Assembly (NCBI GenBank): GCA_019323015.1
Contig: JAHWHY010000003.1
Span: 29,654 to 93,653, forward strand
Length of the DNA: 64,000 nucleotides
DNA from: Candidatus Woesearchaeota archaeon
Lineage (GTDB): Archaea; Nanobdellota; Nanobdellia; Woesearchaeales; ARS49
Direction: 5' to 3'
Part shown: in pieces, positions 1 through 64,000 of the stretch
Numbering within the stretch: the first letter of the stretch is position 1
Layout of the letters: each line of letters opens with the position of its first letter
Notes under the pieces: generated by a model
What the model saw: only the letters and a program-made list of their open reading frames with translations
Databases searched by the model: none
Told to the model about the DNA's origin: nothing
Position numbers and translations under genes: made by a program

Positions 1-1
1 A

Positions 2-187
2 ATTGAGCAGACAAAGAGTCTTTACAAACTAGCAAAGAGCGGCGAGCGCCCAAAAGTCTACTTCATGGCCCAATCCAATGGAAAGACAGTTCTTTTCAAG
101 GGCAATAACATCCATTACTTGATTACTTTTGGTGTTGATTCTGCAAAAGATTTGATTGATGCTTTTAAGAAGTATAAGAAAAAATAA
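2..187 (+). CDS. 3' end of an unidentified CDS entering from upstream of the window (...GVDSAKDLIDAFKKYKKK*)
   Basis: The frame is open from the window edge to TAA at 185-187. It is absent from the ORF track because no start codon lies in the window. No motif recognised. Confidence 0.3.
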   Translation: MEQTKSLYKLAKSGERPKVYFMAQSNGKTVLFKGNNIHYLITFGVDSAKDLIDAFKKYKKK

Positions 188-1555
188 TCAGAACTGCACA
201 AGCAGTCCTAGTTTGCTTCCCATTTTTCCTGCTTCTGTGTTTTGTTCGTAAGCGTCTTTTATGCTTTTTAGGACTTGTAATGGGTTCCACTCGCCGTCGC
301 CGCCGATTCTTAGCACAGTGTTTCCGCCGATTTCTTCTTCTGATTTTATTTGCGCCTGTACTTTTTTTATTGCTGCGATTATAGAGTCATATGATATTCC
401 TGAGGCGACAGGTAGGTAAACTGTTGCTCCGTCCTGTTCTGGAACTGCATATACTGGGAATTTCATTTTTCTCAGGTCAGCAAGGCTTGTCTTTAGTTCT
501 TTTGCTCTTGCAAGCTCGTCTGTTCCCTGCTCAACTGCTTTTCGGTGCTCAAGATATGTCTGTCTTGCCTGCCGGTATCTCTCTTGTTTTGAAGTGTATT
601 CTTGTACTGTTGCATTAAAGTTTCCTAAAACCGCGCCAAGATTTTCTTCCAGTATTGCTTTAATGCTTTCATCTGCGCTTGTTATTGTTTTGGTTAATTT
701 ATCTAGTTTTTCTGCAGCTTCGTCCATTTCTTCTTTTGGCATGTGCAGTCTGCTTTCTTCCCATGTGTCTGCTTCTCCTATTTCAAGGCATCTTTCCAGG
801 TCTCTGTATTCTACATTTAGCGCTCTCATCAATTTTTCTCTGGCATATCTTTCAACGCTCTCTGGCGGGTTTGATATGAAACCAACGTCTAATCCAGATT
901 CTTGTATGTCAGCTAGAAGCATCTCAAGAATTTCAACATTTTCTGCTCTTGCATGGATGAATTGTATGCATGCATCTGCAAGTGTTCCTTTTGCAAGGGT
1001 TTCTTTCAATCCTTTAAGGGACTCAATCATGCCTTCTAATTGCGTGATTTTGCTTCCCATCTCTAAACCAGAAGCTTCTGCTGCAATCGCACGCGCATGC
1101 AACCCAGCCAAATCCTCTTTTGCACGGGATAAGTCAGTAGATAAAGAACCTATTTCCACATATAACCTGCTTAATTCTTCTCTTAACCCTTCAGAAAGAT
1201 TTGCTTCTATTCTCTCTAAGTCTTCTGCGCTAAGGATTCCTTCAGGTTCAGCTTCTAATTCTTCTACGTTTATTGTTACATCGCCGTATTGCCAAGCTCT
1301 TGCTTTTTTCCTGAATTTTGTAAGAATATCTTCAGCCTCTGTTGGCGTTGCAGTAAAATAAACACCATTATCTTCTTCCTTGACTACTAAATCTAATGAA
1401 ATTTTATGTTCCCCAGGCCTTTCATTGAGTTTTCTCTGTATATTTTTACGCAGGGCAATTACTTCACCTGCGTTCATGGTATGTTTTATGCGATAACGCA
1501 CTGGTTCTTCTTGCTGTTCTGCTTCTTCATCTGGTTTTTTATCGTCTTTTGCCAT
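188..1555 (-). CDS. hypothetical coiled-coil protein (455 aa)
   Basis: Long ORF with a GGGGGAT SD-like element just upstream of the ATG and a TTTATAAA TATA-like box at 1588-1604. The antisense 255-aa ORF is a low-complexity shadow. No family recognised. Confidence 0.6.
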   Translation of the reverse strand: MAKDDKKPDEEAEQQEEPVRYRIKHTMNAGEVIALRKNIQRKLNERPGEHKISLDLVVKEEDNGVYFTATPTEAEDILTKFRKKARAWQYGDVTINVEELEAEPEGILSAEDLERIEANLSEGLREELSRLYVEIGSLSTDLSRAKEDLAGLHARAIAAEASGLEMGSKITQLEGMIESLKGLKETLAKGTLADACIQFIHARAENVEILEMLLADIQESGLDVGFISNPPESVERYAREKLMRALNVEYRDLERCLEIGEADTWEESRLHMPKEEMDEAAEKLDKLTKTITSADESIKAILEENLGAVLGNFNATVQEYTSKQERYRQARQTYLEHRKAVEQGTDELARAKELKTSLADLRKMKFPVYAVPEQDGATVYLPVASGISYDSIIAAIKKVQAQIKSEEEIGGNTVLRIGGDGEWNPLQVLKSIKDAYEQNTEAGKMGSKLGLLVQF

Positions 1556-1671
1556 GTCAAATCCCCCAAAATAATGTAATTTTGGATTATTTATAAAGTT
1601 TTAGTATATTCATCCTGACTCAATTCCTTTCGAGCAAAAGTATATAAACTATTGATTCTTTCTCTTTTTTC

Positions 1672-2316
1672 ATGGGTGGAAGAAAACTTAAGATAGGTAT
1701 TGATTGTGACGAGCCTTTGGCTGATTTTAATTCACATTTATGTCCTTGGGTGAATGCAAAGTACGGCACTAATTACAAAAGAGCTGATATTATTTCGTAT
1801 AAGCTTTGGGATATCTGGAAATGTTCAAAAGAAGAGGCATTAAAAAGAATAGAGCATTTTTATGAAGAGCAGATAGAGCATGTCCCCCCTGTTGAAGGTT
1901 CTATTGCCGTTGTTAAAGAACTTTCACTAAAGCATGAGTTATTGGTGATTACTTCTCGTTTTGGCTCAGCAATTTCCAAAACAGCCCCTTGGATAAATCA
2001 GCATTTTCCAGGTTCATTTTCAAATATAGTTTTCACCAAGAATTATGCAAAAGGAGGTAATGGAAAGACAAAAGCAGAGATCTGCAAAGAGTTAGACGTG
2101 GATATTTTGATTGAAGATTTTATACAGTATTCCTTAGATTGCAATAAGCTAGGCATTCCTGTGATACTGTTTAATACGCCTTGGAATCAGGATTCTGAAC
2201 TTCCAGAAGGGATAACTAAACTTCCGCCAGGAATAGTGCGGGTAAATAACTGGGAAGAGGTTATGGAAAAAATAGAAATATTCAGTAAAAATAAAGAATC
2301 TTTCTACAAATTATAA
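1672..2316 (+). CDS. HAD-superfamily 5'(3')-deoxyribonucleotidase-like protein (NT5C-like)
   Basis: N-terminal IGIDCDEPLADF (DxD nucleophile motif in the context typical of NT5C-type nucleotidases). TATA box AAAAGTATATAAAC about 30 nt upstream. Confidence 0.6.
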   Translation: MGGRKLKIGIDCDEPLADFNSHLCPWVNAKYGTNYKRADIISYKLWDIWKCSKEEALKRIEHFYEEQIEHVPPVEGSIAVVKELSLKHELLVITSRFGSAISKTAPWINQHFPGSFSNIVFTKNYAKGGNGKTKAEICKELDVDILIEDFIQYSLDCNKLGIPVILFNTPWNQDSELPEGITKLPPGIVRVNNWEEVMEKIEIFSKNKESFYKL

Positions 2317-2327
2317 AAAAAGAAAAA

Positions 2328-2378
2328 TTATTTTTTCTTTTTCTTTGTTTTTTTCTTCTTTTTAGATTTGCATGCCAT
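2328..2378 (-). CDS. candidate micro-ORF, 16 aa, MACKSKKKKKTKKKKK
   Basis: ATG at 2378 is preceded by a perfect GGAGGTG (2385-2391) with a 6-nt spacer, and by AATATATA on the minus strand about 35-40 nt upstream. It lies in the T-rich tail downstream of the 1672-2316 gene, so it may be fortuitous. Confidence 0.25.
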   Translation of the reverse strand: MACKSKKKKKTKKKKK

Positions 2379-2483
2379 GTAAAACACCTCCTTTTGTATT
2401 ATTCAGTTTAACTGGTATATATTCCTTTTTGTTTTGGAAAGATTTATATATGCCAAAATGACCGCATACTCAGGTGATAATAA

Positions 2484-2768
2484 ATGATGTCAAAACTACC
2501 TATAGACCTTAGCAAGGTTGACAAGAACAGTATTGATAAGGAGATTTTAAGGGCTGCAATTATTGCTGAATTAGATGCAGTTAATTTGTATGAACAGATG
2601 GCTCAGCTAACTGATAATAAAGACCTTAAATTAATACTCTTGGATGTTGCCAAGGAAGAAAAGACTCATGTCGGTGAATTCCAGGCCCTTTTATTAGGTC
2701 TTGACAAGGAGCAGGAAAAAGAGCTTGAAGAAGGCAAAAAAGAGGTTGAAGAAGAGCTAAGCAAATAA
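2484..2768 (+). CDS. small ferritin-like / rubrerythrin-fold protein resembling encapsulated-ferritin (EncFtn) type
   Basis: AELDAVNLYEQM ... AKEEKTHVGEF matches the ExxA..Y.Q and EEKxH di-iron ligand pattern of short ferritin-like proteins. SD CAGGTGAT upstream. Stop codon is 1 nt before the sod start. Confidence 0.6.
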   Translation: MMSKLPIDLSKVDKNSIDKEILRAAIIAELDAVNLYEQMAQLTDNKDLKLILLDVAKEEKTHVGEFQALLLGLDKEQEKELEEGKKEVEEELSK

Positions 2769-2769
2769 T

Positions 2770-3375
2770 ATGGCAAAAACATATGAGCTTCCAAAGCTTC
2801 CTTATGCATACAATGCTCTAGAGCCGCATATCTCTGAGCAGGTCTTGAAGATTCATCATGACAAGCATCATGCTGGCTATGTTAAGGGCGCAAATAATAT
2901 TCTTGAACAGTTAGAAACTTCTAGAAAAGAAAATAAGGATATTGATCAAAAAGCAATGCTTAAGGCATTATCTTTCAATATTGGAGGACATCTTCTTCAT
3001 TCTTTGTTCTGGCCTAATCTGGCTCCTGAAGGAAAAGGAGGAGCTCCAAGCAAGGAACTGCAAAAAGCTTTAGAATCTGAGTTTGGCAGTTTCGATCGCT
3101 TTAAAGAAGAATTCACAAAAGCAGCTGCAAGTGTTGAGGGTTCTGGCTGGGCTGCATTGACTTTCTGCAAGAAAACAAACAGACCAATTATCATGCAGAT
3201 TGAAAAACATAATGTTAATATTTACCCTATGTTCACTATATTATTAGTTGTTGATGTATGGGAACATGCTTATTATTTGGATTACAAGAATGAAAGAGGA
3301 AAATTTCTTGATGCGTTCTGGAATATATTAAACTGGAATGAAGTTAATGATAGGTTTAAGACCACTTGTGGTTAA
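2770..3375 (+). CDS. sod: Fe/Mn superoxide dismutase
   Basis: YELPKLPYAYNALEPHIS, HHDKHHAGYV and DVWEHAYYLDYKN are the canonical Fe/Mn-SOD ligand motifs. Confidence 0.95.
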   Translation: MAKTYELPKLPYAYNALEPHISEQVLKIHHDKHHAGYVKGANNILEQLETSRKENKDIDQKAMLKALSFNIGGHLLHSLFWPNLAPEGKGGAPSKELQKALESEFGSFDRFKEEFTKAAASVEGSGWAALTFCKKTNRPIIMQIEKHNVNIYPMFTILLVVDVWEHAYYLDYKNERGKFLDAFWNILNWNEVNDRFKTTCG

Positions 3376-3386
3376 AAAGAGGCAGC

Positions 3387-3409
3387 GCCAAAAACAATTT
3401 GTTTTTGGC
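3387..3409 (+). terminator. stem-loop downstream of sod
   Basis: GCCAAAAAC-AATTT-GTTTTTGGC forms a perfect 9-bp stem 12 nt after the sod stop. Confidence 0.4.
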
Positions 3410-3444
3410 TGGTCTCAAAATTTAAAAAATTTTGAGGTGAAAAA

Positions 3445-3642
3445 ATGAAAAAATTGGTTTACCCGATTATGTTAGTGTTGCTCAGCTCTTTTGCTTGGGC
3501 ACAGACAACTGGTTTGATGCACTACAAAAGCGGAAGTTCTGGAGGATCTGGCATTCTTATGCTGCTGTACTTTACAGTTGGCTGCTTGATTTTCTCAGTA
3601 GTTTTCTGGTTGACTCATAATTGGTTAGTTAAAAAGAGGTGA
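3445..3642 (+). CDS. small membrane protein (signal/TM + C-terminal TM)
   Basis: SD GAGGTGA 7 nt upstream; two hydrophobic segments. Confidence 0.5.
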   Translation: MKKLVYPIMLVLLSSFAWAQTTGLMHYKSGSSGGSGILMLLYFTVGCLIFSVVFWLTHNWLVKKR

Positions 3643-3646
3643 AAAC

Positions 3647-3913
3647 ATGATGAATGCAAACAAGATAGGCTTGACTTTAGGAAGTCTTTTGGCCTTAGTA
3701 CATCTTGTCTGGGCAATTCTTGTCAGGCTTGGTTTTGGTGACAATATCTTGGGCGGACTAATGAGGCTGCACTTCATAAGCAGTCCAGTCGCAATAGCTC
3801 CATTCAAGATTGGAACTGCTATCTTTCTGATAATTGTGACATTTGTCGCAGGATATGTTCTAGGATGGCTGTTTGCGCATTTCTATAATTACTACGACAA
3901 GAAGTGCAAATAA
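3647..3913 (+). CDS. small integral membrane protein (3 TM)
   Basis: SD GAGGTGA upstream; hydrophobic helices; 4-nt gap from the previous ORF. Confidence 0.55.
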   Translation: MMNANKIGLTLGSLLALVHLVWAILVRLGFGDNILGGLMRLHFISSPVAIAPFKIGTAIFLIIVTFVAGYVLGWLFAHFYNYYDKKCK

Positions 3914-3950
3914 AGCAAATTTTAAATAGGCCCCGCTGTTTATAGGGGCC

Positions 3951-4553
3951 ATGAAATTATTTGAATCAATTAAAGAGCTTAGAAATTCTCCAGTTAAATT
4001 AACTGTTAACAAAAGATTAAAAGAATTTGAAGCCTTAGGTAAAAAGAACACAAAACAATGGTTCTCTGAATTATGTTTTTGCATATTAACTGCAAACTCA
4101 AAAGCAATCACTGCTTTAAAGATCCAGAAAGAATTAGGTGCTAAAGGCTTCTGCAGTTATTGTTTCAAGGATATTAGAAATGCTATAAAAAGAAATAAGC
4201 ATCGCTTCCACAACAACAAGGCGAAATACATAACAGAAGCAAGATGTCATGTTGATATCAAGCAAAAACTAAAGAATATGAAAGACACAGAAGCTAGAGC
4301 GTGGTTAGTCAAGAACATCAAAGGTTTAGGATACAAGGAATCTTCTCATTTCCTAAGAAATGTAGGCTTCAAAAACTTGGCAATTCTGGACAGGCACATC
4401 CTTAACTTAATGAATGAAAAAAAGACTTTGAACAAGAAAAGTTATCTTGATATTGAGAAAAAGTTCCTTAAATTAGCAAAAAAATCAGATATGTCTCCAG
4501 CTGAATTAGATTTGTATATGTGGTATATGAAGACTGGAAAAGTCTTGAAATGA
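3951..4553 (+). CDS. ogg: archaeal-type (Ogg2) 8-oxoguanine DNA glycosylase / AP lyase
   Basis: HhH-GPD features: FCILTANSKA, GLGYKESSHFLRNVG, LDRHI. The roughly 200-aa size is typical of the Ogg2 family. Confidence 0.85.
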   Translation: MKLFESIKELRNSPVKLTVNKRLKEFEALGKKNTKQWFSELCFCILTANSKAITALKIQKELGAKGFCSYCFKDIRNAIKRNKHRFHNNKAKYITEARCHVDIKQKLKNMKDTEARAWLVKNIKGLGYKESSHFLRNVGFKNLAILDRHILNLMNEKKTLNKKSYLDIEKKFLKLAKKSDMSPAELDLYMWYMKTGKVLK

Positions 4554-4555
4554 TT

Positions 4556-5293
4556 TCATTCAAAGAAATTTTCTAGTTTTTCTTTTAGTTCAGGAGCCAT
4601 TTTTTTCTGTACTTTAGGAGCCTGAGCCTTATACAAGGATAAGTCTTCAAAACTGCCGTATAATCTTCTCACCCTGTCTGTCAGCCTTTTTTTGAGAAAT
4701 GCTATTCCTGATGAAATAAAACCTCTTCTCTCGCTCAGGATTTTTGGCTCTGTTAAAAGATTGTTTGCAGGAATTCCCAAGTATAACTCACCGTCTTCTT
4801 CAAAAAAAGGATATAATTCCAGTATTCTTCCGCCAGGCACGTCTTTATGCGGCTTTTCAACCAGTAGTTCCAGTCCTGTTAAGCTGTACATTGGCTCTAC
4901 TGGAGATCCTGCTGAACCTGGTTTTTGCCCATCTTTTGTGAATCTGCGCTGGTCTTCATAAGTGTTTACAACAGCATTAAATCCATCAACATCCCAGATA
5001 TGCAGGCTAATCTCAAAATCTTCATGCCATATAATGCTGTAATTGCTCACCTGCTTGTTCACAGCATAACTTACTGCCAGCGGGTCATATCGTTGTCCAA
5101 TTGCATCATAGAATTTTCCAAAGTCAACGCGCCTGAAATCAAGGACAACAACCATGTCTAAGTCTGACTTTTTAGTAACCTTACTGGGGCTGTGCGCAAC
5201 AGAACCTACTACTAGAACTCCTTCTGCAAGCTTTTTGATCTGCTTATTTATTCTGCCTGCAGCAGTCTCTCGTTTCTGTGCTTCTCCCACCAT
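4556..5293 (-). CDS. nucleotidyltransferase-fold (Pol-beta superfamily) protein
   Basis: VVGSVAHSPSKVTKKSDLDMVVVLD matches the GS...DxD minimal NTase motif. Confidence 0.6.
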   Translation of the reverse strand: MVGEAQKRETAAGRINKQIKKLAEGVLVVGSVAHSPSKVTKKSDLDMVVVLDFRRVDFGKFYDAIGQRYDPLAVSYAVNKQVSNYSIIWHEDFEISLHIWDVDGFNAVVNTYEDQRRFTKDGQKPGSAGSPVEPMYSLTGLELLVEKPHKDVPGGRILELYPFFEEDGELYLGIPANNLLTEPKILSERRGFISSGIAFLKKRLTDRVRRLYGSFEDLSLYKAQAPKVQKKMAPELKEKLENFFE

Positions 5294-5316
5294 ATTGAAT
5301 CGTATTTGAGAATCCT

Positions 5317-5625
5317 TTATATTATTTTTGCTTGCTTTTCCTCTTTATTCTCTTCTTTTAATTTCTTCACAGTCTTCTTAAAAGCCTCTATCTGTTTCTC
5401 TGTCAGGTTCCCATACCGCAGATAACTCACTTTAATATTCCGCAAAAAGCCGTTGTTCTTGTAGAATTCTTCTGGAATGTCAAACAGTTTCTTTATCTTT
5501 GGGTCTTTTATCTCTCCCTGCATCTCTGGTTTCTGGCATTCATAGCATATTGCGTATCTCTGCCTGTGAGAGATTGTTACATAGTTCTGCTTGCATTTAT
5601 TGCATTTCTGCTTGAATTTTACCAT
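5317..5625 (-). CDS. zinc-ribbon protein, hypothetical
   Basis: CNKC...CYEC four-Cys motif at the N-terminus and a basic C-terminus. Confidence 0.5.
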   Translation of the reverse strand: MVKFKQKCNKCKQNYVTISHRQRYAICYECQKPEMQGEIKDPKIKKLFDIPEEFYKNNGFLRNIKVSYLRYGNLTEKQIEAFKKTVKKLKEENKEEKQAKII

Positions 5626-6051
5626 TTAACATTCAATTATCTTGATTTTAAACTTCAATTTCTTTCCAGCCAAAGGATGGTTCATGTCTAGTTTTACTTC
5701 TTTGTCATCTACTTCAATTATTTTTGCTGGAAATTGTGCTCCGCTTGGCAGTGCAACTCCAAGAATCTGTCCTGGTTTTAATTCTTGATCTATTCCAATC
5801 TTGTCTCTTGGAACTGTCTTGATTAACTGCGGATTAGGATCTCCATATGCCTCTTTTGGTTCTAGGGTGACTTCTTTTTCTTCTCCTTTTTTCATGCCGA
5901 TTACTGCCTCATCAAAGCCTTTGATTAGCTGTCCAGAGCCTACCTCAAACTCTAATGGCTGGCCGTGTTTCTCAGAACTGTCAAAAACTTCGCCGCTTTC
6001 TAGTTTTCCTTCATATTCAACCTTTATTTTGTCTCCTTTCTTAATAGCCAT
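5626..6051 (-). CDS. FKBP-type peptidyl-prolyl cis-trans isomerase (SlyD-like short FKBP)
   Basis: VEYEGKLESGEVFDSS, EFEVGSGQLIKGFDEAVIGMKKGE, HPLAGKKLKFKIKI. The ATG at 6051 is preferred over the track TTG at 6060 because AGGAG lies 9 nt upstream of it. Confidence 0.9.
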   Translation of the reverse strand: MAIKKGDKIKVEYEGKLESGEVFDSSEKHGQPLEFEVGSGQLIKGFDEAVIGMKKGEEKEVTLEPKEAYGDPNPQLIKTVPRDKIGIDQELKPGQILGVALPSGAQFPAKIIEVDDKEVKLDMNHPLAGKKLKFKIKIIEC

Positions 6052-6162
6052 ATATATCAACTCCTGGGTACTGCCAGAAATCCTGTATTTAAGTAATTTG
6101 TGCTTTTCTGCAAAAAATTTATATACTCTTAATATAAAATATGCAGTAAACGAGGTGATATT

Positions 6163-6489
6163 GTGAAAAGAATACTAATCGCATTAGCTGTTTTGTTTCT
6201 AGCAGCTGCTTGTACAACTACCCAATACAGTAATTCTGGACAGGCAGTGTATCAAGAAACACCAAGTGCCCAGCCTATTGTGTTTGTATCTACTAATGCT
6301 TGCCATAAGATGTGCATGCAGAAAGGATATGAGCAGGGAACCTGCAAGCCAGTTGACACATTTAATCAGGCAGAGCAGGAAATAGGAAACTGTGTAATAG
6401 ACTACTCAGTAACCTGTAAGAGCCCATCAGACTGCAAATGCTACTGTTGGAGAACACCAGGACACTCTGATCCTAGATTACCTTATTAA
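6163..6489 (+). CDS. Cys-rich secreted lipoprotein-like protein
   Basis: GTG start after GAGGTGAT. Signal peptide with a LAAAC lipobox-like site; 8+ Cys in the mature part. Confidence 0.5.
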   Translation: MKRILIALAVLFLAAACTTTQYSNSGQAVYQETPSAQPIVFVSTNACHKMCMQKGYEQGTCKPVDTFNQAEQEIGNCVIDYSVTCKSPSDCKCYCWRTPGHSDPRLPY

Positions 6490-6490
6490 T

Positions 6491-6754
6491 TTATTTCTTT
6501 TTTATTCCTATTTTATATAAGGCAAATATGACTATTAGGTATCCAACTAGCCTGACTATTACCATTATACTCTCTAGTTCTGCGCCATATCCTAGAATGC
6601 CTATTAAATGTGAGATTCCGAACAATCCAAATGCTATGCCCACAAAAAGAGACATCTTGTTTTTTTGCACTTTATAGCCCCAATAGCCCAGGGCAAGTAT
6701 TGCTACGCACAATACCAGATTTAGTGATTGTACTGTGTCTATTGCAAATGCCAT
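6491..6754 (-). CDS. small membrane protein (3 TM)
   Basis: Hydrophobic ORF; SD-like TGAGGTGAT upstream on the minus strand. Confidence 0.5.
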   Translation of the reverse strand: MAFAIDTVQSLNLVLCVAILALGYWGYKVQKNKMSLFVGIAFGLFGISHLIGILGYGAELESIMVIVRLVGYLIVIFALYKIGIKKK

Positions 6755-6920
6755 TTCAATATCACCTCAATTTTTCTTTTGTGATGCAAGGCAATATTTA
6801 TAATTTTCTTTACTCAGGCGTTAAAACCAGCAGAACTCCTTGAATTTCTGGTTTTCAGGCAAAATCTGCGAAAAGTTTATATAAGATAACAGCAAAAATT
6901 ACCTTAAATGAGGTGATATT

Positions 6921-7118
6921 ATGGCAAAAATGGGAACATTAGACTGGATCGCCATGATTCTAGTTATTATTGGCGCTGTAAACTGGGGCCTGTTTGGTAT
7001 TGGAGGATGGGACCTTGTTAACATGATCCTTGGATCTATCCCAATACTGGCTAAGATTGTTTACATCTTGGTTGGATTATCTGGTCTATACCTAATATAC
7101 TACATAACAAAGAAATAA
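6921..7118 (+). CDS. DUF378-family small membrane protein
   Basis: LDWIAMILVIIGAVNWGLFGI...DLV is the hallmark DUF378 motif. SD GAGGTGAT, with BRE/TATA GCGAAAAGTTTATATAAG upstream. Confidence 0.8.
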   Translation: MAKMGTLDWIAMILVIIGAVNWGLFGIGGWDLVNMILGSIPILAKIVYILVGLSGLYLIYYITKK

Positions 7119-7142
7119 AATTATTATTTTTTTATTTTTTAC

Positions 7143-7649
7143 TTATTCTACAAATACTTTAATGTGCTGCTTCATTCCGCTTACAAAAAGTTCTGGATTT
7201 GCCTTTAATTGTTCTTTTAGTTCTTCTTTTGCCCACCACTTGATTTCAGAGACTTCATCTTGCTCTATCTTGAATTCGCTGAGACCCTTGTCAGTTTTCA
7301 GTATAAACCATTGGCAGAAATAGTTATACTTGCTTTTTACTCTTGTTTTAGGGCCTTTTTGAAATTCAATATCTTTTAGCCCAAGCTCTTCTTCTGCTTC
7401 TTTGGTGATATTCTGCTCATAGCTCTCTCCCTTATCTACTGTTCCTGCCACAGCAGGACCCCATTTATTTGGATCTTGTGTTTTTATTGCAGCTCTTTTT
7501 GCTAGCAATATCTCTCCTTTTGAGTTTTCAATCCATAATGCAGAAATTCTATAGATATCTTTTTGATAATCCAGTGTATTTCGCTCTTTATGAGCGATAA
7601 TATTATCATTCTCATCCACAATAGGCAGTTTTACCATTTCTTTAGCCAC
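7143..7649 (-). CDS. NUDIX hydrolase
   Basis: Nudix box GTVDKGESYEQNITKEAEEELGL. The start may be GTG 7649 or ATG 7637 (ATGgTAA overlap with the upstream ORF). Confidence 0.8.
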   Translation of the reverse strand: MAKEMVKLPIVDENDNIIAHKERNTLDYQKDIYRISALWIENSKGEILLAKRAAIKTQDPNKWGPAVAGTVDKGESYEQNITKEAEEELGLKDIEFQKGPKTRVKSKYNYFCQWFILKTDKGLSEFKIEQDEVSEIKWWAKEELKEQLKANPELFVSGMKQHIKVFVE

Positions 7650-7894
7650 ATTTTTTTACAAATAGATAATGTCAATGTTGATAATACAAATGCAACTGCT
7701 GGAACTATCGCGTTTATCCATGGTTTTGGTAATTGAGCAAAGTAGAAGAATATAACTATCACAAAATAAGTGAGAACTGCAATCAGCGTCTTTCTTGTCC
7801 AGCAGGTCTCCCAGGCCTTGTCTGCCTCTACTCTTTTGTTTCTTGTTTTTATCTTTTTTATTTCTTTTTCCAGCTCTTTTATTTCCATATCCAT
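7631..7894 (-). CDS. small membrane protein (charged N-terminal helix + 2 TM)
   Basis: ORF structure and hydrophobicity only. Confidence 0.5.
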   Translation of the reverse strand: MDMEIKELEKEIKKIKTRNKRVEADKAWETCWTRKTLIAVLTYFVIVIFFYFAQLPKPWINAIVPAVAFVLSTLTLSICKKMWLKKW

Positions 7895-7971
7895 AAAGAT
7901 ATTGTTTTTGCTATAAATTTCTTTCTATTCAACAAATCTTATATACTAGATACGCCTTATTCAACTAAAAG

Positions 7972-8916
7972 ATGGTGAAGCCAAAAGTTGTTGTTAGCAA
8001 ATGCTTGGGTTTTGCTAAGTGCCGCTGGAATGGCACAGATATTCCTGCTTCTTTCATAGACAGGCTGAAAAAGCATGTAAATTTCATCCCTGTGTGTCCA
8101 GAGGTTGAGATTGGCCTTGGCACTCCGAGACCTCCAATCAGGATTGTGAACAACAGATTAGTCCAGCCAAAGACTGGCAGGGATGTTACTGATAAAATGA
8201 ATACGTTCTCAGACAGATTCTTAAACAAACTCAAGGATGTTGATGGTTTTATCTTGAAATATAAGTCTCCTTCTTGTGGTTTGAAAAACGTCCCGATTTA
8301 CCCAAGCGCAGGAAGGGTTCAGGCAAAAAGCTCTGGCCCTGGTTTTTTTGGCAAGAAAGTTCTTGAGAAATTCAAGGGCTTGCCTGTTGAAGATGAAGGA
8401 AGATTAAGAAACTTCAAGATAAGAGAGCATTTTCTAACTAGCTTGTTCACTCTGGCAGACTTCAGTAAAGTCAAGAAATCAAAGTCAATTCCTAAATTAT
8501 TGGATTTTCACACAAGAAACAAATTCTTATTAATGGCTTATAACCAGAAAGAACTGAAGATTCTTGGCCAGATTCTCGCAAATCAAACAAAGAATTTCAA
8601 GATAACTGTAGGCGAGTATGAAGAGCATCTAAGATTAGCTTTAAACAAGGCTCCAAGATTTACATCTAATATCAATGTCTTAATGCATGCATATAATCAT
8701 TTCTCTAAAAAGCTTAATGCTAAAGAAAAAAATTATTTTCATCATTTGATTGAAGAATACAGGGATGCAAGGATTCCTTTAAGCGCGATTCTTGTGCTTT
8801 TGAAAGACTGGGTTATGCGCTTTGATGACAAATTCTTAGCTAAGCAGACTTTTTTCCAGCCATATCCTGAGGATTTAATAGATATCACAGATTCTGGTAA
8901 AGGAAGAAATAAATAA
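7972..8916 (+). CDS. DUF523 (TudS-like) + DUF1722 fusion protein, YbgA-like
   Basis: VSKCLGFAKCRWNG and PVCPEVEIGLGTPRPP are DUF523 Cys motifs. The C-terminal helical half is as in YbgA. Confidence 0.75.
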   Translation: MVKPKVVVSKCLGFAKCRWNGTDIPASFIDRLKKHVNFIPVCPEVEIGLGTPRPPIRIVNNRLVQPKTGRDVTDKMNTFSDRFLNKLKDVDGFILKYKSPSCGLKNVPIYPSAGRVQAKSSGPGFFGKKVLEKFKGLPVEDEGRLRNFKIREHFLTSLFTLADFSKVKKSKSIPKLLDFHTRNKFLLMAYNQKELKILGQILANQTKNFKITVGEYEEHLRLALNKAPRFTSNINVLMHAYNHFSKKLNAKEKNYFHHLIEEYRDARIPLSAILVLLKDWVMRFDDKFLAKQTFFQPYPEDLIDITDSGKGRNK

Positions 8917-9294
8917 TTATTTTTTCTCTTTCTTGTCAGCAGCCTGCATCTGTCTAACTATTTTTCTTGCCCATGCCCAGCCAGGGTCTCCGCCCCAGAG
9001 CATCCAGGCAATGTAGCCGTTTGTTGGCTTGCTGGGATTTCCCCATCCAGGCCTTCTGTCTTTCTGATGTCTGGTAAAGTAATTTTTCATTCTTTTGACT
9101 GTTTCTGGAGCCATTTTAGAGCCTTCTGCAAGGTCTATGGCGCGAACAACACCTGAGCCTATGCCTAATTTTCCTGCTTTTCTTGAACTAAGACCGCCTC
9201 TGCCGAATTTCTTTCTGAGTTCCAGGCCGCGTTTTGCTGCTTTTTGAACAGATTTTGGCGGCTTGAAGTTGATATGCGCGTATCTTTTTTTCAT
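8917..9294 (-). CDS. conserved-looking small basic protein, unknown function
   Basis: Distinctive W/G-rich motif NGYIAWMLWGGDPGWAWARK. I cannot name a family with confidence. Confidence 0.5.
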   Translation of the reverse strand: MKKRYAHINFKPPKSVQKAAKRGLELRKKFGRGGLSSRKAGKLGIGSGVVRAIDLAEGSKMAPETVKRMKNYFTRHQKDRRPGWGNPSKPTNGYIAWMLWGGDPGWAWARKIVRQMQAADKKEKK

Positions 9295-9309
9295 TTTTTA
9301 AAACCTCTT

Positions 9310-9783
9310 TTAAATATTCAAAATGTAAATATAATAATTAAGTATTGCTGCAAAACTTACCCACAAAAAGTAAGGTATCAATAAGTATGCTGCGTTCTTG
9401 TTGACCCTGTAAAAAGTGATTGTTGTTGCTAAGATGCCTAACCAGAGGAGTATTATACAAACCAAGCCGTAAAGAGGGGACTGCATTCCAAAGAACAGCA
9501 CAGACCATAAAGCATTAAGTGCTAATTGTATGAAAAATAGCACCATTCCTATTTTTACATTTTTTGTCTTCCAGCCTTCTTTCCATACTAAATATAATGC
9601 AAGGCCCATCATCAAGTAAAGTATTATCCATACTGGCGTGAATAACCAATTTGGAGGTGAGAAACTTGGTCTCTGCAGTGTTGCATACCATACGCTTACG
9701 TTTGTTGCTGTAAAAAAGGATCCTATGCTTGCTGCAATGAATGGAATCACCATTGAAAGTATGAATTTTGTCATTTGTTTCAT
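9310..9783 (-). CDS. tspO: TspO/MBR tryptophan-rich sensory protein
   Basis: Five TM segments; WYATLQRPSFSPPNWLFTPVWIILY signature. Confidence 0.9.
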   Translation of the reverse strand: MKQMTKFILSMVIPFIAASIGSFFTATNVSVWYATLQRPSFSPPNWLFTPVWIILYLMMGLALYLVWKEGWKTKNVKIGMVLFFIQLALNALWSVLFFGMQSPLYGLVCIILLWLGILATTITFYRVNKNAAYLLIPYFLWVSFAAILNYYIYILNI

Positions 9784-10664
9784 TTTCTCACCTGCTTTAT
9801 TGTTTTTATTGCTTGTAGCGCGCTTTTTTCCTTGTCTTTTATCTCAAGCATTATGTCAAAGTTTAGTTTCTTTGTGTCAGTTATAAATTTTTTGAATTTT
9901 TGAATGGAAATATGTTCTGAATGAGTTCCTTTTCTTGCTTCTTTTTTCTGGTTGCTGTAGTCAACCATCAAGATTCCGTCTTTTTTCTTCCAGGTCTTGC
10001 TTGCTTTAATCAGGCCTTGCTTCACTGTTTCGCCGTTGTTGTAGCACTCGTGGTGAAATGTGTCAAATAATATCGGCACTCCTGTTTGTTTATGAACCTT
10101 TAAGCAGTCTTTCAAGCTGTACATATAGTGATCATTCTCTATCACTAATCTTTTCTTTATCATTGCAGGCAGTTTTTTGTATCTTTCAATGAATCTCTGC
10201 AGTGATTTTTCTTTTTCTCCATAAACTCCGCCAATGTGCAGCTGAACTTTTGCAGTTGTGTCTAATCCAAGTGCATCAAGAACTTTGCAGTGATACTCTG
10301 TTTCCTTGATACTATTTTGCAGTATTCTGTCTTCTTTTGTATTCAATACAACAAATTGGTCAGGATGCATTGATATTCTCATCTTTTGCTTTTTGATGTA
10401 ATTCCCTATTTTCCTGAAGTCTTTCTTAAAATGCTTTACCCAGTCTATTTTGCAGACAGGATGTGATGCAAAAGGAATTAAAGGAGAGCCTATTCTGAAG
10501 AAAAAGAATCCTTTTTCTGCATTCCATTCCAGTATTTCCTGCAGGCACTCAAGATTGTTCTGCACAGTTGAAAGAAATCTTTCTCTGGAATAGGATGCCA
10601 ATCTAAACGTAGAGTTGGCAGTGCATTCAATGCTCCTGTTTATGCAAGGGTAGCCTAACCTCAT
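9780..10664 (-). CDS. uvdE: UV damage endonuclease UvdE
   Basis: MRLGYPCIN...TFRLASYS N-terminus, HPDQF, HIGG, FDTFHH metal-ligand motifs of the UvdE TIM-barrel. 4-nt overlap with tspO. Confidence 0.9.
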   Translation of the reverse strand: MRLGYPCINRSIECTANSTFRLASYSRERFLSTVQNNLECLQEILEWNAEKGFFFFRIGSPLIPFASHPVCKIDWVKHFKKDFRKIGNYIKKQKMRISMHPDQFVVLNTKEDRILQNSIKETEYHCKVLDALGLDTTAKVQLHIGGVYGEKEKSLQRFIERYKKLPAMIKKRLVIENDHYMYSLKDCLKVHKQTGVPILFDTFHHECYNNGETVKQGLIKASKTWKKKDGILMVDYSNQKKEARKGTHSEHISIQKFKKFITDTKKLNFDIMLEIKDKEKSALQAIKTIKQVRK

Positions 10665-10702
10665 TTTTTTACAGATTAAGAATTAAGAGCTTATAAAAGT
10701 AA

Positions 10703-11575
10703 CTATTTAACTTCAACTTCTTCAGCAATCCTCAGTGCATCATCCAACGTACAAAGTTCTGTTCCTTCTTTTTCAGCGCTTGCTGTTCCGCAGGCAACTG
10801 CAAATCTTGCGATTTCCTTGTCAGAATAACTTTTTAGTTTGCCATACAAGAATCCTGCAGTCACTGCATCTCCACAACCTACTGTACTGCCGACAAATAT
10901 TTCAGGAGGTGTCGCTTTTATTGCTCCTCCGCTGTTGACTAATGTCAATCCTCTGGGTCCCTGCATTGCAATTGCATACTCTAATCTATGCAACTTGCTC
11001 ATTGTGCTAAGCACTGTTTCTATTTCACCGCGAATTCCTGCCAAAGACTCCCACTCTTGTTCATTTGGCTTCATTGCAAAAGGTTTTTGCCACATTCCAC
11101 TTTTTAGTGCCTTTGTTTGTGAAGAATCAAGGATGACTTTTGCACCTTTTGACTGCAAAGTTGATATCAAGTATCCATATATCATGGGATTTATTCCTCT
11201 TGGCAGGCTTCCTGCAAGAACAACATAATCTCCTGCAGAGACATTTTCATCTAGTTTTGCAATTAATTGCGCTGTCTCTGCACCACGTATCAATGGGCTT
11301 TCACTGCTCTCTTTTACTTCTGGCCAGCCCTGCACTATTCTTGTCTCTCGGGTCTCATCTTCTGTCTCTTGAACAATATAATCAAGGCCTGCTTCTTCCA
11401 TCAAGTAGAGAAGTTCCTCTCCTCTTGCTCCGCCGGCAAAAGTGTATGTCAGAACAGGTTCAACCCATAAATTATGCAGTGCTCTTGAGACATTAATGCC
11501 TTTCCCGCCAGCATATTTTTTTCCATTTCTGATGTCTACTGCAGGGTTTAAAGTTACTGTATGTATTTTAGTCAT
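10703..11575 (-). CDS. PfkB-family sugar-phosphate kinase (1-phosphofructokinase/tagatose-6-P kinase-like)
   Basis: VTLNPAVDI, GGKGINVSRAL, and the C-terminal GCGDAVTAGFLYG anion-hole motif. Confidence 0.85.
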   Translation of the reverse strand: MTKIHTVTLNPAVDIRNGKKYAGGKGINVSRALHNLWVEPVLTYTFAGGARGEELLYLMEEAGLDYIVQETEDETRETRIVQGWPEVKESSESPLIRGAETAQLIAKLDENVSAGDYVVLAGSLPRGINPMIYGYLISTLQSKGAKVILDSSQTKALKSGMWQKPFAMKPNEQEWESLAGIRGEIETVLSTMSKLHRLEYAIAMQGPRGLTLVNSGGAIKATPPEIFVGSTVGCGDAVTAGFLYGKLKSYSDKEIARFAVACGTASAEKEGTELCTLDDALRIAEEVEVK

Positions 11576-11639
11576 AATTCCGCTCAGAAGTGGTTGATTT
11601 TTAAAGCTTGTGATGTTGTTGTCTTATGAAATCTTTATA

Positions 11640-12008
11640 CTACCCTATCAATATTTGAAATCTTGTGCTGCCTTTTTCCATTCCGCCAAGCGAGAGTATG
11701 TCTCCCCATTCAAGGCAGTTGAATTCTCCGCCCTTGAAAAGCTCTGCAAAGAACTTGTCTTTTCTGATTATGAATGTGCCGCTTGTTGAATTATTGTCTA
11801 TTAGGCTCCATTTTCCGTTTTTGCGTACAAATGCACAGTGCTCTCGTGAGACTTTTTCATCTTTCACGCGTATGTCTGCCTTGCTTCCGCGCCCTATTGT
11901 CAGCACATCTCCTTTTTTCAGGGTAATCATGTATTCTGTGTAAACCAGATGCTCTCTTTTTTCAGGAATCAATTCTCCCTGTATCAATTTTAGTGATAGG
12001 TTTGCCAT
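11640..12008 (-). CDS. stand-alone FHA-domain protein
   Basis: TIGRGSKADIRVKDEKVSREHCAF...NSTSGTFI contains the canonical FHA G-R...S-R-x-H...N-G motifs. Confidence 0.85.
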   Translation of the reverse strand: MANLSLKLIQGELIPEKREHLVYTEYMITLKKGDVLTIGRGSKADIRVKDEKVSREHCAFVRKNGKWSLIDNNSTSGTFIIRKDKFFAELFKGGEFNCLEWGDILSLGGMEKGSTRFQILIG

Positions 12009-12044
12009 AATTAAAAAGCAGATAAAGTAGTATTTAAGCTTTTC

Positions 12045-13166
12045 TCAAAACAAGCTCAAAAAGCTAGGCCACCATTTTTTCTTCTTTTTTGTGTCCTTGT
12101 CAAAGGATTTTAGTGCTTCTTTTTGTTTCTTGGTTAGTTTTTTTGGAACATCAATGTAAACTTCCACATTCAGCCCGCCTTTGCCATAGCCATGCAGGTC
12201 TGGCATTCCTTTGTCTTTTATCCTGAAGATAACTCCGCTTTGTGTTCCTGCAGGTATTTTTATTTTTGTCTTGCCGTCTAATGTAGGAACTTCTAGTTCT
12301 CCGCCTAAGCATGCTGTTGTGAATTGCAGTGGTGCCTTGATATACAATTCTCTTCCCTGCCTCTCAAATATTTTATGCGGTTTTATGTGAATCCGCAAGT
12401 ATAAGTCTCCTGCTGCAGAGCCTTGAAATCCTGCTTCTCCTTCTCCTTTGACTCTTAGTTGTGTTCCTTCTGCAACTCCTGCCGGCACTTTTACTTCTAT
12501 CTCTACTTCTTTTTCATGTCTTCCTTGTCCTTGGCATTCTGGGCAAGGATCTTCTATGTACTCTCCTCTTCCTTGGCACTGCCTGCAGGTAGTCTGTGTC
12601 TGGAACACCCCAAATGGTGTTCTTCTTGTCTGTCTTGATACTCCAGTACCATTGCACTCTTCGCAGGTTTTCATCGAGCTTCCTTTTTCAGCTCCTGTTC
12701 CTTTGCATTTCTCGCACTCAACTAGTTTGTCTATCTCTATTTTTTTCTTTGTTCCTTTTGCAGCTTCTTCTAAAGTGATTGTTAAGTCAAATAATAGGTC
12801 TCTTCCTCTTCTACTTCTCTGTCTTCTTCCACCACCAAAGCCTCCAAAACCCATTCCTGAGAATATGTTTTCAAATATGTTTTCAAAGTCAAATCCCTGG
12901 CTTGCAAAATCCCTGAAATCAAATCCTCCCGCTCCTTGTCCAAAGTCTGCTGTTCCGAATTGATCATACTGCTGCCTCTTCTGCGGATCAGCCAAGACTG
13001 CTGCTGCTTCATTAACTTCCTTGAATTTCTCAGCAGCAGAAGGATCTTTATTCAAGTCAGGATGATATTTCTTGGCTAGTTTCTTATAGGCTTTCTTGAT
13101 TTCCTCTTTAGTTGCTTCTTTCTTAACTCCTAATATTTTGTAGTAATCTTTACTCAATGTATTCAC
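12045..13166 (-). CDS. dnaJ: chaperone DnaJ (type I: J domain, G/F region, 4x CxxCxGxG)
   Basis: DYYKILGV...HPD; [32 protein letters not shown]. Confidence 0.95.
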
Positions 13167-13728
13167 CTAGCTTGTCTGGCTCTATTCCGATTATGTCGAA
13201 TATTTCTTTTTCGAGTTCAGCATACGCAGTTATTCTTTCTTTGGCTATAACAACACCATACCTTTTTTCAAAATCTTTCATTCTTTCCTGCAAAGACATT
13301 ATTTTATCAATTTGCGCTCTTTTGTCAGCATAATTAAGGACTTTTTGCGCCCATGTTTTAACATTGCTGATATTCTTTACATTATGAACTCTTATTATTT
13401 CTGCAACTTCTGGATATTGGTCTTTTAACTCCAGATATGCTGCTTCTGCGTGGTCTACGCCAGGATATTTTTCTTGCAGTTCTTTTGCTTTTTTTAGTTC
13501 TTCTTCACTCAGACCTTCATGATGCGTAAAATCAACTGCTTTTGCAATGTCATGCAATAGTCCTGCAGCTTCAATAAGCTCTAAATTGATATCAACGTCT
13601 TTTTCTTTGAGTTTTTTAGCTAGAAATAATGCAATTTTTGTTGCTAATTTAGAATGAGTTTGTATGCTTTCATGAACTTTATACTCATCCAATAATTTCA
13701 AACACTCTTCTCTTGTTGGTATGCTCAT
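13150..13728 (-). CDS. HD-domain metal-dependent phosphohydrolase
   Basis: H...LLHDIAK HD motif. Embedded between dnaK and dnaJ with overlaps. Confidence 0.75.
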
Positions 13729-14396
13729 AATACTGCCTCAAGTATCTTCTTGGTATTCTTAAAATCTCTAAATATATAATCAGGCTTGTGTTTTTTAAGT
13801 CTTGCTCTTTTTGTTGGGCCTGTTAGCATTGCGATTGTTTTTGCTTTGACTTTCTTGCCTGCTTCTATGTCATGCACAGAGTCTCCGATTACAATAACTT
13901 CTCCTTTGTGTCTCATTCTCTTGATTGCTTTCTTGATACAATCTGCTCTTGTTTTTCCACCGTCACCTGAAATGATTGTATCAAAATACTTGCCAAGCCC
14001 TGTTGCCTTAAGCACTTTTTTTGTTATTTCTGGTTCGTCTCTTGTGACAAGCGCTAGTTTGACTTTTCCTTTGAGTGCATTAAGTAATTTTGTAACACCA
14101 GGATTCACGTATTTTCCTGGGTTTAAAGGAACAGATTTAACAAATTCTTTGATATACAGTTTCATTGCTTTCTGCATATTCTTCTTAATCACAGAAGCAG
14201 GAACTTTGCATATTTCACACATGTCTGTTATGCTTTCAGGTATTAATCTGCCTGCATGATCTACTTTTTCATAGCATCCTGGGCATGAAAATACTTTTCT
14301 TGTGACTTTGTGAAACGCTTTGTCGTGGATTGGGTAAAAATCCACGAGCGTTTCATCCATGTCAAATATTACAAGCTTATTTTTTCTTTTTGTCAT
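13725..14396 (-). CDS. HAD-superfamily hydrolase
   Basis: [12 protein letters not shown] (motif I) and [10 protein letters not shown] (motif IV). Start taken at MTKRKNK (14396); the track start 14420 would overlap dnaK by 44 nt. Confidence 0.75.
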
Positions 14397-16236
14397 CAAC
14401 AACCTCTGCATCAACAACATCTTCTTTCTTTTCCTGTTCTGCCCCTGGTTGCTGTTGTGCTCCTGCTTTTTGATACAGTTCTGTAGCTGCTTTTTGTGCT
14501 ATTTGATTAAGCTCATCTAGTTTTGCTTTAATCTTAGCAGTGTCTTTCTCTTTCTCAGCCATCAGTTTCTTCAAGTCCTCTGTTTTTGCCTTGATGTCCT
14601 TTATTACTGCTTCATCTATCTTCCCTTCAAAGTCTTTCAAGGTCTTTTCAGTAGTGTATATCGCTGTATCTGCTTGGTTGATGATGTCTATCTCTTCTTT
14701 TTTCTTTGCATCTGCATCAGCATACTGCTCTGCTTCTTTTCTCAGTCTCTCTACTTCTGCGTCATCCATTTTATTTGGAGCTGTTATTGCAATGTTCTGC
14801 TTTTTGCCAGTTCCTTTGTCTAGCGCAGTTACATTCAGGATTCCGTTTGCATCTATGTCAAACGTAACCTCAATCTGAGGAACTCCTCTTGGTGCTGCTG
14901 GTATTCCCACAAGGTCAAACTGGCCCAAGTGCTTGTTGTCATTTGCCATTGGCCTCTCGCCTTGGAACACCCTGATTGTTACAGCAGGCTGGTTGTCTGC
15001 TGCAGTGCTGAACACCTGGGATTTTTTTACAGGGATTGTAGTGTTTTTCTCAATCAAGCGAGTAAATACTCCGCCAAGAGTTTCAATACCAAGTGATAAT
15101 GGCGTAACATCAAGAAGTAAAACATCCTTGACTTCTCCTGCAAGAACTCCGCCTTGTATTGCTGCTCCGTCTGCAACACACTCCATTGGGTCAATGCCTC
15201 TCTCAACTTTCTTGCCAACCCAGGATTCTACCTTCTCTTGTACTATTGGCATTCTTGTTGGTCCGCCAACTAAAATCACTTTAGAGATGTCTTTGTCACT
15301 TAGTTTTGCGTCTTTTAATGCCATGTCAACTGATTTCTTGCATTTATCTACTAATGGATCAACTAGTTCATTTAGTTTTGCTCTGGTCAGCTTCATTGTC
15401 AGGTGCTGTGGTCCTTTGTCAGTTGCAGTTAAATAAGGCAGATTGATGTCTGTTTCTTGTACAGTGCTTAATTCAATCTTTGCTTTTTCAGCTGCCTCAC
15501 GAATCCTCTGCATTGCTGTGTCATCATTATCAATATCCATTCCAGTATCTTCCTTGAATTTCTTAACCATGTAATTGATAACAGCATTATCCATGTCTGT
15601 TCCGCCTAATTGTGTATCACCAGATGTGCTTTTAACTTCGAAAACACCGTCTCCAAATTCCATTATTGTAACGTCTAGTGTTCCGCCGCCAAAGTCAAAC
15701 ACAAGGATTGTCTGATCTTTCTCTGATTTGTCCAAGCCATATGCTAATGATGCTGCTGTTGGCTCATTAACAATTCTTACAACCTCTAAACCAGCAATTG
15801 TTCCTGCGTCTTTTGTGGCCTGTCTTTGGTTGTCATCAAAATAAGCAGGCACTGTGATTACTGCTTTCTTGACTGGCTGTCCTAAGAATGCTTCTGCATC
15901 TTTCTTGATTTTCTGTAATATAAAAGCAGATATTTGCTGTGGTGAGTATTCTTTTCCATGCACACTGTACTTGAAATTTGTTCCCATCTTTCTTTTTGCA
16001 GCCATGATTGTTCCAGCTGGATTAGAAACAGCCTGTCTTCTTGCAGGTTCTCCAACTAGCATCTGGCCGTCTTTTGTAAAGGCAACCACTGATGGGAATG
16101 CTTTGCCGTACAATGATGCTCCTTCTGCAGAAGGCACTATCTTTGGTCTTCCTGCCTCTAACACTGCTGCTGCTGAATTTGATGTTCCTAAATCAATTCC
16201 TAATATTTTTTCCTTACTCATTCTCAGTTCCTCCAC
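14377..16236 (-). CDS. dnaK: chaperone DnaK (Hsp70)
   Basis: [30 protein letters not shown] and the full Hsp70 architecture. Confidence 0.98.
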
Positions 16237-16687
16237 CCACAGATTTTTTTGCCTTTGTTATCTTGACTTTTGCATAACGTATTACTTTGCCATTCATTTC
16301 ATATCCTTTCTGTATCTCTTCAACTATCACATCTTCATCATCACCTTCTTCTGTGCATAATACCTCATGCTTGAATGTATCAAACTTTTCTCCTTTTGAT
16401 TTGATTGGTTTGACACCTTGATCAGAAAGTAATTTTGAGATTTTATTATATATCATCTTGATGCCTTCATCTTTCACATTTGGAAGTGCTTTTTCAAAGT
16501 CATCCATTATTGTTAGAAGTTCTGCAATGAGTTTCTCATTTGCAAAGCAAACAAAGTCTTTTTGTTCTTTTACTATGCGTTTTTGATAGTTCTCAAACTC
16601 TGCCTGAAGCCTCTTTAGCTGGTCTTCGTACTCAGCCACTTGCTCCTTTAGCTTGTCTGCCTCTGTTTTTTTATTTTTTTCAGCCAT
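16214..16687 (-). CDS. grpE: nucleotide exchange factor GrpE
   Basis: Coiled-coil N-terminus, [12 protein letters not shown] motif, and a C-terminal beta domain with GKVIRYAKV. Confidence 0.9.
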
Positions 16688-16740
16688 TTAAACCACCTAT
16701 TTGGTTGAACTTAAGTCAACTAAGAAGCAGTAAAACTATA

Positions 16741-16760
16741 CTTATATTTAAAGCTTTCGG
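16741..16760 (-). promoter_or_regulatory. BRE/TATA promoter of the grpE-dnaK operon
   Basis: Minus-strand CCGAAAGCTTTAAATATAAG about 60 nt upstream of the grpE ATG. The same consensus recurs upstream of many genes in this window. Confidence 0.5.
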
Positions 16761-16819
16761 TTAAAAGCGAAAACTTTATTAACCACCTTCACTTTCTACC
16801 AAAATATGAGGTGAATTTA

Positions 16820-17185
16820 ATGGAAAAAGACAAACAACAAATCAACCTTAATATTGTCGAAGGAGACCCGTTTTTTGCTCATGAGGTAAGCATGAATTTC
16901 ACACCAACACAGATTACTTTAGATTTTAAATGCATTACACCAAGAACAGATCCAAGGGGCAAGGCACCTAGTTTTTTGCTGAAGCATAATGTTGTAATGC
17001 TTGAGCCTTGGCATGCAAAGATGATGCTTGATGTACTTGCTAATGTGCTTAAGAAATATGAAGATGAGTTTGGCAAGATAAGCCAGCCAAAAGCTATCCA
17101 GAAAGCAGCCAAGAAGCAGAAAAAAGCAGCAAAAAAGAAGAAAACATCCACAAAAACAACTGGAGCCCCATCATACCTGGGCTAG
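16820..17185 (+). CDS. DUF3467-family protein with Lys-rich tail
   Basis: FAHEVSMNFTPTQITLDF...ML is DUF3467-like. ATG 16820 is preferred because the track GTG 16811 lies inside the SD GAGGTGA. Confidence 0.7.
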   Translation: MEKDKQQINLNIVEGDPFFAHEVSMNFTPTQITLDFKCITPRTDPRGKAPSFLLKHNVVMLEPWHAKMMLDVLANVLKKYEDEFGKISQPKAIQKAAKKQKKAAKKKKTSTKTTGAPSYLG

Positions 17186-17189
17186 TAAT

Positions 17190-17594
17190 ATGATTATCAG
17201 AAAGAAAATAACTATCCTACAGATTAGGAAGCCTTTAAGGACAACCCTAAATGAAGAGTTGCAGTGGTTTGGCAACTCTTTAGGGTTGTTCAACCTCCGT
17301 GACAAAGACAAGTCCTGCTTTCGGGTTTTCATTGAATTATTGAAAGCTGCAAAAGCAGGCATTCCAATTTCTAGTGACCATCTGGCACAAAGACTAGGCT
17401 TGACAAGAGCAACTGTTATTCATCATATCAACACTTTGATGGAAAAAGGCATTGTTATTTCTAAAGGCAGAGGTTATATGTTAAGAGAAGCTAATCTGAA
17501 GCTTCTTGTAGAAGACTTGAAGCAGGATATTACAAGAACCTATGATGAGATTGCAAAGGTTGCAGAGGAGTTAGACCAGTTTTTAGGGCTTTAG
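17190..17594 (+). CDS. winged-helix transcriptional regulator (ArsR/MarR-like), divergent from the Hsp70 operon
   Basis: ISSDHLAQRLGLTRATVIHHINTLMEKGIV is an HTH. Its position suggests a heat-shock operon regulator (inference). Confidence 0.6.
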   Translation: MIIRKKITILQIRKPLRTTLNEELQWFGNSLGLFNLRDKDKSCFRVFIELLKAAKAGIPISSDHLAQRLGLTRATVIHHINTLMEKGIVISKGRGYMLREANLKLLVEDLKQDITRTYDEIAKVAEELDQFLGL

Positions 17595-17596
17595 TC
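17557..17596. repeat. direct repeat R1 (3' end of the HTH regulator gene); partner at 19764-19803
   Basis: 32/40 identical, with the last 18 nt (GTTTTTAGGGCTTTAGTC) identical. Both copies encode ..VAEELD(Q/G)FLGL*. Confidence 0.8.
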
Positions 17597-17616
17597 AATC
17601 ATATTAATACAGGATA

Positions 17617-17638
17617 GCTTGAGGTAAGTCCCTCAAGC
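17617..17638. terminator. perfect 8-bp hairpin between convergent genes
   Basis: GCTTGAGG-TAAGTC-CCTCAAGC. Confidence 0.4.
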
Positions 17639-17672
17639 CACCCTGCAATCGGGTTTTATTCGGTTAAATGTT

Positions 17673-18857
17673 CTATCCAGCTAAATTAACATAAGCCTCA
17701 GAAGACTTGGCTATTCTTTTCTGCAATGGCTTACCTGCTGTTATGTTATAGAACGGCCCTCTTGCATGGTGCTGTACTTGTATATCCTTGAATCCTGCAT
17801 TCTGAAGACTTTCTATGATTCGTTCTTCTTTTGTATAGAATTCTATAATTCCTCTGGCTGCATTATTTTTTTCAAACTCTGCTGCTTTTTTGACAGCAGC
17901 CATTAAATTTGAATCCACAATGCCTTGTCGTTCGCCATCTTCTGCTCTTGATTGTATCGCAGCGTAGTATTTACTTACTGGCTCAACTATTCCTTGTCTA
18001 TCAACATCAGAATCTGGATTGATTAATGGTGCTACAATCTCACCATTTTCTTCACTTACAGCATACTTTCTTTCCTGCAAATGCTGAAGAAGACCAGATT
18101 CTCTTGGAAAGTGCAGCATTCCATATTCATCTATTCTTACTTCAATAGTGCTGTTTCCACTGTTGTATTCAAGCCTGCGGGGATTGCTTCTGTCTCTCTC
18201 ATCAGATATTTCAATAATACAGTCTCCGTAAAATTCTATTAAATCGTTAGCGACAGTATCAATTTTTTTCTCTGAGTATTTCATATCAACTGCACCTGTG
18301 CCAAAATGGAAAAAACCTCCTGGCTTTAGTATACGGTAGATCTCTTGCGTTATTTTATCTAAATCCTTTTCAAAAGGTGTTGCATGATGTATTGATAATG
18401 TGGCATCAACACAAGTAAAGGATTTATCAGGAAACATCAGATTTTTCCTCAAATCTCCTTTTTGGTAGGATATTGTTTCTTTATCCAAAGTTTCTGGATT
18501 GATTTCTCTATCAGTTATTGTGCCTATGCGAAAATAACCAGAATCAAAAAATCCTGCTTTAGCTAATCCCTGTATTGATTGACCAATTTTTTCTGCATCA
18601 AAAACGCAGTCCATTAGGACAATTTTACCTTCCAAGCCCATCATGCCTTTCAACCGATCTCTATCACTTGAGAATGGCAGGACTTGAGGTCCTGGGCCTA
18701 TAACTAGCAATGATCTTTCATCACCTCCATAAGTGCGTCTTGTAACAACAAGATGGTTTTCGATACTGTCCAAAAGATATTGGTGCAAATCATTCAATAC
18801 CGCAGGCGCACTTTTAGTGTATGCATCAGGAAATGCTTCAACAATTTGTTTTGTCAT
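17673..18857 (-). CDS. class I SAM-dependent methyltransferase-like protein (divergent motif I)
   Basis: FTCVDATLSIHHATPFEKDLDKITQEIYRILKPGGFFHF resembles the Methyltransf_11 post-II/III region. Motif I is degenerate (KIVLMDCVFD). Confidence 0.55.
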   Translation of the reverse strand: MTKQIVEAFPDAYTKSAPAVLNDLHQYLLDSIENHLVVTRRTYGGDERSLLVIGPGPQVLPFSSDRDRLKGMMGLEGKIVLMDCVFDAEKIGQSIQGLAKAGFFDSGYFRIGTITDREINPETLDKETISYQKGDLRKNLMFPDKSFTCVDATLSIHHATPFEKDLDKITQEIYRILKPGGFFHFGTGAVDMKYSEKKIDTVANDLIEFYGDCIIEISDERDRSNPRRLEYNSGNSTIEVRIDEYGMLHFPRESGLLQHLQERKYAVSEENGEIVAPLINPDSDVDRQGIVEPVSKYYAAIQSRAEDGERQGIVDSNLMAAVKKAAEFEKNNAARGIIEFYTKEERIIESLQNAGFKDIQVQHHARGPFYNITAGKPLQKRIAKSSEAYVNLAG

Positions 18858-18984
18858 TTTGTTTTCCTCCTAGGACCTTGATAAGCCCCATTTTCTAAAA
18901 CTAGTAGAATTTTTATGCAATAAAAAGAAAGTCAGTAGCTTCAATTGCTTACGAATATTGGTAGTAACAACTACTACTATTTTA

Positions 18985-19001
18985 GGGAAAGCTTTATAAA
19001 C
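18985..19001 (+). promoter_or_regulatory. BRE/TATA promoter of trmB-like gene
   Basis: GGGAAAGCTTTATAAAC is centred about 27 nt upstream of ATG 19023, implying a near-leaderless transcript. Confidence 0.5.
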
Positions 19002-19022
19002 TAAGACTGCTTATTTGGTTTT

Positions 19023-19748
19023 ATGGAGAATGTACTTCAAGAAATCGGATTGTCAAAGAACGAATCAATCGTGTACCTTACACTTTCTGAAATCGGGGCT
19101 GCTTCTGCGTATAGAATATCAAAAGAATCAAAATTATTCAAAGCAAACACGTATGATGTACTGCACAAACTAGAACAAAAAGGTCTTGTTTCAAAGAAAA
19201 GGATAGATAAGAAAGTACTATACGAAGCATTAGATCCTAGTTTGCTTCTTAATATAATAGATTCTAGAAAAGAAAAATTATCTAAGATAATACCTCAAAT
19301 AAGATTGATTCAGCAATTCGTCAAATCAGAAAGCGTAGTAAACATCTACAAAGGAAGTGCTGCATTAAGAAACGCATTTTATCATTTTCTTGAATTTGAT
19401 GAGCCATTCTTAACATACGGGGTGCCAAAAAAAGGTTTTGAAGCAGTTAAATACTGGATAGATAATTTTCATAAGGAACGAATTAAAAAAGGCATAAAAA
19501 TGCTGCATATTTATAATTTTGAAGCTCATGACAGAGTAAAGGTCTTGAACAAATTGCGCTTGACATCAGTCAGATGCTTGCCTCAATTGTATGATTCACA
19601 GGTTGCAACAAATGTCTGTGGAGATGAGGTAGTTCTTATTACCTTTAATCCTGGAATAAAGATAATACAGATCAAAGACAAAGACATGGCAGAAGCATAT
19701 AAAAGATATTTTAAAATTCTCTGGAAACAAGCTAAAAAAGTGACTTAA
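19023..19748 (+). CDS. TrmB-family transcriptional regulator
   Basis: LQEIGLSKNESIVYLTLSEIGAASAYRISKESKLFKANTYDVLHKLEQKGLV is the TrmB wHTH, followed by a C-terminal effector-like domain. Confidence 0.85.
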   Translation: MENVLQEIGLSKNESIVYLTLSEIGAASAYRISKESKLFKANTYDVLHKLEQKGLVSKKRIDKKVLYEALDPSLLLNIIDSRKEKLSKIIPQIRLIQQFVKSESVVNIYKGSAALRNAFYHFLEFDEPFLTYGVPKKGFEAVKYWIDNFHKERIKKGIKMLHIYNFEAHDRVKVLNKLRLTSVRCLPQLYDSQVATNVCGDEVVLITFNPGIKIIQIKDKDMAEAYKRYFKILWKQAKKVT

Positions 19749-19763
19749 GCAGAAACTCTGCCC

Positions 19764-19803
19764 AGGTTGCTGAAGAACTTGATGGGTTTTTAGGGCTTTA
19801 GTC
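19764..19803. repeat. direct repeat R2: relic of an HTH-regulator 3' end downstream of trmB
   Basis: See R1. The frame reads SAQVAEELDGFLGL* with no upstream ORF attached. Confidence 0.8.
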
Positions 19804-19823
19804 CTAAGTTTAAATATTTCAAT

Positions 19824-21776
19824 TTAAATAGTTTTATTTTTAATTTCAAGCATTAAATTCAGGACTTTCTCTTGATTTATCTCATCAAATGACTTAATTG
19901 GCAAATATGTCAGGTCTTTATGTTTCAGGCTACGGCCACAGCAGGAGGCATCATAGAGTTCAATATAGAGCATGCTGTGGTCTTTTTGTTTAAGTACCTC
20001 ATACATCTCTGCTTTAAGTCCTTGCTGTCTTAAGACATCCCCGTCTGTTATCAGCGTCCACAGTGTTCTCCCCTTTGCAAGCATTTTGTTGATTCTCTTG
20101 AAAGTTCCTTTTTCAAGTTCAGTAGAACCTCCATGCCCTGCAAGTATGTTAACTTTTACAGGATGCAGGGTATTATAAAAATCTCGGATATTACATGGGC
20201 CTTGAATCACTGTTTTATCTGAAAATCTTGCAGTCACAATGTCACAGTCTTTACCGCCGCAATATTTTGCTAATGGCTCAACTATACCATACACAAAGCG
20301 GTTCAAAGCATCATATTTGCTCTTACTTCCAACATAACTGAAAGGATGCATGCTAGAAGAAGCATCAACAAGCAATACCAGATTTCGCACAATATCTATG
20401 TCCAGTTCTGCTTGTCTTGTTGCGTATTTATTCTTTGTTTTTTGTTTATATTTTATGATTCTGTATCCTTTTCCATTATTCAATATGATTACATTTTTCT
20501 TTCCTATCTGTCTTCCAAAAGCAATTATTTGTCTCAGGTTATACTTGCCTGCATCTTTTGCAGAGATATTCTGAATGCCTGTCTGCCGCCACTGTATTTC
20601 CTGACCAGATATGTGCTGGACAGGACTTAGTTTTGGTATTGTCAAATTTACAATCTTGCGGTTTTGCTTATAGAACTCATCAGCTGCCTGAAAACTCACG
20701 GAGGTTCCACTATTTGCAGTAAAAAGTATAGTCTCAGCTTGATTTTCGGCGTATTGTATAAGATTGTCCAATGCAGATGTCTGTGAACTATGCGCTGTAA
20801 AAGGCCTGTCACAGGGTTTATACAAAGATATGTGGCTAGCAAGCGGGCGGACAAATCCTTCAACAGCGGCGTATCTTGTTTGCGTTCTCTGAAGAATTTG
20901 AAATAAATCCTTTATTATTTTCTCGCTGGACTGCGAATCAAGATTATTATAAAACTGGTCTACTTCTTCATTAAAATCATTGCGATTTATTTCCAGCCAT
21001 CGCAGTATTTTATCATCTATCTCTGAAATAAAACCTTTTACAGCATTGCAAACAACTGCTGTGCAGTTCTGCTCGTCCATTTTGTCTGCAAAATAAGAAT
21101 AAATTCTGTTTCGGATTTCAAAGTCATTGCAGAACAACGAAGCATACATCAATCTTGTAAGAGTATAAAACGCCATATCCCACTTCTTTTCCTTAAATGT
21201 TGAAACAATATCAAACAAAGGGATTATTCCTTCTGGAAGCCTGTTTTCTGGTCTTAATTGTTCTGACAGGATTCTCTTGAATTTGGCATCATAAGTAATA
21301 TAATAATACTGAAAAAGGTCTATTATACAATCCCATACGCAGTTTCGTGAATTTGCAACAAGGTTTGGTTTCCAATGATCTGGAATGTACTGGCATTCTT
21401 TACTGATTGCAGAGTATATCGCTTCATCAATCTTCCTTTCATCAGTTGAAGTCTCAGGACAGAGCTTATGAAATTGCTCATGAAACAGAAGAGATAATTT
21501 ATTGTCTTGAACAAGCATTTCCAGATTTAGGCCATCTGGATAAGCTCTGCGATAAAATCTAGTATTTACTTTACGAAATATTTGCGCAAGTTCTGTGGGT
21601 TTATACAAATATGCTCTTATTCTTTTTTTGTTTGTACTGAAATGCCATAACTCTTTGTTTTTTACAGCTGGTTTTGTTGTCTCTATCACAGTTTCCTTGA
21701 ATTTAGGAAACCCTTGCCTAAGTAGGGGGTCAATTTCTAATATTGCATTATCCAGCCCATTGCTTACTAAAGACAT
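19824..21776 (-). CDS. HExxH metallopeptidase-like N-domain + C-terminal vWA domain with complete MIDAS
   Basis: LLFHEQFHKL (nt 21468-21482). VLLVDASSSM (DxSxS, nt 20352-20366), GHGGST and LITDGD complete the MIDAS. 10-nt overlap with the upstream ATPase gene. Confidence 0.7.
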   Translation of the reverse strand: MSLVSNGLDNAILEIDPLLRQGFPKFKETVIETTKPAVKNKELWHFSTNKKRIRAYLYKPTELAQIFRKVNTRFYRRAYPDGLNLEMLVQDNKLSLLFHEQFHKLCPETSTDERKIDEAIYSAISKECQYIPDHWKPNLVANSRNCVWDCIIDLFQYYYITYDAKFKRILSEQLRPENRLPEGIIPLFDIVSTFKEKKWDMAFYTLTRLMYASLFCNDFEIRNRIYSYFADKMDEQNCTAVVCNAVKGFISEIDDKILRWLEINRNDFNEEVDQFYNNLDSQSSEKIIKDLFQILQRTQTRYAAVEGFVRPLASHISLYKPCDRPFTAHSSQTSALDNLIQYAENQAETILFTANSGTSVSFQAADEFYKQNRKIVNLTIPKLSPVQHISGQEIQWRQTGIQNISAKDAGKYNLRQIIAFGRQIGKKNVIILNNGKGYRIIKYKQKTKNKYATRQAELDIDIVRNLVLLVDASSSMHPFSYVGSKSKYDALNRFVYGIVEPLAKYCGGKDCDIVTARFSDKTVIQGPCNIRDFYNTLHPVKVNILAGHGGSTELEKGTFKRINKMLAKGRTLWTLITDGDVLRQQGLKAEMYEVLKQKDHSMLYIELYDASCCGRSLKHKDLTYLPIKSFDEINQEKVLNLMLEIKNKTI

Positions 21777-23800
21777 TCAAAATACCACCCTGCAAGAGCC
21801 TCTTTATACTTGTGCTTTATGTTGGGGTTTTCTGTTTTCTTCTTGTATAAATCACCCAGTTTACTTAATCGCGCATCAGCATCGCTATGCTCCTTAATTA
21901 TGTTATCACATTCATCAGCATACAATTCTAGAAAGTCTATCAGTTCTATTAGGTTTCTTGTATGCCTTAAGTGTATGAGTTTTTCTATCTCAGATTCAGA
22001 ATTATAATAGATTCTATTAATTTCATCGCATATGCTTTTTATTGCTGAATAAGTATCTTCGCTTTCTTTTAGGCTGTTTTTAAAAATGCCTTGTTTTATT
22101 CCTTCTGTAAATTTACCTTTTCGGTGTTTATATAGCACAGAGATATATTCCTGATAAACTTCTTTGACTCCTTCCGATAAATCTGTGCCGCGGCATTGCC
22201 CATTAATTATCGTTGCTGCAGCCATATGCTCTGGCAGAACAAGATACGCTTGATTGTCATCAAGCAACGCTTTTAAGGGATTTTCTTCATTAAGTGCAGA
22301 TTTTAGCACGTCTATTGTTGATATAAACCTTGCGTATTTCTCAATGTAAACTACATCTCTTGTAGTCCAGTCATATCCATTGCAGTTTTCTGTCAAATCC
22401 TTTAATTCATCTTTTTCAAAATCAAATTCGAAGTTAGGCAGATCTAATTCATATTTGTCTTTAAGTAACGCAGTAATTGCAGTCATGTCTTCACATCCCT
22501 CCCTAACAACATCCTGCAAGCCACTGCCAAGTATAAAAATAAGGCAATCTGCAAATTCTCGTGAAAATTTTACAATATGTCTTTTTGTTTTTTCAGCATC
22601 TGTTATGAACGCATAATGCGCCAGTCTATCCTGTTCTATATCCTCCGCTGAAACAGAGACATCCAAAATTTTCTTTATATATTTGCCATATGACTTGGTG
22701 AATTGCTTATCCAGCGCATCTTGAAGTTTCGCGCCCATTACCGCTGCGCCAGTTAATCTTGGAGAATCTTCAAATTCAATCACAAAGAATCTGTTGTACA
22801 AGGCAAAATCTATTTCTTCAGTGCCATTATATTTGGGGTCTTTTGATGGCGGAGGGTTCTGTGCTCCAATAAAGAAGAATTTTCTTCTGTTCTTATCAAA
22901 AACAATCCCTTCTTCTGTAAATTGGGGAATAATCACTCCTAACGGATACTTTTTGCCTTCTATGTTCACACTACCTTGGCTGAGGTCAAAAAGCACATTG
23001 GTATCTCCACGATTCAGTTCATCAACAAAAAAAGCCCCTAATCTATCCATGAGTTCTTTTCTTGGCACATCAATAGGCAATCCGCCGTTATAGGATTCAG
23101 ATTTGGTTATTACTTCAAGAGGATTTGTTCTGATATTATTGAATTTAAAAACAGCATAATTCTCTTTGCCTAAAAAAGTATTCAAATATGTTTCTGCCCA
23201 AAATGTCTTCCCGCCACCTGTTCTGCCTTCAAAAAGTACAGGAAGGTCTCCTAAAAGGTTTGAAGCAAAAAGTACATCCAGCGCAGTTATATTTATTCCG
23301 TTCTTGGTGTTTTTTCCTTTTGCTTTTTCAAAGATGATTTCTTTTTTTTCAAAATTAAAGTCATAATGAAATAATTTAGTGGGATTAGCAGCATCATGTA
23401 TGACTTCGTCCAAAGCGCAGTACGCAGCAAGCAGCAATCCTGCATGAATATATTTTTCTTTTTGAATTTCATTGCCTTGAAAAGAGTTCCATATTTTTTT
23501 AAGGCTTGCAGGTTCTTTTACCTGTTGTTCAATTATTTCATCAAGTTTTTTTGAATTTTCCATTTCTTCTGCCTCTTTCAAGGATTCTTCATCAACAGGC
23601 ACTGCGCTTGCAAGCGCTTCGCCAAATTCTTCATTTTGCTTTAGCAGTTCCTCTGTCTTACGGAGCATATCTTCAGCAGTTTGTTCTTGATAGGTTGCCC
23701 AATCAGCCGGATTAAGCGGTCTTTTGAACCCGCCTTTGCCTTGAACATCTTTGAATAAGCTCTTTCCTCGCTCCTTAATTTTTCTTATCAGCTGCCCCAT
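21767..23800 (-). CDS. MoxR-like AAA+ ATPase with long N- and C-terminal extensions (677 aa)
   Basis: Walker A GRTGGGKT (nt 23204-23227), Walker B FFVDELNR (23009-23032), sensor-1 IGAQNP, and ALYNRF, in MoxR-type order. Confidence 0.75.
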   Translation of the reverse strand: MGQLIRKIKERGKSLFKDVQGKGGFKRPLNPADWATYQEQTAEDMLRKTEELLKQNEEFGEALASAVPVDEESLKEAEEMENSKKLDEIIEQQVKEPASLKKIWNSFQGNEIQKEKYIHAGLLLAAYCALDEVIHDAANPTKLFHYDFNFEKKEIIFEKAKGKNTKNGINITALDVLFASNLLGDLPVLFEGRTGGGKTFWAETYLNTFLGKENYAVFKFNNIRTNPLEVITKSESYNGGLPIDVPRKELMDRLGAFFVDELNRGDTNVLFDLSQGSVNIEGKKYPLGVIIPQFTEEGIVFDKNRRKFFFIGAQNPPPSKDPKYNGTEEIDFALYNRFFVIEFEDSPRLTGAAVMGAKLQDALDKQFTKSYGKYIKKILDVSVSAEDIEQDRLAHYAFITDAEKTKRHIVKFSREFADCLIFILGSGLQDVVREGCEDMTAITALLKDKYELDLPNFEFDFEKDELKDLTENCNGYDWTTRDVVYIEKYARFISTIDVLKSALNEENPLKALLDDNQAYLVLPEHMAAATIINGQCRGTDLSEGVKEVYQEYISVLYKHRKGKFTEGIKQGIFKNSLKESEDTYSAIKSICDEINRIYYNSESEIEKLIHLRHTRNLIELIDFLELYADECDNIIKEHSDADARLSKLGDLYKKKTENPNIKHKYKEALAGWYFECL

Positions 23801-24938
23801 GTAATCCAGTAACTATAGTCCCCCAAAATTTCATCCATCTTTCTTTTGCTTTTTTCTTTCGTTGGCCAGCATTGCCTGAATTGAGATAAGTATCTATCAT
23901 ATCATCAAAAGATGTTGCAGGTGCGCCAAATCCTGTTTTATCTGCATAAATTTTAAAAGCCTCATCAAATGCTGAAAAAAGTTCATAAGCCGCTTCTTTT
24001 CTCGCTAATTCTTTTTGTATTGCCGGATCTGATTTACCGCGCGCAAAAAGACCTCTGCCTGCATCAAAAAAATATTTTATGCCTTTCTTAACTTTAGCGC
24101 AAAGGCTTTCAGCAAATACTGCCTCCTTTATGTCTTCACGCATTTTCTCAGCAGTTTGATACCTATCTTCTGGAAAATACTCTAATGCTTTTGCACAGAT
24201 TTTATCCAGTTTTTTTGGAATAGCAGGATTAGATTCTGAAGGATGTCTGAGGCAGGTAGGTAATTTTCCTGTCAACAGTTGGTACAAAACCACACCTGCA
24301 GAAAAAATATCAGATCGCTTATCGATTCTGCCCGCTCTTTGCTCAGGCGCCATGTACCAAAAAGTTCCTGCAGCACTTGTGCGTAATTTCAAAGTTGAGC
24401 TTAACTCGTCTCCGCTGTAAAGCTGGTCAGATTCTGTGCTCTGTTCATCTGATTCTTGTGCTAATAGCTTAGCTAAACCAAAGTCTGTCACCTTTGCCGA
24501 TGTCAAGTAAGAATATTCATTTGGCAACAAAATATTTGATGGTTTTATATCCCTATGTATTATTCCTTTTTCATGCGCTGAACTTATTGCATCAAGCACA
24601 TCCAGCATAACCCAACAGGTTTCTGCAGGACTGATTCTTCTTTGCTTTAATACATTTTCAAGATTCTTGGGTAAATATTCCATTACAGAAAATTGTGTAT
24701 CCTGTATTGTCCCTAAATTAAATACTCTTACAATATGACAACAAGAATCAGAAAGCATTCCTTGCATCGCAGTATTATCTGCGAAATCTTTGCGGCCGCC
24801 GGTATTCAATTTAATAGTAATATATCTATCAAAACCTACTTGTTCTGCTTTATACACCACACCATTACCGCCTCTGCCGATTTCTTCGATTATCTTTATT
24901 TTTCCATCTTCCAAATAATCATCAGATTTTAGCTCCAT
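23775..24938 (-). CDS. Hanks-type Ser/Thr protein kinase with about 110-aa C-terminal extension
   Basis: IGRGGNGVVYKA...ITIK, HRDIKPSNILL, VTDFGLAK, WYMAPEQ. Confidence 0.9.
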   Translation of the reverse strand: MELKSDDYLEDGKIKIIEEIGRGGNGVVYKAEQVGFDRYITIKLNTGGRKDFADNTAMQGMLSDSCCHIVRVFNLGTIQDTQFSVMEYLPKNLENVLKQRRISPAETCWVMLDVLDAISSAHEKGIIHRDIKPSNILLPNEYSYLTSAKVTDFGLAKLLAQESDEQSTESDQLYSGDELSSTLKLRTSAAGTFWYMAPEQRAGRIDKRSDIFSAGVVLYQLLTGKLPTCLRHPSESNPAIPKKLDKICAKALEYFPEDRYQTAEKMREDIKEAVFAESLCAKVKKGIKYFFDAGRGLFARGKSDPAIQKELARKEAAYELFSAFDEAFKIYADKTGFGAPATSFDDMIDTYLNSGNAGQRKKKAKERWMKFWGTIVTGLHGAADKKN

Positions 24939-25390
24939 TAGATGTTGCCTCCGCGAAATTGTTCTCTGTACAGGTCCTCTATCAATTCATGTTGCCTGAT
25001 TTGAGTAATTGGAAAATTTGAATCCAATTCTGATTTAAAATCATTCATTTCTTTGTTATCCTTAAAGATAGCTTCAAAAAGAAAATCAAAATCACTGTTT
25101 GTTATATGCAAATTGTTTACGCAAGGTTGGCTTGAGAGAAATTCTCTCAAGCTTTCCCTGCAATCGGGTTTTACTCGGATCAGGAATACATATCTTGCAT
25201 GATACCCTAGTTTTTTGAAATCCACAATGCTTGCGTGCTTCTTTATCACGTCTTCTTCCAGTTTTCCAATCCTGTCAAACACAGTCGATTTAGGGGTGTT
25301 TGTGGCAGATGCAATACTAGCAAGGTTAGTTCTTGCATTCTGCCGTAGCTGCTTGACAATCTGCAGGTCTTTTTCTGAGATCATTTCCAA
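24938..25390 (-). CDS. Lrp/AsnC-family transcriptional regulator
   Basis: KDLQIVKQLRQNARTNLASIASATNTPKSTVFDRIGKLEEDVIKK is the HTH_AsnC motif, with a RAM-like C-terminus. TAATG overlap with the kinase start. Confidence 0.85.
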   Translation of the reverse strand: MEMISEKDLQIVKQLRQNARTNLASIASATNTPKSTVFDRIGKLEEDVIKKHASIVDFKKLGYHARYVFLIRVKPDCRESLREFLSSQPCVNNLHITNSDFDFLFEAIFKDNKEMNDFKSELDSNFPITQIRQHELIEDLYREQFRGGNI

Positions 25391-25398
25391 AACCTTTC

Positions 25399-26289
25399 TT
25401 ATTCCTTGGCTATGTCATCAAGGCTGAAAGGAAGGCAAACACCAAATCTTTGATGCCATACATCTCTGCCTTTGCTGTCTTTTCCAGACCTCAGATATTC
25501 CAGTAAAGGCCTCTGTCTTTCATCTGGGCTTGGTCTTCCGCCAACAGTATACTTGCCCTTGCCTTCAGGAAGCAGTGCACCAGAATCTTCTGTTGTTATT
25601 CCAAAATCTCCTTCCAGCAATGATTTTTCCAGTCTTAACCTCTCTTTGCCTTCTGTATCTGGGAGTGTGCCGTCTGCTTTTTTCAAAGGAGCTCTTGCCA
25701 GGATGTATCCTACTGCCTCAAAGCAGGACATCTGCTCAAGCAGTGCATAGTCTTTTTCAGCTGCAGCAGTCCAGGAGTAAACTTCGTCTTTTCCATCAGA
25801 TGTCTGAAACTCCAGCACAACAGACCTGGATCGCAGTTCTTTGCTTGTTATTCCATATTGTGCGATTCTTTGGTCCTTGCCTAATACTTCATCCAGTCTC
25901 TCTGCTTCGCCTTCTGGTTGTTTATATCCTATTGCAAAAGGTAATACCCCTTCTTCCTCCTCTTCTTTCATTGGCACTGTAAAAGGCAGCACTATTTCCT
26001 CTTCTGCTTCTCGGTCGATTGAAAAGGGCAGTGTTTGTTCTTCCTCATCTTCTGGCCTTGGCACTGTAAAAGGCAGCACTATTTCCTCTTCAAGTTCCTT
26101 TTGTTTCTGTATTTGTCTTTTCTTTTGTCTTATTTCAGACAAATCTATTGGCTTGCCAGAGTCTCCATTCTGGGCATTGTTCTGAGCATAGTTTCTCTGC
26201 AAGATTTGTCTTTTCTTTTCTCTTAGTTCAGCCAGATTTATCTTTGGTAATTTGTCATCGTCTGGTTGATTTTCATTTTCTTTTGTCAT
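25399..26289 (-). CDS. acidic repeat protein: 2x basic (I[ND]L[AS]E[LI]R.KKRQI) + 4x (acidic run + [IVT]LPF) motifs, unknown C-terminal domain
   Basis: EEEIVLPFTVP / EEEQTLPFSID / EEEIVLPFTVP / EEEGVLPFAIG. A 32-bp perfect DNA repeat occurs at 25973-26004 and 26060-26091. Confidence 0.6.
   Translation of the reverse strand: MTKENENQPDDDKLPKINLAELREKKRQILQRNYAQNNAQNGDSGKPIDLSEIRQKKRQIQKQKELEEEIVLPFTVPRPEDEEEQTLPFSIDREAEEEIVLPFTVPMKEEEEEGVLPFAIGYKQPEGEAERLDEVLGKDQRIAQYGITSKELRSRSVVLEFQTSDGKDEVYSWTAAAEKDYALLEQMSCFEAVGYILARAPLKKADGTLPDTEGKERLRLEKSLLEGDFGITTEDSGALLPEGKGKYTVGGRPSPDERQRPLLEYLRSGKDSKGRDVWHQRFGVCLPFSLDDIAKE
25973..26091. repeat. in-frame 87-nt-period duplication inside the repeat-protein gene
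   Basis: GGCACTGTAAAAGGCAGCACTATTTCCTCTTC is present twice, perfectly. Confidence 0.9.
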
Positions 26290-26432
26290 TTTGATTTGCC
26301 TCCCCGAATGTCTCGGATAATATCCATATATGTCGGAAGAAATATATATAGTTTCAGCAATTATAATTATTATAGCAATTATAGTAATTACAAACCGAAA
26401 ACTATTTATATGACGCGCTGTGATAGCAGAAT

Positions 26433-27383
26433 ATGAAGCGAAAAGTCAATAGGGTGGGCATAAACACCCTTACAGTAAGCTTGCCTAGCAAATGGGCCAA
26501 GCTTCACAATATCAAGCCAGGAGATGAGCTAGATGTAGTAGAAGAAAATAATACGCTTTCAATAATTAAAGGGCAGTTTGCAAAGAAAAAGAAAGAAATT
26601 CATATTGATATGGATAATCTTGATTATTTTACATTAGCCAAACTGCTGATTGCATGCTATGAAGAAAGTTATGATTCCATAAAACTCACGTTTTCTAAAA
26701 AAACAATACAAGATTCTGTTACAGGAGAAGAAATAGATATTTTCAGAGCAATAGACCGTCTTGTGGGAAGATTGCCTACATTCCAGATATTCAGCCAATC
26801 AAATGAGAGGATAATGCTGGGAGACATATCAGAAAAATTGAGTAAATTGGATATTATAATATCCCGGGTATTCTTTCTTATTGAAGAATATTTATTGCGG
26901 TTGATAGAAGACATAAAAACCGGCGATTTTGCAGATTTAAATGCCAGAGAACCAAGACATGACTCCATAGCAAAACAAATTGCTTTGGCAAATAGGATTT
27001 TAATGGATGATGCCTCTAAATCAAAAAGCGAAATTGTGAACACAATCTTGGTTCTAAATTATTTAGATAAAGCAACAGATTTCATAAGATACGGCTACAA
27101 ACATACACAGCGCCATAATAAAAAAATAAGTAAATCAGGCATCAAATTAATGGAAGATGCAACAGAATATATTAAATTATTTAGAACTTGTTACAACAAA
27201 TGCGAGTATAACAACATTAATAAATTGGATATTTTACGAAGTAAAGTCAAAAAAGCAAATCAAAAGATTGCATCAGCAAATCCTTCAGAATTAATCATTG
27301 TTTCAAATCTCAAATGTTTGGTTGAACTGTTAAATGGTGCAGTAAAGGCAGTAATTGCAATTAAATTAGACAAAGAAAATTAG
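26433..27383 (+). CDS. AbrB/SpoVT-type DNA-binding domain + PhoU-like helical domain regulator
   Basis: KVNRVGINTLTVSLPSKWAKLHNIKPGDELDV is a swapped-hairpin AbrB motif. The long helical C-terminus matches archaeal AbrB-PhoU proteins. Confidence 0.65.
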   Translation: MKRKVNRVGINTLTVSLPSKWAKLHNIKPGDELDVVEENNTLSIIKGQFAKKKKEIHIDMDNLDYFTLAKLLIACYEESYDSIKLTFSKKTIQDSVTGEEIDIFRAIDRLVGRLPTFQIFSQSNERIMLGDISEKLSKLDIIISRVFFLIEEYLLRLIEDIKTGDFADLNAREPRHDSIAKQIALANRILMDDASKSKSEIVNTILVLNYLDKATDFIRYGYKHTQRHNKKISKSGIKLMEDATEYIKLFRTCYNKCEYNNINKLDILRSKVKKANQKIASANPSELIIVSNLKCLVELLNGAVKAVIAIKLDKEN

Positions 27384-27393
27384 AGTTTATTGT

Positions 27394-30003
27394 TCAGTTT
27401 AATTCATTCAAATAATATTGTCGTATTGCCTCATTTTTTTGTGTTTGTTCTCTCTTTCTACGAACTCCTGCGAAAATAGATAATTGCAGCAAACGAACAG
27501 GTTCAAAATATTTATGCATCTCTTCATGTTTCCTTGAATCTGCAGCAAATTCTTCATCATGCTCACTGCGCAGCCGGATATATTCACAAAGATATTGCCG
27601 CCTAGTATCTGAATTCAGTTGTAAATCTATATGCGATAAGAAATAACTGATATCTTCAATCTCTTTTCCTAGATGACTGACTCCAAAGTCCAGAACATAT
27701 CCATTCTTAGTATTCTCTAGTTTCCAATCTCCATGAACAACACAATCACCTTGCTCACGCAGATATAGCTCTGTTTCTTCTATTCTCCTTCCGAGCTCCT
27801 TAACTAAGTTTTTAGAAGGCATATTTTGACGAAATCTTCTTAATTCGCTCCTACTAAAACTAGATAAAGGATTTCTCAAAGATTCGTAATGCGGCTCGCC
27901 TTGTAAAGTCTGATAAATCAAACCAGGCAAGACAATACCTTTCTCTTTTCCGGATTCTTTAAGTGCTTCTGTCGCTTCCTTATGGAATATGCCCATCAAA
28001 TATAAATTATGCAGCACAGGATTCTTACAAAATCCAGATTTTACCAAAGCCGATTGTCCCTGTGCAGTATTGCTCAAAACCATTACACCTATATTATCTA
28101 ATTCCAGATATTCTTTCAATTCTGGCATGAATGCACGCATTGCATTAAGTTCTAAGTCATAAATCCTTTTTTCGTTTTGGCAAATATCCTTCCTAGCAAC
28201 TTTAACCACAACACCGTTTGATGCAAGAACAATGCCAGAGCTGAAACCTCCTTTTAATTCATTACTTGCATCATATTCTTTAATCTTAGCCACAAGAGTT
28301 TCATTTTCAAAACCTGCTTTTGTTAGAAGATCACGAATCAAATCTTCCTCAGAAGGCATTTGCTGAGAGTAAGGAAAACTGCCAGAAATATCTACATGTA
28401 TACCACGCGCCTTTAGTTTTCTGACTGCTTCTGTATTAGCATACTTGCCGTTCTTAATAAGAGTCCAATTAATAGAATCGGGCAGCCTTATTTTCTTTAG
28501 ACTTCCATTCTTAGCAAACTCGTAATCTGGCAAGTCTGAAATATCTGTTACAGGCGTTTCAACTAAATCAATTTCTTCAAGATTTTGATAAGTTTTTAGC
28601 AATGAGAGTTCTTTATTTCCAAACTTATGATTATTTCGCAAATCAATATATTTCAGAGTTACACTCAATGAATCAGAACCTAAACCAGAGTAATTCTTAA
28701 TATTGCCGCACAGGGGCATAATCAAAACTCTTAAATTTTGATAATCTCTGAGAAAATTAACATCTTCTAGTGCCTTACTGCTTGAAATATCCAAATGTCT
28801 TAGTGTTTCCTTCACAGTTAGCGAATCTAATCCAGAAAAATTCTCAATACTGCAATTGCCAAGTTGAAGTATTTCAAGTTGTTTGTAATCATCTAAAAAA
28901 GAAGTGTCCCTTAAAATAGTACTGTTAAGGTTTAAGCTTTGAACTGTAGCCTTAATCGATTCAGAAGCCAGGCCAGAAAAATCAATTCGGCTTTGCTCAA
29001 CAGAAGGAGACAAAGGATTAGAACTGTCTACAGTAAATCCACAGTCTTCAGCATTAATAATCCTCAGCTTTTTGTAGCCTGTTAAAAAAGACACGTCTCG
29101 CAGACCAGTATTATGGCTTAAGTCTAGTTCTTCTAACGTCTCTTTTAAAGATTCAGAATTCAAGCCAGAAAAATCTTCAAGACTTGCGCAACTGGATATA
29201 TCCAAAATCTTTAGGTGTTTGTATCCCTCAAGGAAGGAAACATTATTCAAGCCAGCGCAGTCATTAATATCAAGTATTTCTACTGTTTGTTTAAGTGAAT
29301 CATCATCCAGGCCTGTGAATCTGCGGATATTTCCGCAACTTGCAATGTTTAAATGTACTAAATTTTTATAACCTTTTAAAAAAAGCAAGTCATAGAGGCG
29401 CGTGTTAGTTAGTATCAATTCCTGCAATGTATCTTTCAAATCACCTGAATCTAATCCTTCAGGATGCGAAATAGGGCAATTATCTAAATGCAATACTTTA
29501 AGGCTTTTGTACCTTTTAAGAAAATGAACACGATCTATATCAGCCTGTGCACTAAGATATAATTCTTCAAGAGTTTGTTTTATATGGAATGAATTAAGCG
29601 CTGAAAAATCAGCCACTTCAGAACGGCTCAAATCCAGAGATTTTAGATTCTTGTAATTTTCTAAAAAAACTAAATTTGCCAGTTTGCAGTCAACACCAAG
29701 CTCTAATGATTGCAGAGTTTCCTGCAAATTCTCAGATGCAAGCGGTGTGAAATCAGATATTTTAGCTGCGGAGTTCGAAAGACCTCGACTTTGATATGTG
29801 GCGTATTTCCTCGAATGATTACTTTTCCTGATAATATTTTGCTCATTATGCATAACAAGCTTCTCCAAGTGATTAAATTTCTCTATTCCTGCAAGACTGG
29901 TAAGCCAATCTGACTCCTGCTCTCCAGGAATAACCAAATCACCCCATAGAAGTATGTCCGGCCCTTTATCCTCAATCCAGTCATTCAAACTACGCGTTTC
30001 CAT
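27394..30003 (-). CDS. cytoplasmic LRR protein (about 9 Cys-containing LRR super-repeats) fused to C-terminal kinase-like (APH/ePK-fold) domain
   Basis: Repeats of the form SFLxxYKxLxxLxxxxCxxxxxFSGLxSxSLKETLxxLDLS. C-terminus has VVKVARK, CVVHGDWKLENT (nt 27721-27750) and VLDFG. No signal peptide or TM segment. Confidence 0.75.
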   Translation of the reverse strand: METRSLNDWIEDKGPDILLWGDLVIPGEQESDWLTSLAGIEKFNHLEKLVMHNEQNIIRKSNHSRKYATYQSRGLSNSAAKISDFTPLASENLQETLQSLELGVDCKLANLVFLENYKNLKSLDLSRSEVADFSALNSFHIKQTLEELYLSAQADIDRVHFLKRYKSLKVLHLDNCPISHPEGLDSGDLKDTLQELILTNTRLYDLLFLKGYKNLVHLNIASCGNIRRFTGLDDDSLKQTVEILDINDCAGLNNVSFLEGYKHLKILDISSCASLEDFSGLNSESLKETLEELDLSHNTGLRDVSFLTGYKKLRIINAEDCGFTVDSSNPLSPSVEQSRIDFSGLASESIKATVQSLNLNSTILRDTSFLDDYKQLEILQLGNCSIENFSGLDSLTVKETLRHLDISSSKALEDVNFLRDYQNLRVLIMPLCGNIKNYSGLGSDSLSVTLKYIDLRNNHKFGNKELSLLKTYQNLEEIDLVETPVTDISDLPDYEFAKNGSLKKIRLPDSINWTLIKNGKYANTEAVRKLKARGIHVDISGSFPYSQQMPSEEDLIRDLLTKAGFENETLVAKIKEYDASNELKGGFSSGIVLASNGVVVKVARKDICQNEKRIYDLELNAMRAFMPELKEYLELDNIGVMVLSNTAQGQSALVKSGFCKNPVLHNLYLMGIFHKEATEALKESGKEKGIVLPGLIYQTLQGEPHYESLRNPLSSFSRSELRRFRQNMPSKNLVKELGRRIEETELYLREQGDCVVHGDWKLENTKNGYVLDFGVSHLGKEIEDISYFLSHIDLQLNSDTRRQYLCEYIRLRSEHDEEFAADSRKHEEMHKYFEPVRLLQLSIFAGVRRKREQTQKNEAIRQYYLNELN

Positions 30004-30043
30004 GCAATATTTACCACCCTTTATATCCTCAATATAAGCACTA

Positions 30044-30063
30044 CCCCTTTATAAAGCTTTCGG
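30044..30063 (-). promoter_or_regulatory. BRE/TATA promoter of LRR-kinase gene
   Basis: Minus-strand CCGAAAGCTTTATAAAGGGG about 45 nt upstream of ATG 30003. Confidence 0.45.
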
Positions 30064-30186
30064 TTATTAACCACTCATTAGTGACAAATATAAAGCTCTA
30101 AAACCTTTGAATTCAGGGTTTTCAGGCGTTATTACTCAATCCAATTCGAGCAAACCTATTTTAATACGTTGTTCTTAATCTAATCC

Positions 30187-30609
30187 ATGAATTACTTAAC
30201 TACAGAAGAAGAGGAAGCACTAAAACAATACCGCCCGTTATTGGATTCTGGGAAGCATGCAGATATTACTGTAGATGATATCTTGGAAAGTCTGGATATT
30301 GCATTTCACATTGCTAAAAGCGATCCTAAAGACTTGATGTTCACGTATGAAGCTATATTCAGGGAGTACATGAGTGATAAGTTAAGGGCAGCTTATAGGA
30401 AAAGCAGGATTGAACTGCAGGTTATTCTCCCAAAATTGTTAAAATACGCGATTGAGTTAGGCCCCAAAATCAAGGAATGGGCAGAAGGAAGGCAGCCCAG
30501 AGAAACAATTCCTTTAGAACTAATCCCAGAAAATCACATTTACCTGCTAATTCTTAAGAAATTCGCAGAAACTGCAGAATTAGGTGAGTGGAATACTTTT
30601 GAAGATTAA
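30187..30609 (+). CDS. hypothetical helical protein (140 aa)
   Basis: ORF only. Convergent with, and overlapping by 4 nt, the end of the giant surface-protein gene. Confidence 0.5.
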   Translation: MNYLTTEEEEALKQYRPLLDSGKHADITVDDILESLDIAFHIAKSDPKDLMFTYEAIFREYMSDKLRAAYRKSRIELQVILPKLLKYAIELGPKIKEWAEGRQPRETIPLELIPENHIYLLILKKFAETAELGEWNTFED

Positions 30610-33600
30610 ATAAAAAACATTGTTGCCAAGAAGTAAATTATCAATCCTACAACCACAACGCCGACTGTTATTCCTATTCCAATTGCTTGGCTGTCTTTTG
30701 GTATGCTGTCCAGCCAGCTTGTTGTTGCTCCGCCAGTTATTTGGTTTGTGGCATTTTGTTCATTTGTTATTGTTTGCTTTATTTTGCTGTCTTGCACTTC
30801 ATCTTGTGTTTCATCTTGTGCAGTGTCTTGTGTTAAACCGCCGTCACTGATGCTTATGTTTGCAAATGGCACTACAGATGTTCCTGTGCCCATTGGCTGC
30901 TCAAACTTGTCAAATCTCATCTGTGCTCTTGTGTAATAGTTATTCATGATTATTATTCTTATTTCAGACATTCCGTCATTGTCAAGGTCTATTGCCTTTA
31001 TTTCATAATTTATCAAGGAGTATGGTACATCATGAAGCGTGAAATTCACATGTCCTCTGTCTATGCCGTCCATTCTTAATGTGTAAGTTAAATTATTCAG
31101 TGTTATCACTGCGTTATCTAGCCTGTTCAGTGTTCTTATTTCAGGGCTTCTTTCATCAAGGTTTATTTTCCATGTTCTTGCGTAGAAAGAGCTTCCGCCC
31201 CCTCCACCTCCGCCGCCAGTACGGCGGACAGTTGTGCCTCCACCGCCTCCAGCGCTTGTTACTTGTATGCTTGTTGTGTATGTATAATCAGTTGCGCCGT
31301 ATGAATCTGTGACAGTCAAGGATGCGAATTGATACCCTGTTGTTGAATATGCATGTGTTACTGTTGTATTTGTGGTTGTAATAGTTGTTCCATCACCGAA
31401 GTTCCAGAAGTATGAGACTATTGAATCATTTAATGGCCCTCCTATGTTTGGGTCTGTTGAGCTAGATGCATCAAAAGTAAATGCCTGGTTTACTTGTCTG
31501 CTGCTTGGCGTGAATGTAAAGGATGCTGTTGGTGCAAGGTTTATTACATCAGAAACATTTGCTGCTCCGCTTGCTGTTGCATTGTATGTTATGTTACCTT
31601 GTGTGATTACTCCTGAATAAATCACTTTGTTTGTTATGTTTGCATTTGTTACAGTTACATTGTAAAGTGGAGAGTCATCTATGTGTGAATTGGTTATTGT
31701 TGAATATTGAACAGATGAATTTGCTCCTGTTATTGTTGAGCCTGTGACTGCTGAAGCAAAGACATATGCACCATTTGTGATATTTGAATTCTGGACGTTT
31801 GAAAATCTTCTTACGTCAGCATCATCAATTTTTGAATTTGTGCAGGTTGAATCCCAGATAGAGCCTTGATCAAGACTGCAGTATGATACTGTGGAATTAT
31901 CTATGTTTGAATGATCAGTTAAATTTGAGTGATCCACATTTGAAATATCTATAGATGAATAGTCATCAACAAAAGAGTATGTTACATTTGAGTTCATTAC
32001 CTGGCTGTTTCCTGTTATTGTGCTGCCGGTCAGGTCACTTCCTGGATTTGGCGGGTCTACAAAAGAGTTAAGTATTGTACAATTTGTTCCTTGATAATTT
32101 TTAACAGTGGAGTTTATTACAACACATTTTGTCAATATTGATCCATTTATTACAGAATTTGTTGCATTAACACTCTGCAGTGTGCTGTTGTTCAAGGATG
32201 TTCCGTATAGTATTGAATGATTTGCTTTTGCTCCGTTTGTGAGTGCGCTTCCCTGTTCTATGATATTCTGCACAGTGTAGTTCAAGTAAGTATTATTTAT
32301 GGTTGTATCACCTACACAAGCAACATGTACTGTGTCTGCTCCTAGGTTCAGTCCGCTTATTGTTCCTGAGTGTGTCAGCTGTCCTGTTGTTGTGAAGTCA
32401 TTTGTCATGTTTGCGTATGCTGAATCATTCAAGGACCATCTGCAGCTTGTGTTATATGTTGTTGCAAAGCTTAGTGTGAATGATGTGTTTATTGTAGAGC
32501 CTAATGCTGGGTTAAAACTCATTTTCATTGGAGGCATTGCCACAAATATCCAGTGTGTTGCAGATGCTGCCAAATAATTTGGTGTTCCTGCATAAGTTGC
32601 TGTGACATTGTGTGCTCCTGCAGGTATTGGCCCGAGGTTCCAGGCAGGAGGTATTGTTCCCATTAAGGTTCTGTTAAAATACCAGTTTAGTGTTGCATTT
32701 GGCACGTTTGTGCTTGCATTTACTATTATTGTGGTGTTTGCTGGAACATTTATGTTGCCGTTTGTTCCATTCAAGGTCAAGTTAATCACTGCCTGCACTG
32801 GATTTACAATCAGAACTTGTGATTCATTATCCCCTGTGTAATTTTGTGTTGTGTTATAATAGCATACATATGTGTAATTTCCTGCATTTAATATGGAATT
32901 ATCTGTCAATCCTGGAAGTGCTGCTCCATTTCTTGTCAAAGTAGGCGTAACGCCTGATGGAGTTGCATTGCAGCTTACATTTGCTGCTGTTCCATATGTT
33001 AATGGCGTCTGTAATGATAAAGTTACATTTACTTGTGCTGGAACTATGGTAAAATTTGTTGATATATTTTGTGCAGTATAATTTTGTGTTGCGTTTACAT
33101 AACAAAAATAGGTATATGTTCCTGCTCCCAGTATAGAAATGTCTGGGTTTGCAACAATTGTTCCGTTTCTCATCAATATTGGTGTTACTTGTGTTGTGTT
33201 TGCACTGCAGCTGACATTCGCAGGAGTTCCATACGGTATGCCATTAGGCCGCACTGGCACCATAAAGGACAAGTAAGGATTTGCCTTGTCTATTGTATAA
33301 TTATGCCAAGGCGTGCTGTATTGCAGGCCGTTTGTGTAATTTGCATGCCATCTATAAGTGTAGTTTCCTGCTGCAGGCCAGTTGAAGACTGCATAATAAT
33401 CATATGAAGGTGCTACGTGTGTTGTTGACCTGTTTTGTCCTGCAAAATCTATCCACACTTTATCAACAGTTGCGTTTTGTGTTAATGGTATTGATGAATT
33501 TGTTGTGGCTTGTGCAGTTATCTGGAAGTATATTGAAGTGGCATTTCCGCTGTTTTGCAGGTATGTTGCTGGTGATGCAGGGCTTACATGCATGTTGCTG

Positions 33601-34874
33601 AAGCTGATTGGCGGGTGATTATATACATTTAAGACAATAGACTTGTTGCTGCAATTATTTGCTGCTCCTGAATCATCACATACTGTTATAAGAATACTGT
33701 TCATGCTTGTGTTTGCTGGCGTGAAGTTTACCCATCCAGAGCCTGAATCAATGTCAAATAAGGAAGTATTGTCATAGAATGTCAGCACGTCTCCTGTATC
33801 CACGTCTCCTGCTGTGAATTGAAAGCTGTATGGCAGGTTAACCCATGCGCCTGCAGGAGGTGTTCCTGATGTAAAGAATGGATCATCATTGACAGGTGTT
33901 ATCGTGATTACTACATTATTGCTTGGTGCTGAATAGTTCTGTCCGTCAAATGCTGTGAAATTAACAGTTAACACTCCGTTAAAATCTGCTGCAGGCACCA
34001 GTACTGCTTCTGTTTTATTGTCACCAAGGTCAAACTGATATGAGATTGTCATGTTAGGAACTGTTGAGTTCTTGTATGTGATATATGCTGGCTTATTGTC
34101 TATATCATAAAAATAATCAGATATGTTGAACACATAGCTTGTATCTTCTGCAAATGTTATTGCTGGTATTGTTGTGTTAAAAACAGGCGCGTCATTTACA
34201 GGTGCTACAGTTAAAGTGAACTTTCCTGTTCCTGTCAAGTGGCCGTCAGATGCAGTTATTGTTATCACGCTTGTTCCAAACGCATCTGGTGTTACAGTTG
34301 TGCAGTCAATATATTGGTTGCCTGTTATTGAGCAGTTTGCTACTGTGGTGTTTGATTGGCCTACAATCGTATAAGTCAAATTTGCTGGTGCTGTCCAGTC
34401 ATCTGTTACATTTGCATGCAGGTCAATTAAATTTGTATTCATGCCAGAGTCTTCATTTATTAAAGCATTAGGCAAAGCACTTAGGTCTGGCGGTCTGTTT
34501 GGCCCCTTGAATGTCACATTTAATGTTTGTGTCTGTACTGTATTGCTTCTGTCATATACTATTGCATGATAGGATTCGTTTTTTTGTATGCCAGAAAGTC
34601 GGGATGTTGTATAAATGCATTGTGCTGCAAATCCGCAGTTGTGTGTTGCTGTGTAGTTTCCATTGACATAAAAGTCTATGTGCGAGATTCCCGGGCTTGG
34701 CCAGCTGTCTATTGCGCTCACTCTTACTGTTACAGAGTTCCAGACCAGTGTTCCTGGTTGTGCTGTTATTCCCACGCTTGGTGCTGGATCTGGCACTTGT
34801 GCTGCTGCAAAGCTGGCACTGACTAATAATAATAGCATAAAGGGCAGTAATTTTATTAACTTCATTTTATTCAT
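30606..34874 (-). CDS. giant surface protein (1422 aa): signal peptide, cadherin-like/Ig-like repeats, tandem Ig-like modules, beta-helix-like N/S/T-rich region, PKD domain, Gly runs, C-terminal TM anchor
   Basis: Signal peptide LLLLVSASFAAAQV; VNDAPVF and VNDDPFF domain junctions. PKD motif FDASSSTDP...WNFGDGT...HAY...TVTD at nt 31260-31532. GGGGG...GGGGGGGG at 31191-31253. TM segment IGIGITVGVVVVGLIIYFLATMFFI. Dozens of NxS/T sequons. Confidence 0.85.
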   Translation of the reverse strand: MNKMKLIKLLPFMLLLLVSASFAAAQVPDPAPSVGITAQPGTLVWNSVTVRVSAIDSWPSPGISHIDFYVNGNYTATHNCGFAAQCIYTTSRLSGIQKNESYHAIVYDRSNTVQTQTLNVTFKGPNRPPDLSALPNALINEDSGMNTNLIDLHANVTDDWTAPANLTYTIVGQSNTTVANCSITGNQYIDCTTVTPDAFGTSVITITASDGHLTGTGKFTLTVAPVNDAPVFNTTIPAITFAEDTSYVFNISDYFYDIDNKPAYITYKNSTVPNMTISYQFDLGDNKTEAVLVPAADFNGVLTVNFTAFDGQNYSAPSNNVVITITPVNDDPFFTSGTPPAGAWVNLPYSFQFTAGDVDTGDVLTFYDNTSLFDIDSGSGWVNFTPANTSMNSILITVCDDSGAANNCSNKSIVLNVYNHPPISFSNMHVSPASPATYLQNSGNATSIYFQITAQATTNSSIPLTQNATVDKVWIDFAGQNRSTTHVAPSYDYYAVFNWPAAGNYTYRWHANYTNGLQYSTPWHNYTIDKANPYLSFMVPVRPNGIPYGTPANVSCSANTTQVTPILMRNGTIVANPDISILGAGTYTYFCYVNATQNYTAQNISTNFTIVPAQVNVTLSLQTPLTYGTAANVSCNATPSGVTPTLTRNGAALPGLTDNSILNAGNYTYVCYYNTTQNYTGDNESQVLIVNPVQAVINLTLNGTNGNINVPANTTIIVNASTNVPNATLNWYFNRTLMGTIPPAWNLGPIPAGAHNVTATYAGTPNYLAASATHWIFVAMPPMKMSFNPALGSTINTSFTLSFATTYNTSCRWSLNDSAYANMTNDFTTTGQLTHSGTISGLNLGADTVHVACVGDTTINNTYLNYTVQNIIEQGSALTNGAKANHSILYGTSLNNSTLQSVNATNSVINGSILTKCVVINSTVKNYQGTNCTILNSFVDPPNPGSDLTGSTITGNSQVMNSNVTYSFVDDYSSIDISNVDHSNLTDHSNIDNSTVSYCSLDQGSIWDSTCTNSKIDDADVRRFSNVQNSNITNGAYVFASAVTGSTITGANSSVQYSTITNSHIDDSPLYNVTVTNANITNKVIYSGVITQGNITYNATASGAANVSDVINLAPTASFTFTPSSRQVNQAFTFDASSSTDPNIGGPLNDSIVSYFWNFGDGTTITTTNTTVTHAYSTTGYQFASLTVTDSYGATDYTYTTSIQVTSAGGGGGTTVRRTGGGGGGGGSSFYARTWKINLDERSPEIRTLNRLDNAVITLNNLTYTLRMDGIDRGHVNFTLHDVPYSLINYEIKAIDLDNDGMSEIRIIIMNNYYTRAQMRFDKFEQPMGTGTSVVPFANISISDGGLTQDTAQDETQDEVQDSKIKQTITNEQNATNQITGGATTSWLDSIPKDSQAIGIGITVGVVVVGLIIYFLATMFFI
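32799..33242. repeat. tandem duplicated about 75-aa module inside the surface-protein gene
   Basis: ANVSCSANTTQVTPILMRNG...GTYTYFCYVNATQNYT aligns with ANVSCNATPSGVTPTLTRNG...GNYTYVCYYNTTQNYT. Confidence 0.8.
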
Positions 34875-34877
34875 TTT

Positions 34878-37418
34878 TTATTTTTCTTCTGCGCCAAATG
34901 GAACCTCTAAAGCTAATGCTATCTCTCTTTCAAGGTCATCTGTTGCTAAATGCCTGCTTTGGTTGAATTCAATCGCCCCTGCAAATCCTCTGAGTAGTCC
35001 TCTTTTGATGTCTGTTCTTAATCTGATTCCCCACTGTCTTTCCAAAGCTAGGTCAGCGTAATATCCTGATAAGATTAATGCAGCGCGCGGCGTGTCCAGT
35101 ATTGCTGAAATTTCCCCGAACCTTTCTGTTACTGTCCTTCCGTGCATGCCTGGCGCTTTTCCTACTCCGCCGTATAATAATACTGCAAATCCGTAGTCAT
35201 TTTTGCCGTCTATTACTCCTACTGGTATGTTGTTGAAGCCTTTTCTTTCTAAAAAGGACTGCATTTCATCACTTAGTTCTATTCTTGAGCCTGTTTTTCG
35301 TGAGTCTTTGTCATACATTAATTGTACAATGCTGGACAGGTCTCTTATTACTGCGCTTCCTAGAAGCGCTCCTGCGCCTCCGCCGTATTTCACGTCTCCT
35401 TGATAGCCTTGTATCCAGCCGTGGCCGAATAGCATTGCCTTGAACAAGTCATTGCCATTTTCATCTGTTATTGTGCCTATGTTAAGTGCGAGTGCTGCTT
35501 GTCCCCTGTATGTTTTTGCTTTTGGTGTCTCTTCTCCTGCTTCCTTGTCTTTTTCAAGGTCTTGCAGGAATGTCAATGCAATTCCAAAATCATCATTTAC
35601 ATATAGGTCTGCTCTTATTCCTGGCTTGTTTATGATATGAGTGTTTCTTGTCCAGGTTGATCCGTCTCCGCTTAGCATGAATGCGTCTTCTGTGATATAA
35701 TCCCAGCTTACGCCTATTGATCCTTTGATTTTATCGCCTAGCAAAAATTCTAGTGGAACTGCAAGCAGTGCTGATATGCTTTGTTTTCTGTATAGGTCTT
35801 GCCTGTCTCTTGTTTCTCCTGTTGCATCATAGCTTGCATTAGGGTCTGTGTGGTTTTCATGGTGTGTCAGGCTGTCTTCTTCTGTTAGCATCTCTACTGA
35901 CTGCCAGGCGCCTGCTGCGCGTATTCTCAATGGCAGTACTGAGTTTCTTAGGTAGCTGCTCAGCCATGCTGAGAAAAATTCGCTTGTTATGAAATTGCGG
36001 ATGTTTGAGTCTTTTGTTTCTGTTTCAGTAGGTGTATCGCTTACTGGAAGATCGTCCAGAAACACCCATTCCTTGTTTCGCAGGCTCTCTGCCATTGCTC
36101 CTATTTGCAGTAATTCAGGATTTTGAAAATAATCATTTTCAGCACCAAGGATTATCAGTGGGCTTAGCTCAAGAAAGCCTGACAAGTTTAGGTCTGTTGA
36201 CTTGTTGTCTGCAGGGTTTCTTCTGCTTAGGTATTCTCTTAGTAATGCAAGTTCAAGCACGCTTCCCAGTGTGCCGTGCAGGCTTTCCCTGTTTCCTTCT
36301 ATATCCTCAAATAACATGCCTTGCCTGTATTCCAGTGCTGTTTGGTATCTTTTTCCTAGTGCACCCTCTAGTACATCAGCCAGTGTTGTTCCTGTGCCTG
36401 TTTTTTTGCCTTGTGGGGTTACTGCACCTCCGCCAGTAGATCCATCTTGCTGTCTTCCATGAGGCGGTGTTTCAGGCTTGTCTTTCTCTCCTCTTCCTTC
36501 ATCTGCAGGAGGCGGTGGTGTTTCTGGCTTGTCTTTTTCTCCTGATGCAGGTGTTTCTTCAGGCGGTTTTGCCTGCTGCTGTAATTGTTTGATTTTTTGC
36601 TCAACATGCGATATTAAGGGGCTGAATTCTTCAGTTTCAGGGAATATTTCTTCTGCTTGTCTTAATGTATTTATTATCCTGGTGTACCAGTTGATTTTTC
36701 CTTGGGCTGTTCTTGATTCTTCTAAACCTTTAAATGCAGTTTCTATTGCTGAATCACATTGAAGCATTTGTGAGAATAAGTGTTCTTCTTCTTGTGCTTG
36801 TGCAACTGCTTTTTTTGCCTCAGTGACCAAATGCCTGCAAGATTTTCCTTCAATTAAAGAAGGATATTTTTTTGCTTGTGCTAATCCTTCTTGTGCCAGC
36901 TCTAGCATTCTTTGGGCATACTGCGTCCCTTCAATTTGTGACTCTATCTTTTTAAGTGTTGAATAATATGTTTTTATTGCAGAAATAAGTGCTCTTGCTT
37001 CTTCTTTTCCTTTTTTTTGCCGTGCACTGGTTCGATCGCGCGTGTATGCAAGCGCTGCTAAAGCTTCTTGTTGTTTAGCACCAGCATATGCTGTTCCGAT
37101 AGCTGCAAATTCTTTCTTCTTTTCTGGATCACTTATTCTTTTGGATAAGTTGGAGAATATGTATCTGAAATCATCTTGTGAGAGTGCAGGATCTTGGCAA
37201 GCCCCAAGCATTAATCGCATTATCTGCTCGTCTGTCTCTTTTCCTCTTGGAAGGTTACTATAACTGTCTGCAACAATCCTGACCAAGTTTGGGTCTTCTA
37301 TTTTTTTAGGGGTTTCTTCTGCATTTGCAGGTGTTGCTGTATATGAAAGAAGTCCGAATGTCACTGCTGAAGCAATCCCTGCTGCTTTGCCTAATACTCT
37401 CTTTATATAACTTGGCAC
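34878..37418 (-). CDS. secreted 846-aa protein: signal peptide, helical N-domain, Pro/Glu/Lys linker with tandem GEKDKPETPP, beta-rich C-terminal half
   Basis: Signal peptide ...LLSYTATPANA/EE. Repeat at nt 36463-36543. Stop codon is 3 nt before the start of the giant gene. Confidence 0.7.
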   Translation of the reverse strand: MPSYIKRVLGKAAGIASAVTFGLLSYTATPANAEETPKKIEDPNLVRIVADSYSNLPRGKETDEQIMRLMLGACQDPALSQDDFRYIFSNLSKRISDPEKKKEFAAIGTAYAGAKQQEALAALAYTRDRTSARQKKGKEEARALISAIKTYYSTLKKIESQIEGTQYAQRMLELAQEGLAQAKKYPSLIEGKSCRHLVTEAKKAVAQAQEEEHLFSQMLQCDSAIETAFKGLEESRTAQGKINWYTRIINTLRQAEEIFPETEEFSPLISHVEQKIKQLQQQAKPPEETPASGEKDKPETPPPPADEGRGEKDKPETPPHGRQQDGSTGGGAVTPQGKKTGTGTTLADVLEGALGKRYQTALEYRQGMLFEDIEGNRESLHGTLGSVLELALLREYLSRRNPADNKSTDLNLSGFLELSPLIILGAENDYFQNPELLQIGAMAESLRNKEWVFLDDLPVSDTPTETETKDSNIRNFITSEFFSAWLSSYLRNSVLPLRIRAAGAWQSVEMLTEEDSLTHHENHTDPNASYDATGETRDRQDLYRKQSISALLAVPLEFLLGDKIKGSIGVSWDYITEDAFMLSGDGSTWTRNTHIINKPGIRADLYVNDDFGIALTFLQDLEKDKEAGEETPKAKTYRGQAALALNIGTITDENGNDLFKAMLFGHGWIQGYQGDVKYGGGAGALLGSAVIRDLSSIVQLMYDKDSRKTGSRIELSDEMQSFLERKGFNNIPVGVIDGKNDYGFAVLLYGGVGKAPGMHGRTVTERFGEISAILDTPRAALILSGYYADLALERQWGIRLRTDIKRGLLRGFAGAIEFNQSRHLATDDLEREIALALEVPFGAEEK

Positions 37419-37454
37419 TATTAATCCCCCTTGATTATTCCATAAGAAGTGAAT

Positions 37455-37472
37455 GATATATAAAGCTTTCGT
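37455..37472 (-). promoter_or_regulatory. BRE/TATA promoter of the surface-protein operon
   Basis: Minus-strand ACGAAAGCTTTATATATC about 40 nt upstream of ATG 37418. Confidence 0.5.
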
Positions 37473-37551
37473 TAAGTTAGTATTTGAAAGTAGTGAAAGA
37501 CACTTCCATTGGTTTTTCGTCTATAGACGGTGATTAAAAAAGAAAAAGAGA

Positions 37552-37866
37552 TTATTCATCCTCTCCCCATGTTTCAGACTGATCTGCTTCGCCGATGTCT
37601 TCTTCTTCCATCTCGTCTTCATCAATATAGCGCCTGAACTCTTCCATGTATCTTTCTTCATCAGAGGCCTCTTTTGTTTTTTTGTCTTCTTCCTCATCAT
37701 CAATTGGAAGTTCCAGCAAGGCTAGCTCTGCCTTTTGCACCACTTTATATCCTTTTTTTGTCTCGCGTGTTTTTCTTGGGCCTGTCTTTTTCTTTGTCTT
37801 CTTTTTTTTGGTTCTCTTCTTGGCTTTGGACTTTGTTTTTTTCTTGGCTTTTTTCTTTTTAGCCAT
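37552..37866 (-). CDS. bipolar charged protein (Lys-rich N-half, Asp/Glu-rich C-half), 104 aa
   Basis: Strong SD GAGGTGG 7 nt upstream of the ATG. Lies directly downstream of rpl15e. The plus-strand ORFs here are F/L/S shadows. Confidence 0.6.
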   Translation of the reverse strand: MAKKKKAKKKTKSKAKKRTKKKKTKKKTGPRKTRETKKGYKVVQKAELALLELPIDDEEEDKKTKEASDEERYMEEFRRYIDEDEMEEEDIGEADQSETWGEDE

Positions 37867-37908
37867 CAGTACACCACCTCAAAATTGGCAAGACTGCTAA
37901 GAAAAATC

Positions 37909-38484
37909 TTACTGCAGTCTTTTCCTGGCTCTTCTGCTTGGCCTGGCTTTTTCAGCACCTTTTCCTTTGTGCCTTAGGCCGCGAATTTTCTTACCTGCGC
38001 TTGTCAAGCCTCTATGAACCCTGCGTGTATGCTGTTTTTTAGAAATCCATCCAAGGTTTTTGTCCTTTGCTATTGCAGGATGTTTTTTGTCTACTAGTAT
38101 TATTTCATACCAAAAGTGCTTGCCGTCTTTTGCAACTTGATATGAATTAAGAACTTCACAATTCGGATACTTCTTGCTTGCCCTCTCTTCTGCTATTAAT
38201 TTGTAATTTTTTCTTAGGTTAAGCCTCTGGCTTGCGTGTTTTGATCTTCTTCCGCCGTATCTTTTTGGTTTTGTGTGGCCGCCCCGTAATACTCTCTGTC
38301 TTACAACTATTATTCCTTGTTTTGCTTTGTATCCAAGTGCTCTTGCCTTGTCAAGCCTTGTAGGTTTAGCTATCTTAACTGTTACAGGCTCTCTCCTGAA
38401 CTGCATAAGCCTTTTCTGCCATTTATCCCCAAGGCCCTGTTTTGGTTTTTTCCAGAGCTCTCTAATCTTTTGATATACACCCAT
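37909..38484 (-). CDS. rpl15e: 50S ribosomal protein L15e
   Basis: MGVYQKIRELWKKPK...RLDKARALGYKAKQG...RGGR is the canonical eL15 sequence. Confidence 0.95.
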   Translation of the reverse strand: MGVYQKIRELWKKPKQGLGDKWQKRLMQFRREPVTVKIAKPTRLDKARALGYKAKQGIIVVRQRVLRGGHTKPKRYGGRRSKHASQRLNLRKNYKLIAEERASKKYPNCEVLNSYQVAKDGKHFWYEIILVDKKHPAIAKDKNLGWISKKQHTRRVHRGLTSAGKKIRGLRHKGKGAEKARPSRRARKRLQ

Positions 38485-38527
38485 GTTAAGCTCTGGAAAC
38501 AGCGAGGGGTTTATAAATGTTATGCTT

Positions 38528-38574
38528 GGTTAGCTTTTGCGTCTTTAGATTAGGGTAATGCGCAAAAGTTAACC
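38528..38574. repeat. inverted repeat / hairpin 1 with GCAAAAG core
   Basis: GGTTAGCTTTTGCG-N19-CGCAAAAGTTAACC forms a 14-bp stem with one G-U pair. Confidence 0.6.
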
Positions 38575-38577
38575 TGA

Positions 38578-38622
38578 CTAAACTTTTGCCTATTTGTATA
38601 TATTTATAATGCAAAAGTTTAG
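38578..38622. repeat. inverted repeat / hairpin 2 with the same core, enclosing a TATA-like AT tract
   Basis: CTAAACTTTTGC-N21(CTATTTGTATATATTTATAAT)-GCAAAAGTTTAG forms a 12-bp perfect stem. Confidence 0.6.
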
Positions 38623-38685
38623 GCTAGTCATCGCTATTCTCAAGTGTCGATAACTTTATATACTTCCTCCCACTTTAGGCTTTTT

Positions 38686-39273
38686 ATGAAAGCTGTACTA
38701 ATAACTGCAATAATTGTGGTAGTTATTTTGGCTGTTGGAGTGCCTGTGATTTATTATGCAGTTGGTTCTGGAGACCCTGCAATCACAGCAAAGACAATAC
38801 CCACTGGTCAGGTTGTGGGCACAGTTAATCATGTAGAGAAAACAGATACAAAGATTGTAGAAATACCGCAAGCAGATGATGAAGAGGATGATATCTCTGC
38901 AAAAGACATGCTTGCTCAAATGCAGAGCGATGATACTTCTGCAGCAGAAGGGATTTCCAGCGATAAAATTGGCTACAGTATACCGTATCTGGCAGAACAA
39001 CAGAAGATACAGGCTCAACAAACATGCCAGCCGCTTGTTGATGCAGCGCAAAAAAAGCTTGACGATGCCGAAGCAGAAGTCGCAGCTAAGAAGAAAGCTT
39101 ACGATGATGCTAGAGACGATCTTGATGATGCAATCGATGCAGAAGATGAAGATGAAATCGATGATGCAAGAGAAGAAGTAGCTAAGGCAAAAGAAGCTTA
39201 TGAAGATGCGCTTAGTGAAAAGTTTGCTGCTAATGACGAGCTAGTTACCGCAAGGATAAACTGCGTATACTAA
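38686..39273 (+). CDS. membrane-anchored acidic coiled-coil protein
   Basis: Start taken at MKAVLITAIIVVVILAVG (ATG 38686), with TATA AACTTTATATAC about 25 nt upstream. The track GTG 38644 would include the promoter. Confidence 0.55.
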   Translation: MKAVLITAIIVVVILAVGVPVIYYAVGSGDPAITAKTIPTGQVVGTVNHVEKTDTKIVEIPQADDEEDDISAKDMLAQMQSDDTSAAEGISSDKIGYSIPYLAEQQKIQAQQTCQPLVDAAQKKLDDAEAEVAAKKKAYDDARDDLDDAIDAEDEDEIDDAREEVAKAKEAYEDALSEKFAANDELVTARINCVY

Positions 39274-39287
39274 AGAAAATTTATCTT

Positions 39288-39346
39288 TCACAGAATCTTT
39301 AGTTCTGTGAATTTAGAAATCTTTTCAGATTTCTTCTTTTTCTTTT
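39288..39346 (+). terminator. two consecutive hairpins followed by a T-rich tract
   Basis: TCACAGAA-TCTTTAG-TTCTGTGA and AGAAATC-TTTTCA-GATTTCT, then TCTTTTTCTTTT. Confidence 0.45.
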
Positions 39347-39403
39347 ATTATATCGTAACTTATTTATACTAAATAGTGTACTTTCTTCTTAAAGAGGTGA
39401 ATC

Positions 39404-40321
39404 ATGCCAAAGCAAGCCCTGATAAGATTTGCTGAGATAGCTAAAGGTTTTGATGATTATGAAAGGCTTAAGCTTATTCTTTTTGCTGCTGGCATTAAGC
39501 CTGCAACTTATGTCATCCTGAAGATTGACCCAAAGAATCTTTCTGAAAAATTTCGTTTTGAGAAAAGGCTCAAGGACCTGGGTGTTGTTTTTGTTGAAAG
39601 CAGGATGCGTTCTTATGAAGTCATTGACAGGATTGTGAAGAACAAGATTCACTGGAAAATTCAGGGCGTCTGGATTGGTTATGATTTGTTTAAGAGCAAA
39701 AAAGAACTGAAGATGTTTAAGAGTTATGTTACTGCAATAAGAAAGCAGAAGCATAATAAAGCAGACAAGTTGGGTGGAAAATTGTATGATTACCCGCAGT
39801 GCTGTATCAAGGAATACACCAAAGAACAGGACCTTGATTATTTGAAGAAAAAGTTTACTTACAATAAATATTATAAGCGGTTGCATGATTCTGTGAGAAA
39901 ATATCCTTTTGTTATGCACACTCCCTGCAATTCTTCTTGTAAAAAGACTGCTAAGCTAAATATTAAATACAAGAATGCTGTGAAAAAGTTTGCCCCGCAT
40001 TTTTATAAGAAGTTTTCTTCTAAGAAAGTTTATAAGACAGACTTGATTGTTGATACTCCTTCAGATATTTTTGTCAATGGAAAATCCATCTGGCCTGCGA
40101 AAAGTATTTTAGAGTATTCTGTGATTGCAAAGAAAAAATATGAAGGCCACAATTACATCTATACTCATCTTTCCAAGAAGTTTTATGATCTTGGCACTGT
40201 GGTTGATGCTAAGGTTACAATGCAGTATCGTTATGCTGACATTAAAGTTAGCAAAGTAAAGAAAGAGTTAAAGAATCTGACTCACATAAGAAAGTTTTTT
40301 GTGGTTGGAAGGAAGTTTTAA
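39404..40321 (+). CDS. hypothetical protein with conserved Cys/His cluster (YPQCC ... HTPCNSSC), coupled to the ligase gene
   Basis: SD GAGGTGA upstream. Stop codon is 1 nt before the lig ATG. The antisense 176-aa ORF was rejected. Confidence 0.6.
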   Translation: MPKQALIRFAEIAKGFDDYERLKLILFAAGIKPATYVILKIDPKNLSEKFRFEKRLKDLGVVFVESRMRSYEVIDRIVKNKIHWKIQGVWIGYDLFKSKKELKMFKSYVTAIRKQKHNKADKLGGKLYDYPQCCIKEYTKEQDLDYLKKKFTYNKYYKRLHDSVRKYPFVMHTPCNSSCKKTAKLNIKYKNAVKKFAPHFYKKFSSKKVYKTDLIVDTPSDIFVNGKSIWPAKSILEYSVIAKKKYEGHNYIYTHLSKKFYDLGTVVDAKVTMQYRYADIKVSKVKKELKNLTHIRKFFVVGRKF

Positions 40322-40322
40322 A

Positions 40323-42017
40323 ATGCAATTTTCAAAACTGGCTGATGTTTTTGCAAAACTTGAGAAAATCAGTTCTGGAAACAAGATGCGCGAGATTCTT
40401 TCTGGTTTTTTCAAGACAGTTCCTAAGTCAGAGATTTGCATGGCGGCTTACATGACAACTGGCCGCATTGCTTCTGAGTATGAAGATGTTGTGATTGGCA
40501 TGGCTGATAAGATGGTCCTTAAGTCTATTGCTCTTGCTTCTGGTTCAGAAGATGTTAACAAAGTGTTCAAGCAAAAAGGTGATGTTGGTCTTGCTGCTGC
40601 AGAACTTTGTGGAAGGAAGAGGAAATCTCTTTCTGTCAAGGAAGTTTATGATAACCTCCATAAGATTGCAGAAGTTTCTGGTGCAGGAAGTCAGGAAAGG
40701 AAAATAAGAATTTTAGCAGAACTATTCAAAAGTGCATCTGCTCTTGAAGCAAAATATATTGCAAGATTAGTTCTTGGAACTTTAAGATTGGGTGCTAGTG
40801 ACCAGACACTTCTTGATTCTTTGTCAATTGCGTTTACTGGAACCAAGAAAAACAAGCCAAAAGTAGAGCATGCTTATCACATCTGTCCTGATGTCTGCTT
40901 GATTGCAGAGACAGTTGCTGCAAAAGGTCTGAAAGGCCTTGATAAGATTAATGTCAAAGTTGGTGTGCCGATACAGATGATGCTTGCTCAACGTGTTAAG
41001 AGTATTCAGGAGATTCTTGATAAGATTAAAGGCGACATGGCTGTTGAGGAGAAGTATGATGGAGAAAGGATGCAGGTTCACATCAAAGGAAAAAAGATAA
41101 AGATTTACAGCAGAAGAATGGATGATATTACTTCTCAATTTCCAGATGTTGTTGCTGAGATTAAAAAGTGTGTGAAATGCAAGAGCTGCATAATCGAAGG
41201 AGAGTGCTGTGCAGTTGACAAAAATGGAAAACTATTGCCTTTCCAAACCTTGATGCAAAGAAGAAGAAAATATGATATTGAGAAATATATCAAGAAAATT
41301 CCTGTTTGTTTATTCTTATTTGATTTGCTGTATTTAGATGGCAAGTCTTACGTGCAGAAAGATTATCCTGAAAGGCACAAGGCACTGAGAAAAGCTATTA
41401 AGAAAAAAACAAAAGGCCTGAAGTTGGCTAACAGGATTGTGACAAATGATTTGAAAGAGATTCAGAAGTTCTTTGACAAGATGGTGAAGCATGGTGCAGA
41501 AGGAATAATGGTTAAGTCCTGTGGAAAAGGCTCTGTCTATAAAGCAGGTACCAGAGGCTGGTTATGGATCAAATGGAAGAAGGAGTATATGAAAGGTATG
41601 GCAGATACTTTTGACTTGGTTGTTGTTGGTGCTTTCAAAGGCAGGGGCAGGAGAGCAGGCTCTTATGGCTCTTTATTATGTGCTGTTTATAATAAAACGA
41701 AAAACAGCTATGATACTTTCACAAAGCTTGGTTCTGGTTTTACAGATGAGCAGCTGGATAATCTGCCTAAGAAATTCAAGAGATACGAACTTAAGAAAAA
41801 GCATCCTTTAGTGCATGCCAAGAAAGCGATGAAACCAGACATCTGGTTTACTCCTGCTGTAGTGGTCGAAGTTTTGGGTGCAGAAATAACCAAGAGCCCA
41901 ATTCACACTGCAGATGGGTTGGCGTTAAGATTCCCTAGATTTCTAAGATACAGGCCAGAGAAGAATCCTGAACAGGCGACAACTGTTAAGGAAATCAGGC
42001 AGATGTATAAGAAATAG
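40323..42017 (+). CDS. lig: ATP-dependent DNA ligase
   Basis: Adenylation motif EEKYDGERMQVH (KxDGxR), EGIMVK, WLWIKWKKEY, LRFPRFLRYRPEK. ATG 40323 is preferred to the track GTG 40299, which overlaps the upstream gene. Confidence 0.95.
   Translation: MQFSKLADVFAKLEKISSGNKMREILSGFFKTVPKSEICMAAYMTTGRIASEYEDVVIGMADKMVLKSIALASGSEDVNKVFKQKGDVGLAAAELCGRKRKSLSVKEVYDNLHKIAEVSGAGSQERKIRILAELFKSASALEAKYIARLVLGTLRLGASDQTLLDSLSIAFTGTKKNKPKVEHAYHICPDVCLIAETVAAKGLKGLDKINVKVGVPIQMMLAQRVKSIQEILDKIKGDMAVEEKYDGERMQVHIKGKKIKIYSRRMDDITSQFPDVVAEIKKCVKCKSCIIEGECCAVDKNGKLLPFQTLMQRRRKYDIEKYIKKIPVCLFLFDLLYLDGKSYVQKDYPERHKALRKAIKKKTKGLKLANRIVTNDLKEIQKFFDKMVKHGAEGIMVKSCGKGSVYKAGTRGWLWIKWKKEYMKGMADTFDLVVVGAFKGRGRRAGSYGSLLCAVYNKTKNSYDTFTKLGSGFTDEQLDNLPKKFKRYELKKKHPLVHAKKAMKPDIWFTPAVVVEVLGAEITKSPIHTADGLALRFPRFLRYRPEKNPEQATTVKEIRQMYKK
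41966..42007. repeat. 42-bp perfect direct repeat, copy 1 (inside lig 3' end); copy 2 at 42150-42191
   Basis: TCCTGAACAGGCGACAACTGTTAAGGAAATCAGGCAGATGTA is identical at both sites. Confidence 0.95.
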
Positions 42018-42137
42018 TTCTGCGCGGCATTGTGAGGACGAGAGAAGAGTTGAGTCCATATTTGCGTGAGCAAATATCTCATAGATTGCTTCTCGAGAAC
42101 GAACAAAGAGCGCTTTAATCAAATTTTTTAAAAATTT

Positions 42138-42205
42138 GCCTGAGAAAAGTCCTGAACAGGCGACAACTGTTAAGGAAATCAGGCAGATGTACAGTAAGAA
42201 GTAAC
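42138..42205 (+). pseudogene. relic second copy of the lig 3' end (PEKSPEQATTVKEIRQMYSKK*)
   Basis: Contains repeat copy 2. The flanks are diverged but still alignable to lig codons for FLRYRPEKNP. No ORF is attached upstream. Confidence 0.6.
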
Positions 42206-42235
42206 TTTAAATATTCTCCCTATTTTCGAAGTTCT

Positions 42236-42862
42236 ATGTTATCTGAATCAGAAGAGATGGACTTGCACACAGGTTTTATTATGCAGCGAACTATTAATGA
42301 GTTCTATGATGGCAATCCTGTTGAGTATGTTCATCGGCTGTGGGAGTGGATTGGAACTGTTCGCGAGGTTTGGGAGCCTCTGGAAGAATTTGGTTGGAAA
42401 GATGAGTATAGGGGCGTGTATTCTCTTGTAAGGAATTCAGAGAATCCTAAAGGCATGTCTTATGCCAAGTCTAAAGAAACATTTCCAAACAGTCTAGTTC
42501 TAGTCACTCAGTTTTACTTGTATAAGCAGGTTAGTCATGACTTGTCTCCTGTAAAAGAGCCGGAGATTATTCCTTGGCTGGACATGACTAATTCCAGGCG
42601 GTTTTGGAGGATTGTGAGGAAAGAAGAAGCTGTTGATGAGCCTTTAGAAGCAAAGCTAGAACGTTTTGCTGAGAAAAAGCCTCCTAAAGACCGGCAACTT
42701 CCAGAAAGTATTAATCCTAAATCACTCAGGCAGATAACAACCAGCATCGCATACCAGTATCTGTTTGACACGACTTTAAGAAAACTCTATATAGAGTATG
42801 AGATGAAAGGCTTAACAGAAAAATTAGAGTTCTTGATGGAGAAGTATGGTGTGAACGAGTGA
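42236..42862 (+). CDS. hypothetical protein (208 aa)
   Basis: ORF with TATA AACTTTAAATATT about 25 nt upstream. No family recognised. Confidence 0.5.
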   Translation: MLSESEEMDLHTGFIMQRTINEFYDGNPVEYVHRLWEWIGTVREVWEPLEEFGWKDEYRGVYSLVRNSENPKGMSYAKSKETFPNSLVLVTQFYLYKQVSHDLSPVKEPEIIPWLDMTNSRRFWRIVRKEEAVDEPLEAKLERFAEKKPPKDRQLPESINPKSLRQITTSIAYQYLFDTTLRKLYIEYEMKGLTEKLEFLMEKYGVNE

Positions 42863-43126
42863 TTATTTCTCAATCAAAATAAAACAAATATCAGTCAATG
42901 CTTTGATCTTATGATATGTTTTGGCTGGAAACTCTATCTTTGCAGGCGCTTCTGTAATCCAGGTCTTGTCTTTCAGAGTTATCTCTGCAGAACCATGCAC
43001 TAAATAGATTAATTCTTCGACATTTTCTTCATTATCGCCGGAAATAGTGTCTTTATAACGATAAACTATCTTGAAATTTTCTGTTTGATATACTTTGCCT
43101 TTTTCATTTTCTTTGATGAGTTTCAT
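42863..43126 (-). CDS. small cupin-like beta-barrel protein
   Basis: YLVHGSAEITLKD...AKTYHKIKA is a weak cupin pattern. Confidence 0.4.
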   Translation of the reverse strand: MKLIKENEKGKVYQTENFKIVYRYKDTISGDNEENVEELIYLVHGSAEITLKDKTWITEAPAKIEFPAKTYHKIKALTDICFILIEK

Positions 43127-43171
43127 TTATTTGTTATAGAACTAATGTATTTTTAAAACTGTCGGCAAAAT

Positions 43172-43513
43172 TCATTCTGGTATTTCATCAGGAGGAACAC
43201 CTTGTTCTTCTAAGCAGGAGTTGCAATATCCGTGGGATAACTTCTTGTAATTTCTTAGAAGCGCTTCAATAGGCCCTTCTCTTGGTATCCATTTGCCGTT
43301 TGGCTGGACTGCGTGGCATAATGAGCAGGAAGGCAAAAGCAGGTTATATTTACGGATAATAGCCAGCAATTGCGCAGTATTGAATCCTTCTAACGCATCT
43401 TTTTCAGGAAAAAGAAAGTCCATCCTATGATGCCCGTTATGTCCGGCATAGTTTTCTTCTGCCTTCTGGATTCTATACTTCACTAAGTCATCTAGTTCTT
43501 TTATGCTTCTCAT
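43172..43513 (-). CDS. hypothetical Cys/His-containing protein (113 aa)
   Basis: CSLCH ... SHGYCNSC putative metal-binding C-terminus. Confidence 0.5.
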   Translation of the reverse strand: MRSIKELDDLVKYRIQKAEENYAGHNGHHRMDFLFPEKDALEGFNTAQLLAIIRKYNLLLPSCSLCHAVQPNGKWIPREGPIEALLRNYKKLSHGYCNSCLEEQGVPPDEIPE

Positions 43514-43579
43514 GTCTTCACCACGAATACCATCGAGAAAAACAGGTGCTATATAAATGTATGTTATATAAGTTAACTC

Positions 43580-44005
43580 TCAGTACCTTTTCCTTGGACA
43601 GTCTGCAACATGTTTGTACAAGAAAGTCAATAATCCTGCCATGTCTTTCATATCATCTGCAAACAATGGTTTCCTGAATCTTGTGCTGACTTTTATTTTT
43701 TCCTGCAGCATCCTGCCTCGTAGTTTCTCACACAAGGCATTGTTTGGCCTGTCTGCACCTAACAATAGAATGACTTCTTTTTTCTTTCTGTGCAGGTAAT
43801 CGAATAATTTGTATTCTGGCCTGAAGTTTGTATATGCAATGACGTTCTTAACCTTTAATGCCTGCAAAATCTCTTTTGCTTTTTTGGTCTTGACAAGAAC
43901 TATTCTTCCTACAGATGCATTTCGGATATTTTCTAACCAATTAGTGTAAAGATCTAGTTTCCCTTCTGCTCTTCGCGTAGGCCGCGGATTTGCTCTTCTT
44001 GGCAT
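43580..44005 (-). CDS. hypothetical basic protein, possibly a degenerate small Toprim-like fold
   Basis: RIVLVKTKKAKEIL...EVILLLGADRPNNALCEKL resembles small archaeal Toprim proteins, but the catalytic E and DxD are not conserved. Confidence 0.4.
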   Translation of the reverse strand: MPRRANPRPTRRAEGKLDLYTNWLENIRNASVGRIVLVKTKKAKEILQALKVKNVIAYTNFRPEYKLFDYLHRKKKEVILLLGADRPNNALCEKLRGRMLQEKIKVSTRFRKPLFADDMKDMAGLLTFLYKHVADCPRKRY

Positions 44006-44018
44006 TTTTTTACCTCTT

Positions 44019-44834
44019 TTAGCTTAACTGCCGAAGTGTTTCCAGCATTTGCGCGCACACAACTAAAAATTCATTGACTTCTTTTAATAATTCTTTGTCT
44101 TGATCTTCTTTTCTTTGTTTTAAGATTGTTTTTCTGATCGCTTGCAGGTCTTCTTGTATCACTTCTATTTTTGCTATGTGTACTGGTATGTTTCTTGGCA
44201 TCTGGTTTGTCTGGCTTGCAGCGCTTATATCGTTTTTTGCCGCCTCAAAAATAGGCATTGCATCCATTGTTATCCTGTCTACTTCCTTGATTAACGGCGC
44301 TGTTACCTGCAGGTTTTTTAGTTCTTGTTTTAGGTTGATTATCTGGTTAAGCAGGTTTTGTGTTTCTTTTGTGCTGCCGCATTCTTGTGTAAGTATTCTC
44401 CAGTTTTGTTCTGCTCTTCTCAGGAAAGTTTCTGCTTTTTTGTAGTCTTCATCGGCCATTGCAAACATTGCTTCGTTTAATGCTTCGTCTACAGCAAGGG
44501 ATAATCTTATTGTTCTTAGTGCCCTATCTGTCTCTTCTGAAAGATCCTTTGATTCTTCAATTAAAGATTGTATTTCTGCAGCGATTTGGGCAGATTCTTT
44601 CTCTAACTCTGAAGCTTCTGGGTCATCTGCCCAGTTTTTTTCTGCCTGTATTCTGTCTACTTGCTCTATTGTGTCTTTGACTTTTTTGGGTGTTTCCACT
44701 ATTCTTTTAAATGCATACACTCCGAGAAGTCCTTTTGCAACAGCTACTGCCACCAGCACAGAAATTATACTTACAACTGTTAGTTTTCTTTTTATTTTAG
44801 CAAGCTTTTCTTGCAGCTGGTTTTCTTTAGACAT
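44019..44834 (-). CDS. membrane-anchored coiled-coil protein
   Basis: N-terminal TM segment VVSIISVLVAVAVAKGLLGVYAF followed by a long helical region. Confidence 0.55.
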   Translation of the reverse strand: MSKENQLQEKLAKIKRKLTVVSIISVLVAVAVAKGLLGVYAFKRIVETPKKVKDTIEQVDRIQAEKNWADDPEASELEKESAQIAAEIQSLIEESKDLSEETDRALRTIRLSLAVDEALNEAMFAMADEDYKKAETFLRRAEQNWRILTQECGSTKETQNLLNQIINLKQELKNLQVTAPLIKEVDRITMDAMPIFEAAKNDISAASQTNQMPRNIPVHIAKIEVIQEDLQAIRKTILKQRKEDQDKELLKEVNEFLVVCAQMLETLRQLS

Positions 44835-44859
44835 GGTTGCAGAAATTCAAAAAATAAAA

Positions 44860-45024
44860 TTATTCGCAGCTTATGCCTGCAACTTGCTCTACGACTTCGT
44901 CTATTTTTTCTTCAAGCTTTGCTTTTGCTTCTGGAGCAAGATCATATTCCTCTGCAAATACCGCAAGCCATTCTTTCAGCTTCCTTATTGCTTCTGCAGC
45001 ATCTTTTACATCTGGTTTATCCAT
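44860..45024 (-). CDS. small helical protein, 54 aa (MDKPDVKDAAEAIRKLKEW...), not in ORF track
   Basis: ATG 45024 is preceded by AAGGTGAT with a 3-nt spacer and by BRE/TATA CAGAAAAGCTTTTATAGGAG (minus strand, about 45076-45095). Confidence 0.5.
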   Translation of the reverse strand: MDKPDVKDAAEAIRKLKEWLAVFAEEYDLAPEAKAKLEEKIDEVVEQVAGISCE

Positions 45025-45103
45025 AATATCACCTTTTAAATTTGTTTTAATATTATACTCTCAACTCAGAATAACTCCTATAAAAGCTTTTCTGCAATAG
45101 AGT

Positions 45104-45634
45104 TTAGAAAGCGACTTTTTGGCCCTGCAGTATTGTGAACTGGCAGGGGAATTTTCTGCTTGCTTTTGTCAAGGCTTTTCTTCCTAATTCCAAATCTTTC
45201 TTGTTGATTCTCAAGGACATTATTGTCTGTCCTTTCTTTATTCTTGCTGCAATGCCGATGACTTTACCAAATGAGTGTGCCATGCCTGTGCTCATCCTGT
45301 CTGCTCCTGCTCCTGCAGCCAATGGATTCTCTCTTAGAACATGATGCGGATAAACCCTTACTTTTAGGTGATATCCTGTTTTTCCCAAGACTTTTTCTAA
45401 AGCCCTGTTGCTTGTCTGCCTTGCAGCTTCCAGTGCATTATCTCTTATCTGTATGTCTGACCTGCACACCAAATGCAGGGAAGTCTCAAACTCCTTTTGT
45501 GCATTTCCCATATCAAACCTTACAACTCTGCATACAGGTCTGGCTCTGACAAAACGCATCTTCTTGTATTTAGAATACCTTGTATACGGTCTTTCCAGCC
45601 TCCTGTAAGCAACTGCTTTTCTAAGTCTTGCCAT
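45104..45634 (-). CDS. rpl10e: 50S ribosomal protein L10e (uL16)
   Basis: MARLRKAVAYRRLERPYTR...RVYPHHVLRENP...GAGADRM is the canonical sequence. Confidence 0.95.
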   Translation of the reverse strand: MARLRKAVAYRRLERPYTRYSKYKKMRFVRARPVCRVVRFDMGNAQKEFETSLHLVCRSDIQIRDNALEAARQTSNRALEKVLGKTGYHLKVRVYPHHVLRENPLAAGAGADRMSTGMAHSFGKVIGIAARIKKGQTIMSLRINKKDLELGRKALTKASRKFPCQFTILQGQKVAF

Positions 45635-45740
45635 TTTTTAACCTAGTCCATCACTTCTCAAGGTCTCTATCCTTTGAATTCTGCGATTTTCCGCTAGAGA
45701 CACTTTTTCTCCATATTTTGAGTACAGTTGAGCGCAGGTC

Positions 45741-45756
45741 CTTTATAAAGTTTGCC
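45741..45756 (-). promoter_or_regulatory. BRE/TATA promoter of rpl10e (implies about 80-nt leader containing a hairpin)
   Basis: Minus-strand GGCAAACTTTATAAAG. The leader contains the GTCTCTA...TAGAGAC inverted repeat (about 45669-45708). Confidence 0.45.
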
Positions 45757-45776
45757 TCTAGTTTGAATTAAAAACC

Positions 45777-45842
45777 GAAGTAGGCCATTGATTTCATGCA
45801 AAACTAGAAGTAGGCCATCACCTTTTCAGAAGTAGGCCATCA
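45777..45842. repeat. three direct copies of GAAGTAGGCCAT (copies 2 and 3 extended: AGAAGTAGGCCATCA)
   Basis: Copies at 45777-45788, 45806-45820 and 45828-45842. On the minus strand each reads ATGGCCTACTTC (MAYF) followed soon by a stop. Confidence 0.8.
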
Positions 45843-46094
45843 CTTGCTGGATATAAGAAAGGACTGCCCTTTTAGCTTGATTAAGTCCTCTCCTGGCCTT
45901 CCTTTTCCATCCAAGAATATCAGAATACCCTTTCTTTTATTGCACTCAACCAGGTAATAGTATAGCTCATCTCCGCGCTTTAGGGCGTTTCCAAGGACTA
46001 TTTCTTTGACTAGGGTAAGAAAATAATTTGTTCTTTTTTGCTGTAAAAGCACTTTCCAGCCAAGTCCTTGAAATGATACTTGTATTTTGACCAC
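45840..46094 (-). CDS. possible small AbrB/SpoVT-like protein (84 aa)
   Basis: NYFLTLVKEIVLGNALKRGDELYYYL resembles the AbrB swapped-hairpin motif. GTG start with a weak SD; competing overlapping frames. Confidence 0.3.
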   Translation of the reverse strand: MVKIQVSFQGLGWKVLLQQKRTNYFLTLVKEIVLGNALKRGDELYYYLVECNKRKGILIFLDGKGRPGEDLIKLKGQSFLISSK

Positions 46095-46196
46095 CCCGAA
46101 TAATATCCAAGACTGCCGGACATATTAAACTTGTTTGAAGATTTTTTGTCATTTATCGAAAAATATATATACTTATTCTGTTTTTGAATTAATATT

Positions 46197-47192
46197 ATGG
46201 GGGAAGGTAATTTGTTTACCAAGGATAAGAAAATAATTCTCGAACTAGACAATGATGCCCGCCAGAGCAACAGCCAGATAGCTAAGAAAGTCGGTCTTAA
46301 CAAGCAAGTTGTCAATTATCGGCTTAATAAATTAATTAAAGAAGGAGTTATACAAAATTTTAGGACAATCATCAATGCAGAGATGCTTGGTTTTGATTAT
46401 CATGATATTTTTATCAAAAGGCAAAACTTTAGCCCTGAGAAAGAAAAAGAGTTTGTTGAATATATCAAGAGTTGTGATTTTGTTTCTTGGTTTATTGAAG
46501 CAAGCGGGCAGTTTGATTATGTCATTGCAATCTTTTCTAAGAATTTGATTCAGTTTAATAATCATTTGTCTGAGATTCTTGCTAAGTTTGAAGATTATAT
46601 TGCTGATTATAAGATCTTGACAATCATTGAAGCTTACAAATTAAAATATAAATATTTGGCTGATAAAGATATTGAATTGCCTAAGCCGATTTATGCTGGA
46701 AAAGTTGAAGAAGAAAGGACTAGCATAAAATTAGATAAAGAAGATTTGCAGATACTTAATTTTTTAGATCATGATGCAAGAATGCCGATAACTGAAATTT
46801 CTAAAAAGACTAAACTGACACCCAACATTGTAAGTTATCGAATTAAGAAGATGAAACAGACTGGTTTTATTCAAGGTTTCAGGACTATTGTTGATGTTTC
46901 GAAGATTGGTTATCAATGGCATGTCATTTTGTTCAAACTTAATGCTTTGTCTCCAAGAAGAATCAAAGAACTGATTACTTTTTTGCAGGATCATAATAAT
47001 TGCGTTTACATAGTTCAAGGCATCGGTTCTTGGAATCTCATGGCAGACTTCCACATCAAAGACGCAACTCATATTTACGACATTGTCAAAGACATAAAAA
47101 GCAAATACGGCGACTTAATCAAAGCATACACAACTCTGCAGATTCCAAATATCTATAAGAGTATATTTTTTCCCAAACTAGCGATGAAATAA
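46197..47192 (+). CDS. tandem (duplicated) Lrp/AsnC-type regulator, two HTH+RAM-like units
   Basis: LDNDARQSNSQIAKKVGLNKQVVNYRLNKLIKEGVIQNF and LDHDARMPITEISKKTKLTPNIVSYRIKKMKQTGFIQGF. Confidence 0.8.
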   Translation: MGEGNLFTKDKKIILELDNDARQSNSQIAKKVGLNKQVVNYRLNKLIKEGVIQNFRTIINAEMLGFDYHDIFIKRQNFSPEKEKEFVEYIKSCDFVSWFIEASGQFDYVIAIFSKNLIQFNNHLSEILAKFEDYIADYKILTIIEAYKLKYKYLADKDIELPKPIYAGKVEEERTSIKLDKEDLQILNFLDHDARMPITEISKKTKLTPNIVSYRIKKMKQTGFIQGFRTIVDVSKIGYQWHVILFKLNALSPRRIKELITFLQDHNNCVYIVQGIGSWNLMADFHIKDATHIYDIVKDIKSKYGDLIKAYTTLQIPNIYKSIFFPKLAMK

Positions 47193-47429
47193 TTACTCTT
47201 TCAACTTCAATTCCAGAAATCTTACATAAAAATCTAAACGTTCTGTATTTGTGCTTTCTTTTAAGAATTTTCCATTTACAAACGCGTGTGTTAAGAATTC
47301 TGTATCTATAGAATTAAATTCGATTTTAATCTGGTCTTTGTTCAAACCTTTTTTCTTAAATTTATTTGTTAATTTCTTTTTAACTTCTCGAAATCTTTTT
47401 TTTACTTTTTTCATTTCCATTTTATTCAC
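47193..47429 (-). CDS. hypothetical Lys-rich protein (78 aa)
   Basis: 4-nt overlap with the M16 peptidase gene stop. No motif recognised. Confidence 0.45.
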   Translation of the reverse strand: MNKMEMKKVKKRFREVKKKLTNKFKKKGLNKDQIKIEFNSIDTEFLTHAFVNGKFLKESTNTERLDFYVRFLELKLKE

Positions 47430-48703
47430 CTCTTCAACGGATCTCTTATCAATAGAACATATTTTCCGTTTTCTCTATCGCTAGGCAAGTATTTATTTGC
47501 TGCTTCTCTTATTTGTTCTGGTGTTACTGAACTCATGTTTTGTATAAATTTATCTGCGGTCAAGCCGTGATCTATTTTTATTTCTATTGCGCCGGCGTGT
47601 CCTGAATTTGTTTCAAATTTTTTGGCAAAATTATATAATAATTGTTTTTTTAATAGATCTAGTTCTCCAGGATATACTAATTCTTTTTTAATTTTTGCAA
47701 ATTGTGCAAACATTAAGTCTAATGCTTCGTCTGTTCTCTTTGAATGAATATTTCCTCGGAATGTAATCAATCCATCATTATTTGAAGCTTGATAACTGCA
47801 ATCTACATGGTATGAAAGACCGGCATCTGCAATGCATAAAGGTATTCTTGATTTATGGTTTCCTGCAAGAATTGTTGCAAGAACCCTCATAGCATATGAA
47901 TCTTTATCTGTGCCTGTTGGTCCAAGGAATGCTAATGCCATGAAAGCATTGCTTTGTTCAGGACTGTCATGATTGTATAAATCGGGTGCAAGAGTATGAA
48001 TTATGGTTTTATCTTTTAAAGGTCTTACTCTGGGAAATTTAAATTTTTGTTTTTCTCCTCTTGGAAGTTCTGAAAAGTGCTTTCTGACTAATTCTTCAAC
48101 ATTTTTAGGCAATGCTCCTACAAGAATTAAGTCTGAATTATCCGAACAAAATCCTTTTTCATGAAGTTTTCTTAAATCTTCCTGAGTTGCGATTGCAATA
48201 ACTTCTTCTTTTCCAGAGACAGGATATATATGAGGAGAATCTGTACCATAGACTGCTTCGTTTGCTGTTTTCATATCTCTAAAATAAGGTGCACTTTTAT
48301 AGTCAGATATTTCCCTTAAAACTCTTTGTCTTTCAATATTTAAGATTCGCTCATCTAATCTGGGATAAAAAGTAGAATCTGCCATAAATTCTAAGCTCAT
48401 ATCAATATCTTGAGGAAGTATATCAACTATAACATTAGTCTCATCTCTGCTAGTAGACGCGTTAGTACATCCTAAAGAAGATCTTATTCCAGTCACTTGG
48501 TCAATATCAAATTTTCTAGAACCTCCATTTACAAGAACGTGTTCTAAAAGATGAGCTAATCCTTCTTGTCCTGGTTCTTCATTTAAAGCTCCGGAATTAA
48601 CTCTTAATCTAGCAAAAATAGTTTGAGTAGGTGTTTTCTGCAAAGCTACAAATAATCCATTATCAAGCTTGAATTCTTTATAGTTTCCATTCATAATAAC
48701 CAT
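47426..48703 (-). CDS. M16-family (pitrilysin/insulinase-like) zinc peptidase
   Basis: Inverted zinc motif GLAHLLEHVLVNGG (HxxEH), with a two-domain M16 length. Confidence 0.85.
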   Translation of the reverse strand: MVIMNGNYKEFKLDNGLFVALQKTPTQTIFARLRVNSGALNEEPGQEGLAHLLEHVLVNGGSRKFDIDQVTGIRSSLGCTNASTSRDETNVIVDILPQDIDMSLEFMADSTFYPRLDERILNIERQRVLREISDYKSAPYFRDMKTANEAVYGTDSPHIYPVSGKEEVIAIATQEDLRKLHEKGFCSDNSDLILVGALPKNVEELVRKHFSELPRGEKQKFKFPRVRPLKDKTIIHTLAPDLYNHDSPEQSNAFMALAFLGPTGTDKDSYAMRVLATILAGNHKSRIPLCIADAGLSYHVDCSYQASNNDGLITFRGNIHSKRTDEALDLMFAQFAKIKKELVYPGELDLLKKQLLYNFAKKFETNSGHAGAIEIKIDHGLTADKFIQNMSSVTPEQIREAANKYLPSDRENGKYVLLIRDPLKR

Positions 48704-48722
48704 AGAGTATTCTATAGAAATG

Positions 48723-48740
48723 CCCTTTATAAAGCTTCGC
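48723..48740 (-). promoter_or_regulatory. BRE/TATA promoter of the M16 peptidase gene
   Basis: Minus-strand GCGAAGCTTTATAAAGGG is centred about 26 nt upstream of the ATG (leaderless-like). Confidence 0.5.
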
Positions 48741-48775
48741 TTTATTTACTACTTATTGGTGTCAAAGATTATTAA

Positions 48776-49144
48776 TCAATACCTAACCTCATCCATTTCA
48801 AATCTTGGCGTATAAATCGCTTGGAATTCTAGCACTTTGTCATCTAGATTAGTTATTGTGTGCCTTTCTTTATTTGCAATAAACAGATACATCGGTTCTG
48901 TATCATTGTATTCTCCTTCTTTTCCGCCTATTCTGTATTTGAAGTGCCCTCCTTTGTAGAAAAAGTATATTTCGTGGCCGTTGTCTGCTCTTTCATGGTG
49001 ATGATCAGTCATTGTTTGTCCTGCTTCTATTTTTGCGTGTATTATGCTTAGTTTTTTATCCCAGTCTGTTGGAAAAACTCTTACATGTATGTTTTCTTGG
49101 TCTGCAAAAAACCATTCTATGCTTTCTGGTTCTATTGTTTTCAT
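48776..49144 (-). CDS. cupin-domain protein
   Basis: AGQTMTDHHHE...HEIYFFYKG and ERHTITN match cupin motifs 1 and 2. SD GGAGGG; 15-nt gap after the radical SAM gene. Confidence 0.6.
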   Translation of the reverse strand: MKTIEPESIEWFFADQENIHVRVFPTDWDKKLSIIHAKIEAGQTMTDHHHERADNGHEIYFFYKGGHFKYRIGGKEGEYNDTEPMYLFIANKERHTITNLDDKVLEFQAIYTPRFEMDEVRY

Positions 49145-49159
49145 GTTTTATCCCTCCGT

Positions 49160-49963
49160 TTAAGTATAACTTGGTTGTGCAAGTTTAGGATGGTTTGCTA
49201 AAACCTCTTCTACATCTTGCGTTTTCAGATCTCCAAAAGGATGATTTTCTCCTTTGATTACTGCATAAGCTATTCCTTGAGGAGATATTATGAAAAAAGT
49301 ATCTTCTGTCTTTTTCCTTGAAAACTTTACTCTAAAAGGAAATTCATATCTTCTTACTTTATCTTCAATTCTGGAAAAGTCATCATTGCTGATTTCTAGT
49401 TCTGATTGGTATTGTTTTCCTCTGTTAACTGGATTAAACTGGAAAATGCTCCATTGGCTGATATTATGTGACTCAATAATCTTGCCTATATTGAATATTT
49501 CATCTTGATTTAATCTTGTAGCAAGTGTATTGATCTTTAGATCAATATCTAATCCATCAATTGTATTCATTAATTCTATGCTTTTGCCATACAAAGCATG
49601 GCTTCCTCTCATCAAGTATTGAGTTCCTGCATTATCTCCATCTAATGGCAAGCTGATTCTGTCAAGAGATGGTTCTAATTCTATTAATCCTTGCTCAGAA
49701 GCCAATAGTCCATTTGTGTCAATTGCGCTTTTTAATCCTTGTTCTTTGATGTATTTTACTAGCTCTGCAATATCATTTCTTAATAAGGGATCTCCTCCTG
49801 TAAAGCAGAATAATTCGCTTCCATGCTCTGCCATCTTCTTGATTATTCCTTTGACTTCTTCAGTATTCATTCCAGTAGGAGTGAATGTAGCAAAGCAGAA
49901 ATGACAGTTAAGATTGCAATAATTGTTCGCCTCAAGATGAACTGTCTTAATCCTTACCCCCAT
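49160..49963 (-). CDS. radical SAM enzyme, short SPASM-less form with viperin-like motif order
   Basis: CNLNCHFCF (CxxxCxxC, nt 49895-49918), FTGGDPLL, LKINTLATRLNQDE, QWSIFQ, ISNDDFSRI. The radical SAM call is confident; the viperin-like assignment is tentative. Confidence 0.85.
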   Translation of the reverse strand: MGVRIKTVHLEANNYCNLNCHFCFATFTPTGMNTEEVKGIIKKMAEHGSELFCFTGGDPLLRNDIAELVKYIKEQGLKSAIDTNGLLASEQGLIELEPSLDRISLPLDGDNAGTQYLMRGSHALYGKSIELMNTIDGLDIDLKINTLATRLNQDEIFNIGKIIESHNISQWSIFQFNPVNRGKQYQSELEISNDDFSRIEDKVRRYEFPFRVKFSRKKTEDTFFIISPQGIAYAVIKGENHPFGDLKTQDVEEVLANHPKLAQPSYT

Positions 49964-50108
49964 AAAATACTATAATCCTAGAAAGAAATATAAAAGTTTG
50001 CATATGATTTTTTGTCATATCTAGAAAAAAAGAAGGATTTTTGTGGGTGTGGATTAATTGCGAGTCTTTAGAAAAATTTATAAATATTCTTCAATATATG
50101 AAAATAAT

Positions 50109-50492
50109 ATGAAAACCATTCTAGTAGATGCAGTTAATTGTTTTATAATTAAAGGCGAAGGTGTTTTTAGAGCTATGCATGAACTGCTTGAAAAATATTC
50201 TAATAAAAAAATTATTCTTACCGGTGCAAATGATGAACAAATGAAAAATTTTGGATTAGATAATGCCTCCTATGAAGTCTTTACATTAAAACACAACCCG
50301 GAAAAAACAGATCCAAAATATTATGAAACAATGCTTAATCATTTTGACTTAGATGCAAAAGATGTAATCTATTTTGAACATGATGAAGAAGCAGTAAAAA
50401 GTGCTCAATCTGTAGGAATAACTACTTTACATTATGATAAAGATAAAAAAGATTTAGTTGAGCTGAAGAAATTCTTGGATGAGAATTTATAA
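50109..50492 (+). CDS. HAD-like fold protein with degenerate motif I
   Basis: MKTILVDAVNCF..., ILTGAND, DVIYFEHDEEAVKSAQSVGI. ATG 50109 is preferred because the track TTG 50058 includes the TATA box TTTATAAATATT. Confidence 0.4.
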   Translation: MKTILVDAVNCFIIKGEGVFRAMHELLEKYSNKKIILTGANDEQMKNFGLDNASYEVFTLKHNPEKTDPKYYETMLNHFDLDAKDVIYFEHDEEAVKSAQSVGITTLHYDKDKKDLVELKKFLDENL

Positions 50493-50520
50493 TGCTGTTC
50501 TTCTAAAATTTACTTTAAAA

Positions 50521-50916
50521 TTAAAATAATTTCTTGGCTTTAAGATCAGAAAACACTTCCTCTTCTATAACTGGAATAATAAGATATTTCTTATTTTCAA
50601 AATCCCCTTTAGATAACCATATTACTTCTTTTATTTCTTTATCTGGTTTTGGAGTTCCTTCAATTTCAACTAAGTACATTCTATTTTTCATCATATAATC
50701 ATGATAATGTGATTTACGCATATATTCTCCAAAGAATTTCATGGATTTTAATTTAACTCCTATTTCTTCATCTAATTCGCGTTGTAAGCATTCTTCTTCT
50801 GATTCATTATTATCTATTTTTCCGCCAGGAGTCCACAGTTCTTTATGCACTCCTTTAAGCATTAGAATTTTGTCGTTTTGGATTATGATTGCACCAACTC
50901 TAGTTTTAGTTTCCAT
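50521..50916 (-). CDS. NUDIX hydrolase
   Basis: Nudix box GGKIDNNESEEECLQRELDEEIGV. Confidence 0.85.
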   Translation of the reverse strand: METKTRVGAIIIQNDKILMLKGVHKELWTPGGKIDNNESEEECLQRELDEEIGVKLKSMKFFGEYMRKSHYHDYMMKNRMYLVEIEGTPKPDKEIKEVIWLSKGDFENKKYLIIPVIEEEVFSDLKAKKLF

Positions 50917-50959
50917 GAAATAATTAAAAAGAATAGGTTATATAAAGATATCTGTTAAA

Positions 50960-51220
50960 CTATTTCTCCCTAAAGGACATAGGATATCTTCCTGTTTTCA
51001 AGGCATAAATCAAAAGAGCTCCTGCAAATATGAATAATGCAAATCCAATAAGAGTAAATAAATATATTTCTTTTTGTATTGTAATGTAAGTCCATACTGT
51101 TGCAAATATTACGAAGAATCCTAATTGCAGTAAAATAAACCATCTTGGATAGTGGATGTGGTATTCTTTCATGTTACGTATAAATTGTTTATTGTTTATA
51201 AAGATAATGCCCAAACACAT
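50960..51220 (-). CDS. small membrane protein (2-3 TM)
   Basis: Hydrophobicity only. Confidence 0.45.
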   Translation of the reverse strand: MCLGIIFINNKQFIRNMKEYHIHYPRWFILLQLGFFVIFATVWTYITIQKEIYLFTLIGFALFIFAGALLIYALKTGRYPMSFREK

Positions 51221-51327
51221 ATAAATCAGATTCGTTATGGTTCTGGAGCAGAAATGGTTTTCAGTTTGGATTAGAATATTCCTTCACAACCCATATTTTT
51301 ATAAATAATTACTTATTTTCTTTTATT

Positions 51328-51894
51328 ATGGATATAATACTGGCGTCTAATTCCAGTTTTAGAAAAAACGCTTTAGATATTTTAGGTCTGAAGTATAAAG
51401 TAATTTCTAGCAATTTTGATGAAAAGTCAATAAGAAATGAAAATCCAGAAGAGTTGGCAAAAGAGTTAGCAGAAGCAAAAGCCAAGGTGGTTGGTGAGAA
51501 AAATAAAAATGCTATCATAATCGCGGCAGATTTATTTGTAGTATTTAATAACAAAGTATATGAAAAACCAGAGACTAAAAATGAAGCGTTTGAAATGCTA
51601 AAGTCTTTTTCAGGTAACAACATTGATATTATTGCAGGTCTTGCAGTGTATAATTCTAGTACAGAAAAGATGCTCTCAAGTGCAGATAAGTATACGGTTA
51701 AGTTTAGAGAATTGAAAGATTATGAAATTAATGATTATATAGAACGCGATCCTGTTCTGAAATTATCTGGAGCATTTGGACCAAATGGTTTAGTGCGTTT
51801 TGCAGAAACCATAGAAGGGCATTACCCTTTTGTTACTGCATTGCCTATGAGCAAGTTAATTCTTTTTCTAAGAGAAAATGGTTTAAGAGTATAA
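51328..51894 (+). CDS. maf: Maf-like nucleoside triphosphate pyrophosphatase
   Basis: IILASNSSFRKNALDILGL...SNFDEK...AADLF..., with length and motif order of the Maf family. Confidence 0.85.
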   Translation: MDIILASNSSFRKNALDILGLKYKVISSNFDEKSIRNENPEELAKELAEAKAKVVGEKNKNAIIIAADLFVVFNNKVYEKPETKNEAFEMLKSFSGNNIDIIAGLAVYNSSTEKMLSSADKYTVKFRELKDYEINDYIERDPVLKLSGAFGPNGLVRFAETIEGHYPFVTALPMSKLILFLRENGLRV

Positions 51895-51948
51895 TCAAAT
51901 CTCTCACAACCCATACTTTTTTAAATTATTTATTACTTTCTTTATTCT

Positions 51949-52482
51949 ATGGATCGAGACAAGATACTCTCAAATTGTAGAATCCTATTAGAAGCATATA
52001 AATCGGGCAAGTTAGGTTATATGAAAATGCCTGAAGATTCGCATCCAGAATTTTCAGATGAAGAGTATTTGGATTTTATTGATTTTGTCAGCAAGACAAT
52101 AAAGAAAGATGCACAGAGCATTCTTGATAGCAAGATGCAATTAACGCCTACTGGAAAAAAGACTCCTCCTGTGGGGGTTTATTATAGTAATAAGGCAATT
52201 AAGAAAGAAACCGATAAGAACATGGCAGATATTTCTGATAATGCATTTGGCGCATTAAAGATTTGTAATTTAAACACGAATATTGCTAAAAATTTTGAAG
52301 ATATACGGCACTCTGCAATTTTACTTAAGGCAAGGGAGTCCACGCACGCTGAGTCTTTGCAAAATATTATGGTATTATGCGATAGCATACAAGAAGATAT
52401 TGCGCGCATTAAGAATAACATTAAAAATTCTGATCCTAAAAGTAATACAAAAAAAGAACTTGAAGAGCTTAGGAAAACCTAA
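51949..52482 (+). CDS. hypothetical protein (177 aa)
   Basis: ORF whose promoter and leader are nearly duplicated from the maf upstream region. Confidence 0.5.
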   Translation: MDRDKILSNCRILLEAYKSGKLGYMKMPEDSHPEFSDEEYLDFIDFVSKTIKKDAQSILDSKMQLTPTGKKTPPVGVYYSNKAIKKETDKNMADISDNAFGALKICNLNTNIAKNFEDIRHSAILLKARESTHAESLQNIMVLCDSIQEDIARIKNNIKNSDPKSNTKKELEELRKT

Positions 52483-52488
52483 TAAACT

Positions 52489-52505
52489 GCGAAAAGTTTA
52501 TAAAC
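52489..52505 (+). promoter_or_regulatory. BRE/TATA promoter of pilin-like operon
   Basis: GCGAAAAGTTTATAAAC about 55 nt upstream of ATG 52555, with SD AGAGGTG in between. Confidence 0.5.
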
Positions 52506-52554
52506 AAGTAAGTTAATTTTTCTCTATATATTAGTATTAAAGAGGTGTTTGAGT

Positions 52555-53181
52555 ATGAACAAAAAAGCAGCTTTACAGCTTTCTATAAATGCTATTGTTA
52601 TCTTGATCCTTGCCATCACTATATTAGGTCTTGGCTTAGGATTTATTAAATCGCAGTTCGGCGCCCTGACAGAGCAATTCGGCGCAGTTAGTGCTGAAAT
52701 AAAGTCTTCTTTGATAGAAAAGATAAAAGAGTCTGGCGAGTTATTGGTGTTCAATAGGGCAGAGATTGATGCTAAGATAGGCAAGCCTGAAGAGTTCTAT
52801 ATAGGAATCAAGAACACTGCCTCTGCTAAAGAAGGTTCTGCTACTATATGTTTCAGGTTAGGTGTTAAATGCGTTAGAGCGCTTAAGCCTGAGAATTCAT
52901 GTCCTGGAGGAGAAGCCAGTTTGGTCGGCGGTGTTGATAATGACGGCAATCCTCCTGAGTTCGGCACTTGGTTCAGCATGTTTGATGAGGTTGATATCAA
53001 GCCTGGTGATGTGGGTGTTTATCCTGTGAAATTGCAGATTGCTGCTGCTGTTCCAGACACTTATTTGATGGAGTTCAACGTGTATAAGGCAGAGAGTGAC
53101 ACTGACTGTGCATCAGCTCAGTTTCCTATAGAACCAAGCGACACTTACCAGTCAAAGCAGTTCTTCATCAAGGTGACATGA
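52555..53181 (+). CDS. archaeal type IV pilin-like protein (class III signal peptide)
   Basis: MNKKAALQLSINAIVILILAITILGLGLGF has a short basic N-terminus, a small residue, a polar +1..+5 region and a hydrophobic helix. ATG 52555 is preferred to the track TTG 52549. Confidence 0.6.
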   Translation: MNKKAALQLSINAIVILILAITILGLGLGFIKSQFGALTEQFGAVSAEIKSSLIEKIKESGELLVFNRAEIDAKIGKPEEFYIGIKNTASAKEGSATICFRLGVKCVRALKPENSCPGGEASLVGGVDNDGNPPEFGTWFSMFDEVDIKPGDVGVYPVKLQIAAAVPDTYLMEFNVYKAESDTDCASAQFPIEPSDTYQSKQFFIKVT

Positions 53182-53191
53182 GGGTGATACA

Positions 53192-53410
53192 ATGAAAGCC
53201 AAAAGAAGATTAACAGAACGAGAAGAATTTGAGATCATGAGGATGGTCTTGGATAAGTTCTTGTGGCTGGGAATGGTTATTCTTGGATATGGATTGTATG
53301 TTTCAATAACAAGCTCATTTAATACAGGGATTTGGTATATTGTTGCAGGAGCAGTAGTGCTTGTATTGTTCGCATGGTTTATCATTAAAGAGTTTGAATT
53401 TATCCGATGA
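53192..53410 (+). CDS. small 2-TM membrane protein
   Basis: SD GAGGGTGAT upstream. 4-nt overlap with the next ORF. Confidence 0.5.
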   Translation: MKAKRRLTEREEFEIMRMVLDKFLWLGMVILGYGLYVSITSSFNTGIWYIVAGAVVLVLFAWFIIKEFEFIR

Positions 53411-54774
53411 AAACCAAATTTTTTTTCTTGTTATTTATCTTACTTGCATTAGTTCTCTCTGGCTGTGAAAAAGCAGAGTGTGAACTGGATTCTGATTGTT
53501 TAAAGCCTCATTTTACAGGTGCTTGCCTGGATGGAAAATGTGTATATTCACCTATTCCAGGAGAGTGCGGCAATGGTATTTGTGACGAGTCTGAAACTAA
53601 ATGTACGTGCCCAGCAGATTGTGGTATATGTGCAGGTCCTTCTGGTCCTTTTGAATTGGTTTGTGTTGGTGATTTGTGCTTGGAAGGCATTCCTGATTCA
53701 AAAGTCAAGCCGCAGATATCTACAGAAGAGTTAAGTGCTGGCGGAGATAAGATAAGATTAACAACAGAGTATAACCAGCCTTTTAATGTCTTGAAAGACA
53801 CGTTTAATATCAAGATATCATTATCAACTCCTACTGACAGGAATGCTGACAGGAAAATCAGCAAGATTACTTTAGTTGGTGAAATAGATAGGCAGACAAT
53901 ACCGTTAGCAGAAGTTAATCTTAACAGGCCTTTATGGCCTGGTTCTGAAATAAGCGCAGAATTGATTGTTGATTTCCCTACTGCTGAAAAACAAGGCGAG
54001 GTCTCTAATCTAGAGCTTCAGATAACTTATGATTACCTGACTGGAACTACAACCATGGCTCCTAAGAGTGTTGTTGTTAAGAACAGATATGGCCGTGTTA
54101 CTTTTAATTGGGTAAAGCCTTCTACCCTGTATCCTTGTCCAGAAAGCTGTGATGACGGAAATGCAGGAACACAGGATATCTGTGATGCATCCACCAAGTT
54201 TTTCTGCGAGCACAGGCCTATTCCAGGTGTCTGTGGAAATTATGTCTGTGATGCTAATGAAAATCCTTGTACCTGCCCTGTTGATTGCGGCCCTTGTGCA
54301 GATGGAGGAACATACATTACCTTTGCTTGCATAAATAATGCTTGTGTTGCGCAGTTAAAAGGAGGCATTTCTCAGGAATCACAGTCTTTGTTTGATGACA
54401 GGAAGATTGGAGCATTTCATTTGCAGAATAATTATGATTATCCTGATCCATTTAATGTTGCTGAGAACAAGCTTGGTCTTGATTTTAATATGTATGACAA
54501 GAATGAAGATGTTAAGGATGTTAAGATAACAACTATTCGTGTTTTTGAGGGAACTAATGAGCTTGCTTCTGCAGATCCTAATCTTGCTTTGCCAGACACA
54601 GGCAGCACTGGTCTTGTTGAGATAACTATTCCTCCGCAGGCTCAGCCAGAGATTGCAAAGTCATTAAACCTAAAGGTCTGGTTTGAGTATAAGCAGGCTG
54701 GTGATTTGAAAAAGAGCAGTTATTCCAAGCCGCTTGGCAAGATTACTTTATTGAGTCCTGGTGTCCCAAAATGA
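53407..54774 (+). CDS. secreted lipoprotein-like protein with two Cys-rich modules, each followed by a beta-rich domain (internal duplication)
   Basis: LVLSGC lipobox-like site. PIPGECGNGICDESETKCTCPADCGICAG and PIPGVCGNYVCDANENPCTCPVDCGPCAD. Confidence 0.6.
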   Translation: MKTKFFFLLFILLALVLSGCEKAECELDSDCLKPHFTGACLDGKCVYSPIPGECGNGICDESETKCTCPADCGICAGPSGPFELVCVGDLCLEGIPDSKVKPQISTEELSAGGDKIRLTTEYNQPFNVLKDTFNIKISLSTPTDRNADRKISKITLVGEIDRQTIPLAEVNLNRPLWPGSEISAELIVDFPTAEKQGEVSNLELQITYDYLTGTTTMAPKSVVVKNRYGRVTFNWVKPSTLYPCPESCDDGNAGTQDICDASTKFFCEHRPIPGVCGNYVCDANENPCTCPVDCGPCADGGTYITFACINNACVAQLKGGISQESQSLFDDRKIGAFHLQNNYDYPDPFNVAENKLGLDFNMYDKNEDVKDVKITTIRVFEGTNELASADPNLALPDTGSTGLVEITIPPQAQPEIAKSLNLKVWFEYKQAGDLKKSSYSKPLGKITLLSPGVPK

Positions 54775-55382
54775 ATAAGAAAGGTTTTGAATTATCTGCA
54801 ACCGTGATTGTTTTGCTGGTTATCACTATTGTTATTTTTATGGGCTCCTTGTTTTTCTTGAAAAAGTTTTTTTATGGTGCTGAGGAGATTAAGGGCGAGA
54901 TTGAGCGCTCTACTCAGGAGCAGATTGAAAATTTGCTTAGGTCTGGTGACTTGGTTGCTATTCCCTTGAACAAAAAAACCATTAAAAAGGGTAATGGCGC
55001 TGTTTTCGGGCTTGGCATACGCAATATTGGTGCTGCAAAGGATTTTACTGTTATTTCGAATTTTTTCAGGGCGTTTGAGATTGACGGCAAGACAGATATT
55101 CCTGCAGATCCGTATTATATTAATGATAATTGGCTGCTATACTCTGAGGGCCCTTACAAATTAGACTCAAATGAATTAAAACTTGTTCCTGTCTCTATCA
55201 CTGTGGATCATGCTATTGACGATTTAGGAACATCTACCAAAGCAGGCACTTATATCTTTAATGTCTGTGTCTTTAAGGGCGATATTGCAATAGATTGTGA
55301 CTTAGAGATGTTTAAGTCAACTGGTTTTCCAGAAGAGCTTTACAATAAGAAAGTTTATCAGATGCTTGTTGAAGTTCCTTAG
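54771..55382 (+). CDS. archaeal type IV pilin-like protein (class III signal peptide)
   Basis: MNKKGFELSATVIVLLVITIVIFMGSLFF. 4-nt overlap with the preceding ORF. Confidence 0.6.
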   Translation: MNKKGFELSATVIVLLVITIVIFMGSLFFLKKFFYGAEEIKGEIERSTQEQIENLLRSGDLVAIPLNKKTIKKGNGAVFGLGIRNIGAAKDFTVISNFFRAFEIDGKTDIPADPYYINDNWLLYSEGPYKLDSNELKLVPVSITVDHAIDDLGTSTKAGTYIFNVCVFKGDIAIDCDLEMFKSTGFPEELYNKKVYQMLVEVP

Positions 55383-55927
55383 AATAATTTTCTTCTTTTT
55401 GGCGGAGGAGGTCTTGGTGTCTCTCCTTCATAAACTCTTTTGAATCTCTGGTGCAGCCAGTCAAGTTTCTTGCTTATTCTTTCCCATCCTAGCATGTCAT
55501 ACATGCTTACCATATGGGTGAATACCCTGTCATAATTTTCAAGTGTTAATTCTCCGCGTATTGAACCATCGCATAATCTGCCTTGCCCATAATAAGGAAA
55601 ATGTGTTGTGGTATCTTGCTTAGGTGCTGTAAAGCCTTCTGCTGTCAAGAATTGGTCAAATTGTGCGCTTGCTAAGTATGGCGGGTGTGTTATCTCTAGT
55701 AATATCCTGAAAGTTTCATCCTGGAATCTTGGAGGAAATCTTGGTTTACTTTTGCCTTTTCTTGCTCTTGGATGATTGATTATAAGATTTACTAATGGAG
55801 GATATCTTTCTTTTGCTGCAGTCAAATAATCTATATGTACAGAGTAGTCTCTATAAACATATCCACTGGGATGATGCTTTAGTTCATCATCAAGAATTTC
55901 CATTAACTGCCTTGCTTTTCGTTCCAT
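55379..55927 (-). CDS. hypothetical protein (182 aa)
   Basis: ORF only. Pro/Arg-rich C-terminus. Confidence 0.5.
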   Translation of the reverse strand: MERKARQLMEILDDELKHHPSGYVYRDYSVHIDYLTAAKERYPPLVNLIINHPRARKGKSKPRFPPRFQDETFRILLEITHPPYLASAQFDQFLTAEGFTAPKQDTTTHFPYYGQGRLCDGSIRGELTLENYDRVFTHMVSMYDMLGWERISKKLDWLHQRFKRVYEGETPRPPPPKRRKLF

Positions 55928-55950
55928 AATTAAAAAAAATAAAAAAAGCT

Positions 55951-56673
55951 TTATTCAAGCTTTTTCTCTACGACTTTTTCAAAAGCCTCAAATGGCTGTG
56001 CACCAACAACTAATTCATCTTCAATTAACACGCTTGGTGTTCCTTGCACTCCGACTTTTTGTCCTTCTGCCAGGCTTTTCTTGACTTTTTCTGCATATTT
56101 GTGCGTGTCAAGGCATTCGTTAAAGTCATCCATGTCTAATTCAAACTCTTCTGCATAGCCTTTCAGGTCTTCTTCAGTCATAGCCTGCTGGTTTTCAAAG
56201 ATCTTGTCGTGCATTTCCCAGAATTTTCCTTGGTCATGCGCGCACTCAGATGCTTCTGCAGCTAGTTGTGCATGTGCGTGAAATCCTAGTGGAAAGTGCT
56301 TGTAGTAGAACTTTGCTTTTCCAGTGTCAATGTAGTTTTCTTTTATCTTTAGCCATGCCTGCTGTTCAAATCTTGAGCAGAATGGGCACTCAAAGTCATC
56401 ATATATGACCATTGTTATTTCTGCATCTTCTTCTCCTAAGAATGGAACGCCTTCTAGGTCTATGTCATCAACTGTCAACTGTGGTTCTGGTTCTTTTGGT
56501 TCTGCGTCTTTTTTGTCTTCTTTTGGCACATCTGCTGGCGCAGCTGCTGTTGGAGTGTCTCCTCCAAATCCAAATCCGTGCGTGAATATGCTTATTAGCA
56601 GTAGCACGAATAATATTCCAGAAACTCCTTGCCACAAGGTTATTTTACTTATCTTTATTTCCCCGTCAGTCAT
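55951..56673 (-). CDS. membrane-anchored DsbA-like thiol:disulfide oxidoreductase
   Basis: N-terminal TM segment, CPFC active site (DFECPFCSRF), GTPSVLI cis-Pro loop. Confidence 0.85.
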   Translation of the reverse strand: MTDGEIKISKITLWQGVSGILFVLLLISIFTHGFGFGGDTPTAAAPADVPKEDKKDAEPKEPEPQLTVDDIDLEGVPFLGEEDAEITMVIYDDFECPFCSRFEQQAWLKIKENYIDTGKAKFYYKHFPLGFHAHAQLAAEASECAHDQGKFWEMHDKIFENQQAMTEEDLKGYAEEFELDMDDFNECLDTHKYAEKVKKSLAEGQKVGVQGTPSVLIEDELVVGAQPFEAFEKVVEKKLE

Positions 56674-56740
56674 TATTTACTCACCCCAAGTATTTGTTGA
56701 ATAAGGAAAAGGTTAGTGGTTTTTAAAGGTTATGTTTTAC

Positions 56741-57178
56741 TCAGTCTATTAGCTTGAATCCTGTATAGCTTGCTGAGTAACTGCCTATCATTCCCAGTCC
56801 AAAGCCTACTGCATCAATCCAGTCTGTTTTCATGTCACTTAGCACTAATAATTCAAATTCTTCCTGCTCCTGTTCTGCTTCATTTCGTAGTGCGTTCTTT
56901 AAGCAGCCCATCAGTTTCCATTCTGCAAGTAATGCCTCATTTTGTAAGAAGTGTATGTGGCCGTCAAAATCTATTTTGTCCAGGGCTCTTTGATACAGCA
57001 CTGTTCTTGGCCCCATTACATATAGCAGTCCTTCTTTCTTGTATGTTCTTCCTTTGTATTTGTCTTTGAACCAGGTGTGGACACCTTTTATTTTCCTGTC
57101 CCACACAAGCTCTACTTCTATGCATAGGTTGCTTTCCTGGTCTTCTCTAGTTAGAATTATGTCCTCCCAATCCACCAT
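56741..57178 (-). CDS. hypothetical protein (145 aa)
   Basis: ORF only. Confidence 0.45.
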   Translation of the reverse strand: MVDWEDIILTREDQESNLCIEVELVWDRKIKGVHTWFKDKYKGRTYKKEGLLYVMGPRTVLYQRALDKIDFDGHIHFLQNEALLAEWKLMGCLKNALRNEAEQEQEEFELLVLSDMKTDWIDAVGFGLGMIGSYSASYTGFKLID

Positions 57179-57192
57179 TAGAATGCATGAGA

Positions 57193-57780
57193 TTATCTTT
57201 TATTTAAGTCTTTTGTTAGCTCTGCTAGTTTTTTTGCTGGCTGTTTTGCTTTTGCAACTGCTGATGCAACTAAAACCCCTTTTGCACCTAATTTTAGGGC
57301 TGTTTTGATATCTTGTCTTGTGTTTATGCCTGCTCCGCAAAGGACTTTTGTTTTTACTGCTTTTACAGTATGTTCTATTAATTCAGGCCTTGCTTTTGAG
57401 ACAGATATCTTTCCTCCTATCAGCTCTTTTGGCTCTACTGCAATATAGTCTGGCTTCATCTTGTCTATTTCTTTAGCTCTTTTTGTGTTTGTGCAGCAAA
57501 CCACTGTTTTCAATCCAGCTTTTTTTGCTATTTTTAATCTTCTCTTTATTGTTTTGTTAGAAATCGGGTGGTCAGAGTGATTTAATAGTGTTCCTTTTGC
57601 TTTTTTGTAAGGCACTTTATCCTTGATGTATTGATAATACACAGGTGTTTTTACTTCTCTAGAAACAATAGGCACATCTTCTGGCAATACTGCGCATATT
57701 GCTTTGTATTTCTCGCAGGTTTTTGCTAGTTTTACAGCCTCTTTTCCTGTCTTATACTTCTTGAAATTGATTATTATCAT
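57193..57780 (-). CDS. tpiA: archaeal-type triosephosphate isomerase, unusually short (195 aa)
   Basis: IIINFKKY, TLLNHSDH, YIAVEPKELIGG, VLCGAGI, GVLVASAVAKA. Confidence 0.75.
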   Translation of the reverse strand: MIIINFKKYKTGKEAVKLAKTCEKYKAICAVLPEDVPIVSREVKTPVYYQYIKDKVPYKKAKGTLLNHSDHPISNKTIKRRLKIAKKAGLKTVVCCTNTKRAKEIDKMKPDYIAVEPKELIGGKISVSKARPELIEHTVKAVKTKVLCGAGINTRQDIKTALKLGAKGVLVASAVAKAKQPAKKLAELTKDLNKR

Positions 57781-57786
57781 TTTCCT

Positions 57787-58137
57787 CTACTCGGATAGGC
57801 TGACCTCTAGATCTCCAGAATCACTTAATGAAAACAATAAAGTGCCTCCTTTTTCAAAATGAGTATTTACTTTATCTAGATATTTTTTTGATTCTTCTTT
57901 GCTCATGTTGTCTTTTAATGTGTATATGCGTGTGGCAAGTGTTGCTGTGACTGAATATTCATCTGCATCAAATTTTTTATTAAGCTCAATTAGTATATCA
58001 AATGCATCTGGTTTTATCATTATCTGAATGCCAGAATGTATTTTTCCTTCAATTGTGTCATAAGGCCATGTTTCTTGGTCCATATACTGATTACACCTGG
58101 TAAAATTATAAATCTTTCTATATTTCCTGCCAAACAT
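57787..58137 (-). CDS. hypothetical protein (116 aa)
   Basis: ORF only. 6-nt gap upstream of tpiA. Confidence 0.45.
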   Translation of the reverse strand: MFGRKYRKIYNFTRCNQYMDQETWPYDTIEGKIHSGIQIMIKPDAFDILIELNKKFDADEYSVTATLATRIYTLKDNMSKEESKKYLDKVNTHFEKGGTLLFSLSDSGDLEVSLSE

Positions 58138-58172
58138 TCAACTTTAAATACTTTGCCCTTATATATACTTGT

Positions 58173-59678
58173 ATGAAGAAGGAATTAGCAATCATCGCTG
58201 TGCTGGTTATATTTGTTTTAGTGTGGAACCCGCAGTTTGAGTATGATGAAAATCTGTCTATTGACCCAAATTATGTTTTAGATGCAGCTGGTATTGATAA
58301 GACTGATTATTTCAATTCTTTGATTGATGATTTTAGTGGGACAAGAAATCTTTGGGCAAAGGGGGATGCCTTGCTTGTTTTAGCTAGATTAGATAATAAT
58401 AAGGATTATTACAAATATGCTTGTGACAGTTTTCATAGTTATTCTCCTGATACTGATGAAGAAGCAGCTATTTTGTATGAGACTTTTGCAAGCTTGAATT
58501 GCAAGGGAACTTGGCGAGGGGATCTTAGGGATGCTGCGTATTACTGGAATAATGTTGGCGTCAGGTGGCGTGCTGATATTCTTGAGGCTCTTGCAGATGA
58601 AAAGCCTTTAGCACTTGAGTTTGACACTTCTGAAATCAGGCCTGCTTTAGAAATTATTAATGCAGAAGAGATTACTATTGGAAATACAGAGGTTGTTGTT
58701 GAGGAAGATGATGTGATTGTTTCTCAGGTTGACAGGGTCTTGAGAGACTGGCTTGGATTGCAATTAATGCAGTCTCCTTTTGATGGAGAAATATTAAGAG
58801 TTTTCTCTGAAAAATTAACTTATTCAGAAGATGAATTAAGAGAGGATATTGGCTGGCATGAAGGCGGAAGATTATGGGATATTGAGAATATTTTGGATGT
58901 TGAGCACATTCCTGCTGTTGGCACTTTAGTTGCAAAAAAAGACAATAAATGGTATGCTCCTGATGAAAATGGTGTTTTCAGGTTTGAGGTTCCTCTGGAT
59001 AAAGTATCTTACCCAACTACAAGGTTCTTGACAGCGGATTTGGCTGTGGTTGTTGATTCTCATGGCATGAACATGCTTGTTGAACAGGCTGTAAGAAACA
59101 AGGCAGATGTTGTTATTGCCTGTTGTGACCATCCTGGAAAGATTAAGGCTGTTGAGTATCTTTCTGAAAAAGGAATCTCTGCTATTTGTTTTACTGACTT
59201 GGATTTATACCTCGCATTAGGTCATGATGTCAATGCAGTTGGCAGTGCGCCTTTTGAATTCAAGGATGATAAATTGGTTTTTGGTGGCAAGCCAATTACA
59301 ATAAGAACCGGGCAGGAAGTTATTGTCACAAAAGCAGATGTTGGAAAGACTTATGCTATCTGGTATTATGATACTCCTTATAGATACTTCAGTGAAGTGA
59401 GCAAGACTTTTCCATTGGAATTAATTACAATTACAGTTGATGATTTCAAGCAGACTCATAAAGTATATGATGCAGCTAGAGAAGCTCATGCAGACACAGT
59501 AGCTTCAAGAGTCTTCAACAAATATGATTATAATCAAGCAAAAGCTTGGTTAGAAGAATCCAAAAGCCACAAGTTAATTCTGTTCCATTCTATATCTTAT
59601 CCTTATGGAATTTTAATTTCTCAGGAATTCCCAGAACAAGTTGGTTTTGGGGATGTTAATATTAATCGAAACATATAA
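58173..59678 (+). CDS. membrane-anchored hypothetical protein (501 aa)
   Basis: N-terminal TM segment LAIIAVLVIFVLVW. No family recognised. Confidence 0.55.
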   Translation: MKKELAIIAVLVIFVLVWNPQFEYDENLSIDPNYVLDAAGIDKTDYFNSLIDDFSGTRNLWAKGDALLVLARLDNNKDYYKYACDSFHSYSPDTDEEAAILYETFASLNCKGTWRGDLRDAAYYWNNVGVRWRADILEALADEKPLALEFDTSEIRPALEIINAEEITIGNTEVVVEEDDVIVSQVDRVLRDWLGLQLMQSPFDGEILRVFSEKLTYSEDELREDIGWHEGGRLWDIENILDVEHIPAVGTLVAKKDNKWYAPDENGVFRFEVPLDKVSYPTTRFLTADLAVVVDSHGMNMLVEQAVRNKADVVIACCDHPGKIKAVEYLSEKGISAICFTDLDLYLALGHDVNAVGSAPFEFKDDKLVFGGKPITIRTGQEVIVTKADVGKTYAIWYYDTPYRYFSEVSKTFPLELITITVDDFKQTHKVYDAAREAHADTVASRVFNKYDYNQAKAWLEESKSHKLILFHSISYPYGILISQEFPEQVGFGDVNINRNI

Positions 59679-59715
59679 ATACTCTTTTTCTTAATTCTAA
59701 AGATAAAAGAGGTAT

Positions 59716-60429
59716 ATGATGAGCTACTTAATACTAGTAAGACACGGAGAGTCCAGGTGGAATCTGGCTAATAAGTTCTGCGGCTGGGTTGATGTTCCTT
59801 TGAGTGAGAATGGCATCAAGGAGGCATTAAGTGCTGCAAAAAAATTAGAAGGGTTGACTTTGGATGTTGCTTTTACTTCTAAACTTGAAAGAGCGCAGGA
59901 AACACTGCTATTGATTCTTGCTAAACAAAAATTCACCGGCATCTTTCTTCATAACACTGGCAAGATGGCTAAGTGGTCTAAGCATCCTCATAAGCTTGAA
60001 AAGAACGAGATTCCCATCTATTCTGACACTGCTTTGAATGAAAGATATTATGGCAGACTGCAGGGCATGAACAAGGATGCTGCAAGAAGAAAATGGGGAA
60101 AGCCACAGGTTTTCAAGTGGAGAAGAAGTTATGATATCCGGCCTCCTGGCGGCGAATGTTTAAAGGATGTCTATAAAAGAACAGTTCCTTATTTCAAAAA
60201 AGTAATCATGCCGCACATAAGAAAAAAGAAGGATGTCATCATATCTGCTCACGGCAACAGCTTGAGAGCTTTAATTAAATACCTGGATAATATTTCTGAT
60301 GAAAAGATTCCTCACCTAGAACTTCCTACTGGAAAACCTATCATATACAAGTACACTAAAGGAAAATTAATCAAGGAAAAGCATAAGCATTCTTTCACAA
60401 GGCCTGTTCATTGGACTAGAAAGCCTTAG
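59716..60429 (+). CDS. gpmA: 2,3-bisphosphoglycerate-dependent phosphoglycerate mutase
   Basis: LILVRHGESRWNLANKFCGWVDVPLSENG, ERYYG, ISAHGNSLRALI. Confidence 0.9.
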   Translation: MMSYLILVRHGESRWNLANKFCGWVDVPLSENGIKEALSAAKKLEGLTLDVAFTSKLERAQETLLLILAKQKFTGIFLHNTGKMAKWSKHPHKLEKNEIPIYSDTALNERYYGRLQGMNKDAARRKWGKPQVFKWRRSYDIRPPGGECLKDVYKRTVPYFKKVIMPHIRKKKDVIISAHGNSLRALIKYLDNISDEKIPHLELPTGKPIIYKYTKGKLIKEKHKHSFTRPVHWTRKP

Positions 60430-61154
60430 TGTGACAATATTATCCCTATTGCAACAAGTATTCCTGCTAATAATGCAAGTAAAGTGTATCTTTTTCCTTC
60501 TTGTTTTACTTCAGGCAATAAGTGTGTTGCTCCTACATATATCAAGGCTCCTGATGAAAGCGCAAGCAGTGCTCCTAGTGGCGCCCCATGCAGTCTAGAA
60601 ATAAAAGGGTATGAAACTAGTGCGCCTATTGGTGTTGATATTGCTGCTGCAATAAAAGAATACCATGCAGCCTTGTTTTTCTTGAATCCTCCTCTTAGAA
60701 GTAAAAGATATGTTATTATTCCTTCTGGAAATTCGTGCAATACCATGCCTATTGCTGCGAGTATTCCTGTGTATATGCTTACGCTGAATGTTACTGAGTA
60801 TATTATCCCGTCAATAAAAGAATGAAAGCCTATGCCGAGCATTGGTATTATTCCAAATGCTTTTTTTCTTGTCTTTGCCGGCTCTCCGTGGCTGTATCCT
60901 ATCACCAATCCAAATATATGCAGCAAAAGAAATCCTGCCAATAGATATATCGGCCCTTGTGCATTCATGACAAATGATTCTGGAACAAGATGAAGGAAAG
61001 ACACTGCAATCAATACACCTGATGCAAATGCCATTACATATGCTATGTATTTTTTGCCTGTTTTTGCATGCTTGTTTATCAGGTATATTCCTAAAGATGT
61101 TATCAGGCATGCTGTTATGCTTGCGATTGCAACTGCCAAGAATGTACTTCTCAT
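60426..61154 (-). CDS. ZIP-family divalent metal transporter (ZupT-like)
   Basis: HSFIDG and LHEFPEGIITY metal-binding motifs; 8 TM pattern. Confidence 0.85.
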   Translation of the reverse strand: MRSTFLAVAIASITACLITSLGIYLINKHAKTGKKYIAYVMAFASGVLIAVSFLHLVPESFVMNAQGPIYLLAGFLLLHIFGLVIGYSHGEPAKTRKKAFGIIPMLGIGFHSFIDGIIYSVTFSVSIYTGILAAIGMVLHEFPEGIITYLLLLRGGFKKNKAAWYSFIAAAISTPIGALVSYPFISRLHGAPLGALLALSSGALIYVGATHLLPEVKQEGKRYTLLALLAGILVAIGIILSH

Positions 61155-61262
61155 TTTATTCCTCTTTTTTTATGTTGTATTGCTTTAATGATATAAAAGC
61201 TTTTCTTAGAACAAAACATTTTTATATGCTTTCACTGTTATCCTGCAAAAGACGGTGATATT

Positions 61263-62207
61263 ATGTCCATTTTCATGTTTCCAGGACAGGCTGCCCAGAT
61301 TCAGGCACCTGAAAGGGCATTAGTGACTACCTCTACTGAGCATATTTATTCTGCTTTTGATACTGTCATGCAAGAAAGATATGGCATCCATAATTTTTCT
61401 CAAACAAAAATTTTTAGTGAAGATTCAAGCGTGACTTTTAATCCTTCTGAGAGTCAGGCTGCTAATTTTGTGAACAGCCTGGCAAGAGCTATTATTGAGG
61501 AAGAGGAAAAAGGCAGGCAGTGTGATGTATGTGTGGGTGATTCTGCTGGCGAGCACTCTATGATTGCTTTTGCAGGAGTGCATGGCGACAGAAAAGACCC
61601 TCAGACAGTCAGGCAGGGCATTGAAATTATGCTTAACCGCGGTGAATTATATGCTCAGTGCAGGCCGAATGGTGAAGCTCCCACAAGAGAAAGGCCGTAT
61701 ACTATTATGTTTGTTGGTATTGAAAAAGCCCTGCTTGAAGATGCTGTTGCACAGATCCCTCCTGAATTAGGAAAAGCATGGGTTTCAAAAAGCAATGATG
61801 CTAAAAGTAATGGTATTGGGGGAGAGATTCTTGCTGTCAAGTTTGCTGCTGATTATCTTGTTAGAGAGTATGATGTTCCTAGAAGATATTGCATTCCTGT
61901 TCTTACAGATGCTCCTGTTCACACTCCTTTGATGGAAAGAGCAAGAAGAGGCATGGAAAAAACACTTGCGCCTGTTAAGTTTCATCAGCCTAATAAAAAA
62001 GTTATTATGATGTATTCTGGCAAACAAGAAACAGATCCTTCAAAGATTAAGCAGTGCCTCACTGGAATCATTGACACAACTGCGGACTTTAACAGGAGCA
62101 TTGTTCATGCTGTAAGCATGGGTTTTAAGGATGTTGTTCTTGCAACTGTCTGCAAAATGTACAAAAAAATGATAAAAAGAAGAAAAGATGTTAAGCCTGT
62201 TGACTAA
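61263..62207 (+). CDS. FabD-like (malonyl-CoA:ACP transacylase fold) acyltransferase with variant active-site motif
   Basis: FMFPGQAAQ (compare FPGQGSQ), GDSAGEHSMIAFAGV (compare GHSLGEYSAL), APVHTPLM (compare SHCxLM). Confidence 0.6.
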   Translation: MSIFMFPGQAAQIQAPERALVTTSTEHIYSAFDTVMQERYGIHNFSQTKIFSEDSSVTFNPSESQAANFVNSLARAIIEEEEKGRQCDVCVGDSAGEHSMIAFAGVHGDRKDPQTVRQGIEIMLNRGELYAQCRPNGEAPTRERPYTIMFVGIEKALLEDAVAQIPPELGKAWVSKSNDAKSNGIGGEILAVKFAADYLVREYDVPRRYCIPVLTDAPVHTPLMERARRGMEKTLAPVKFHQPNKKVIMMYSGKQETDPSKIKQCLTGIIDTTADFNRSIVHAVSMGFKDVVLATVCKMYKKMIKRRKDVKPVD

Positions 62208-62527
62208 ATTTTTTCAAGGATAGCGTCTATCTTTTCTTTAAGAGCGTCTTTTTCCATTGAGCCCACTATTCTGTCTACTTCTTCTCCTTTGTTGAAAACA
62301 ATTAAACAAGGGATTCCCCTGACACTGAATTGGCCTGCAAACTCTTGGTTATTTTCTACATTTAGTTTTGCAAACTTTAGCTTTCCTTCATAGTCTTTGC
62401 TTGTTTCCTCAAACACTGGCGCCATTGCCATGCATGGCCCGCACCAGCTTGCCCAGAAGTCTACTATTACCGGCGTATCAGCGTTTTTTACTTCTTTTTC
62501 AAAATTATCTTTTGTCAGTTCTAACAT
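62204..62527 (-). CDS. trxA: thioredoxin
   Basis: VDFWASWCGPCM active site, GIPCLIVF; 107 aa. Confidence 0.9.
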   Translation of the reverse strand: MLELTKDNFEKEVKNADTPVIVDFWASWCGPCMAMAPVFEETSKDYEGKLKFAKLNVENNQEFAGQFSVRGIPCLIVFNKGEEVDRIVGSMEKDALKEKIDAILEKI

Positions 62528-63053
62528 TTTTTGTCTCCCTCCGTTTTATCAAGTATTTTTTTTGATCTTTATCAAGGTCTGTGAATTCATCTGCTTCATC
62601 TTTCACTAGTTTTGATGCGCTCTTGCCAAATGCAACTACCTCTGCTCTGCATCCTTGTGCTCTTCTTAGGTGCTGCAATAAAGGCTGGAAGTCTCCATCT
62701 CCTGACACTATTACAACAGTGTCTAATCTTGGCGCTAGTTCTATTGCATCCATTGCTATTCCTACATCCCAGTCTCCTTTTTTTGCTCCGCCTGCAAATA
62801 TCTGAAGTTCTTTTCCTTTGACCTCAAAACCTATTTTTGTCAAGGCATCAAAAAATGCCTCTCTTTTTGCTTCTTCTGTCTTGATTACATAGGCTATTGC
62901 TCTGACAAGTGTTCTTCCTTTCACAGCTGCCTCTAGTATTGCCTTGAAATTCGCTTTTGCATTGTACATGAATTTAGCGCTGTAGAACATGTTTTGCACG
63001 TCTACAAAAACCCCTATTCTTTGGGCTTTTGGGCTTCTTAATTGTACTGTCAT
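62505..63053 (-). CDS. NYN-domain (LabA/DUF88-like) protein
   Basis: IGVFVDVQNMFYS, DVGIAMD, VIVSGDGDFQPLLQHLR. Confidence 0.8.
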   Translation of the reverse strand: MTVQLRSPKAQRIGVFVDVQNMFYSAKFMYNAKANFKAILEAAVKGRTLVRAIAYVIKTEEAKREAFFDALTKIGFEVKGKELQIFAGGAKKGDWDVGIAMDAIELAPRLDTVVIVSGDGDFQPLLQHLRRAQGCRAEVVAFGKSASKLVKDEADEFTDLDKDQKKYLIKRRETKNVRTDKR

Positions 63054-63145
63054 ATCAATTCACCTTTTGTTGTTTGGTTATTGGTTTGTAGTTAGTGGTT
63101 TGTAGTTATTTGGTTATTCGGAGTTCGGTATTCGACAACTACTTA

Positions 63146-63337
63146 CTACCTACTACTTACTTTCTTAACACAATATTCAAATCCGCAGTTTGTGCACCTG
63201 AAGCATCCTTTCTCTACATCAAATTCTAGTGTTGGTTTCATGCACTTCGGGCACCTGCTTTTTGTTGGAGGTATCTCTACCTTGGTATTAAGCTTTTCAT
63301 CCATCTCTTTTTTCCATTTCTCAAGTAAGTCATCCAT
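63146..63337 (-). CDS. small zinc-ribbon protein
   Basis: CPKC...CTNC four-Cys ribbon. Confidence 0.5.
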   Translation of the reverse strand: MDDLLEKWKKEMDEKLNTKVEIPPTKSRCPKCMKPTLEFDVEKGCFRCTNCGFEYCVKKVSSR

Positions 63338-63372
63338 AAGAAAGAGCTATAAAGTAGAGTATAAAAATGTTT

Positions 63373-64000
63373 TTATTTGCCGGCAGCATACCTCTCAATA
63401 TATACTTTGGGCACGATTAGCTCGCTTTGCTTTAACTGCAGTTCTCTGGCAGAGTCATAGAAAAGATTGAAAAATTCCCCTAAAGTCTTGAGTTTAAGAA
63501 CTTTCTTTGAGACACTTTTGTGAATATCTTCTGGAATCTCGTTTTCTCTCAGCAAATCACCCATGCGAACATCTCCTCGGGTTTCTGCTCTTTTTTTCAT
63601 TTCAGCAAGTGCAATTATCTTGAATAAAAGAGGGCCTTGTGCATAAGGAGAAAGTATTTCTTCTGTCTTTAGGTCGCTTCCAGAACATTTCCTGCCAGGA
63701 TACATATCTAAAAGCTCTAAATGCTTTGCAAATTTTTTGTATGTCATTGTTTTTTGGTTGTTGCAATAATTTAGAACCTCTGTTAGCGTGTCTGTGTGCC
63801 TTGCAAGGCGTTCACGGAAAAAACGCTCAGGAGAAGCTGTAAAGTCTTCTTCAGGTAAAGTCTTGTCAAACTCAAAAAAAGTTCTGTCAAATGAGGCAAA
63901 TCCCTCTGTTCTTGTATCAAACAGATATTTTAAAAAATAATTCTTTAGATTGACTGAAGCAACATCAAGTTCGCCTTTCTTATTTTTCTTTACTCTGTAA
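63373..64000 (-). CDS. hypothetical protein, 5'-partial (the frame stays open to the window edge beyond the track Met at 63747)
   Basis: The frame reads ...DTRTEGFASFDRTFFEFDKTLPEEDF...NNQKTMTYKKFAKHLE... without a stop from 63999 down to 63373. Confidence 0.5.
   Translation of the reverse strand, partial: YRVKKNKKGELDVASVNLKNYFLKYLFDTRTEGFASFDRTFFEFDKTLPEEDFTASPERFFRERLARHTDTLTEVLNYCNNQKTMTYKKFAKHLELLDMYPGRKCSGSDLKTEEILSPYAQGPLLFKIIALAEMKKRAETRGDVRMGDLLRENEIPEDIHKSVSKKVLKLKTLGEFFNLFYDSARELQLKQSELIVPKVYIERYAAGK

What the first reader, a model, noticed from the sequence alone, without database searches (positions are those of the whole stretch)
19824..26289. Five-gene translationally coupled operon: LPF-repeat protein, Lrp/AsnC, Hanks Ser/Thr kinase, long MoxR-like AAA+ ATPase and HExxH+vWA protein - candidate undescribed NTP-dependent signalling/conflict system
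What the sequence shows:
- Five minus-strand ORFs are packed so tightly that a single coupled transcript is implied. In order: 26289-25399, 8-nt gap, 25390-24938, TAATG 1-nt overlap, 24938-23775, 26-nt overlap, 23800-21767, 10-nt overlap, 21776-19824.
- (i) An acidic protein with four acidic-run+[IVT]LPF motifs and two basic KKRQI motifs.
- (ii) An Lrp/AsnC HTH regulator.
- (iii) A kinase with GRGGNGVVYK, HRDIKPSN, DFG and APE.
- (iv) An AAA+ ATPase with GRTGGGKT, FFVDELNR, GAQNP and ALYNRF, which is MoxR-type motif order.
- (v) A protein with HEQFH plus a vWA domain carrying a full MIDAS (DASSS, GGST, TDGD).

Established knowledge: MoxR ATPases work with vWA partners as NTP-driven switches. 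Comparative genomics has tied MoxR-vWA modules, sometimes with a third component, to biological-conflict systems. vWA plus Ser/Thr kinase is also the core of TerY-type stress triads.

Inference: I know of no described system that hard-wires a MoxR-vWA pair to a eukaryotic-like kinase, a dedicated Lrp regulator and a multivalent short-motif protein. The operon sits in an accessory-looking region, next to an LRR-kinase gene and between rearrangement scars, which would fit a sensor/effector or defence role.
Basis: partly seen in the sequence, partly recalled or inferred. Interest (0 to 1): 0.85.

Follow-up and report, generated by a model that had tools for sequence, protein, structure and literature searches.

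The report
Orphan archaeal ATPase–vWA pair plus kinase
Only the last two of these five tightly packed genes, a MoxR/midasin-type ATPase and its metal-binding vWA partner, form a conserved unit; it is an unannotated family restricted to tiny DPANN archaea, and only in this genome is it joined to a protein kinase, a regulator and an acidic repeat protein.

Summary
In detail: all five minus-strand ORFs, their junctions and every quoted motif are present. The host is a Woesearchaeota (DPANN) archaeon.

Pfam confirms the Hanks kinase (7.5e-35, all catalytic motifs) and the Lrp/AsnC regulator. The ATPase and the "HExxH+vWA" protein match no curated model. Deeper analysis supports both calls:
- The ATPase has 54 distant relatives among 1.84 billion representatives. 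Their profile hits midasin AAA modules (1.3e-10) and 19 of 40 members hit Pfam AAA_5.
- The partner's AlphaFold model matches vWA/integrin I-domains and NorD. Its MIDAS residues and HExxH are conserved across the family.

The five-gene "system" is not conserved. In 28 other distinct DPANN loci the ATPase is followed by this partner, and in most it is preceded by 1–8 tandem copies of an unknown ~250-aa protein ("cluster0"). None of these loci has a kinase, Lrp or LPF homologue.

The window's block sits in a hypervariable slot. One sister genome carries an unrelated gene there; another carries a different kinase overlapping a classical AAA ATPase. Overlapping genes are common in this genome.

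Verdict: a new, DPANN-specific variant of the MoxR–vWA remodelling pair, here uniquely and probably co-transcriptionally joined to a kinase/Lrp/repeat-protein cassette. A defence role is unsupported.

The parts
25399..26289 (-). LPF repeat protein (296 aa): acidic, soluble, with four acidic-run+[VT]LPF motifs and two KKRQI motifs in the N-terminal 125 aa, and a 170-aa C-terminal region with no recognisable family
   Evidence: ORF; motifs; no Pfam, NCBIfam, PADLOC or PHROG hit; singleton 90% cluster; no homologue in any fetched locus; good SD (GGGGAGG) 9 nt upstream of the ATG
25931..26092 (-). Tandem DNA repeat (42-45 nt, about 3 copies; also seen as 2 x 74 nt at 82% identity) that encodes the EEE-x-LPF motifs
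   Evidence: D2
24938..25390 (-). Full-length Lrp/AsnC regulator (HTH plus ligand-binding RAM domain); likely start is the ATG at 25384
   Evidence: Pfam HTH_24 1.4e-7, HTH_AsnC-type 5.8e-7, AsnC_trans_reg 4.1e-5; NCBIfam Lrp-type hits, all below equivalog cut-offs
23775..24938 (-). Hanks-type Ser/Thr kinase (387 aa) with all catalytic motifs and a 108-aa basic C-terminal tail of unknown family; no transmembrane segment
   Evidence: Pfam Pkinase 7.5e-35; motifs; SD GGAGG 10 nt upstream
21767..23800 (-). Long AAA+ ATPase (677 aa) of the AAA_5/MoxR-midasin clade: about 95 aa of K/E-rich N-terminal extension (unique to this copy), AAA core, and about 330 aa of helical C-terminal region shared by the family
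   Evidence: 54 relatives among 1.84e9 representatives; family profile vs midasin AAA modules, best domain 1.3e-10; AAA_5 in 19 of 40 members; phrog_249 CobS-type 1.9e-5 for the window protein itself
22766..23323 (-). AAA core (about residues 160-345): Walker A G192-T199, Walker B D260/E261, sensor-1 N315, Arg R337 in ALYNRF
   Evidence: G192, G195, G197, K198, E261, N315 and R337 invariant in 40 of 40 sequences; D260 in 38 of 40
19824..21776 (-). Partner protein (650 aa): N-terminal helical domain with HExxH...C, a middle helical region, and a C-terminal vWA domain with a complete MIDAS
   Evidence: homologues adjacent to the ATPase in 28 distinct loci; AF2 model pLDDT 63.8; Foldseek hits to integrin I-domains and NorD
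21459..21482 (-). HEQFHKLC (residues 99-106): candidate metal-binding or peptidase site
   Evidence: HExxH present in all 10 family members that cover the region, Cys in 9 of 10; no zincin family assignable
19857..20399 (-). vWA domain (about residues 460-640) with MIDAS D471-x-S473-x-S475, T552 and D578
   Evidence: MIDAS residues invariant or conservatively substituted; target TM-score about 0.6 to integrin alphaM I-domain, and NorD of the NorQD complex among the hits; hhalign to the ATV ORF892 vWA domain 3.8e-5; Pfam VWA_2 5.6e-4 in 2 of 12 homologues
26290..26432 (.). Divergent intergenic region between the LPF gene and an AbrB/MazE-like regulator gene; contains a TATA-like tatatata about 60 nt upstream of the LPF ATG and an 18-nt direct repeat (26356-26390)
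   Evidence: promoter function is inferred, not tested
19759..19803 (+). Orphan copy of the 3' end of the HTH134 gene (encodes AQVAEELDGFLGL*), 20 nt from the stop of the partner gene; marks the original edge of the variable slot
   Evidence: (D4); the sister genomes end in DGFLGL*, as this remnant does

Best explanation
The locus is a composite of two modules.

Module 1 is genes 4 and 5. It is an obligate two-gene remodelling unit that belongs to an unannotated family restricted to DPANN archaea.
- It pairs an AAA_5/MoxR-midasin-class ATPase carrying a long helical C-terminal domain with a co-factor that combines an HExxH helical domain and a vWA domain with a complete MIDAS.
- By analogy with RavA-ViaA, NorQ-NorD, CbbQ-CbbO, CoxD-CoxE, midasin and ATV p618-p892, the ATPase probably forms a hexameric ring.
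- The partner's MIDAS metal probably grips an acidic side chain of a client protein, and ATP hydrolysis remodels or releases that client. The HExxH site may add a metal-dependent, possibly proteolytic, step.
- In nearly all other genomes the likely clients are tandem cluster0 paralogues (or other tandem ~250-300-aa genes) encoded just upstream.

Module 2 is genes 1 to 3: the acidic LPF repeat protein, Lrp/AsnC and an active Hanks kinase. It is specific to this lineage and occupies exactly the position where the cluster0 array normally sits.
- The five genes are probably transcribed together from the divergent promoter region upstream of the LPF gene, perhaps under Lrp control.
- In this genome the LPF protein and/or the kinase most likely act as the client or as a phospho-regulator of the ATPase-vWA pair.

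What is shown: the domain identities, the pair's conservation, the uniqueness of the upstream cassette and the hotspot location. What is inferred: hexamer formation, MIDAS-client binding, any peptidase activity, co-transcription and any kinase/LPF-ATPase functional link.
For: Pair identity:
- Family profile against midasin AAA modules: E 8.7e-29 overall, best single domain 1.3e-10.
- AAA_5 in 19 of 40 members, bpMoxR in 2 and AAA_3 in 1. phrog_249 hits the window protein at 1.9e-5.
- Walker A, Walker B, sensor-1 and the Arg are conserved in 38-40 of 40 sequences.
- The partner model matches vWA/I-domains and NorD, and its MIDAS and HExxH are conserved.

Obligate pairing: the ATPase is followed by the partner, directly or after 1-2 small genes, in 28 of 28 assessable distinct loci.

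Third component: cluster0 gives 52 hits in 18 distinct loci, in tandem arrays mostly upstream of the ATPase.

Reasons to think the upstream cassette is linked to the pair in this genome:
- Same strand, with gaps of -26 to +8 nt and SD motifs.
- Cluster0 is absent from the whole 64-kb window, so the pair would otherwise have no nearby client.
- The LPF protein has cluster0-like size and position, and carries repeated acidic motifs of the kind MIDAS sites bind (MIDAS-ligand chemistry is established knowledge for integrins and midasin).
- A sister genome has a kinase overlapping a different AAA+ ATPase in the same slot.

MoxR-vWA mechanism: PMC7159879 and PMC4124505.
Against: - The five-gene arrangement exists in one genome only (the same contig recovered from several samples), so there is no comparative support for a kinase/LPF-ATPase link.
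- Gene overlap is common in this genome.
- The ATPase start, and hence the overlap with the kinase gene, is not certain.
- LPF shows no homology to cluster0 (hhalign probability 0.2%; jackhmmer never recruits it). Its repeats do not match the cluster0 N-terminal motif.
- The partner model is only moderate (pLDDT 63.8), and the HExxH region is at pLDDT about 60.
- No zincin family could be assigned.
- Neither large protein passes any curated Pfam or NCBIfam threshold on its own.
Confidence: 0.5

Rival explanations
1. Pure juxtaposition. The conserved ATPase-vWA pair and an unrelated kinase/Lrp/LPF signalling cassette landed side by side in a recombination hotspot of a compact genome. They may share a transcript but have no functional connection, and the pair's real clients are encoded elsewhere or have been lost.
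For: None of 28 other loci has a kinase, Lrp or LPF. The slot between HTH134 and p140 has different content in each of three related genomes. There is an insertion scar and a later insertion of methyltransferase + TrmB. 28% of same-strand gene pairs overlap, and mixed-function tight runs exist elsewhere in the window. Met80 is a possible alternative ATPase start.
Against: Cluster0, or any tandem ~250-aa array, is missing from the whole window, so the pair would have no client nearby. All catalytic and MIDAS residues are intact despite 25-29% identity to relatives, so the pair is still under selection. A kinase-AAA+ pairing recurs in the sister genome's slot.
Confidence: 0.3
2. One reading: the five genes form one dedicated NTP-dependent conflict or defence system, a MoxR-vWA switch wired to a kinase effector, an Lrp sensor-regulator and a multivalent decoy or scaffold.
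For: Location in a hypervariable accessory slot beside an LRR/APH-like protein. MoxR-vWA ternary conflict systems exist, and some carry S/T/Y kinase domains on the vWA component (PMC7159879). The kinase domain resembles PADLOC kinase models such as PD-T4-6 and mad6.
Against: The PADLOC kinase hits are generic Hanks-domain similarity, and the ATPase, partner and LPF have no PADLOC hit. No VMAP, iSTAND, FtsH or beta-propeller third component and no effector (nuclease, TIR, caspase, pore-former) was detected. The arrangement is unique to one genome. The conserved relatives look like a housekeeping or assembly operon with tandem client genes, not a diversifying effector system. No viral or mobile-element association was found.
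Confidence: 0.12
3. A virus- or mobile-element-derived assembly module. Like ATV p618/p892, the long ATPase and large vWA protein would chaperone the assembly of a filament or particle built from the tandem paralogues, and the locus would be a provirus remnant.
For: Architectural parallel to ATV p618 (618 aa, AAA core plus helical C-terminus) and p892 (vWA), which act on several structural proteins (PMC4124505). Foldseek viral hits include ATV ORF892, the HVTV-1 vWA protein and many long phage VWFA proteins. The ATPase hits the phage CobS-type PHROG.
Against: hhalign shows only generic AAA-core (E 2e-4) and vWA (E 3.8e-5) similarity to p618 and p892. tblastn against 50,697 phage genomes and two IMG/VR scans found nothing. 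Family loci lie on long chromosomal contigs (up to 502 kb) among ribosomal, RNA polymerase and tRNA-synthetase genes. No integrase, capsid or terminase gene was seen beside them.
Confidence: 0.05

Closest known systems
MoxR-class AAA+ ATPase with vWA co-factor pairs (RavA-ViaA, NorQ-NorD, CbbQ-CbbO, CoxD-CoxE; phage and bacterial CobS-CobT)
   Same: An AAA_5-type ATPase encoded immediately upstream of a vWA protein with a complete MIDAS. Same catalytic motif set, including the 'A-x-x-N/D-R-F' arginine motif. NorD appears among the structural hits, and the CobS-type PHROG hits the ATPase.
   Different: Both proteins are about twice as long as NorQ/CbbQ/CobS-type partners and fall below every curated Pfam or NCBIfam threshold. 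The ATPase has a family-specific ~330-aa helical C-terminal region. The partner carries a conserved N-terminal HExxH...C domain not assignable to any family. The family is confined to DPANN archaea and has its own associated protein (cluster0).
Midasin/Rea1 (eukaryotic ribosome-assembly AAA+ with a C-terminal MIDAS domain)
   Same: Best sequence match of the ATPase family profile (best single AAA module 1.3e-10). The logic of an AAA_5 ring plus a MIDAS domain that grips an acidic residue of the client is the same.
   Different: Midasin is a single ~4,700-4,900-aa polypeptide with six concatenated AAA modules and a tethered MIDAS domain. Here there is one AAA module per chain and a separate vWA protein, and there is no evidence of a role in ribosome assembly.
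MoxR-vWA ternary conflict systems (VMAP, iSTAND, FtsH and beta-propeller types; Kaur, Burroughs, Iyer and Aravind 2020, PMC7159879)
   Same: A MoxR-vWA core plus a variable third component. Some vWA components in those systems carry S/T/Y kinase domains. 2 of 40 ATPase family members weakly hit Pfam bpMoxR.
   Different: None of the four defining third components was detected. [quoted passage not shown] No effector domains were found. The hosts are DPANN archaea, not multicellular bacteria. The family's own third component is the unknown cluster0 protein.
ATV p618 / p892 (archaeal virus tail-development chaperone pair)
   Same: A long (~620-aa) MoxR-type ATPase with a helical C-terminal part, a large vWA protein, and several client proteins (PMC4124505). 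ORF892 is a structural hit.
   Different: Only domain-level homology. The genes are not adjacent in ATV. The family described here is chromosomal, with no viral relatives found.
TerY-type phosphorylation triad (vWA + PP2C phosphatase + Ser/Thr kinase)
   Same: Co-occurrence of a vWA protein and a Hanks kinase. One partner homologue weakly hits Pfam vWA-TerF-like (0.009).
   Different: No PP2C phosphatase in or beside the operon. The vWA protein here is paired with an AAA_5 ATPase. The kinase link is not conserved.

Membership tests
AAA+ ATPases, helix-2-insert clade (Pfam AAA_5 / MoxR-midasin-CobS group) | Significant match to AAA_5-type profiles or to solved members | tested here: met
   The window protein alone gets no Pfam hit at E<=0.01 but hits phrog_249 (CobS-type) at 1.9e-5. 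The family profile hits midasin AAA modules at 1.3e-10 and also lists McrB and NorQ. 19 of 40 members hit AAA_5 individually.
AAA+ ATPases, helix-2-insert clade (Pfam AAA_5 / MoxR-midasin-CobS group) | Intact Walker A, Walker B, sensor-1 Asn and conserved Arg in the 'ALxxRF' motif | tested here: met
   G192, G195, G197, K198, E261, N315 and R337 are invariant in 40 of 40 sequences; D260 in 38 of 40.
AAA+ ATPases, helix-2-insert clade (Pfam AAA_5 / MoxR-midasin-CobS group) | Helix-2 insert and pre-sensor-1 beta-hairpin in the 3-D structure | not testable with these tools
A model built from alignment A1 would settle this.
MoxR proper (Pfam AAA_3) | Match to the AAA_3 model | tested here: not met
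   The window protein has no hit, and only 1 of 40 family members hits AAA_3. The family is MoxR-class in the broad sense, not MoxR proper.
vWA domain with functional MIDAS | vWA (Rossmann-like alpha/beta) fold | tested here: met
   Essentially all listed Foldseek PDB hits are vWA/integrin I-domains (target TM-score about 0.6 over about 200 columns), including NorD 9qhe_G. Sequence support is weak: VWA_2 at 5.6e-4 in 2 of 12 homologues and none for the window protein. The model is of moderate confidence.
vWA domain with functional MIDAS | DxSxS ... T ... D metal-coordinating residues | tested here: met
   D471, S473, S475, T552 and D578 are present in the window protein and invariant or conservatively substituted (S to T) across members. 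Metal binding itself was not tested.
Zincin-type metallopeptidase / Pfam DUF2201_N | HExxH in a recognisable zincin domain with a third metal ligand | tested here: inconclusive
   HExxH is conserved in 10 of 10 members covering the site, followed by a conserved Cys, Asp-Glu and WD..ID. However, there is no Pfam hit, including DUF2201_N, in 12 members at E<=1. No PDB sequence hit was found for that domain. No structural hit to it appeared among the top 50, and local pLDDT is about 60.
Hanks-type (eukaryotic-like) Ser/Thr protein kinase | Pkinase domain with G-loop, catalytic Lys, HRD, DFG and APE | tested here: met
   Pfam Pkinase 7.5e-35; all motifs present.
Lrp/AsnC transcription regulators | N-terminal HTH plus C-terminal RAM ligand-binding domain | tested here: met
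   HTH_24 1.4e-7 and HTH_AsnC-type 5.8e-7 are above cut-off. AsnC_trans_reg at 23.8 bits is just under its 25-bit cut-off.
MoxR-vWA ternary conflict systems (VMAP / iSTAND / FtsH / beta-propeller) | Presence of one of the defining third components | tested here: not met
   No such Pfam family appears in any of the five proteins or their neighbours. PADLOC has no hit for the ATPase, partner or LPF.
TerY-type phosphorylation triad | vWA + PP2C phosphatase + Ser/Thr kinase encoded together | tested here: not met
   No PP2C in the operon or among the flanking genes scanned. The rest of the window was not scanned for PP2C.
Conserved five-gene system (as proposed) | Recurrence of the gene set or order in other genomes | tested here: not met
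   None of 28 distinct family loci has a kinase, Lrp or LPF homologue within the fetched flanks. The close sister genomes lack the block.

The most novel reading that the evidence does not exclude
The DPANN ATPase and HExxH-vWA pair, together with the tandem cluster0 arrays, is a previously unrecognised fifth kind of MoxR-vWA ternary system, and the first that is archaeal and specific to symbionts. In it the vWA/HExxH protein would act as a MIDAS-guided, ATPase-gated processing enzyme for a diversifying set of client proteins, for example host-interaction or surface-structure subunits. In this genome the client array has been swapped for a phospho-signalling cassette, giving a kinase-controlled version of the switch. 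The recurrence of a kinase overlapping a different AAA+ ATPase in a sister genome's slot hints that kinase-AAA+ coupling is a general theme in these archaea.
Probability: 0.15. Interest if true: 0.75.

Novelty: new variant of a known kind. Interest (0 to 1): 0.5.

Why it matters
MoxR-vWA pairs are among the most widespread and least understood chaperone-like machines, and for most of them the client is unknown.

This family has three useful properties:
- It is invisible to Pfam, NCBIfam and PADLOC, and its members are annotated only as "hypothetical protein".
- It is confined to the genome-reduced, symbiotic DPANN archaea, where keeping about 4 kb for two genes implies an important function.
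- It comes with its probable clients encoded next door, as tandem cluster0 paralogues. That makes the client question directly testable by co-expression and pull-down.

The conserved HExxH on the vWA co-factor suggests a remodel-and-cut mechanism not described for characterised MoxR systems.

The window's unique version pairs the machine with an active Hanks kinase, a dedicated Lrp and a multivalent acidic-motif protein. It is a natural experiment in rewiring such a machine to phospho-signalling, but as a single occurrence it remains only a lead.

Tried and rejected
1. The indexed protein search (search for homologous proteins) returned only the query for the ATPase, the partner and the 40-sequence ATPase profile. 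Its word prefilter fails for this K/E-rich, divergent family. The exhaustive HMMER search was needed.

2. Single-sequence AlphaFold of the ATPase gave pLDDT 33 and was unusable.

3. I tested whether LPF is a cryptic cluster0 homologue. hhalign probability was 0.2%, and HMM and jackhmmer searches never recruited it. Rejected.

4. I tested whether the LPF repeats mimic the cluster0 N-terminal motif (VVEGGxVxFG). The best PSSM hit scored 4.2 bits, was out of register, and ranked 7th of 21,596 positions. Rejected.

5. I tested whether the kinase is a divergent cluster0 protein. hhalign probability was 0.15%. Rejected.

6. I tested specific orthology with ATV p618/p892 and found only generic domain similarity. 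No hits were found in phage genomes or IMG/VR.

7. DUF2201_N or any zincin assignment for the HExxH domain: no hit in 12 members, and no PDB sequence hit.

8. The methyltransferase flank used as a synteny anchor has no relatives in GTDB representative genomes. DnaK worked instead.

9. Automatic pattern design failed for alignments A1, A2 and A3. It worked for A4 and A9.

10. The downstream ORFs in L010 and L014 are not recognisably the partner, and L013 retains only a 70-aa fragment downstream of the ATPase. All three contigs are too short to decide, and L014 is a possible exception to strict adjacency.

Full report
**1. The observation**

All five minus-strand ORFs are at the stated coordinates, and the junction arithmetic is right: an 8-nt gap, then 1-, 26- and 10-nt overlaps. 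The LPF motifs are encoded by a 42-45-nt tandem DNA repeat.

There are three qualifications.
- The Lrp gene more likely starts at the ATG at 25384, giving 148 aa as in two independent gene calls.
- The ATPase carries a ~95-aa K/E-rich N-terminal extension that its homologues lack. Met80, preceded by AGAGG, is an alternative start. However, 79 stop-free codons have about a 0.4% chance at this composition, so the long form, and with it the 26-nt overlap with the kinase gene, is more likely.
- Tight packing is normal in this genome. 42% of same-strand neighbours are 10 nt or less apart, 28% overlap, and dnaJ-HD-HAD-dnaK-grpE forms an equally tight five-gene run.

**2. Host and context**

The DNA ligase is 88% identical, and DnaK 92-93% identical, to Candidatus Woesearchaeota MAGs. 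The identical contig occurs in a JGI metagenome (3300017987) and in Logan assemblies.

In two sister genomes (L015, L016) the flanking genes HTH134 (window 17190-17594) and p140 (30187-30609) are conserved at 85-96% (L015) and 46-96% (L016), but the DNA between them differs:
- the window has 12.6 kb;
- L015 has 1.3 kb holding one unrelated 332-aa ORF;
- L016 has 3.6 kb holding a 264-aa ORF, a 510-aa Hanks kinase (35% identical to the window kinase) and, overlapping the kinase by 53 nt, a classical AAA ATPase (Pfam AAA 2.2e-29).

A 45-nt degenerate copy of the HTH134 3' end lies at 19759-19803, 20 nt from the stop of the partner gene. It encodes the ancestral ...DGFLGL* ending. This shows that the methyltransferase + TrmB segment (17597-19758) is a later insertion and that the five-gene block originally abutted HTH134. 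The "accessory region with rearrangement scars" claim is therefore correct.

**3. The three upstream genes**

- The kinase is a bona fide Hanks kinase (Pkinase 7.5e-35) with G-loop, K43, HRD, DFG and APE. It has a 108-aa basic tail of no known family.
- The Lrp/AsnC protein is full length.
- The LPF protein matches nothing in Pfam, NCBIfam, PADLOC or PHROGs. It is a singleton cluster and has no homologue in any of the ~130 fetched loci.
- None of the five proteins has a transmembrane-grade hydrophobic segment.

**4. The ATPase**

It has no Pfam, NCBIfam, PADLOC or PDB sequence hit on its own. An exhaustive HMMER scan of 1.84 billion representatives found only 54 relatives at 23-35% identity.
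- A 40-sequence profile hits midasin AAA modules (E 8.7e-29 overall, best single domain 1.3e-10), then McrB and NorQ weakly.
- 19 of 40 members individually hit Pfam AAA_5, 2 hit bpMoxR and 1 hits AAA_3.
- The window protein itself hits the phage CobS-type PHROG at 1.9e-5 across the AAA core.
- Walker A, Walker B, sensor-1 Asn and the Arg of ALYNRF are conserved in 38-40 of 40 sequences.

It is thus MoxR-class in the broad AAA_5 sense, not MoxR proper (AAA_3). The clade-defining helix-2 insert could not be checked because no usable model was obtained.

**5. The partner**

It also has no curated hit. Homologues recovered from neighbouring genes conserve HExxH, followed by Cys, Asp-Glu and a WD..ID motif, in 10 of 10 members that cover the site. 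They also conserve the full MIDAS set DxSx[ST]...T...D.

An AlphaFold model built on six sequences (pLDDT 63.8) gave Foldseek hits that are essentially all vWA/integrin I-domains (target TM-score about 0.6). These include NorD in the NorQ-NorD complex. In the viral library the hits were long phage and archaeal-virus VWFA proteins, including ATV ORF892. Two of twelve homologues reach Pfam VWA_2 at about 6e-4.

The HExxH domain could not be assigned to DUF2201_N or any other zincin family, so peptidase activity remains a hypothesis.

**6. Synteny, the decisive test**

Contexts were gathered through exact-protein look-ups, one metagenome scan and two genome scans.
- The ATPase is followed by this partner, directly or after one or two ~260-300-aa genes, in 28 distinct loci. 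That is every locus with enough downstream sequence.
- L014 is a possible exception, on a truncated contig.
- All loci are from Woesearchaeota, Pacearchaeota or Nanoarchaeota MAGs. Some binchicken MAGs are labelled "Methanosarcinales" but carry Woesearchaeota-like genes.
- In 18 distinct loci, 1-8 paralogues of an unknown ~240-320-aa soluble protein (cluster0) flank the pair, mostly in tandem just upstream of the ATPase. Cluster0 has an N-terminal VVEGGxVxFG-type motif and a C-terminal NPYL...P...R.F motif, and no Pfam or PDB relative. Other loci have different tandem ~250-300-aa genes in that position.
- No locus contains a kinase, Lrp or LPF homologue.
- Cluster0 is absent from the entire window.
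- No relatives occur in 50,697 phage genomes or in IMG/VR.

**7. Interpretation**

The conserved functional unit is the two-gene ATPase-partner pair. The canonical system is cluster0 array + ATPase + partner. The window carries the most divergent copy of the pair (25-29% identity to all others) with all catalytic residues intact, and the client position is occupied by LPF-Lrp-kinase.

I consider it most likely (about 0.5) that the pair works as other MoxR-vWA machines do (PMC7159879, PMC4124505). The MIDAS would capture an acidic residue of a client, and the ATPase would remodel it. In this genome the upstream cassette would supply the client and/or phospho-regulation, with the acidic, multivalent LPF protein as the obvious candidate.

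The main rival (about 0.3) is functionally meaningless juxtaposition in a hotspot. A dedicated defence system (about 0.12) has no positive evidence: there is no PADLOC hit beyond generic kinase similarity, no known third component, and no effector. A viral-assembly origin (about 0.05) rests only on architectural analogy to ATV p618/p892, which share just the generic domains.

**8. Novelty**

MoxR-vWA pairs are a known kind. This family has several distinctive features:
- it is invisible to curated profiles;
- it is restricted to DPANN;
- its ATPase has a long helical C-terminal region;
- its vWA partner bears an HExxH motif;
- it has its own tandem-paralogue third component.

Its members are annotated only as "hypothetical protein", and the literature held here describes nothing like it. 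The kinase/Lrp/LPF coupling is unique but has been seen only once. I therefore rate it a new variant of a known kind, of moderate interest.

Noticed in passing
L098:4366-8181, L011:4601-10026, L111:1544-6273 and 15 other loci: 'Cluster0': an unannotated family of soluble ~240-320-aa proteins in arrays of 1-8 tandem paralogues, mostly directly upstream of the ATPase-vWA pair. It has a short conserved N-terminal motif (VVEGGxVxFG / PPEDVVFEEG) and a C-terminal NPYL..L..P...R.F..G motif, and no Pfam or PDB relative. These proteins are probably the real clients of the pair.
   Followed up: partly
L016:5022-7668 (JAHWHZ010000003.1, sister Woesearchaeota genome): In the same genomic slot, the sister genome has a 510-aa Hanks kinase whose gene overlaps by 53 nt a 388-aa classical AAA ATPase (Pfam AAA + AAA_lid_3). 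This is a second, non-homologous kinase-AAA+ pairing at the same hotspot.
   Followed up: partly
window 17552-17596 and 19759-19803: A 45-nt direct repeat (78% identity). The second copy is an orphan 3' end of the HTH134 gene with the ancestral ...DGFLGL* ending. The methyltransferase + TrmB segment between the copies (17597-19758) therefore looks like an insertion into the gene's 3' end that regenerated a new C-terminus (...DQFLGL*).
   Followed up: yes
window 17641-17663 and 25156-25178: A 22/23-nt identical direct repeat (CCCTGCAATCGGGTTTTAYTCGG). One copy is in the intergenic DNA at the left edge of the inserted segment and the other lies inside the Lrp coding sequence (residues ~71-78). 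The chance expectation is about 1e-4 in 15 kb. It has no extension on either side and no explanation.
   Followed up: partly
window 27394-30003 (-): An 869-aa protein with N-terminal leucine-rich repeats (LRR_4 2.1e-26). Its C-terminal ~310 aa carry HGDWKLEN and DFG motifs and hit Pfam APH only weakly (0.021). It may be an LRR-linked aminoglycoside/choline-kinase-like domain. It has no homologue in the sister genomes' slots.
   Followed up: partly
window 26356-26390: An 18-nt direct repeat (AGCAATTATAATAATTAT, 1.9 copies) in the divergent intergenic region between the LPF gene and the AbrB/MazE-like regulator gene (26433-27383). It is a candidate operator for the Lrp or the AbrB-like protein.
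   Followed up: no
window 12045-16687 (-): The grpE-dnaK-dnaJ chaperone operon has HAD-hydrolase and HD-domain genes inserted between dnaK and dnaJ, with 4-44-nt overlaps. The arrangement is conserved in both sister genomes, and an FHA-domain gene (11640-12008) follows dnaJ.
   Followed up: partly
L095, L098, L099, L011 partner genes (e.g. L011:12526-14355): Most partner homologues carry a G/Q/S/E-rich low-complexity linker (up to ~100 aa in L011) between the helical region and the vWA domain. The window protein lacks it entirely.
   Followed up: no
L105:9992-16425 / L106:8278-16044: In one branch of the family the pair is accompanied downstream by a different set of small paralogous proteins (125-284 aa, mutually related at 1e-6 to 1e-23) instead of cluster0. 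The 'pair + multi-copy small paralogues' theme therefore recurs with non-homologous families.
   Followed up: partly
L004, L018, L019, L111, L117 and other loci titled 'uncultured Methanosarcinales archaeon': Many binchicken/SRP co-assembly MAGs labelled Methanosarcinales carry DNA ligase, DnaK and this ATPase-vWA family at 70-85% identity to Woesearchaeota genes. The taxonomic labels on these records look wrong.
   Followed up: no
L011:11913-14355, L097:174-2363, L103:4503-6640: In three loci the partner gene is split into two ORFs, by frameshift, assembly error or genuine split. In L011 the split falls after the HExxH domain.
   Followed up: no

Follow-up and report, generated by a model that had tools for sequence, protein, structure and literature searches.

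The window, a stretch of 64,000 nucleotides, carries on its minus strand a complete ORF with an ATG start (27394..30003), which encodes a protein of 869 aa made of an N-cap, 17 LRRs, a C-cap and linker, and a C-terminal protein-kinase-like domain. We refer to this protein as the LRR-kinase. The identical 869-aa protein was found on 11 contigs of independent assemblies and we therefore consider the gene to be real rather than an artefact of assembly. Its N-terminal region and LRR N-cap (residues 1-95; 29719..30003, minus strand) were modeled with low pLDDT and present the motif ...SLxGIExFxxLExL...; the same motif is common to the LRR-bearing relatives P0003, P0051, and P0058, and this favors the ATG at 30003 as the genuine start codon. 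A sequence-only reading of this DNA had placed it in an archaeal host, and this was borne out: the organism is a DPANN Woesearchaeota, as its L15e shares 92% identity with the L15e of a Ca. Woesearchaeota MAG. The MSA-based AlphaFold model of the LRR-kinase reached an overall pLDDT of 85.3; a single-sequence model of the full protein (pLDDT of 37) was discarded. Scans of the window for tRNAs and Rfam families were empty.

The LRR array (residues 96-527; 28423..29718, minus strand) was delimited based on Pfam LRR_4 (91.8 bits; E = 2e-26), the layout of the repeats, their autocorrelation and the solenoid of the AF2 model (pLDDT of 75-98 over this part). LRR_EndoS also matched the protein (33 bits). 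The units alternate between 22-24 aa (LxxLxLxxxxxLxDxxFLxxYKx) and 25-26 aa (LxxLxIxxCxxLxxFSGLxSxSLKET), and one unit of 41 aa carries an insertion (residues 313-353). BLOSUM autocorrelation peaked at lags of 49 and 96 (z = 5.0 relative to 200 shuffles). The array is composed of about eight super-repeats of about 48-49 aa, a minor correction to the initial description, which had recognized the repeats but counted about nine of about 47 aa at residues ~80-500. Eight of the 17 units carry a Cys at the Asn-ladder position (C106, C176, C223, C249, C272, C321, C384, and C432). All but C249 are located in the longer 25-26-aa units, and the units of 22-24 aa present S, T, or N. The Cys-containing subtype that had been proposed is defined by uniform repeats of 25-27 aa that all carry Cys at the ladder position; Cys is indeed present in approximately every second repeat, but the array is not uniform and Pfam LRR_6 yielded no match. 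The tandem LxxLxLxx(N/C) repeats of 20-30 aa, the solenoid and the LRR HMM matches identify it as an LRR protein.

We did not detect any transmembrane segment in the LRR-kinase (maximum Kyte-Doolittle 19-mer of 1.28), nor any obvious signal peptide based on the hydropathy scan and on inspection of the N-terminus by eye. Both had been described as lacking, and the evidence from HMMs, motifs, model, and hydropathy agrees with the original view of a cytoplasmic protein in which an LRR array is joined to an APH/protein-kinase-like fold. The parallels drawn with plant receptor kinases and ROCO/LRRK proteins hold for the logic of the domains, but the features defining these groups are absent. Plant LRR receptor kinases also couple LRR ligand binding to a kinase, but they possess a signal peptide, an extracellular LRR and a single transmembrane helix, none of which emerged from the hydropathy scan, and their kinase belongs to another family. 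As in ROCO/LRRK2, the protein is cytoplasmic with an LRR solenoid N-terminal to the kinase, and the top Foldseek match of the LRR part is the Roco LRR of Chlorobium tepidum (5il7; 6e-11), with InlA and SHOC2 also matched. However, no Roc GTPase or COR separates the LRR from the kinase, the gap being only ~40 residues, and the kinase is APH-like and not a TKL-type ePK. Another prokaryotic fusion of LRR and PKL kinase is BLRK, the "bacterial LRR kinase" family of Kannan et al. 2007, whose name is listed in PMC1821047. By description, BLRK is bacterial and falls in the ePK cluster, whereas the window family is archaeal (DPANN) and CAK-like.

The protein-kinase-like (CAK/APH-like) domain covers residues 543-869 (27397..28377, minus strand). 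The three motifs reported by the sequence-only reading were each confirmed by translation, all on the minus strand: VVKVARK (residues 599-605; 28189..28209), the beta3 strand with the ATP-anchoring Lys601; HGDWKLEN (residues 757-764; 27712..27735), the catalytic loop with Asp759, Lys761, and Asn764; and DFG (residues 772-774; 27682..27690) with the Mg-binding Asp772. The active site is well conserved across 56 full-length domains: K601, H674, K761, N764, and D772 are present in 56/56, D759 in 55/56, G586 in 53/56, and E611 in 52/56, and position 784 is acidic (D/E) in 56/56. The domain thereby displays the motifs listed for the PKL superfamily (PMC1821047), namely the G-loop Gly, the beta3 Lys, the alphaC Glu, the LxxLH His, HxD...N, the DFG Asp, and a downstream Asp. 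With all the residues for ATP binding and phosphotransfer kept across the family, the domain is apparently active. Only 12 residues separate D772 from the conserved D784, leaving no activation loop, and an insert of 83 residues of the CAK type lies between subdomains VIa and VIb (H674 to H757). Such an insert and the lack of an activation loop are hallmarks of small-molecule (CAK) kinases (PMC1821047).

In searches for known families, the domain remained below the thresholds of Pfam and NCBIfam. Pfam APH (PF01636) scored 14.9 bits on the window protein (E = 0.022), under its gathering cutoff of 23.2 bits; it matched 5 of 63 relatives at E ≤ 1e-3 (best 5.5e-7) and is the sole kinase model matched in the family. 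Pkinase (PF00069) presented no match in the LRR-kinase and none at E ≤ 1e-3 in the 63 relatives. Nothing relevant was retrieved by phmmer from the PDB sequences, and a profile search of PDB gave APH 3csv as the best match (E = 0.039), with choline kinases at E ~1. The kinase domain was modeled with a pLDDT above 90, and the solved structure that Foldseek ranked first for it was APH(3')-Ia (8e-6; TM of 0.45-0.51). In addition to the large insert between VIa (LxxLH) and VIb (HxD) and the Asp within 12 residues of DFG, the domain shares with CAK/APH kinases a bilobal PKL fold and a helical C-terminal subdomain.

The APH matches, the insert and the missing activation loop all favor the possibility that the protein is a small-molecule CAK kinase. 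It would then phosphorylate a metabolite, a lipid head-group or an antibiotic; the LRR would only scaffold or localize it, and the PhoU-like regulator encoded next to it (see below) would sense the compound or the phosphate status. The catalytic loop argues against this possibility. The Lys at position D+2 is a Ser/Thr feature of ePKs that is unusual in APH or choline kinases, and the window family carries a D-x-K-x-x-N loop in which this Lys (K761) is invariant. The family further departs from CAK/APH kinases by its NLxLMGLFHK motif and by the conserved Y808, R812, D816, and K850-R851. With Hanks-type kinases (PF00069) it shares the G-rich loop, the beta3 Lys, the alphaC Glu and a multi-domain layout with a C-terminal kinase, and its consensus IHGDWKPEN is close to HRDLKPEN. 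However, no HMM match extends over the whole domain, the activation segment between DFG and APE is missing together with the APE motif, and the insert is of the CAK type. We also considered that the family might be a diverged copy of neighboring Hanks-type kinases; this was rejected, as hhalign aligned only 24-28 columns between them, restricted to the catalytic loop and DFG. The domain is a rare and hitherto unclassified family of the CAK branch of the PKL superfamily.

An exhaustive HMMER search with the kinase domain recovered only 73 representative relatives, and a word-indexed homology search only one. The kinase domain is C-terminal in all relatives, behind N-termini of 50-680 aa, for total lengths of 430-1130 aa. 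The N-terminus is an LRR in about 11 of 62 members and these members are scattered across the tree of the kinase domain. The Pfam receiver-domain model matched one member (E = 6e-4) and P0012 presents a receiver-like sequence at its N-terminus. Tandem paralogues with different N-termini were observed in two loci (three in L018 and two in L019). The relatives showed no transmembrane segment or obvious signal peptide, with the sole exception of a weakly hydrophobic stretch in one fragment. This modular layout is typical of signalling proteins. Known metabolic CAK enzymes are mostly single-domain, and the systematic fusion of the window family to variable N-terminal modules, including LRR and receiver domain, argues further against a small-molecule kinase, as do the tandem paralogues with different N-termini.

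Convergent to the LRR-kinase gene, with the two stop codons only 10 nt apart, lies a gene of the plus strand (26433..27383) that the sequence-only reading had not flagged. It encodes a protein of 316 aa composed of an AbrB/MazE (SpoVT-AbrB) domain followed by a helical PhoU-like region of ~270 aa. The AbrB/MazE domain was identified by PF04014 at residues 11-46 (34.3 bits; E = 2.3e-8) and in 6/6 aligned homologues. The assignment to PhoU is indirect for the window partner. PF01895 (PhoU) did not match it, reached E = 0.076 in a single close homologue out of six, and is carried by the more distant family members P0150, P0156, and P0176; several homologues bear the source name "phosphate uptake regulator PhoU", and the partner profile retrieved no PhoU structure from the PDB sequences. 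Both this name and the ties of PhoU proteins to phosphate homeostasis are in line with a small-molecule kinase. The bacterial PhoU-PhoR(-PstB) system offers another precedent, in which a protein with a PhoU domain is functionally linked to a transcription-controlling kinase (Pho regulon). It differs from the pair described here, where the PhoU-like region is fused to an AbrB DNA-binding domain and the kinase has a PKL fold instead of being a histidine kinase; the examined loci showed no pst genes. In one survey of an archaeon, PhoU-family proteins were counted among the larger families of transcription factors (PMC6316755).

The AbrB + PhoU-like gene is convergent to, and abuts, the kinase gene in 12/12 loci with a readable downstream side. 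The kinases share only 21-53% identity and the remaining flanking genes are all different, yet the pairing is retained. Patterns of the kinase domain gave no locus in GTDB genomes, and the partner gene was used as the entry instead; the kinase was present in all five loci reached in this way. The linkage is positional and not operonic, because convergent genes cannot be co-transcribed. In two loci, a gene of the histidine-phosphatase superfamily lies within or beside the cassette. The flanking genes of related loci are mostly housekeeping or unannotated rather than recognizably defence-related.

The slot beside the partner is filled in related archaea by Hanks-type or other PKL kinases with the same layout, that is, a variable N-terminus and a C-terminal kinase. 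In L101, three tandem Pkinase genes are convergent to the partner homologue, and in L103 the homologue adjoins an ABC1 kinase. More distant copies of the partner were found tail-to-tail with Hanks-type, APH-type, or ABC1 kinases in about 20 of 31 non-redundant metagenome loci, and no recognizable kinase was present in the other ~11. A Hanks-type kinase was immediately convergent in 14/31 and nearby in 4/31, as judged with a crude three-sequence HMM and one case checked against PDB; kinases with APH motifs were found in at least 2/31. Hanks-type protein kinases occupying the very position of the window family weigh against a small-molecule substrate, and we regard the small-molecule kinase as a serious but somewhat unlikely explanation.

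On the other side of the partner, a divergent intergenic region (26290..26432) separates it from an operon encoding a 296-aa protein, an Lrp/AsnC-type regulator, a Hanks-type STK and AAA and vWA proteins. From the gene layout, this region is a candidate operator for the AbrB-PhoU-like regulator. The Lrp/AsnC gene (24938..25390, minus strand; Pfam HTH_24, HTH_AsnC, and AsnC_trans_reg) is semi-conserved beyond the partner, with homologues in 6/13 loci and in L101 and L102. In the window, its operon runs on into the STK (23775-24938); the STK/MoxR-like/vWA genes (19824-24938) are co-directional with it and lie ~2.5 kb from the LRR-kinase gene. Two of their products, of 677 and 650 aa, present a Walker A (GRTGGGKT) and a MIDAS-like DASSS motif, and neither Pfam, PDB, nor PADLOC supported a MoxR or vWA assignment beyond these motifs.

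It had been suggested that the LRR-kinase works with this operon or is an effector delivered to a host by an episymbiotic archaeon. The proximity of the operon and its motifs speak for the former; the DPANN affiliation, the LRRs of some bacterial host-directed effectors, a XopAC-type match (E = 0.004) and internalin-like matches are compatible with the latter. However, the operon was absent beside the kinase gene in all 12 other independent loci, which largely refutes a conserved linkage and leaves the suggested functional link unsupported. The effector suggestion fared no better, considering the lack of transmembrane segments and obvious signal peptides noted above, and the examined loci revealed no secretion machinery. 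Moreover, the conserved neighbor is a DNA-binding regulator and an internal regulatory role is therefore indicated, making either suggestion improbable. The sequence-only reading had named two outcomes that would count against it, and these diverged: linkage to the operon was indeed lacking, but the domain, rather than grouping with ordinary choline or aminoglycoside kinases of unrelated contexts, forms a rare family of its own in a strictly conserved context.

The MazE-like fold of the partner raises the alternative of a toxin-antitoxin or defence module, in which a kinase toxin (cf. HipA and Doc) would be neutralized by the AbrB/MazE-fold antitoxin and the LRR would sense invading proteins. 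The N-terminal domain of the partner matches the MazE_antitoxin and "doc_partner" models, two loci have Fic-domain genes at a distance of two to three genes, and LRRs are sensors in other immune systems. Type II modules, however, are small co-transcribed antitoxin-toxin pairs (HipBA- or Doc-like), and here every locus shows a convergent arrangement, the partner exceeds 300 aa with a large PhoU-like domain, and the kinase proteins reach the lengths given above. The genes in the flanks, mostly housekeeping or unannotated, do not resemble defence genes either. We dropped the reading of the cassette as a defence system because PADLOC matched neither the LRR-kinase nor the partner, and a toxin-antitoxin module appears very improbable.

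Together, the kinase family is best read as new but inside a known superfamily, and the cassette as new and conserved. Our search of the literature on DPANN LRR kinases, AbrB-PhoU proteins in archaea and PhoU with Hanks-type kinases did not reveal any description of it, and our results point to an undescribed archaeal signalling unit. We tentatively favor, at a little less than even chances, a cytoplasmic modular sensor kinase acting with or on the AbrB-PhoU regulator. Under this sensor-kinase reading, a protein ligand or signal would bind the LRR (in the paralogues, the receiver or another domain) and the ligand-bound N-terminal module would control the kinase. The kinase might then phosphorylate the AbrB-PhoU-like regulator, or the regulator might gate the kinase, by analogy with the control that PhoU exerts on the kinase PhoR in bacteria. 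The regulator would in turn set transcription at its divergent promoter, which in the window would drive the 296-aa/Lrp-AsnC/STK/AAA/vWA operon. The nearest solved fold of the modeled domain, APH(3')-Ia, is that of a small-molecule kinase and, with the CAK-type insert and the missing activation loop, speaks against a sensor kinase.

DPANN archaea are, to our knowledge, host-dependent organisms with tiny genomes and almost no characterized signal transduction; two-component systems are, as far as we know, largely missing from their reduced genomes. In this context, our analysis defines a rare kinase family outside Pfam and NCBIfam in which an ePK-type catalytic loop is set in a CAK/APH-type scaffold. 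It also defines a strictly conserved and easily testable two-gene cassette, often with an Lrp/AsnC gene beyond it, in which PKL kinases that are not orthologous substitute for each other. Should the kinase work on or together with the regulator, PhoU-family regulators would gain a concrete upstream input and a family with an APH fold would be shown to be a protein kinase. A broader and rather unlikely reading is that DPANN archaea of the Woesearchaeota type possess an unrecognized signalling system, in which the AbrB-PhoU-like transcription factor would be the cognate substrate or gatekeeper of interchangeable PKL sensor kinases (Hanks-type, APH-like, and the window family) and the LRR versions would detect, inside the symbiont, proteins that may come from the host. 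If true, a family with the APH fold would have been co-opted as a genuine protein kinase, and its pathway of one kinase and one regulator would take over the function of two-component systems.

The LRR-kinase is encoded on the minus strand (window 27394..30003, ATG start, 869 codons), exactly where the sequence-only reading had placed its ORF, and the identical protein is found on 11 contigs of independent assemblies (among them JGI 3300017987 and two SRA runs). The protein matches Pfam LRR_4 (91.8 bits, E = 2e-26) as well as LRR_EndoS, and its repeat layout comprises 17 LRR units (residues 96-527) in which shorter units (22-24 aa) alternate with longer ones (25-26 aa), one unit carrying a 15-aa insertion. 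Autocorrelation of residues 80-510 (BLOSUM62, against 200 shuffles) gave its maxima (z = 5.0) at lags 49 and 96. The super-repeat that had been described as nine copies of 47 aa is therefore real, but it consists of about eight copies of about 49 aa. The array had also been described as Cys-containing, which holds for half of it and not for the rest: the Asn-ladder position is a Cys in 8/17 units, and these are the longer units, C249 excepted. The motifs VVKVARK (residues 599-605), HGDWKLEN (757-764), and DFG (772-774) were all recovered, and no TM segment was found in the protein, in agreement with the same reading (maximum Kyte-Doolittle 19-mer of 1.28).

We further analyzed the relationships of the C-terminal kinase-like domain. 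Taken alone, residues 544-869 scored 14.9 bits against Pfam APH (E = 0.022; cutoff of 23.2 bits) and E ~0.01 against the NCBIfam CcrZ model. A word-indexed homology search returned a single relative, and an exhaustive HMMER search of 1.84 billion representatives returned 73 (57 with E < 1e-10). The domain is C-terminal in all 73 relatives and is preceded by 50-680 variable residues. None of the family members matched Pfam Pkinase, and no Pfam or NCBIfam model captures the family; as judged from its sequence, the LRR-kinase is neither an APH nor a Pkinase at the Pfam level. The AlphaFold model of the LRR-kinase, built from a 63-sequence family alignment, presented a mean pLDDT of 85.3 and values above 90 across the kinase domain. 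Foldseek searches against the PDB showed that its N-terminal half resembles the Chlorobium Roco LRR (6e-11), internalin A, and SHOC2, and that its C-terminal half resembles APH(3')-Ia (8e-6; TM 0.45-0.51).

Residue conservation was counted over 56 full-length kinase domains. The beta3 Lys601, Lys761, Asn764, and Asp772 are present in all 56, as is His674 within the family motif NLxLMGLFHK, which corresponds to the LxxLH motif of Kannan et al.; Asp759 is found in 55/56, the G-loop Gly586 in 53/56, and the alphaC Glu611 in 52/56. The downstream pair E783/D784 is acidic in nearly all members, with D or E at position 784 in 56/56. Because this conserved set is the complete catalytic set given for the superfamily (PMC1821047), the family is very probably enzymatically active. 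The CAK cluster is characterized by an insert in the VIa-VIb region and by the lack of an activation loop (PMC1821047). Like this cluster, the family carries an insert (83 residues, from the LxxLH His to the catalytic loop) and the LRR-kinase presents no activation loop, since only 12 residues separate the DFG Asp from the following conserved Asp. Unlike the CAK cluster, the family possesses an invariant Lys at position +2 of the catalytic Asp and is obligatorily fused to N-terminal modules. We conclude that the domain represents a new, rare family of the PKL superfamily, within its CAK-like branch. The main rival interpretation, favored by both the CAK insert and the APH-like fold, would make the protein a small-molecule kinase, with the PhoU-like regulator encoded next to it sensing either the substrate or the product.

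Several better-known kinases bear partial resemblance to the LRR-kinase. The family consensus IHGDWKPEN is very near HRDLKPEN, the catalytic-loop sequence of Ser/Thr kinases, which explains the weak Aurora-kinase matches of the family profile; alignments of this profile to Hanks-type kinases cover the catalytic loop and DFG only. The LRR-kinase is not a ROCO protein, as it lacks Roc-COR, nor is it a receptor kinase, as it presents no TM helix in the hydropathy scan and no evident signal peptide.

The gene convergent with the LRR-kinase gene (26433-27383, plus strand) encodes a 316-aa protein whose N-terminal AbrB/MazE DNA-binding domain (E = 2.3e-8) precedes a helical C-terminal region, and the two stop codons lie 10 nt apart. 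A homologue of this partner was found at the same position in every locus readable on that side, and the pairing is kept even though the kinases are 21-53% identical and all the remaining flanking genes differ. The 3' ends of the two genes often overlap (by 8-27 nt). When GTDB loci were fetched through the partner gene alone, a family kinase was found beside it in 5/5 cases. Partner homologues form at least 242 clusters in Nanoarchaeota and Woesearchaeota; several are named "phosphate uptake regulator PhoU" by their sources and some carry Pfam PhoU. One survey counts PhoU-family proteins as archaeal transcription factors (PMC6316755). Beyond the partner, we observed a Lrp/AsnC regulator in 6/13 loci, plus L101 and L102, and a histidine-phosphatase-superfamily gene lies within or beside the cassette in two loci. 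Three partner residues conserved in 118 homologues, T12 and S/T16 (both in the AbrB domain) and Y76, constitute candidate phosphate acceptors. It is very improbable that the pair represents a toxin-antitoxin or defence module, given the convergent gene orientation, the large size of the proteins, and the absence of any PADLOC match. A 124-aa antisense ORF inside the partner gene (26669-27043, minus strand) has apparent homologues in two other loci (L016 and L019), but it is most simply explained as a shadow cast by the conserved gene on the sense strand rather than as a gene in its own right.

On its other side, between the partner and a Lrp/AsnC gene, lies a very acidic 296-aa ORF (25399-26289, minus strand) with an internal repeat (EEEIVLPFTVP / EEQTLPFSI / EEGVLPFAI); this ORF has no database match and is missing from related loci. 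It is followed by an operon (19824-25390, minus strand) that comprises this Lrp/AsnC gene (24938-25390) and encodes a Hanks-type Ser/Thr kinase (STK; 23775-24938), a 677-aa protein with the Walker A motif GRTGGGKT, and a 650-aa protein with the MIDAS-like motif LVDASSS. Kinase/vWA regulatory modules of other archaea present a similar layout. The sequence-only reading had called this a kinase-MoxR-vWA operon: the kinase is a true Pkinase (121 bits), but MoxR and vWA are represented by motifs without HMM support, and neither the 677-aa nor the 650-aa protein matched Pfam, PDB, or PADLOC. The functional tie proposed between the LRR-kinase and these genes is not supported by comparison, as the STK/AAA/vWA operon (19824-24938) is absent from 12/12 other independent loci with a family member. 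That the LRR-kinase serves this operon or is a host-directed effector, as had been suggested, is improbable. Upstream of the LRR-kinase gene, two very large ORFs (30606-37418, minus strand) encode a 1422-aa protein with PKD and Ig-like domains and an 846-aa protein with no match; purely on the PKD/Ig domains, one may speculate that both function in adhesion or at the cell surface.

The N-termini of the family are modular. LRRs recognizably like those of the LRR-kinase, with common N-cap and C-cap motifs, were found in about 11 of 62 members, and these members are scattered in a rough neighbor-joining tree of the kinase domain. One member matched a Pfam receiver-domain model (E = 6e-4), the N-terminus of member P0012 is a receiver-like sequence, and most of the remaining N-termini have no Pfam match. 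No TM segments were seen among family members, save a weak hydrophobic stretch in one fragment. Two loci harbor two or three tandem paralogues with differing N-termini: L018 (6928-12720, minus strand; 485, 740, and 441 aa) and L019 (6949-11855, minus strand; 1131 and 504 aa). Each array adjoins a single AbrB-PhoU-like gene, with a His_Phos_1 phosphatase gene in between in L018. In our judgement, this pattern fits a signaling output domain with exchangeable inputs better than a metabolic enzyme.

Some further features were observed in other loci with family kinases. An ORF of 43-45 aa overlaps the kinase start codon by 4 nt in three loci with two different family members (L008 7873-8004; L009 7867-8004; L010 640-777), and no equivalent was seen in the window. 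Two otherwise unrelated loci share homologous Fic-domain genes, located two to three genes upstream of the kinase (L009 5796-6797, minus strand, adjoining a RelA_SpoT-domain gene; L011 5059-6039, plus strand). The L011 contig, which carries family member P0004 and a partner, also encodes a 300-aa Sigma70_r2 + r4 protein (13534-14436, plus strand) that is unexpected in an archaeon; possible explanations are a bacterial (CPR?) or viral contig, or a transferred sigma-factor gene.

Other kinases occupy the same slot. On a 421-kb Woesearchaeota contig (L101 5001-10948), a distant partner homologue is convergent with three tandem genes with C-terminal Pfam Pkinase domains, none of which matched the family HMM, and an ABC1/UbiB kinase gene follows another partner homologue co-directionally (L103 5001-7664). 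We then scanned metagenomes using the partner and obtained 31 non-redundant loci whose downstream sequence spans 1 kb or more. A Hanks-type kinase gene is immediately convergent in 14 of these loci and lies within the flank in four, one of these calls being confirmed against an ePK in the PDB. At least two loci encode large proteins with classical APH motifs (HxDxxxxN ... D ... GDPxxD): 706 aa in L111 (5426-7543, minus strand; HADLAHSN...GDPMLD) and 995 aa in L139 (5414-8398, minus strand; HGDMYETN...GDPTLD). The family of the window was found in 0/31 loci, and about 11/31 lack a recognizable kinase. The Hanks-type genes, one to three per locus, encode variable N-termini and C-terminal kinase domains tail-to-tail with distant AbrB-PhoU-like genes (further loci: L112, L114, L116-L120, L124-L126, L130, L132-L134, L136, L138, L140, L142, L145, and L155). 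Since the same slot also holds Hanks-type, APH-motif, and ABC1/UbiB kinases, an AbrB-PhoU regulator tail-to-tail with a protein of variable N-terminus and C-terminal PKL domain looks like a general Woesearchaeota cassette, of which the LRR-kinase gene is one variant. Replacement by Hanks-type kinases, together with the modular N-terminal fusions and the tandem paralogues, argues against a small-molecule kinase, which we consider less likely.

We tentatively favor a model in which the LRR-controlled kinase acts on, or is gated by, the AbrB-PhoU-like regulator. The LRR would bind a protein ligand and thereby control the kinase, which would phosphorylate the regulator or be gated by it; in bacteria, PhoU gates PhoR, and AbrB of Bacillus is phosphorylated by Hanks kinases. 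The regulator would in turn control its own divergent promoter, which in the window would drive the 296-aa/AsnC/STK/AAA/vWA operon, and this control is the only route left for the operon link proposed earlier.

Finally, we examined the host. Genes in the window include a DnaK-GrpE-DnaJ cluster and those for ribosomal protein L15e, TrmB and Lrp/AsnC regulators, and an ATP-dependent DNA ligase. A Candidatus Woesearchaeota MAG provides the best match to this L15e (92% identity), and the ~50 matches ranked below it come from Woesearchaeota or Nanoarchaeota, from which we infer that the host is a DPANN archaeon. The L15e of many "uncultured Methanosarcinales archaeon" MAGs (binchicken assemblies; L018, L026, L028-L030, and many others) also groups with Woesearchaeota/Nanoarchaeota, suggesting that these labels are probably placeholders or errors. 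Our literature searches retrieved no description of the kinase family or of its kinase-regulator cassette, and no paper describing the general Woesearchaeota Hanks-kinase cassette. What is new here is a PKL family and a conserved kinase-regulator cassette in DPANN archaea.
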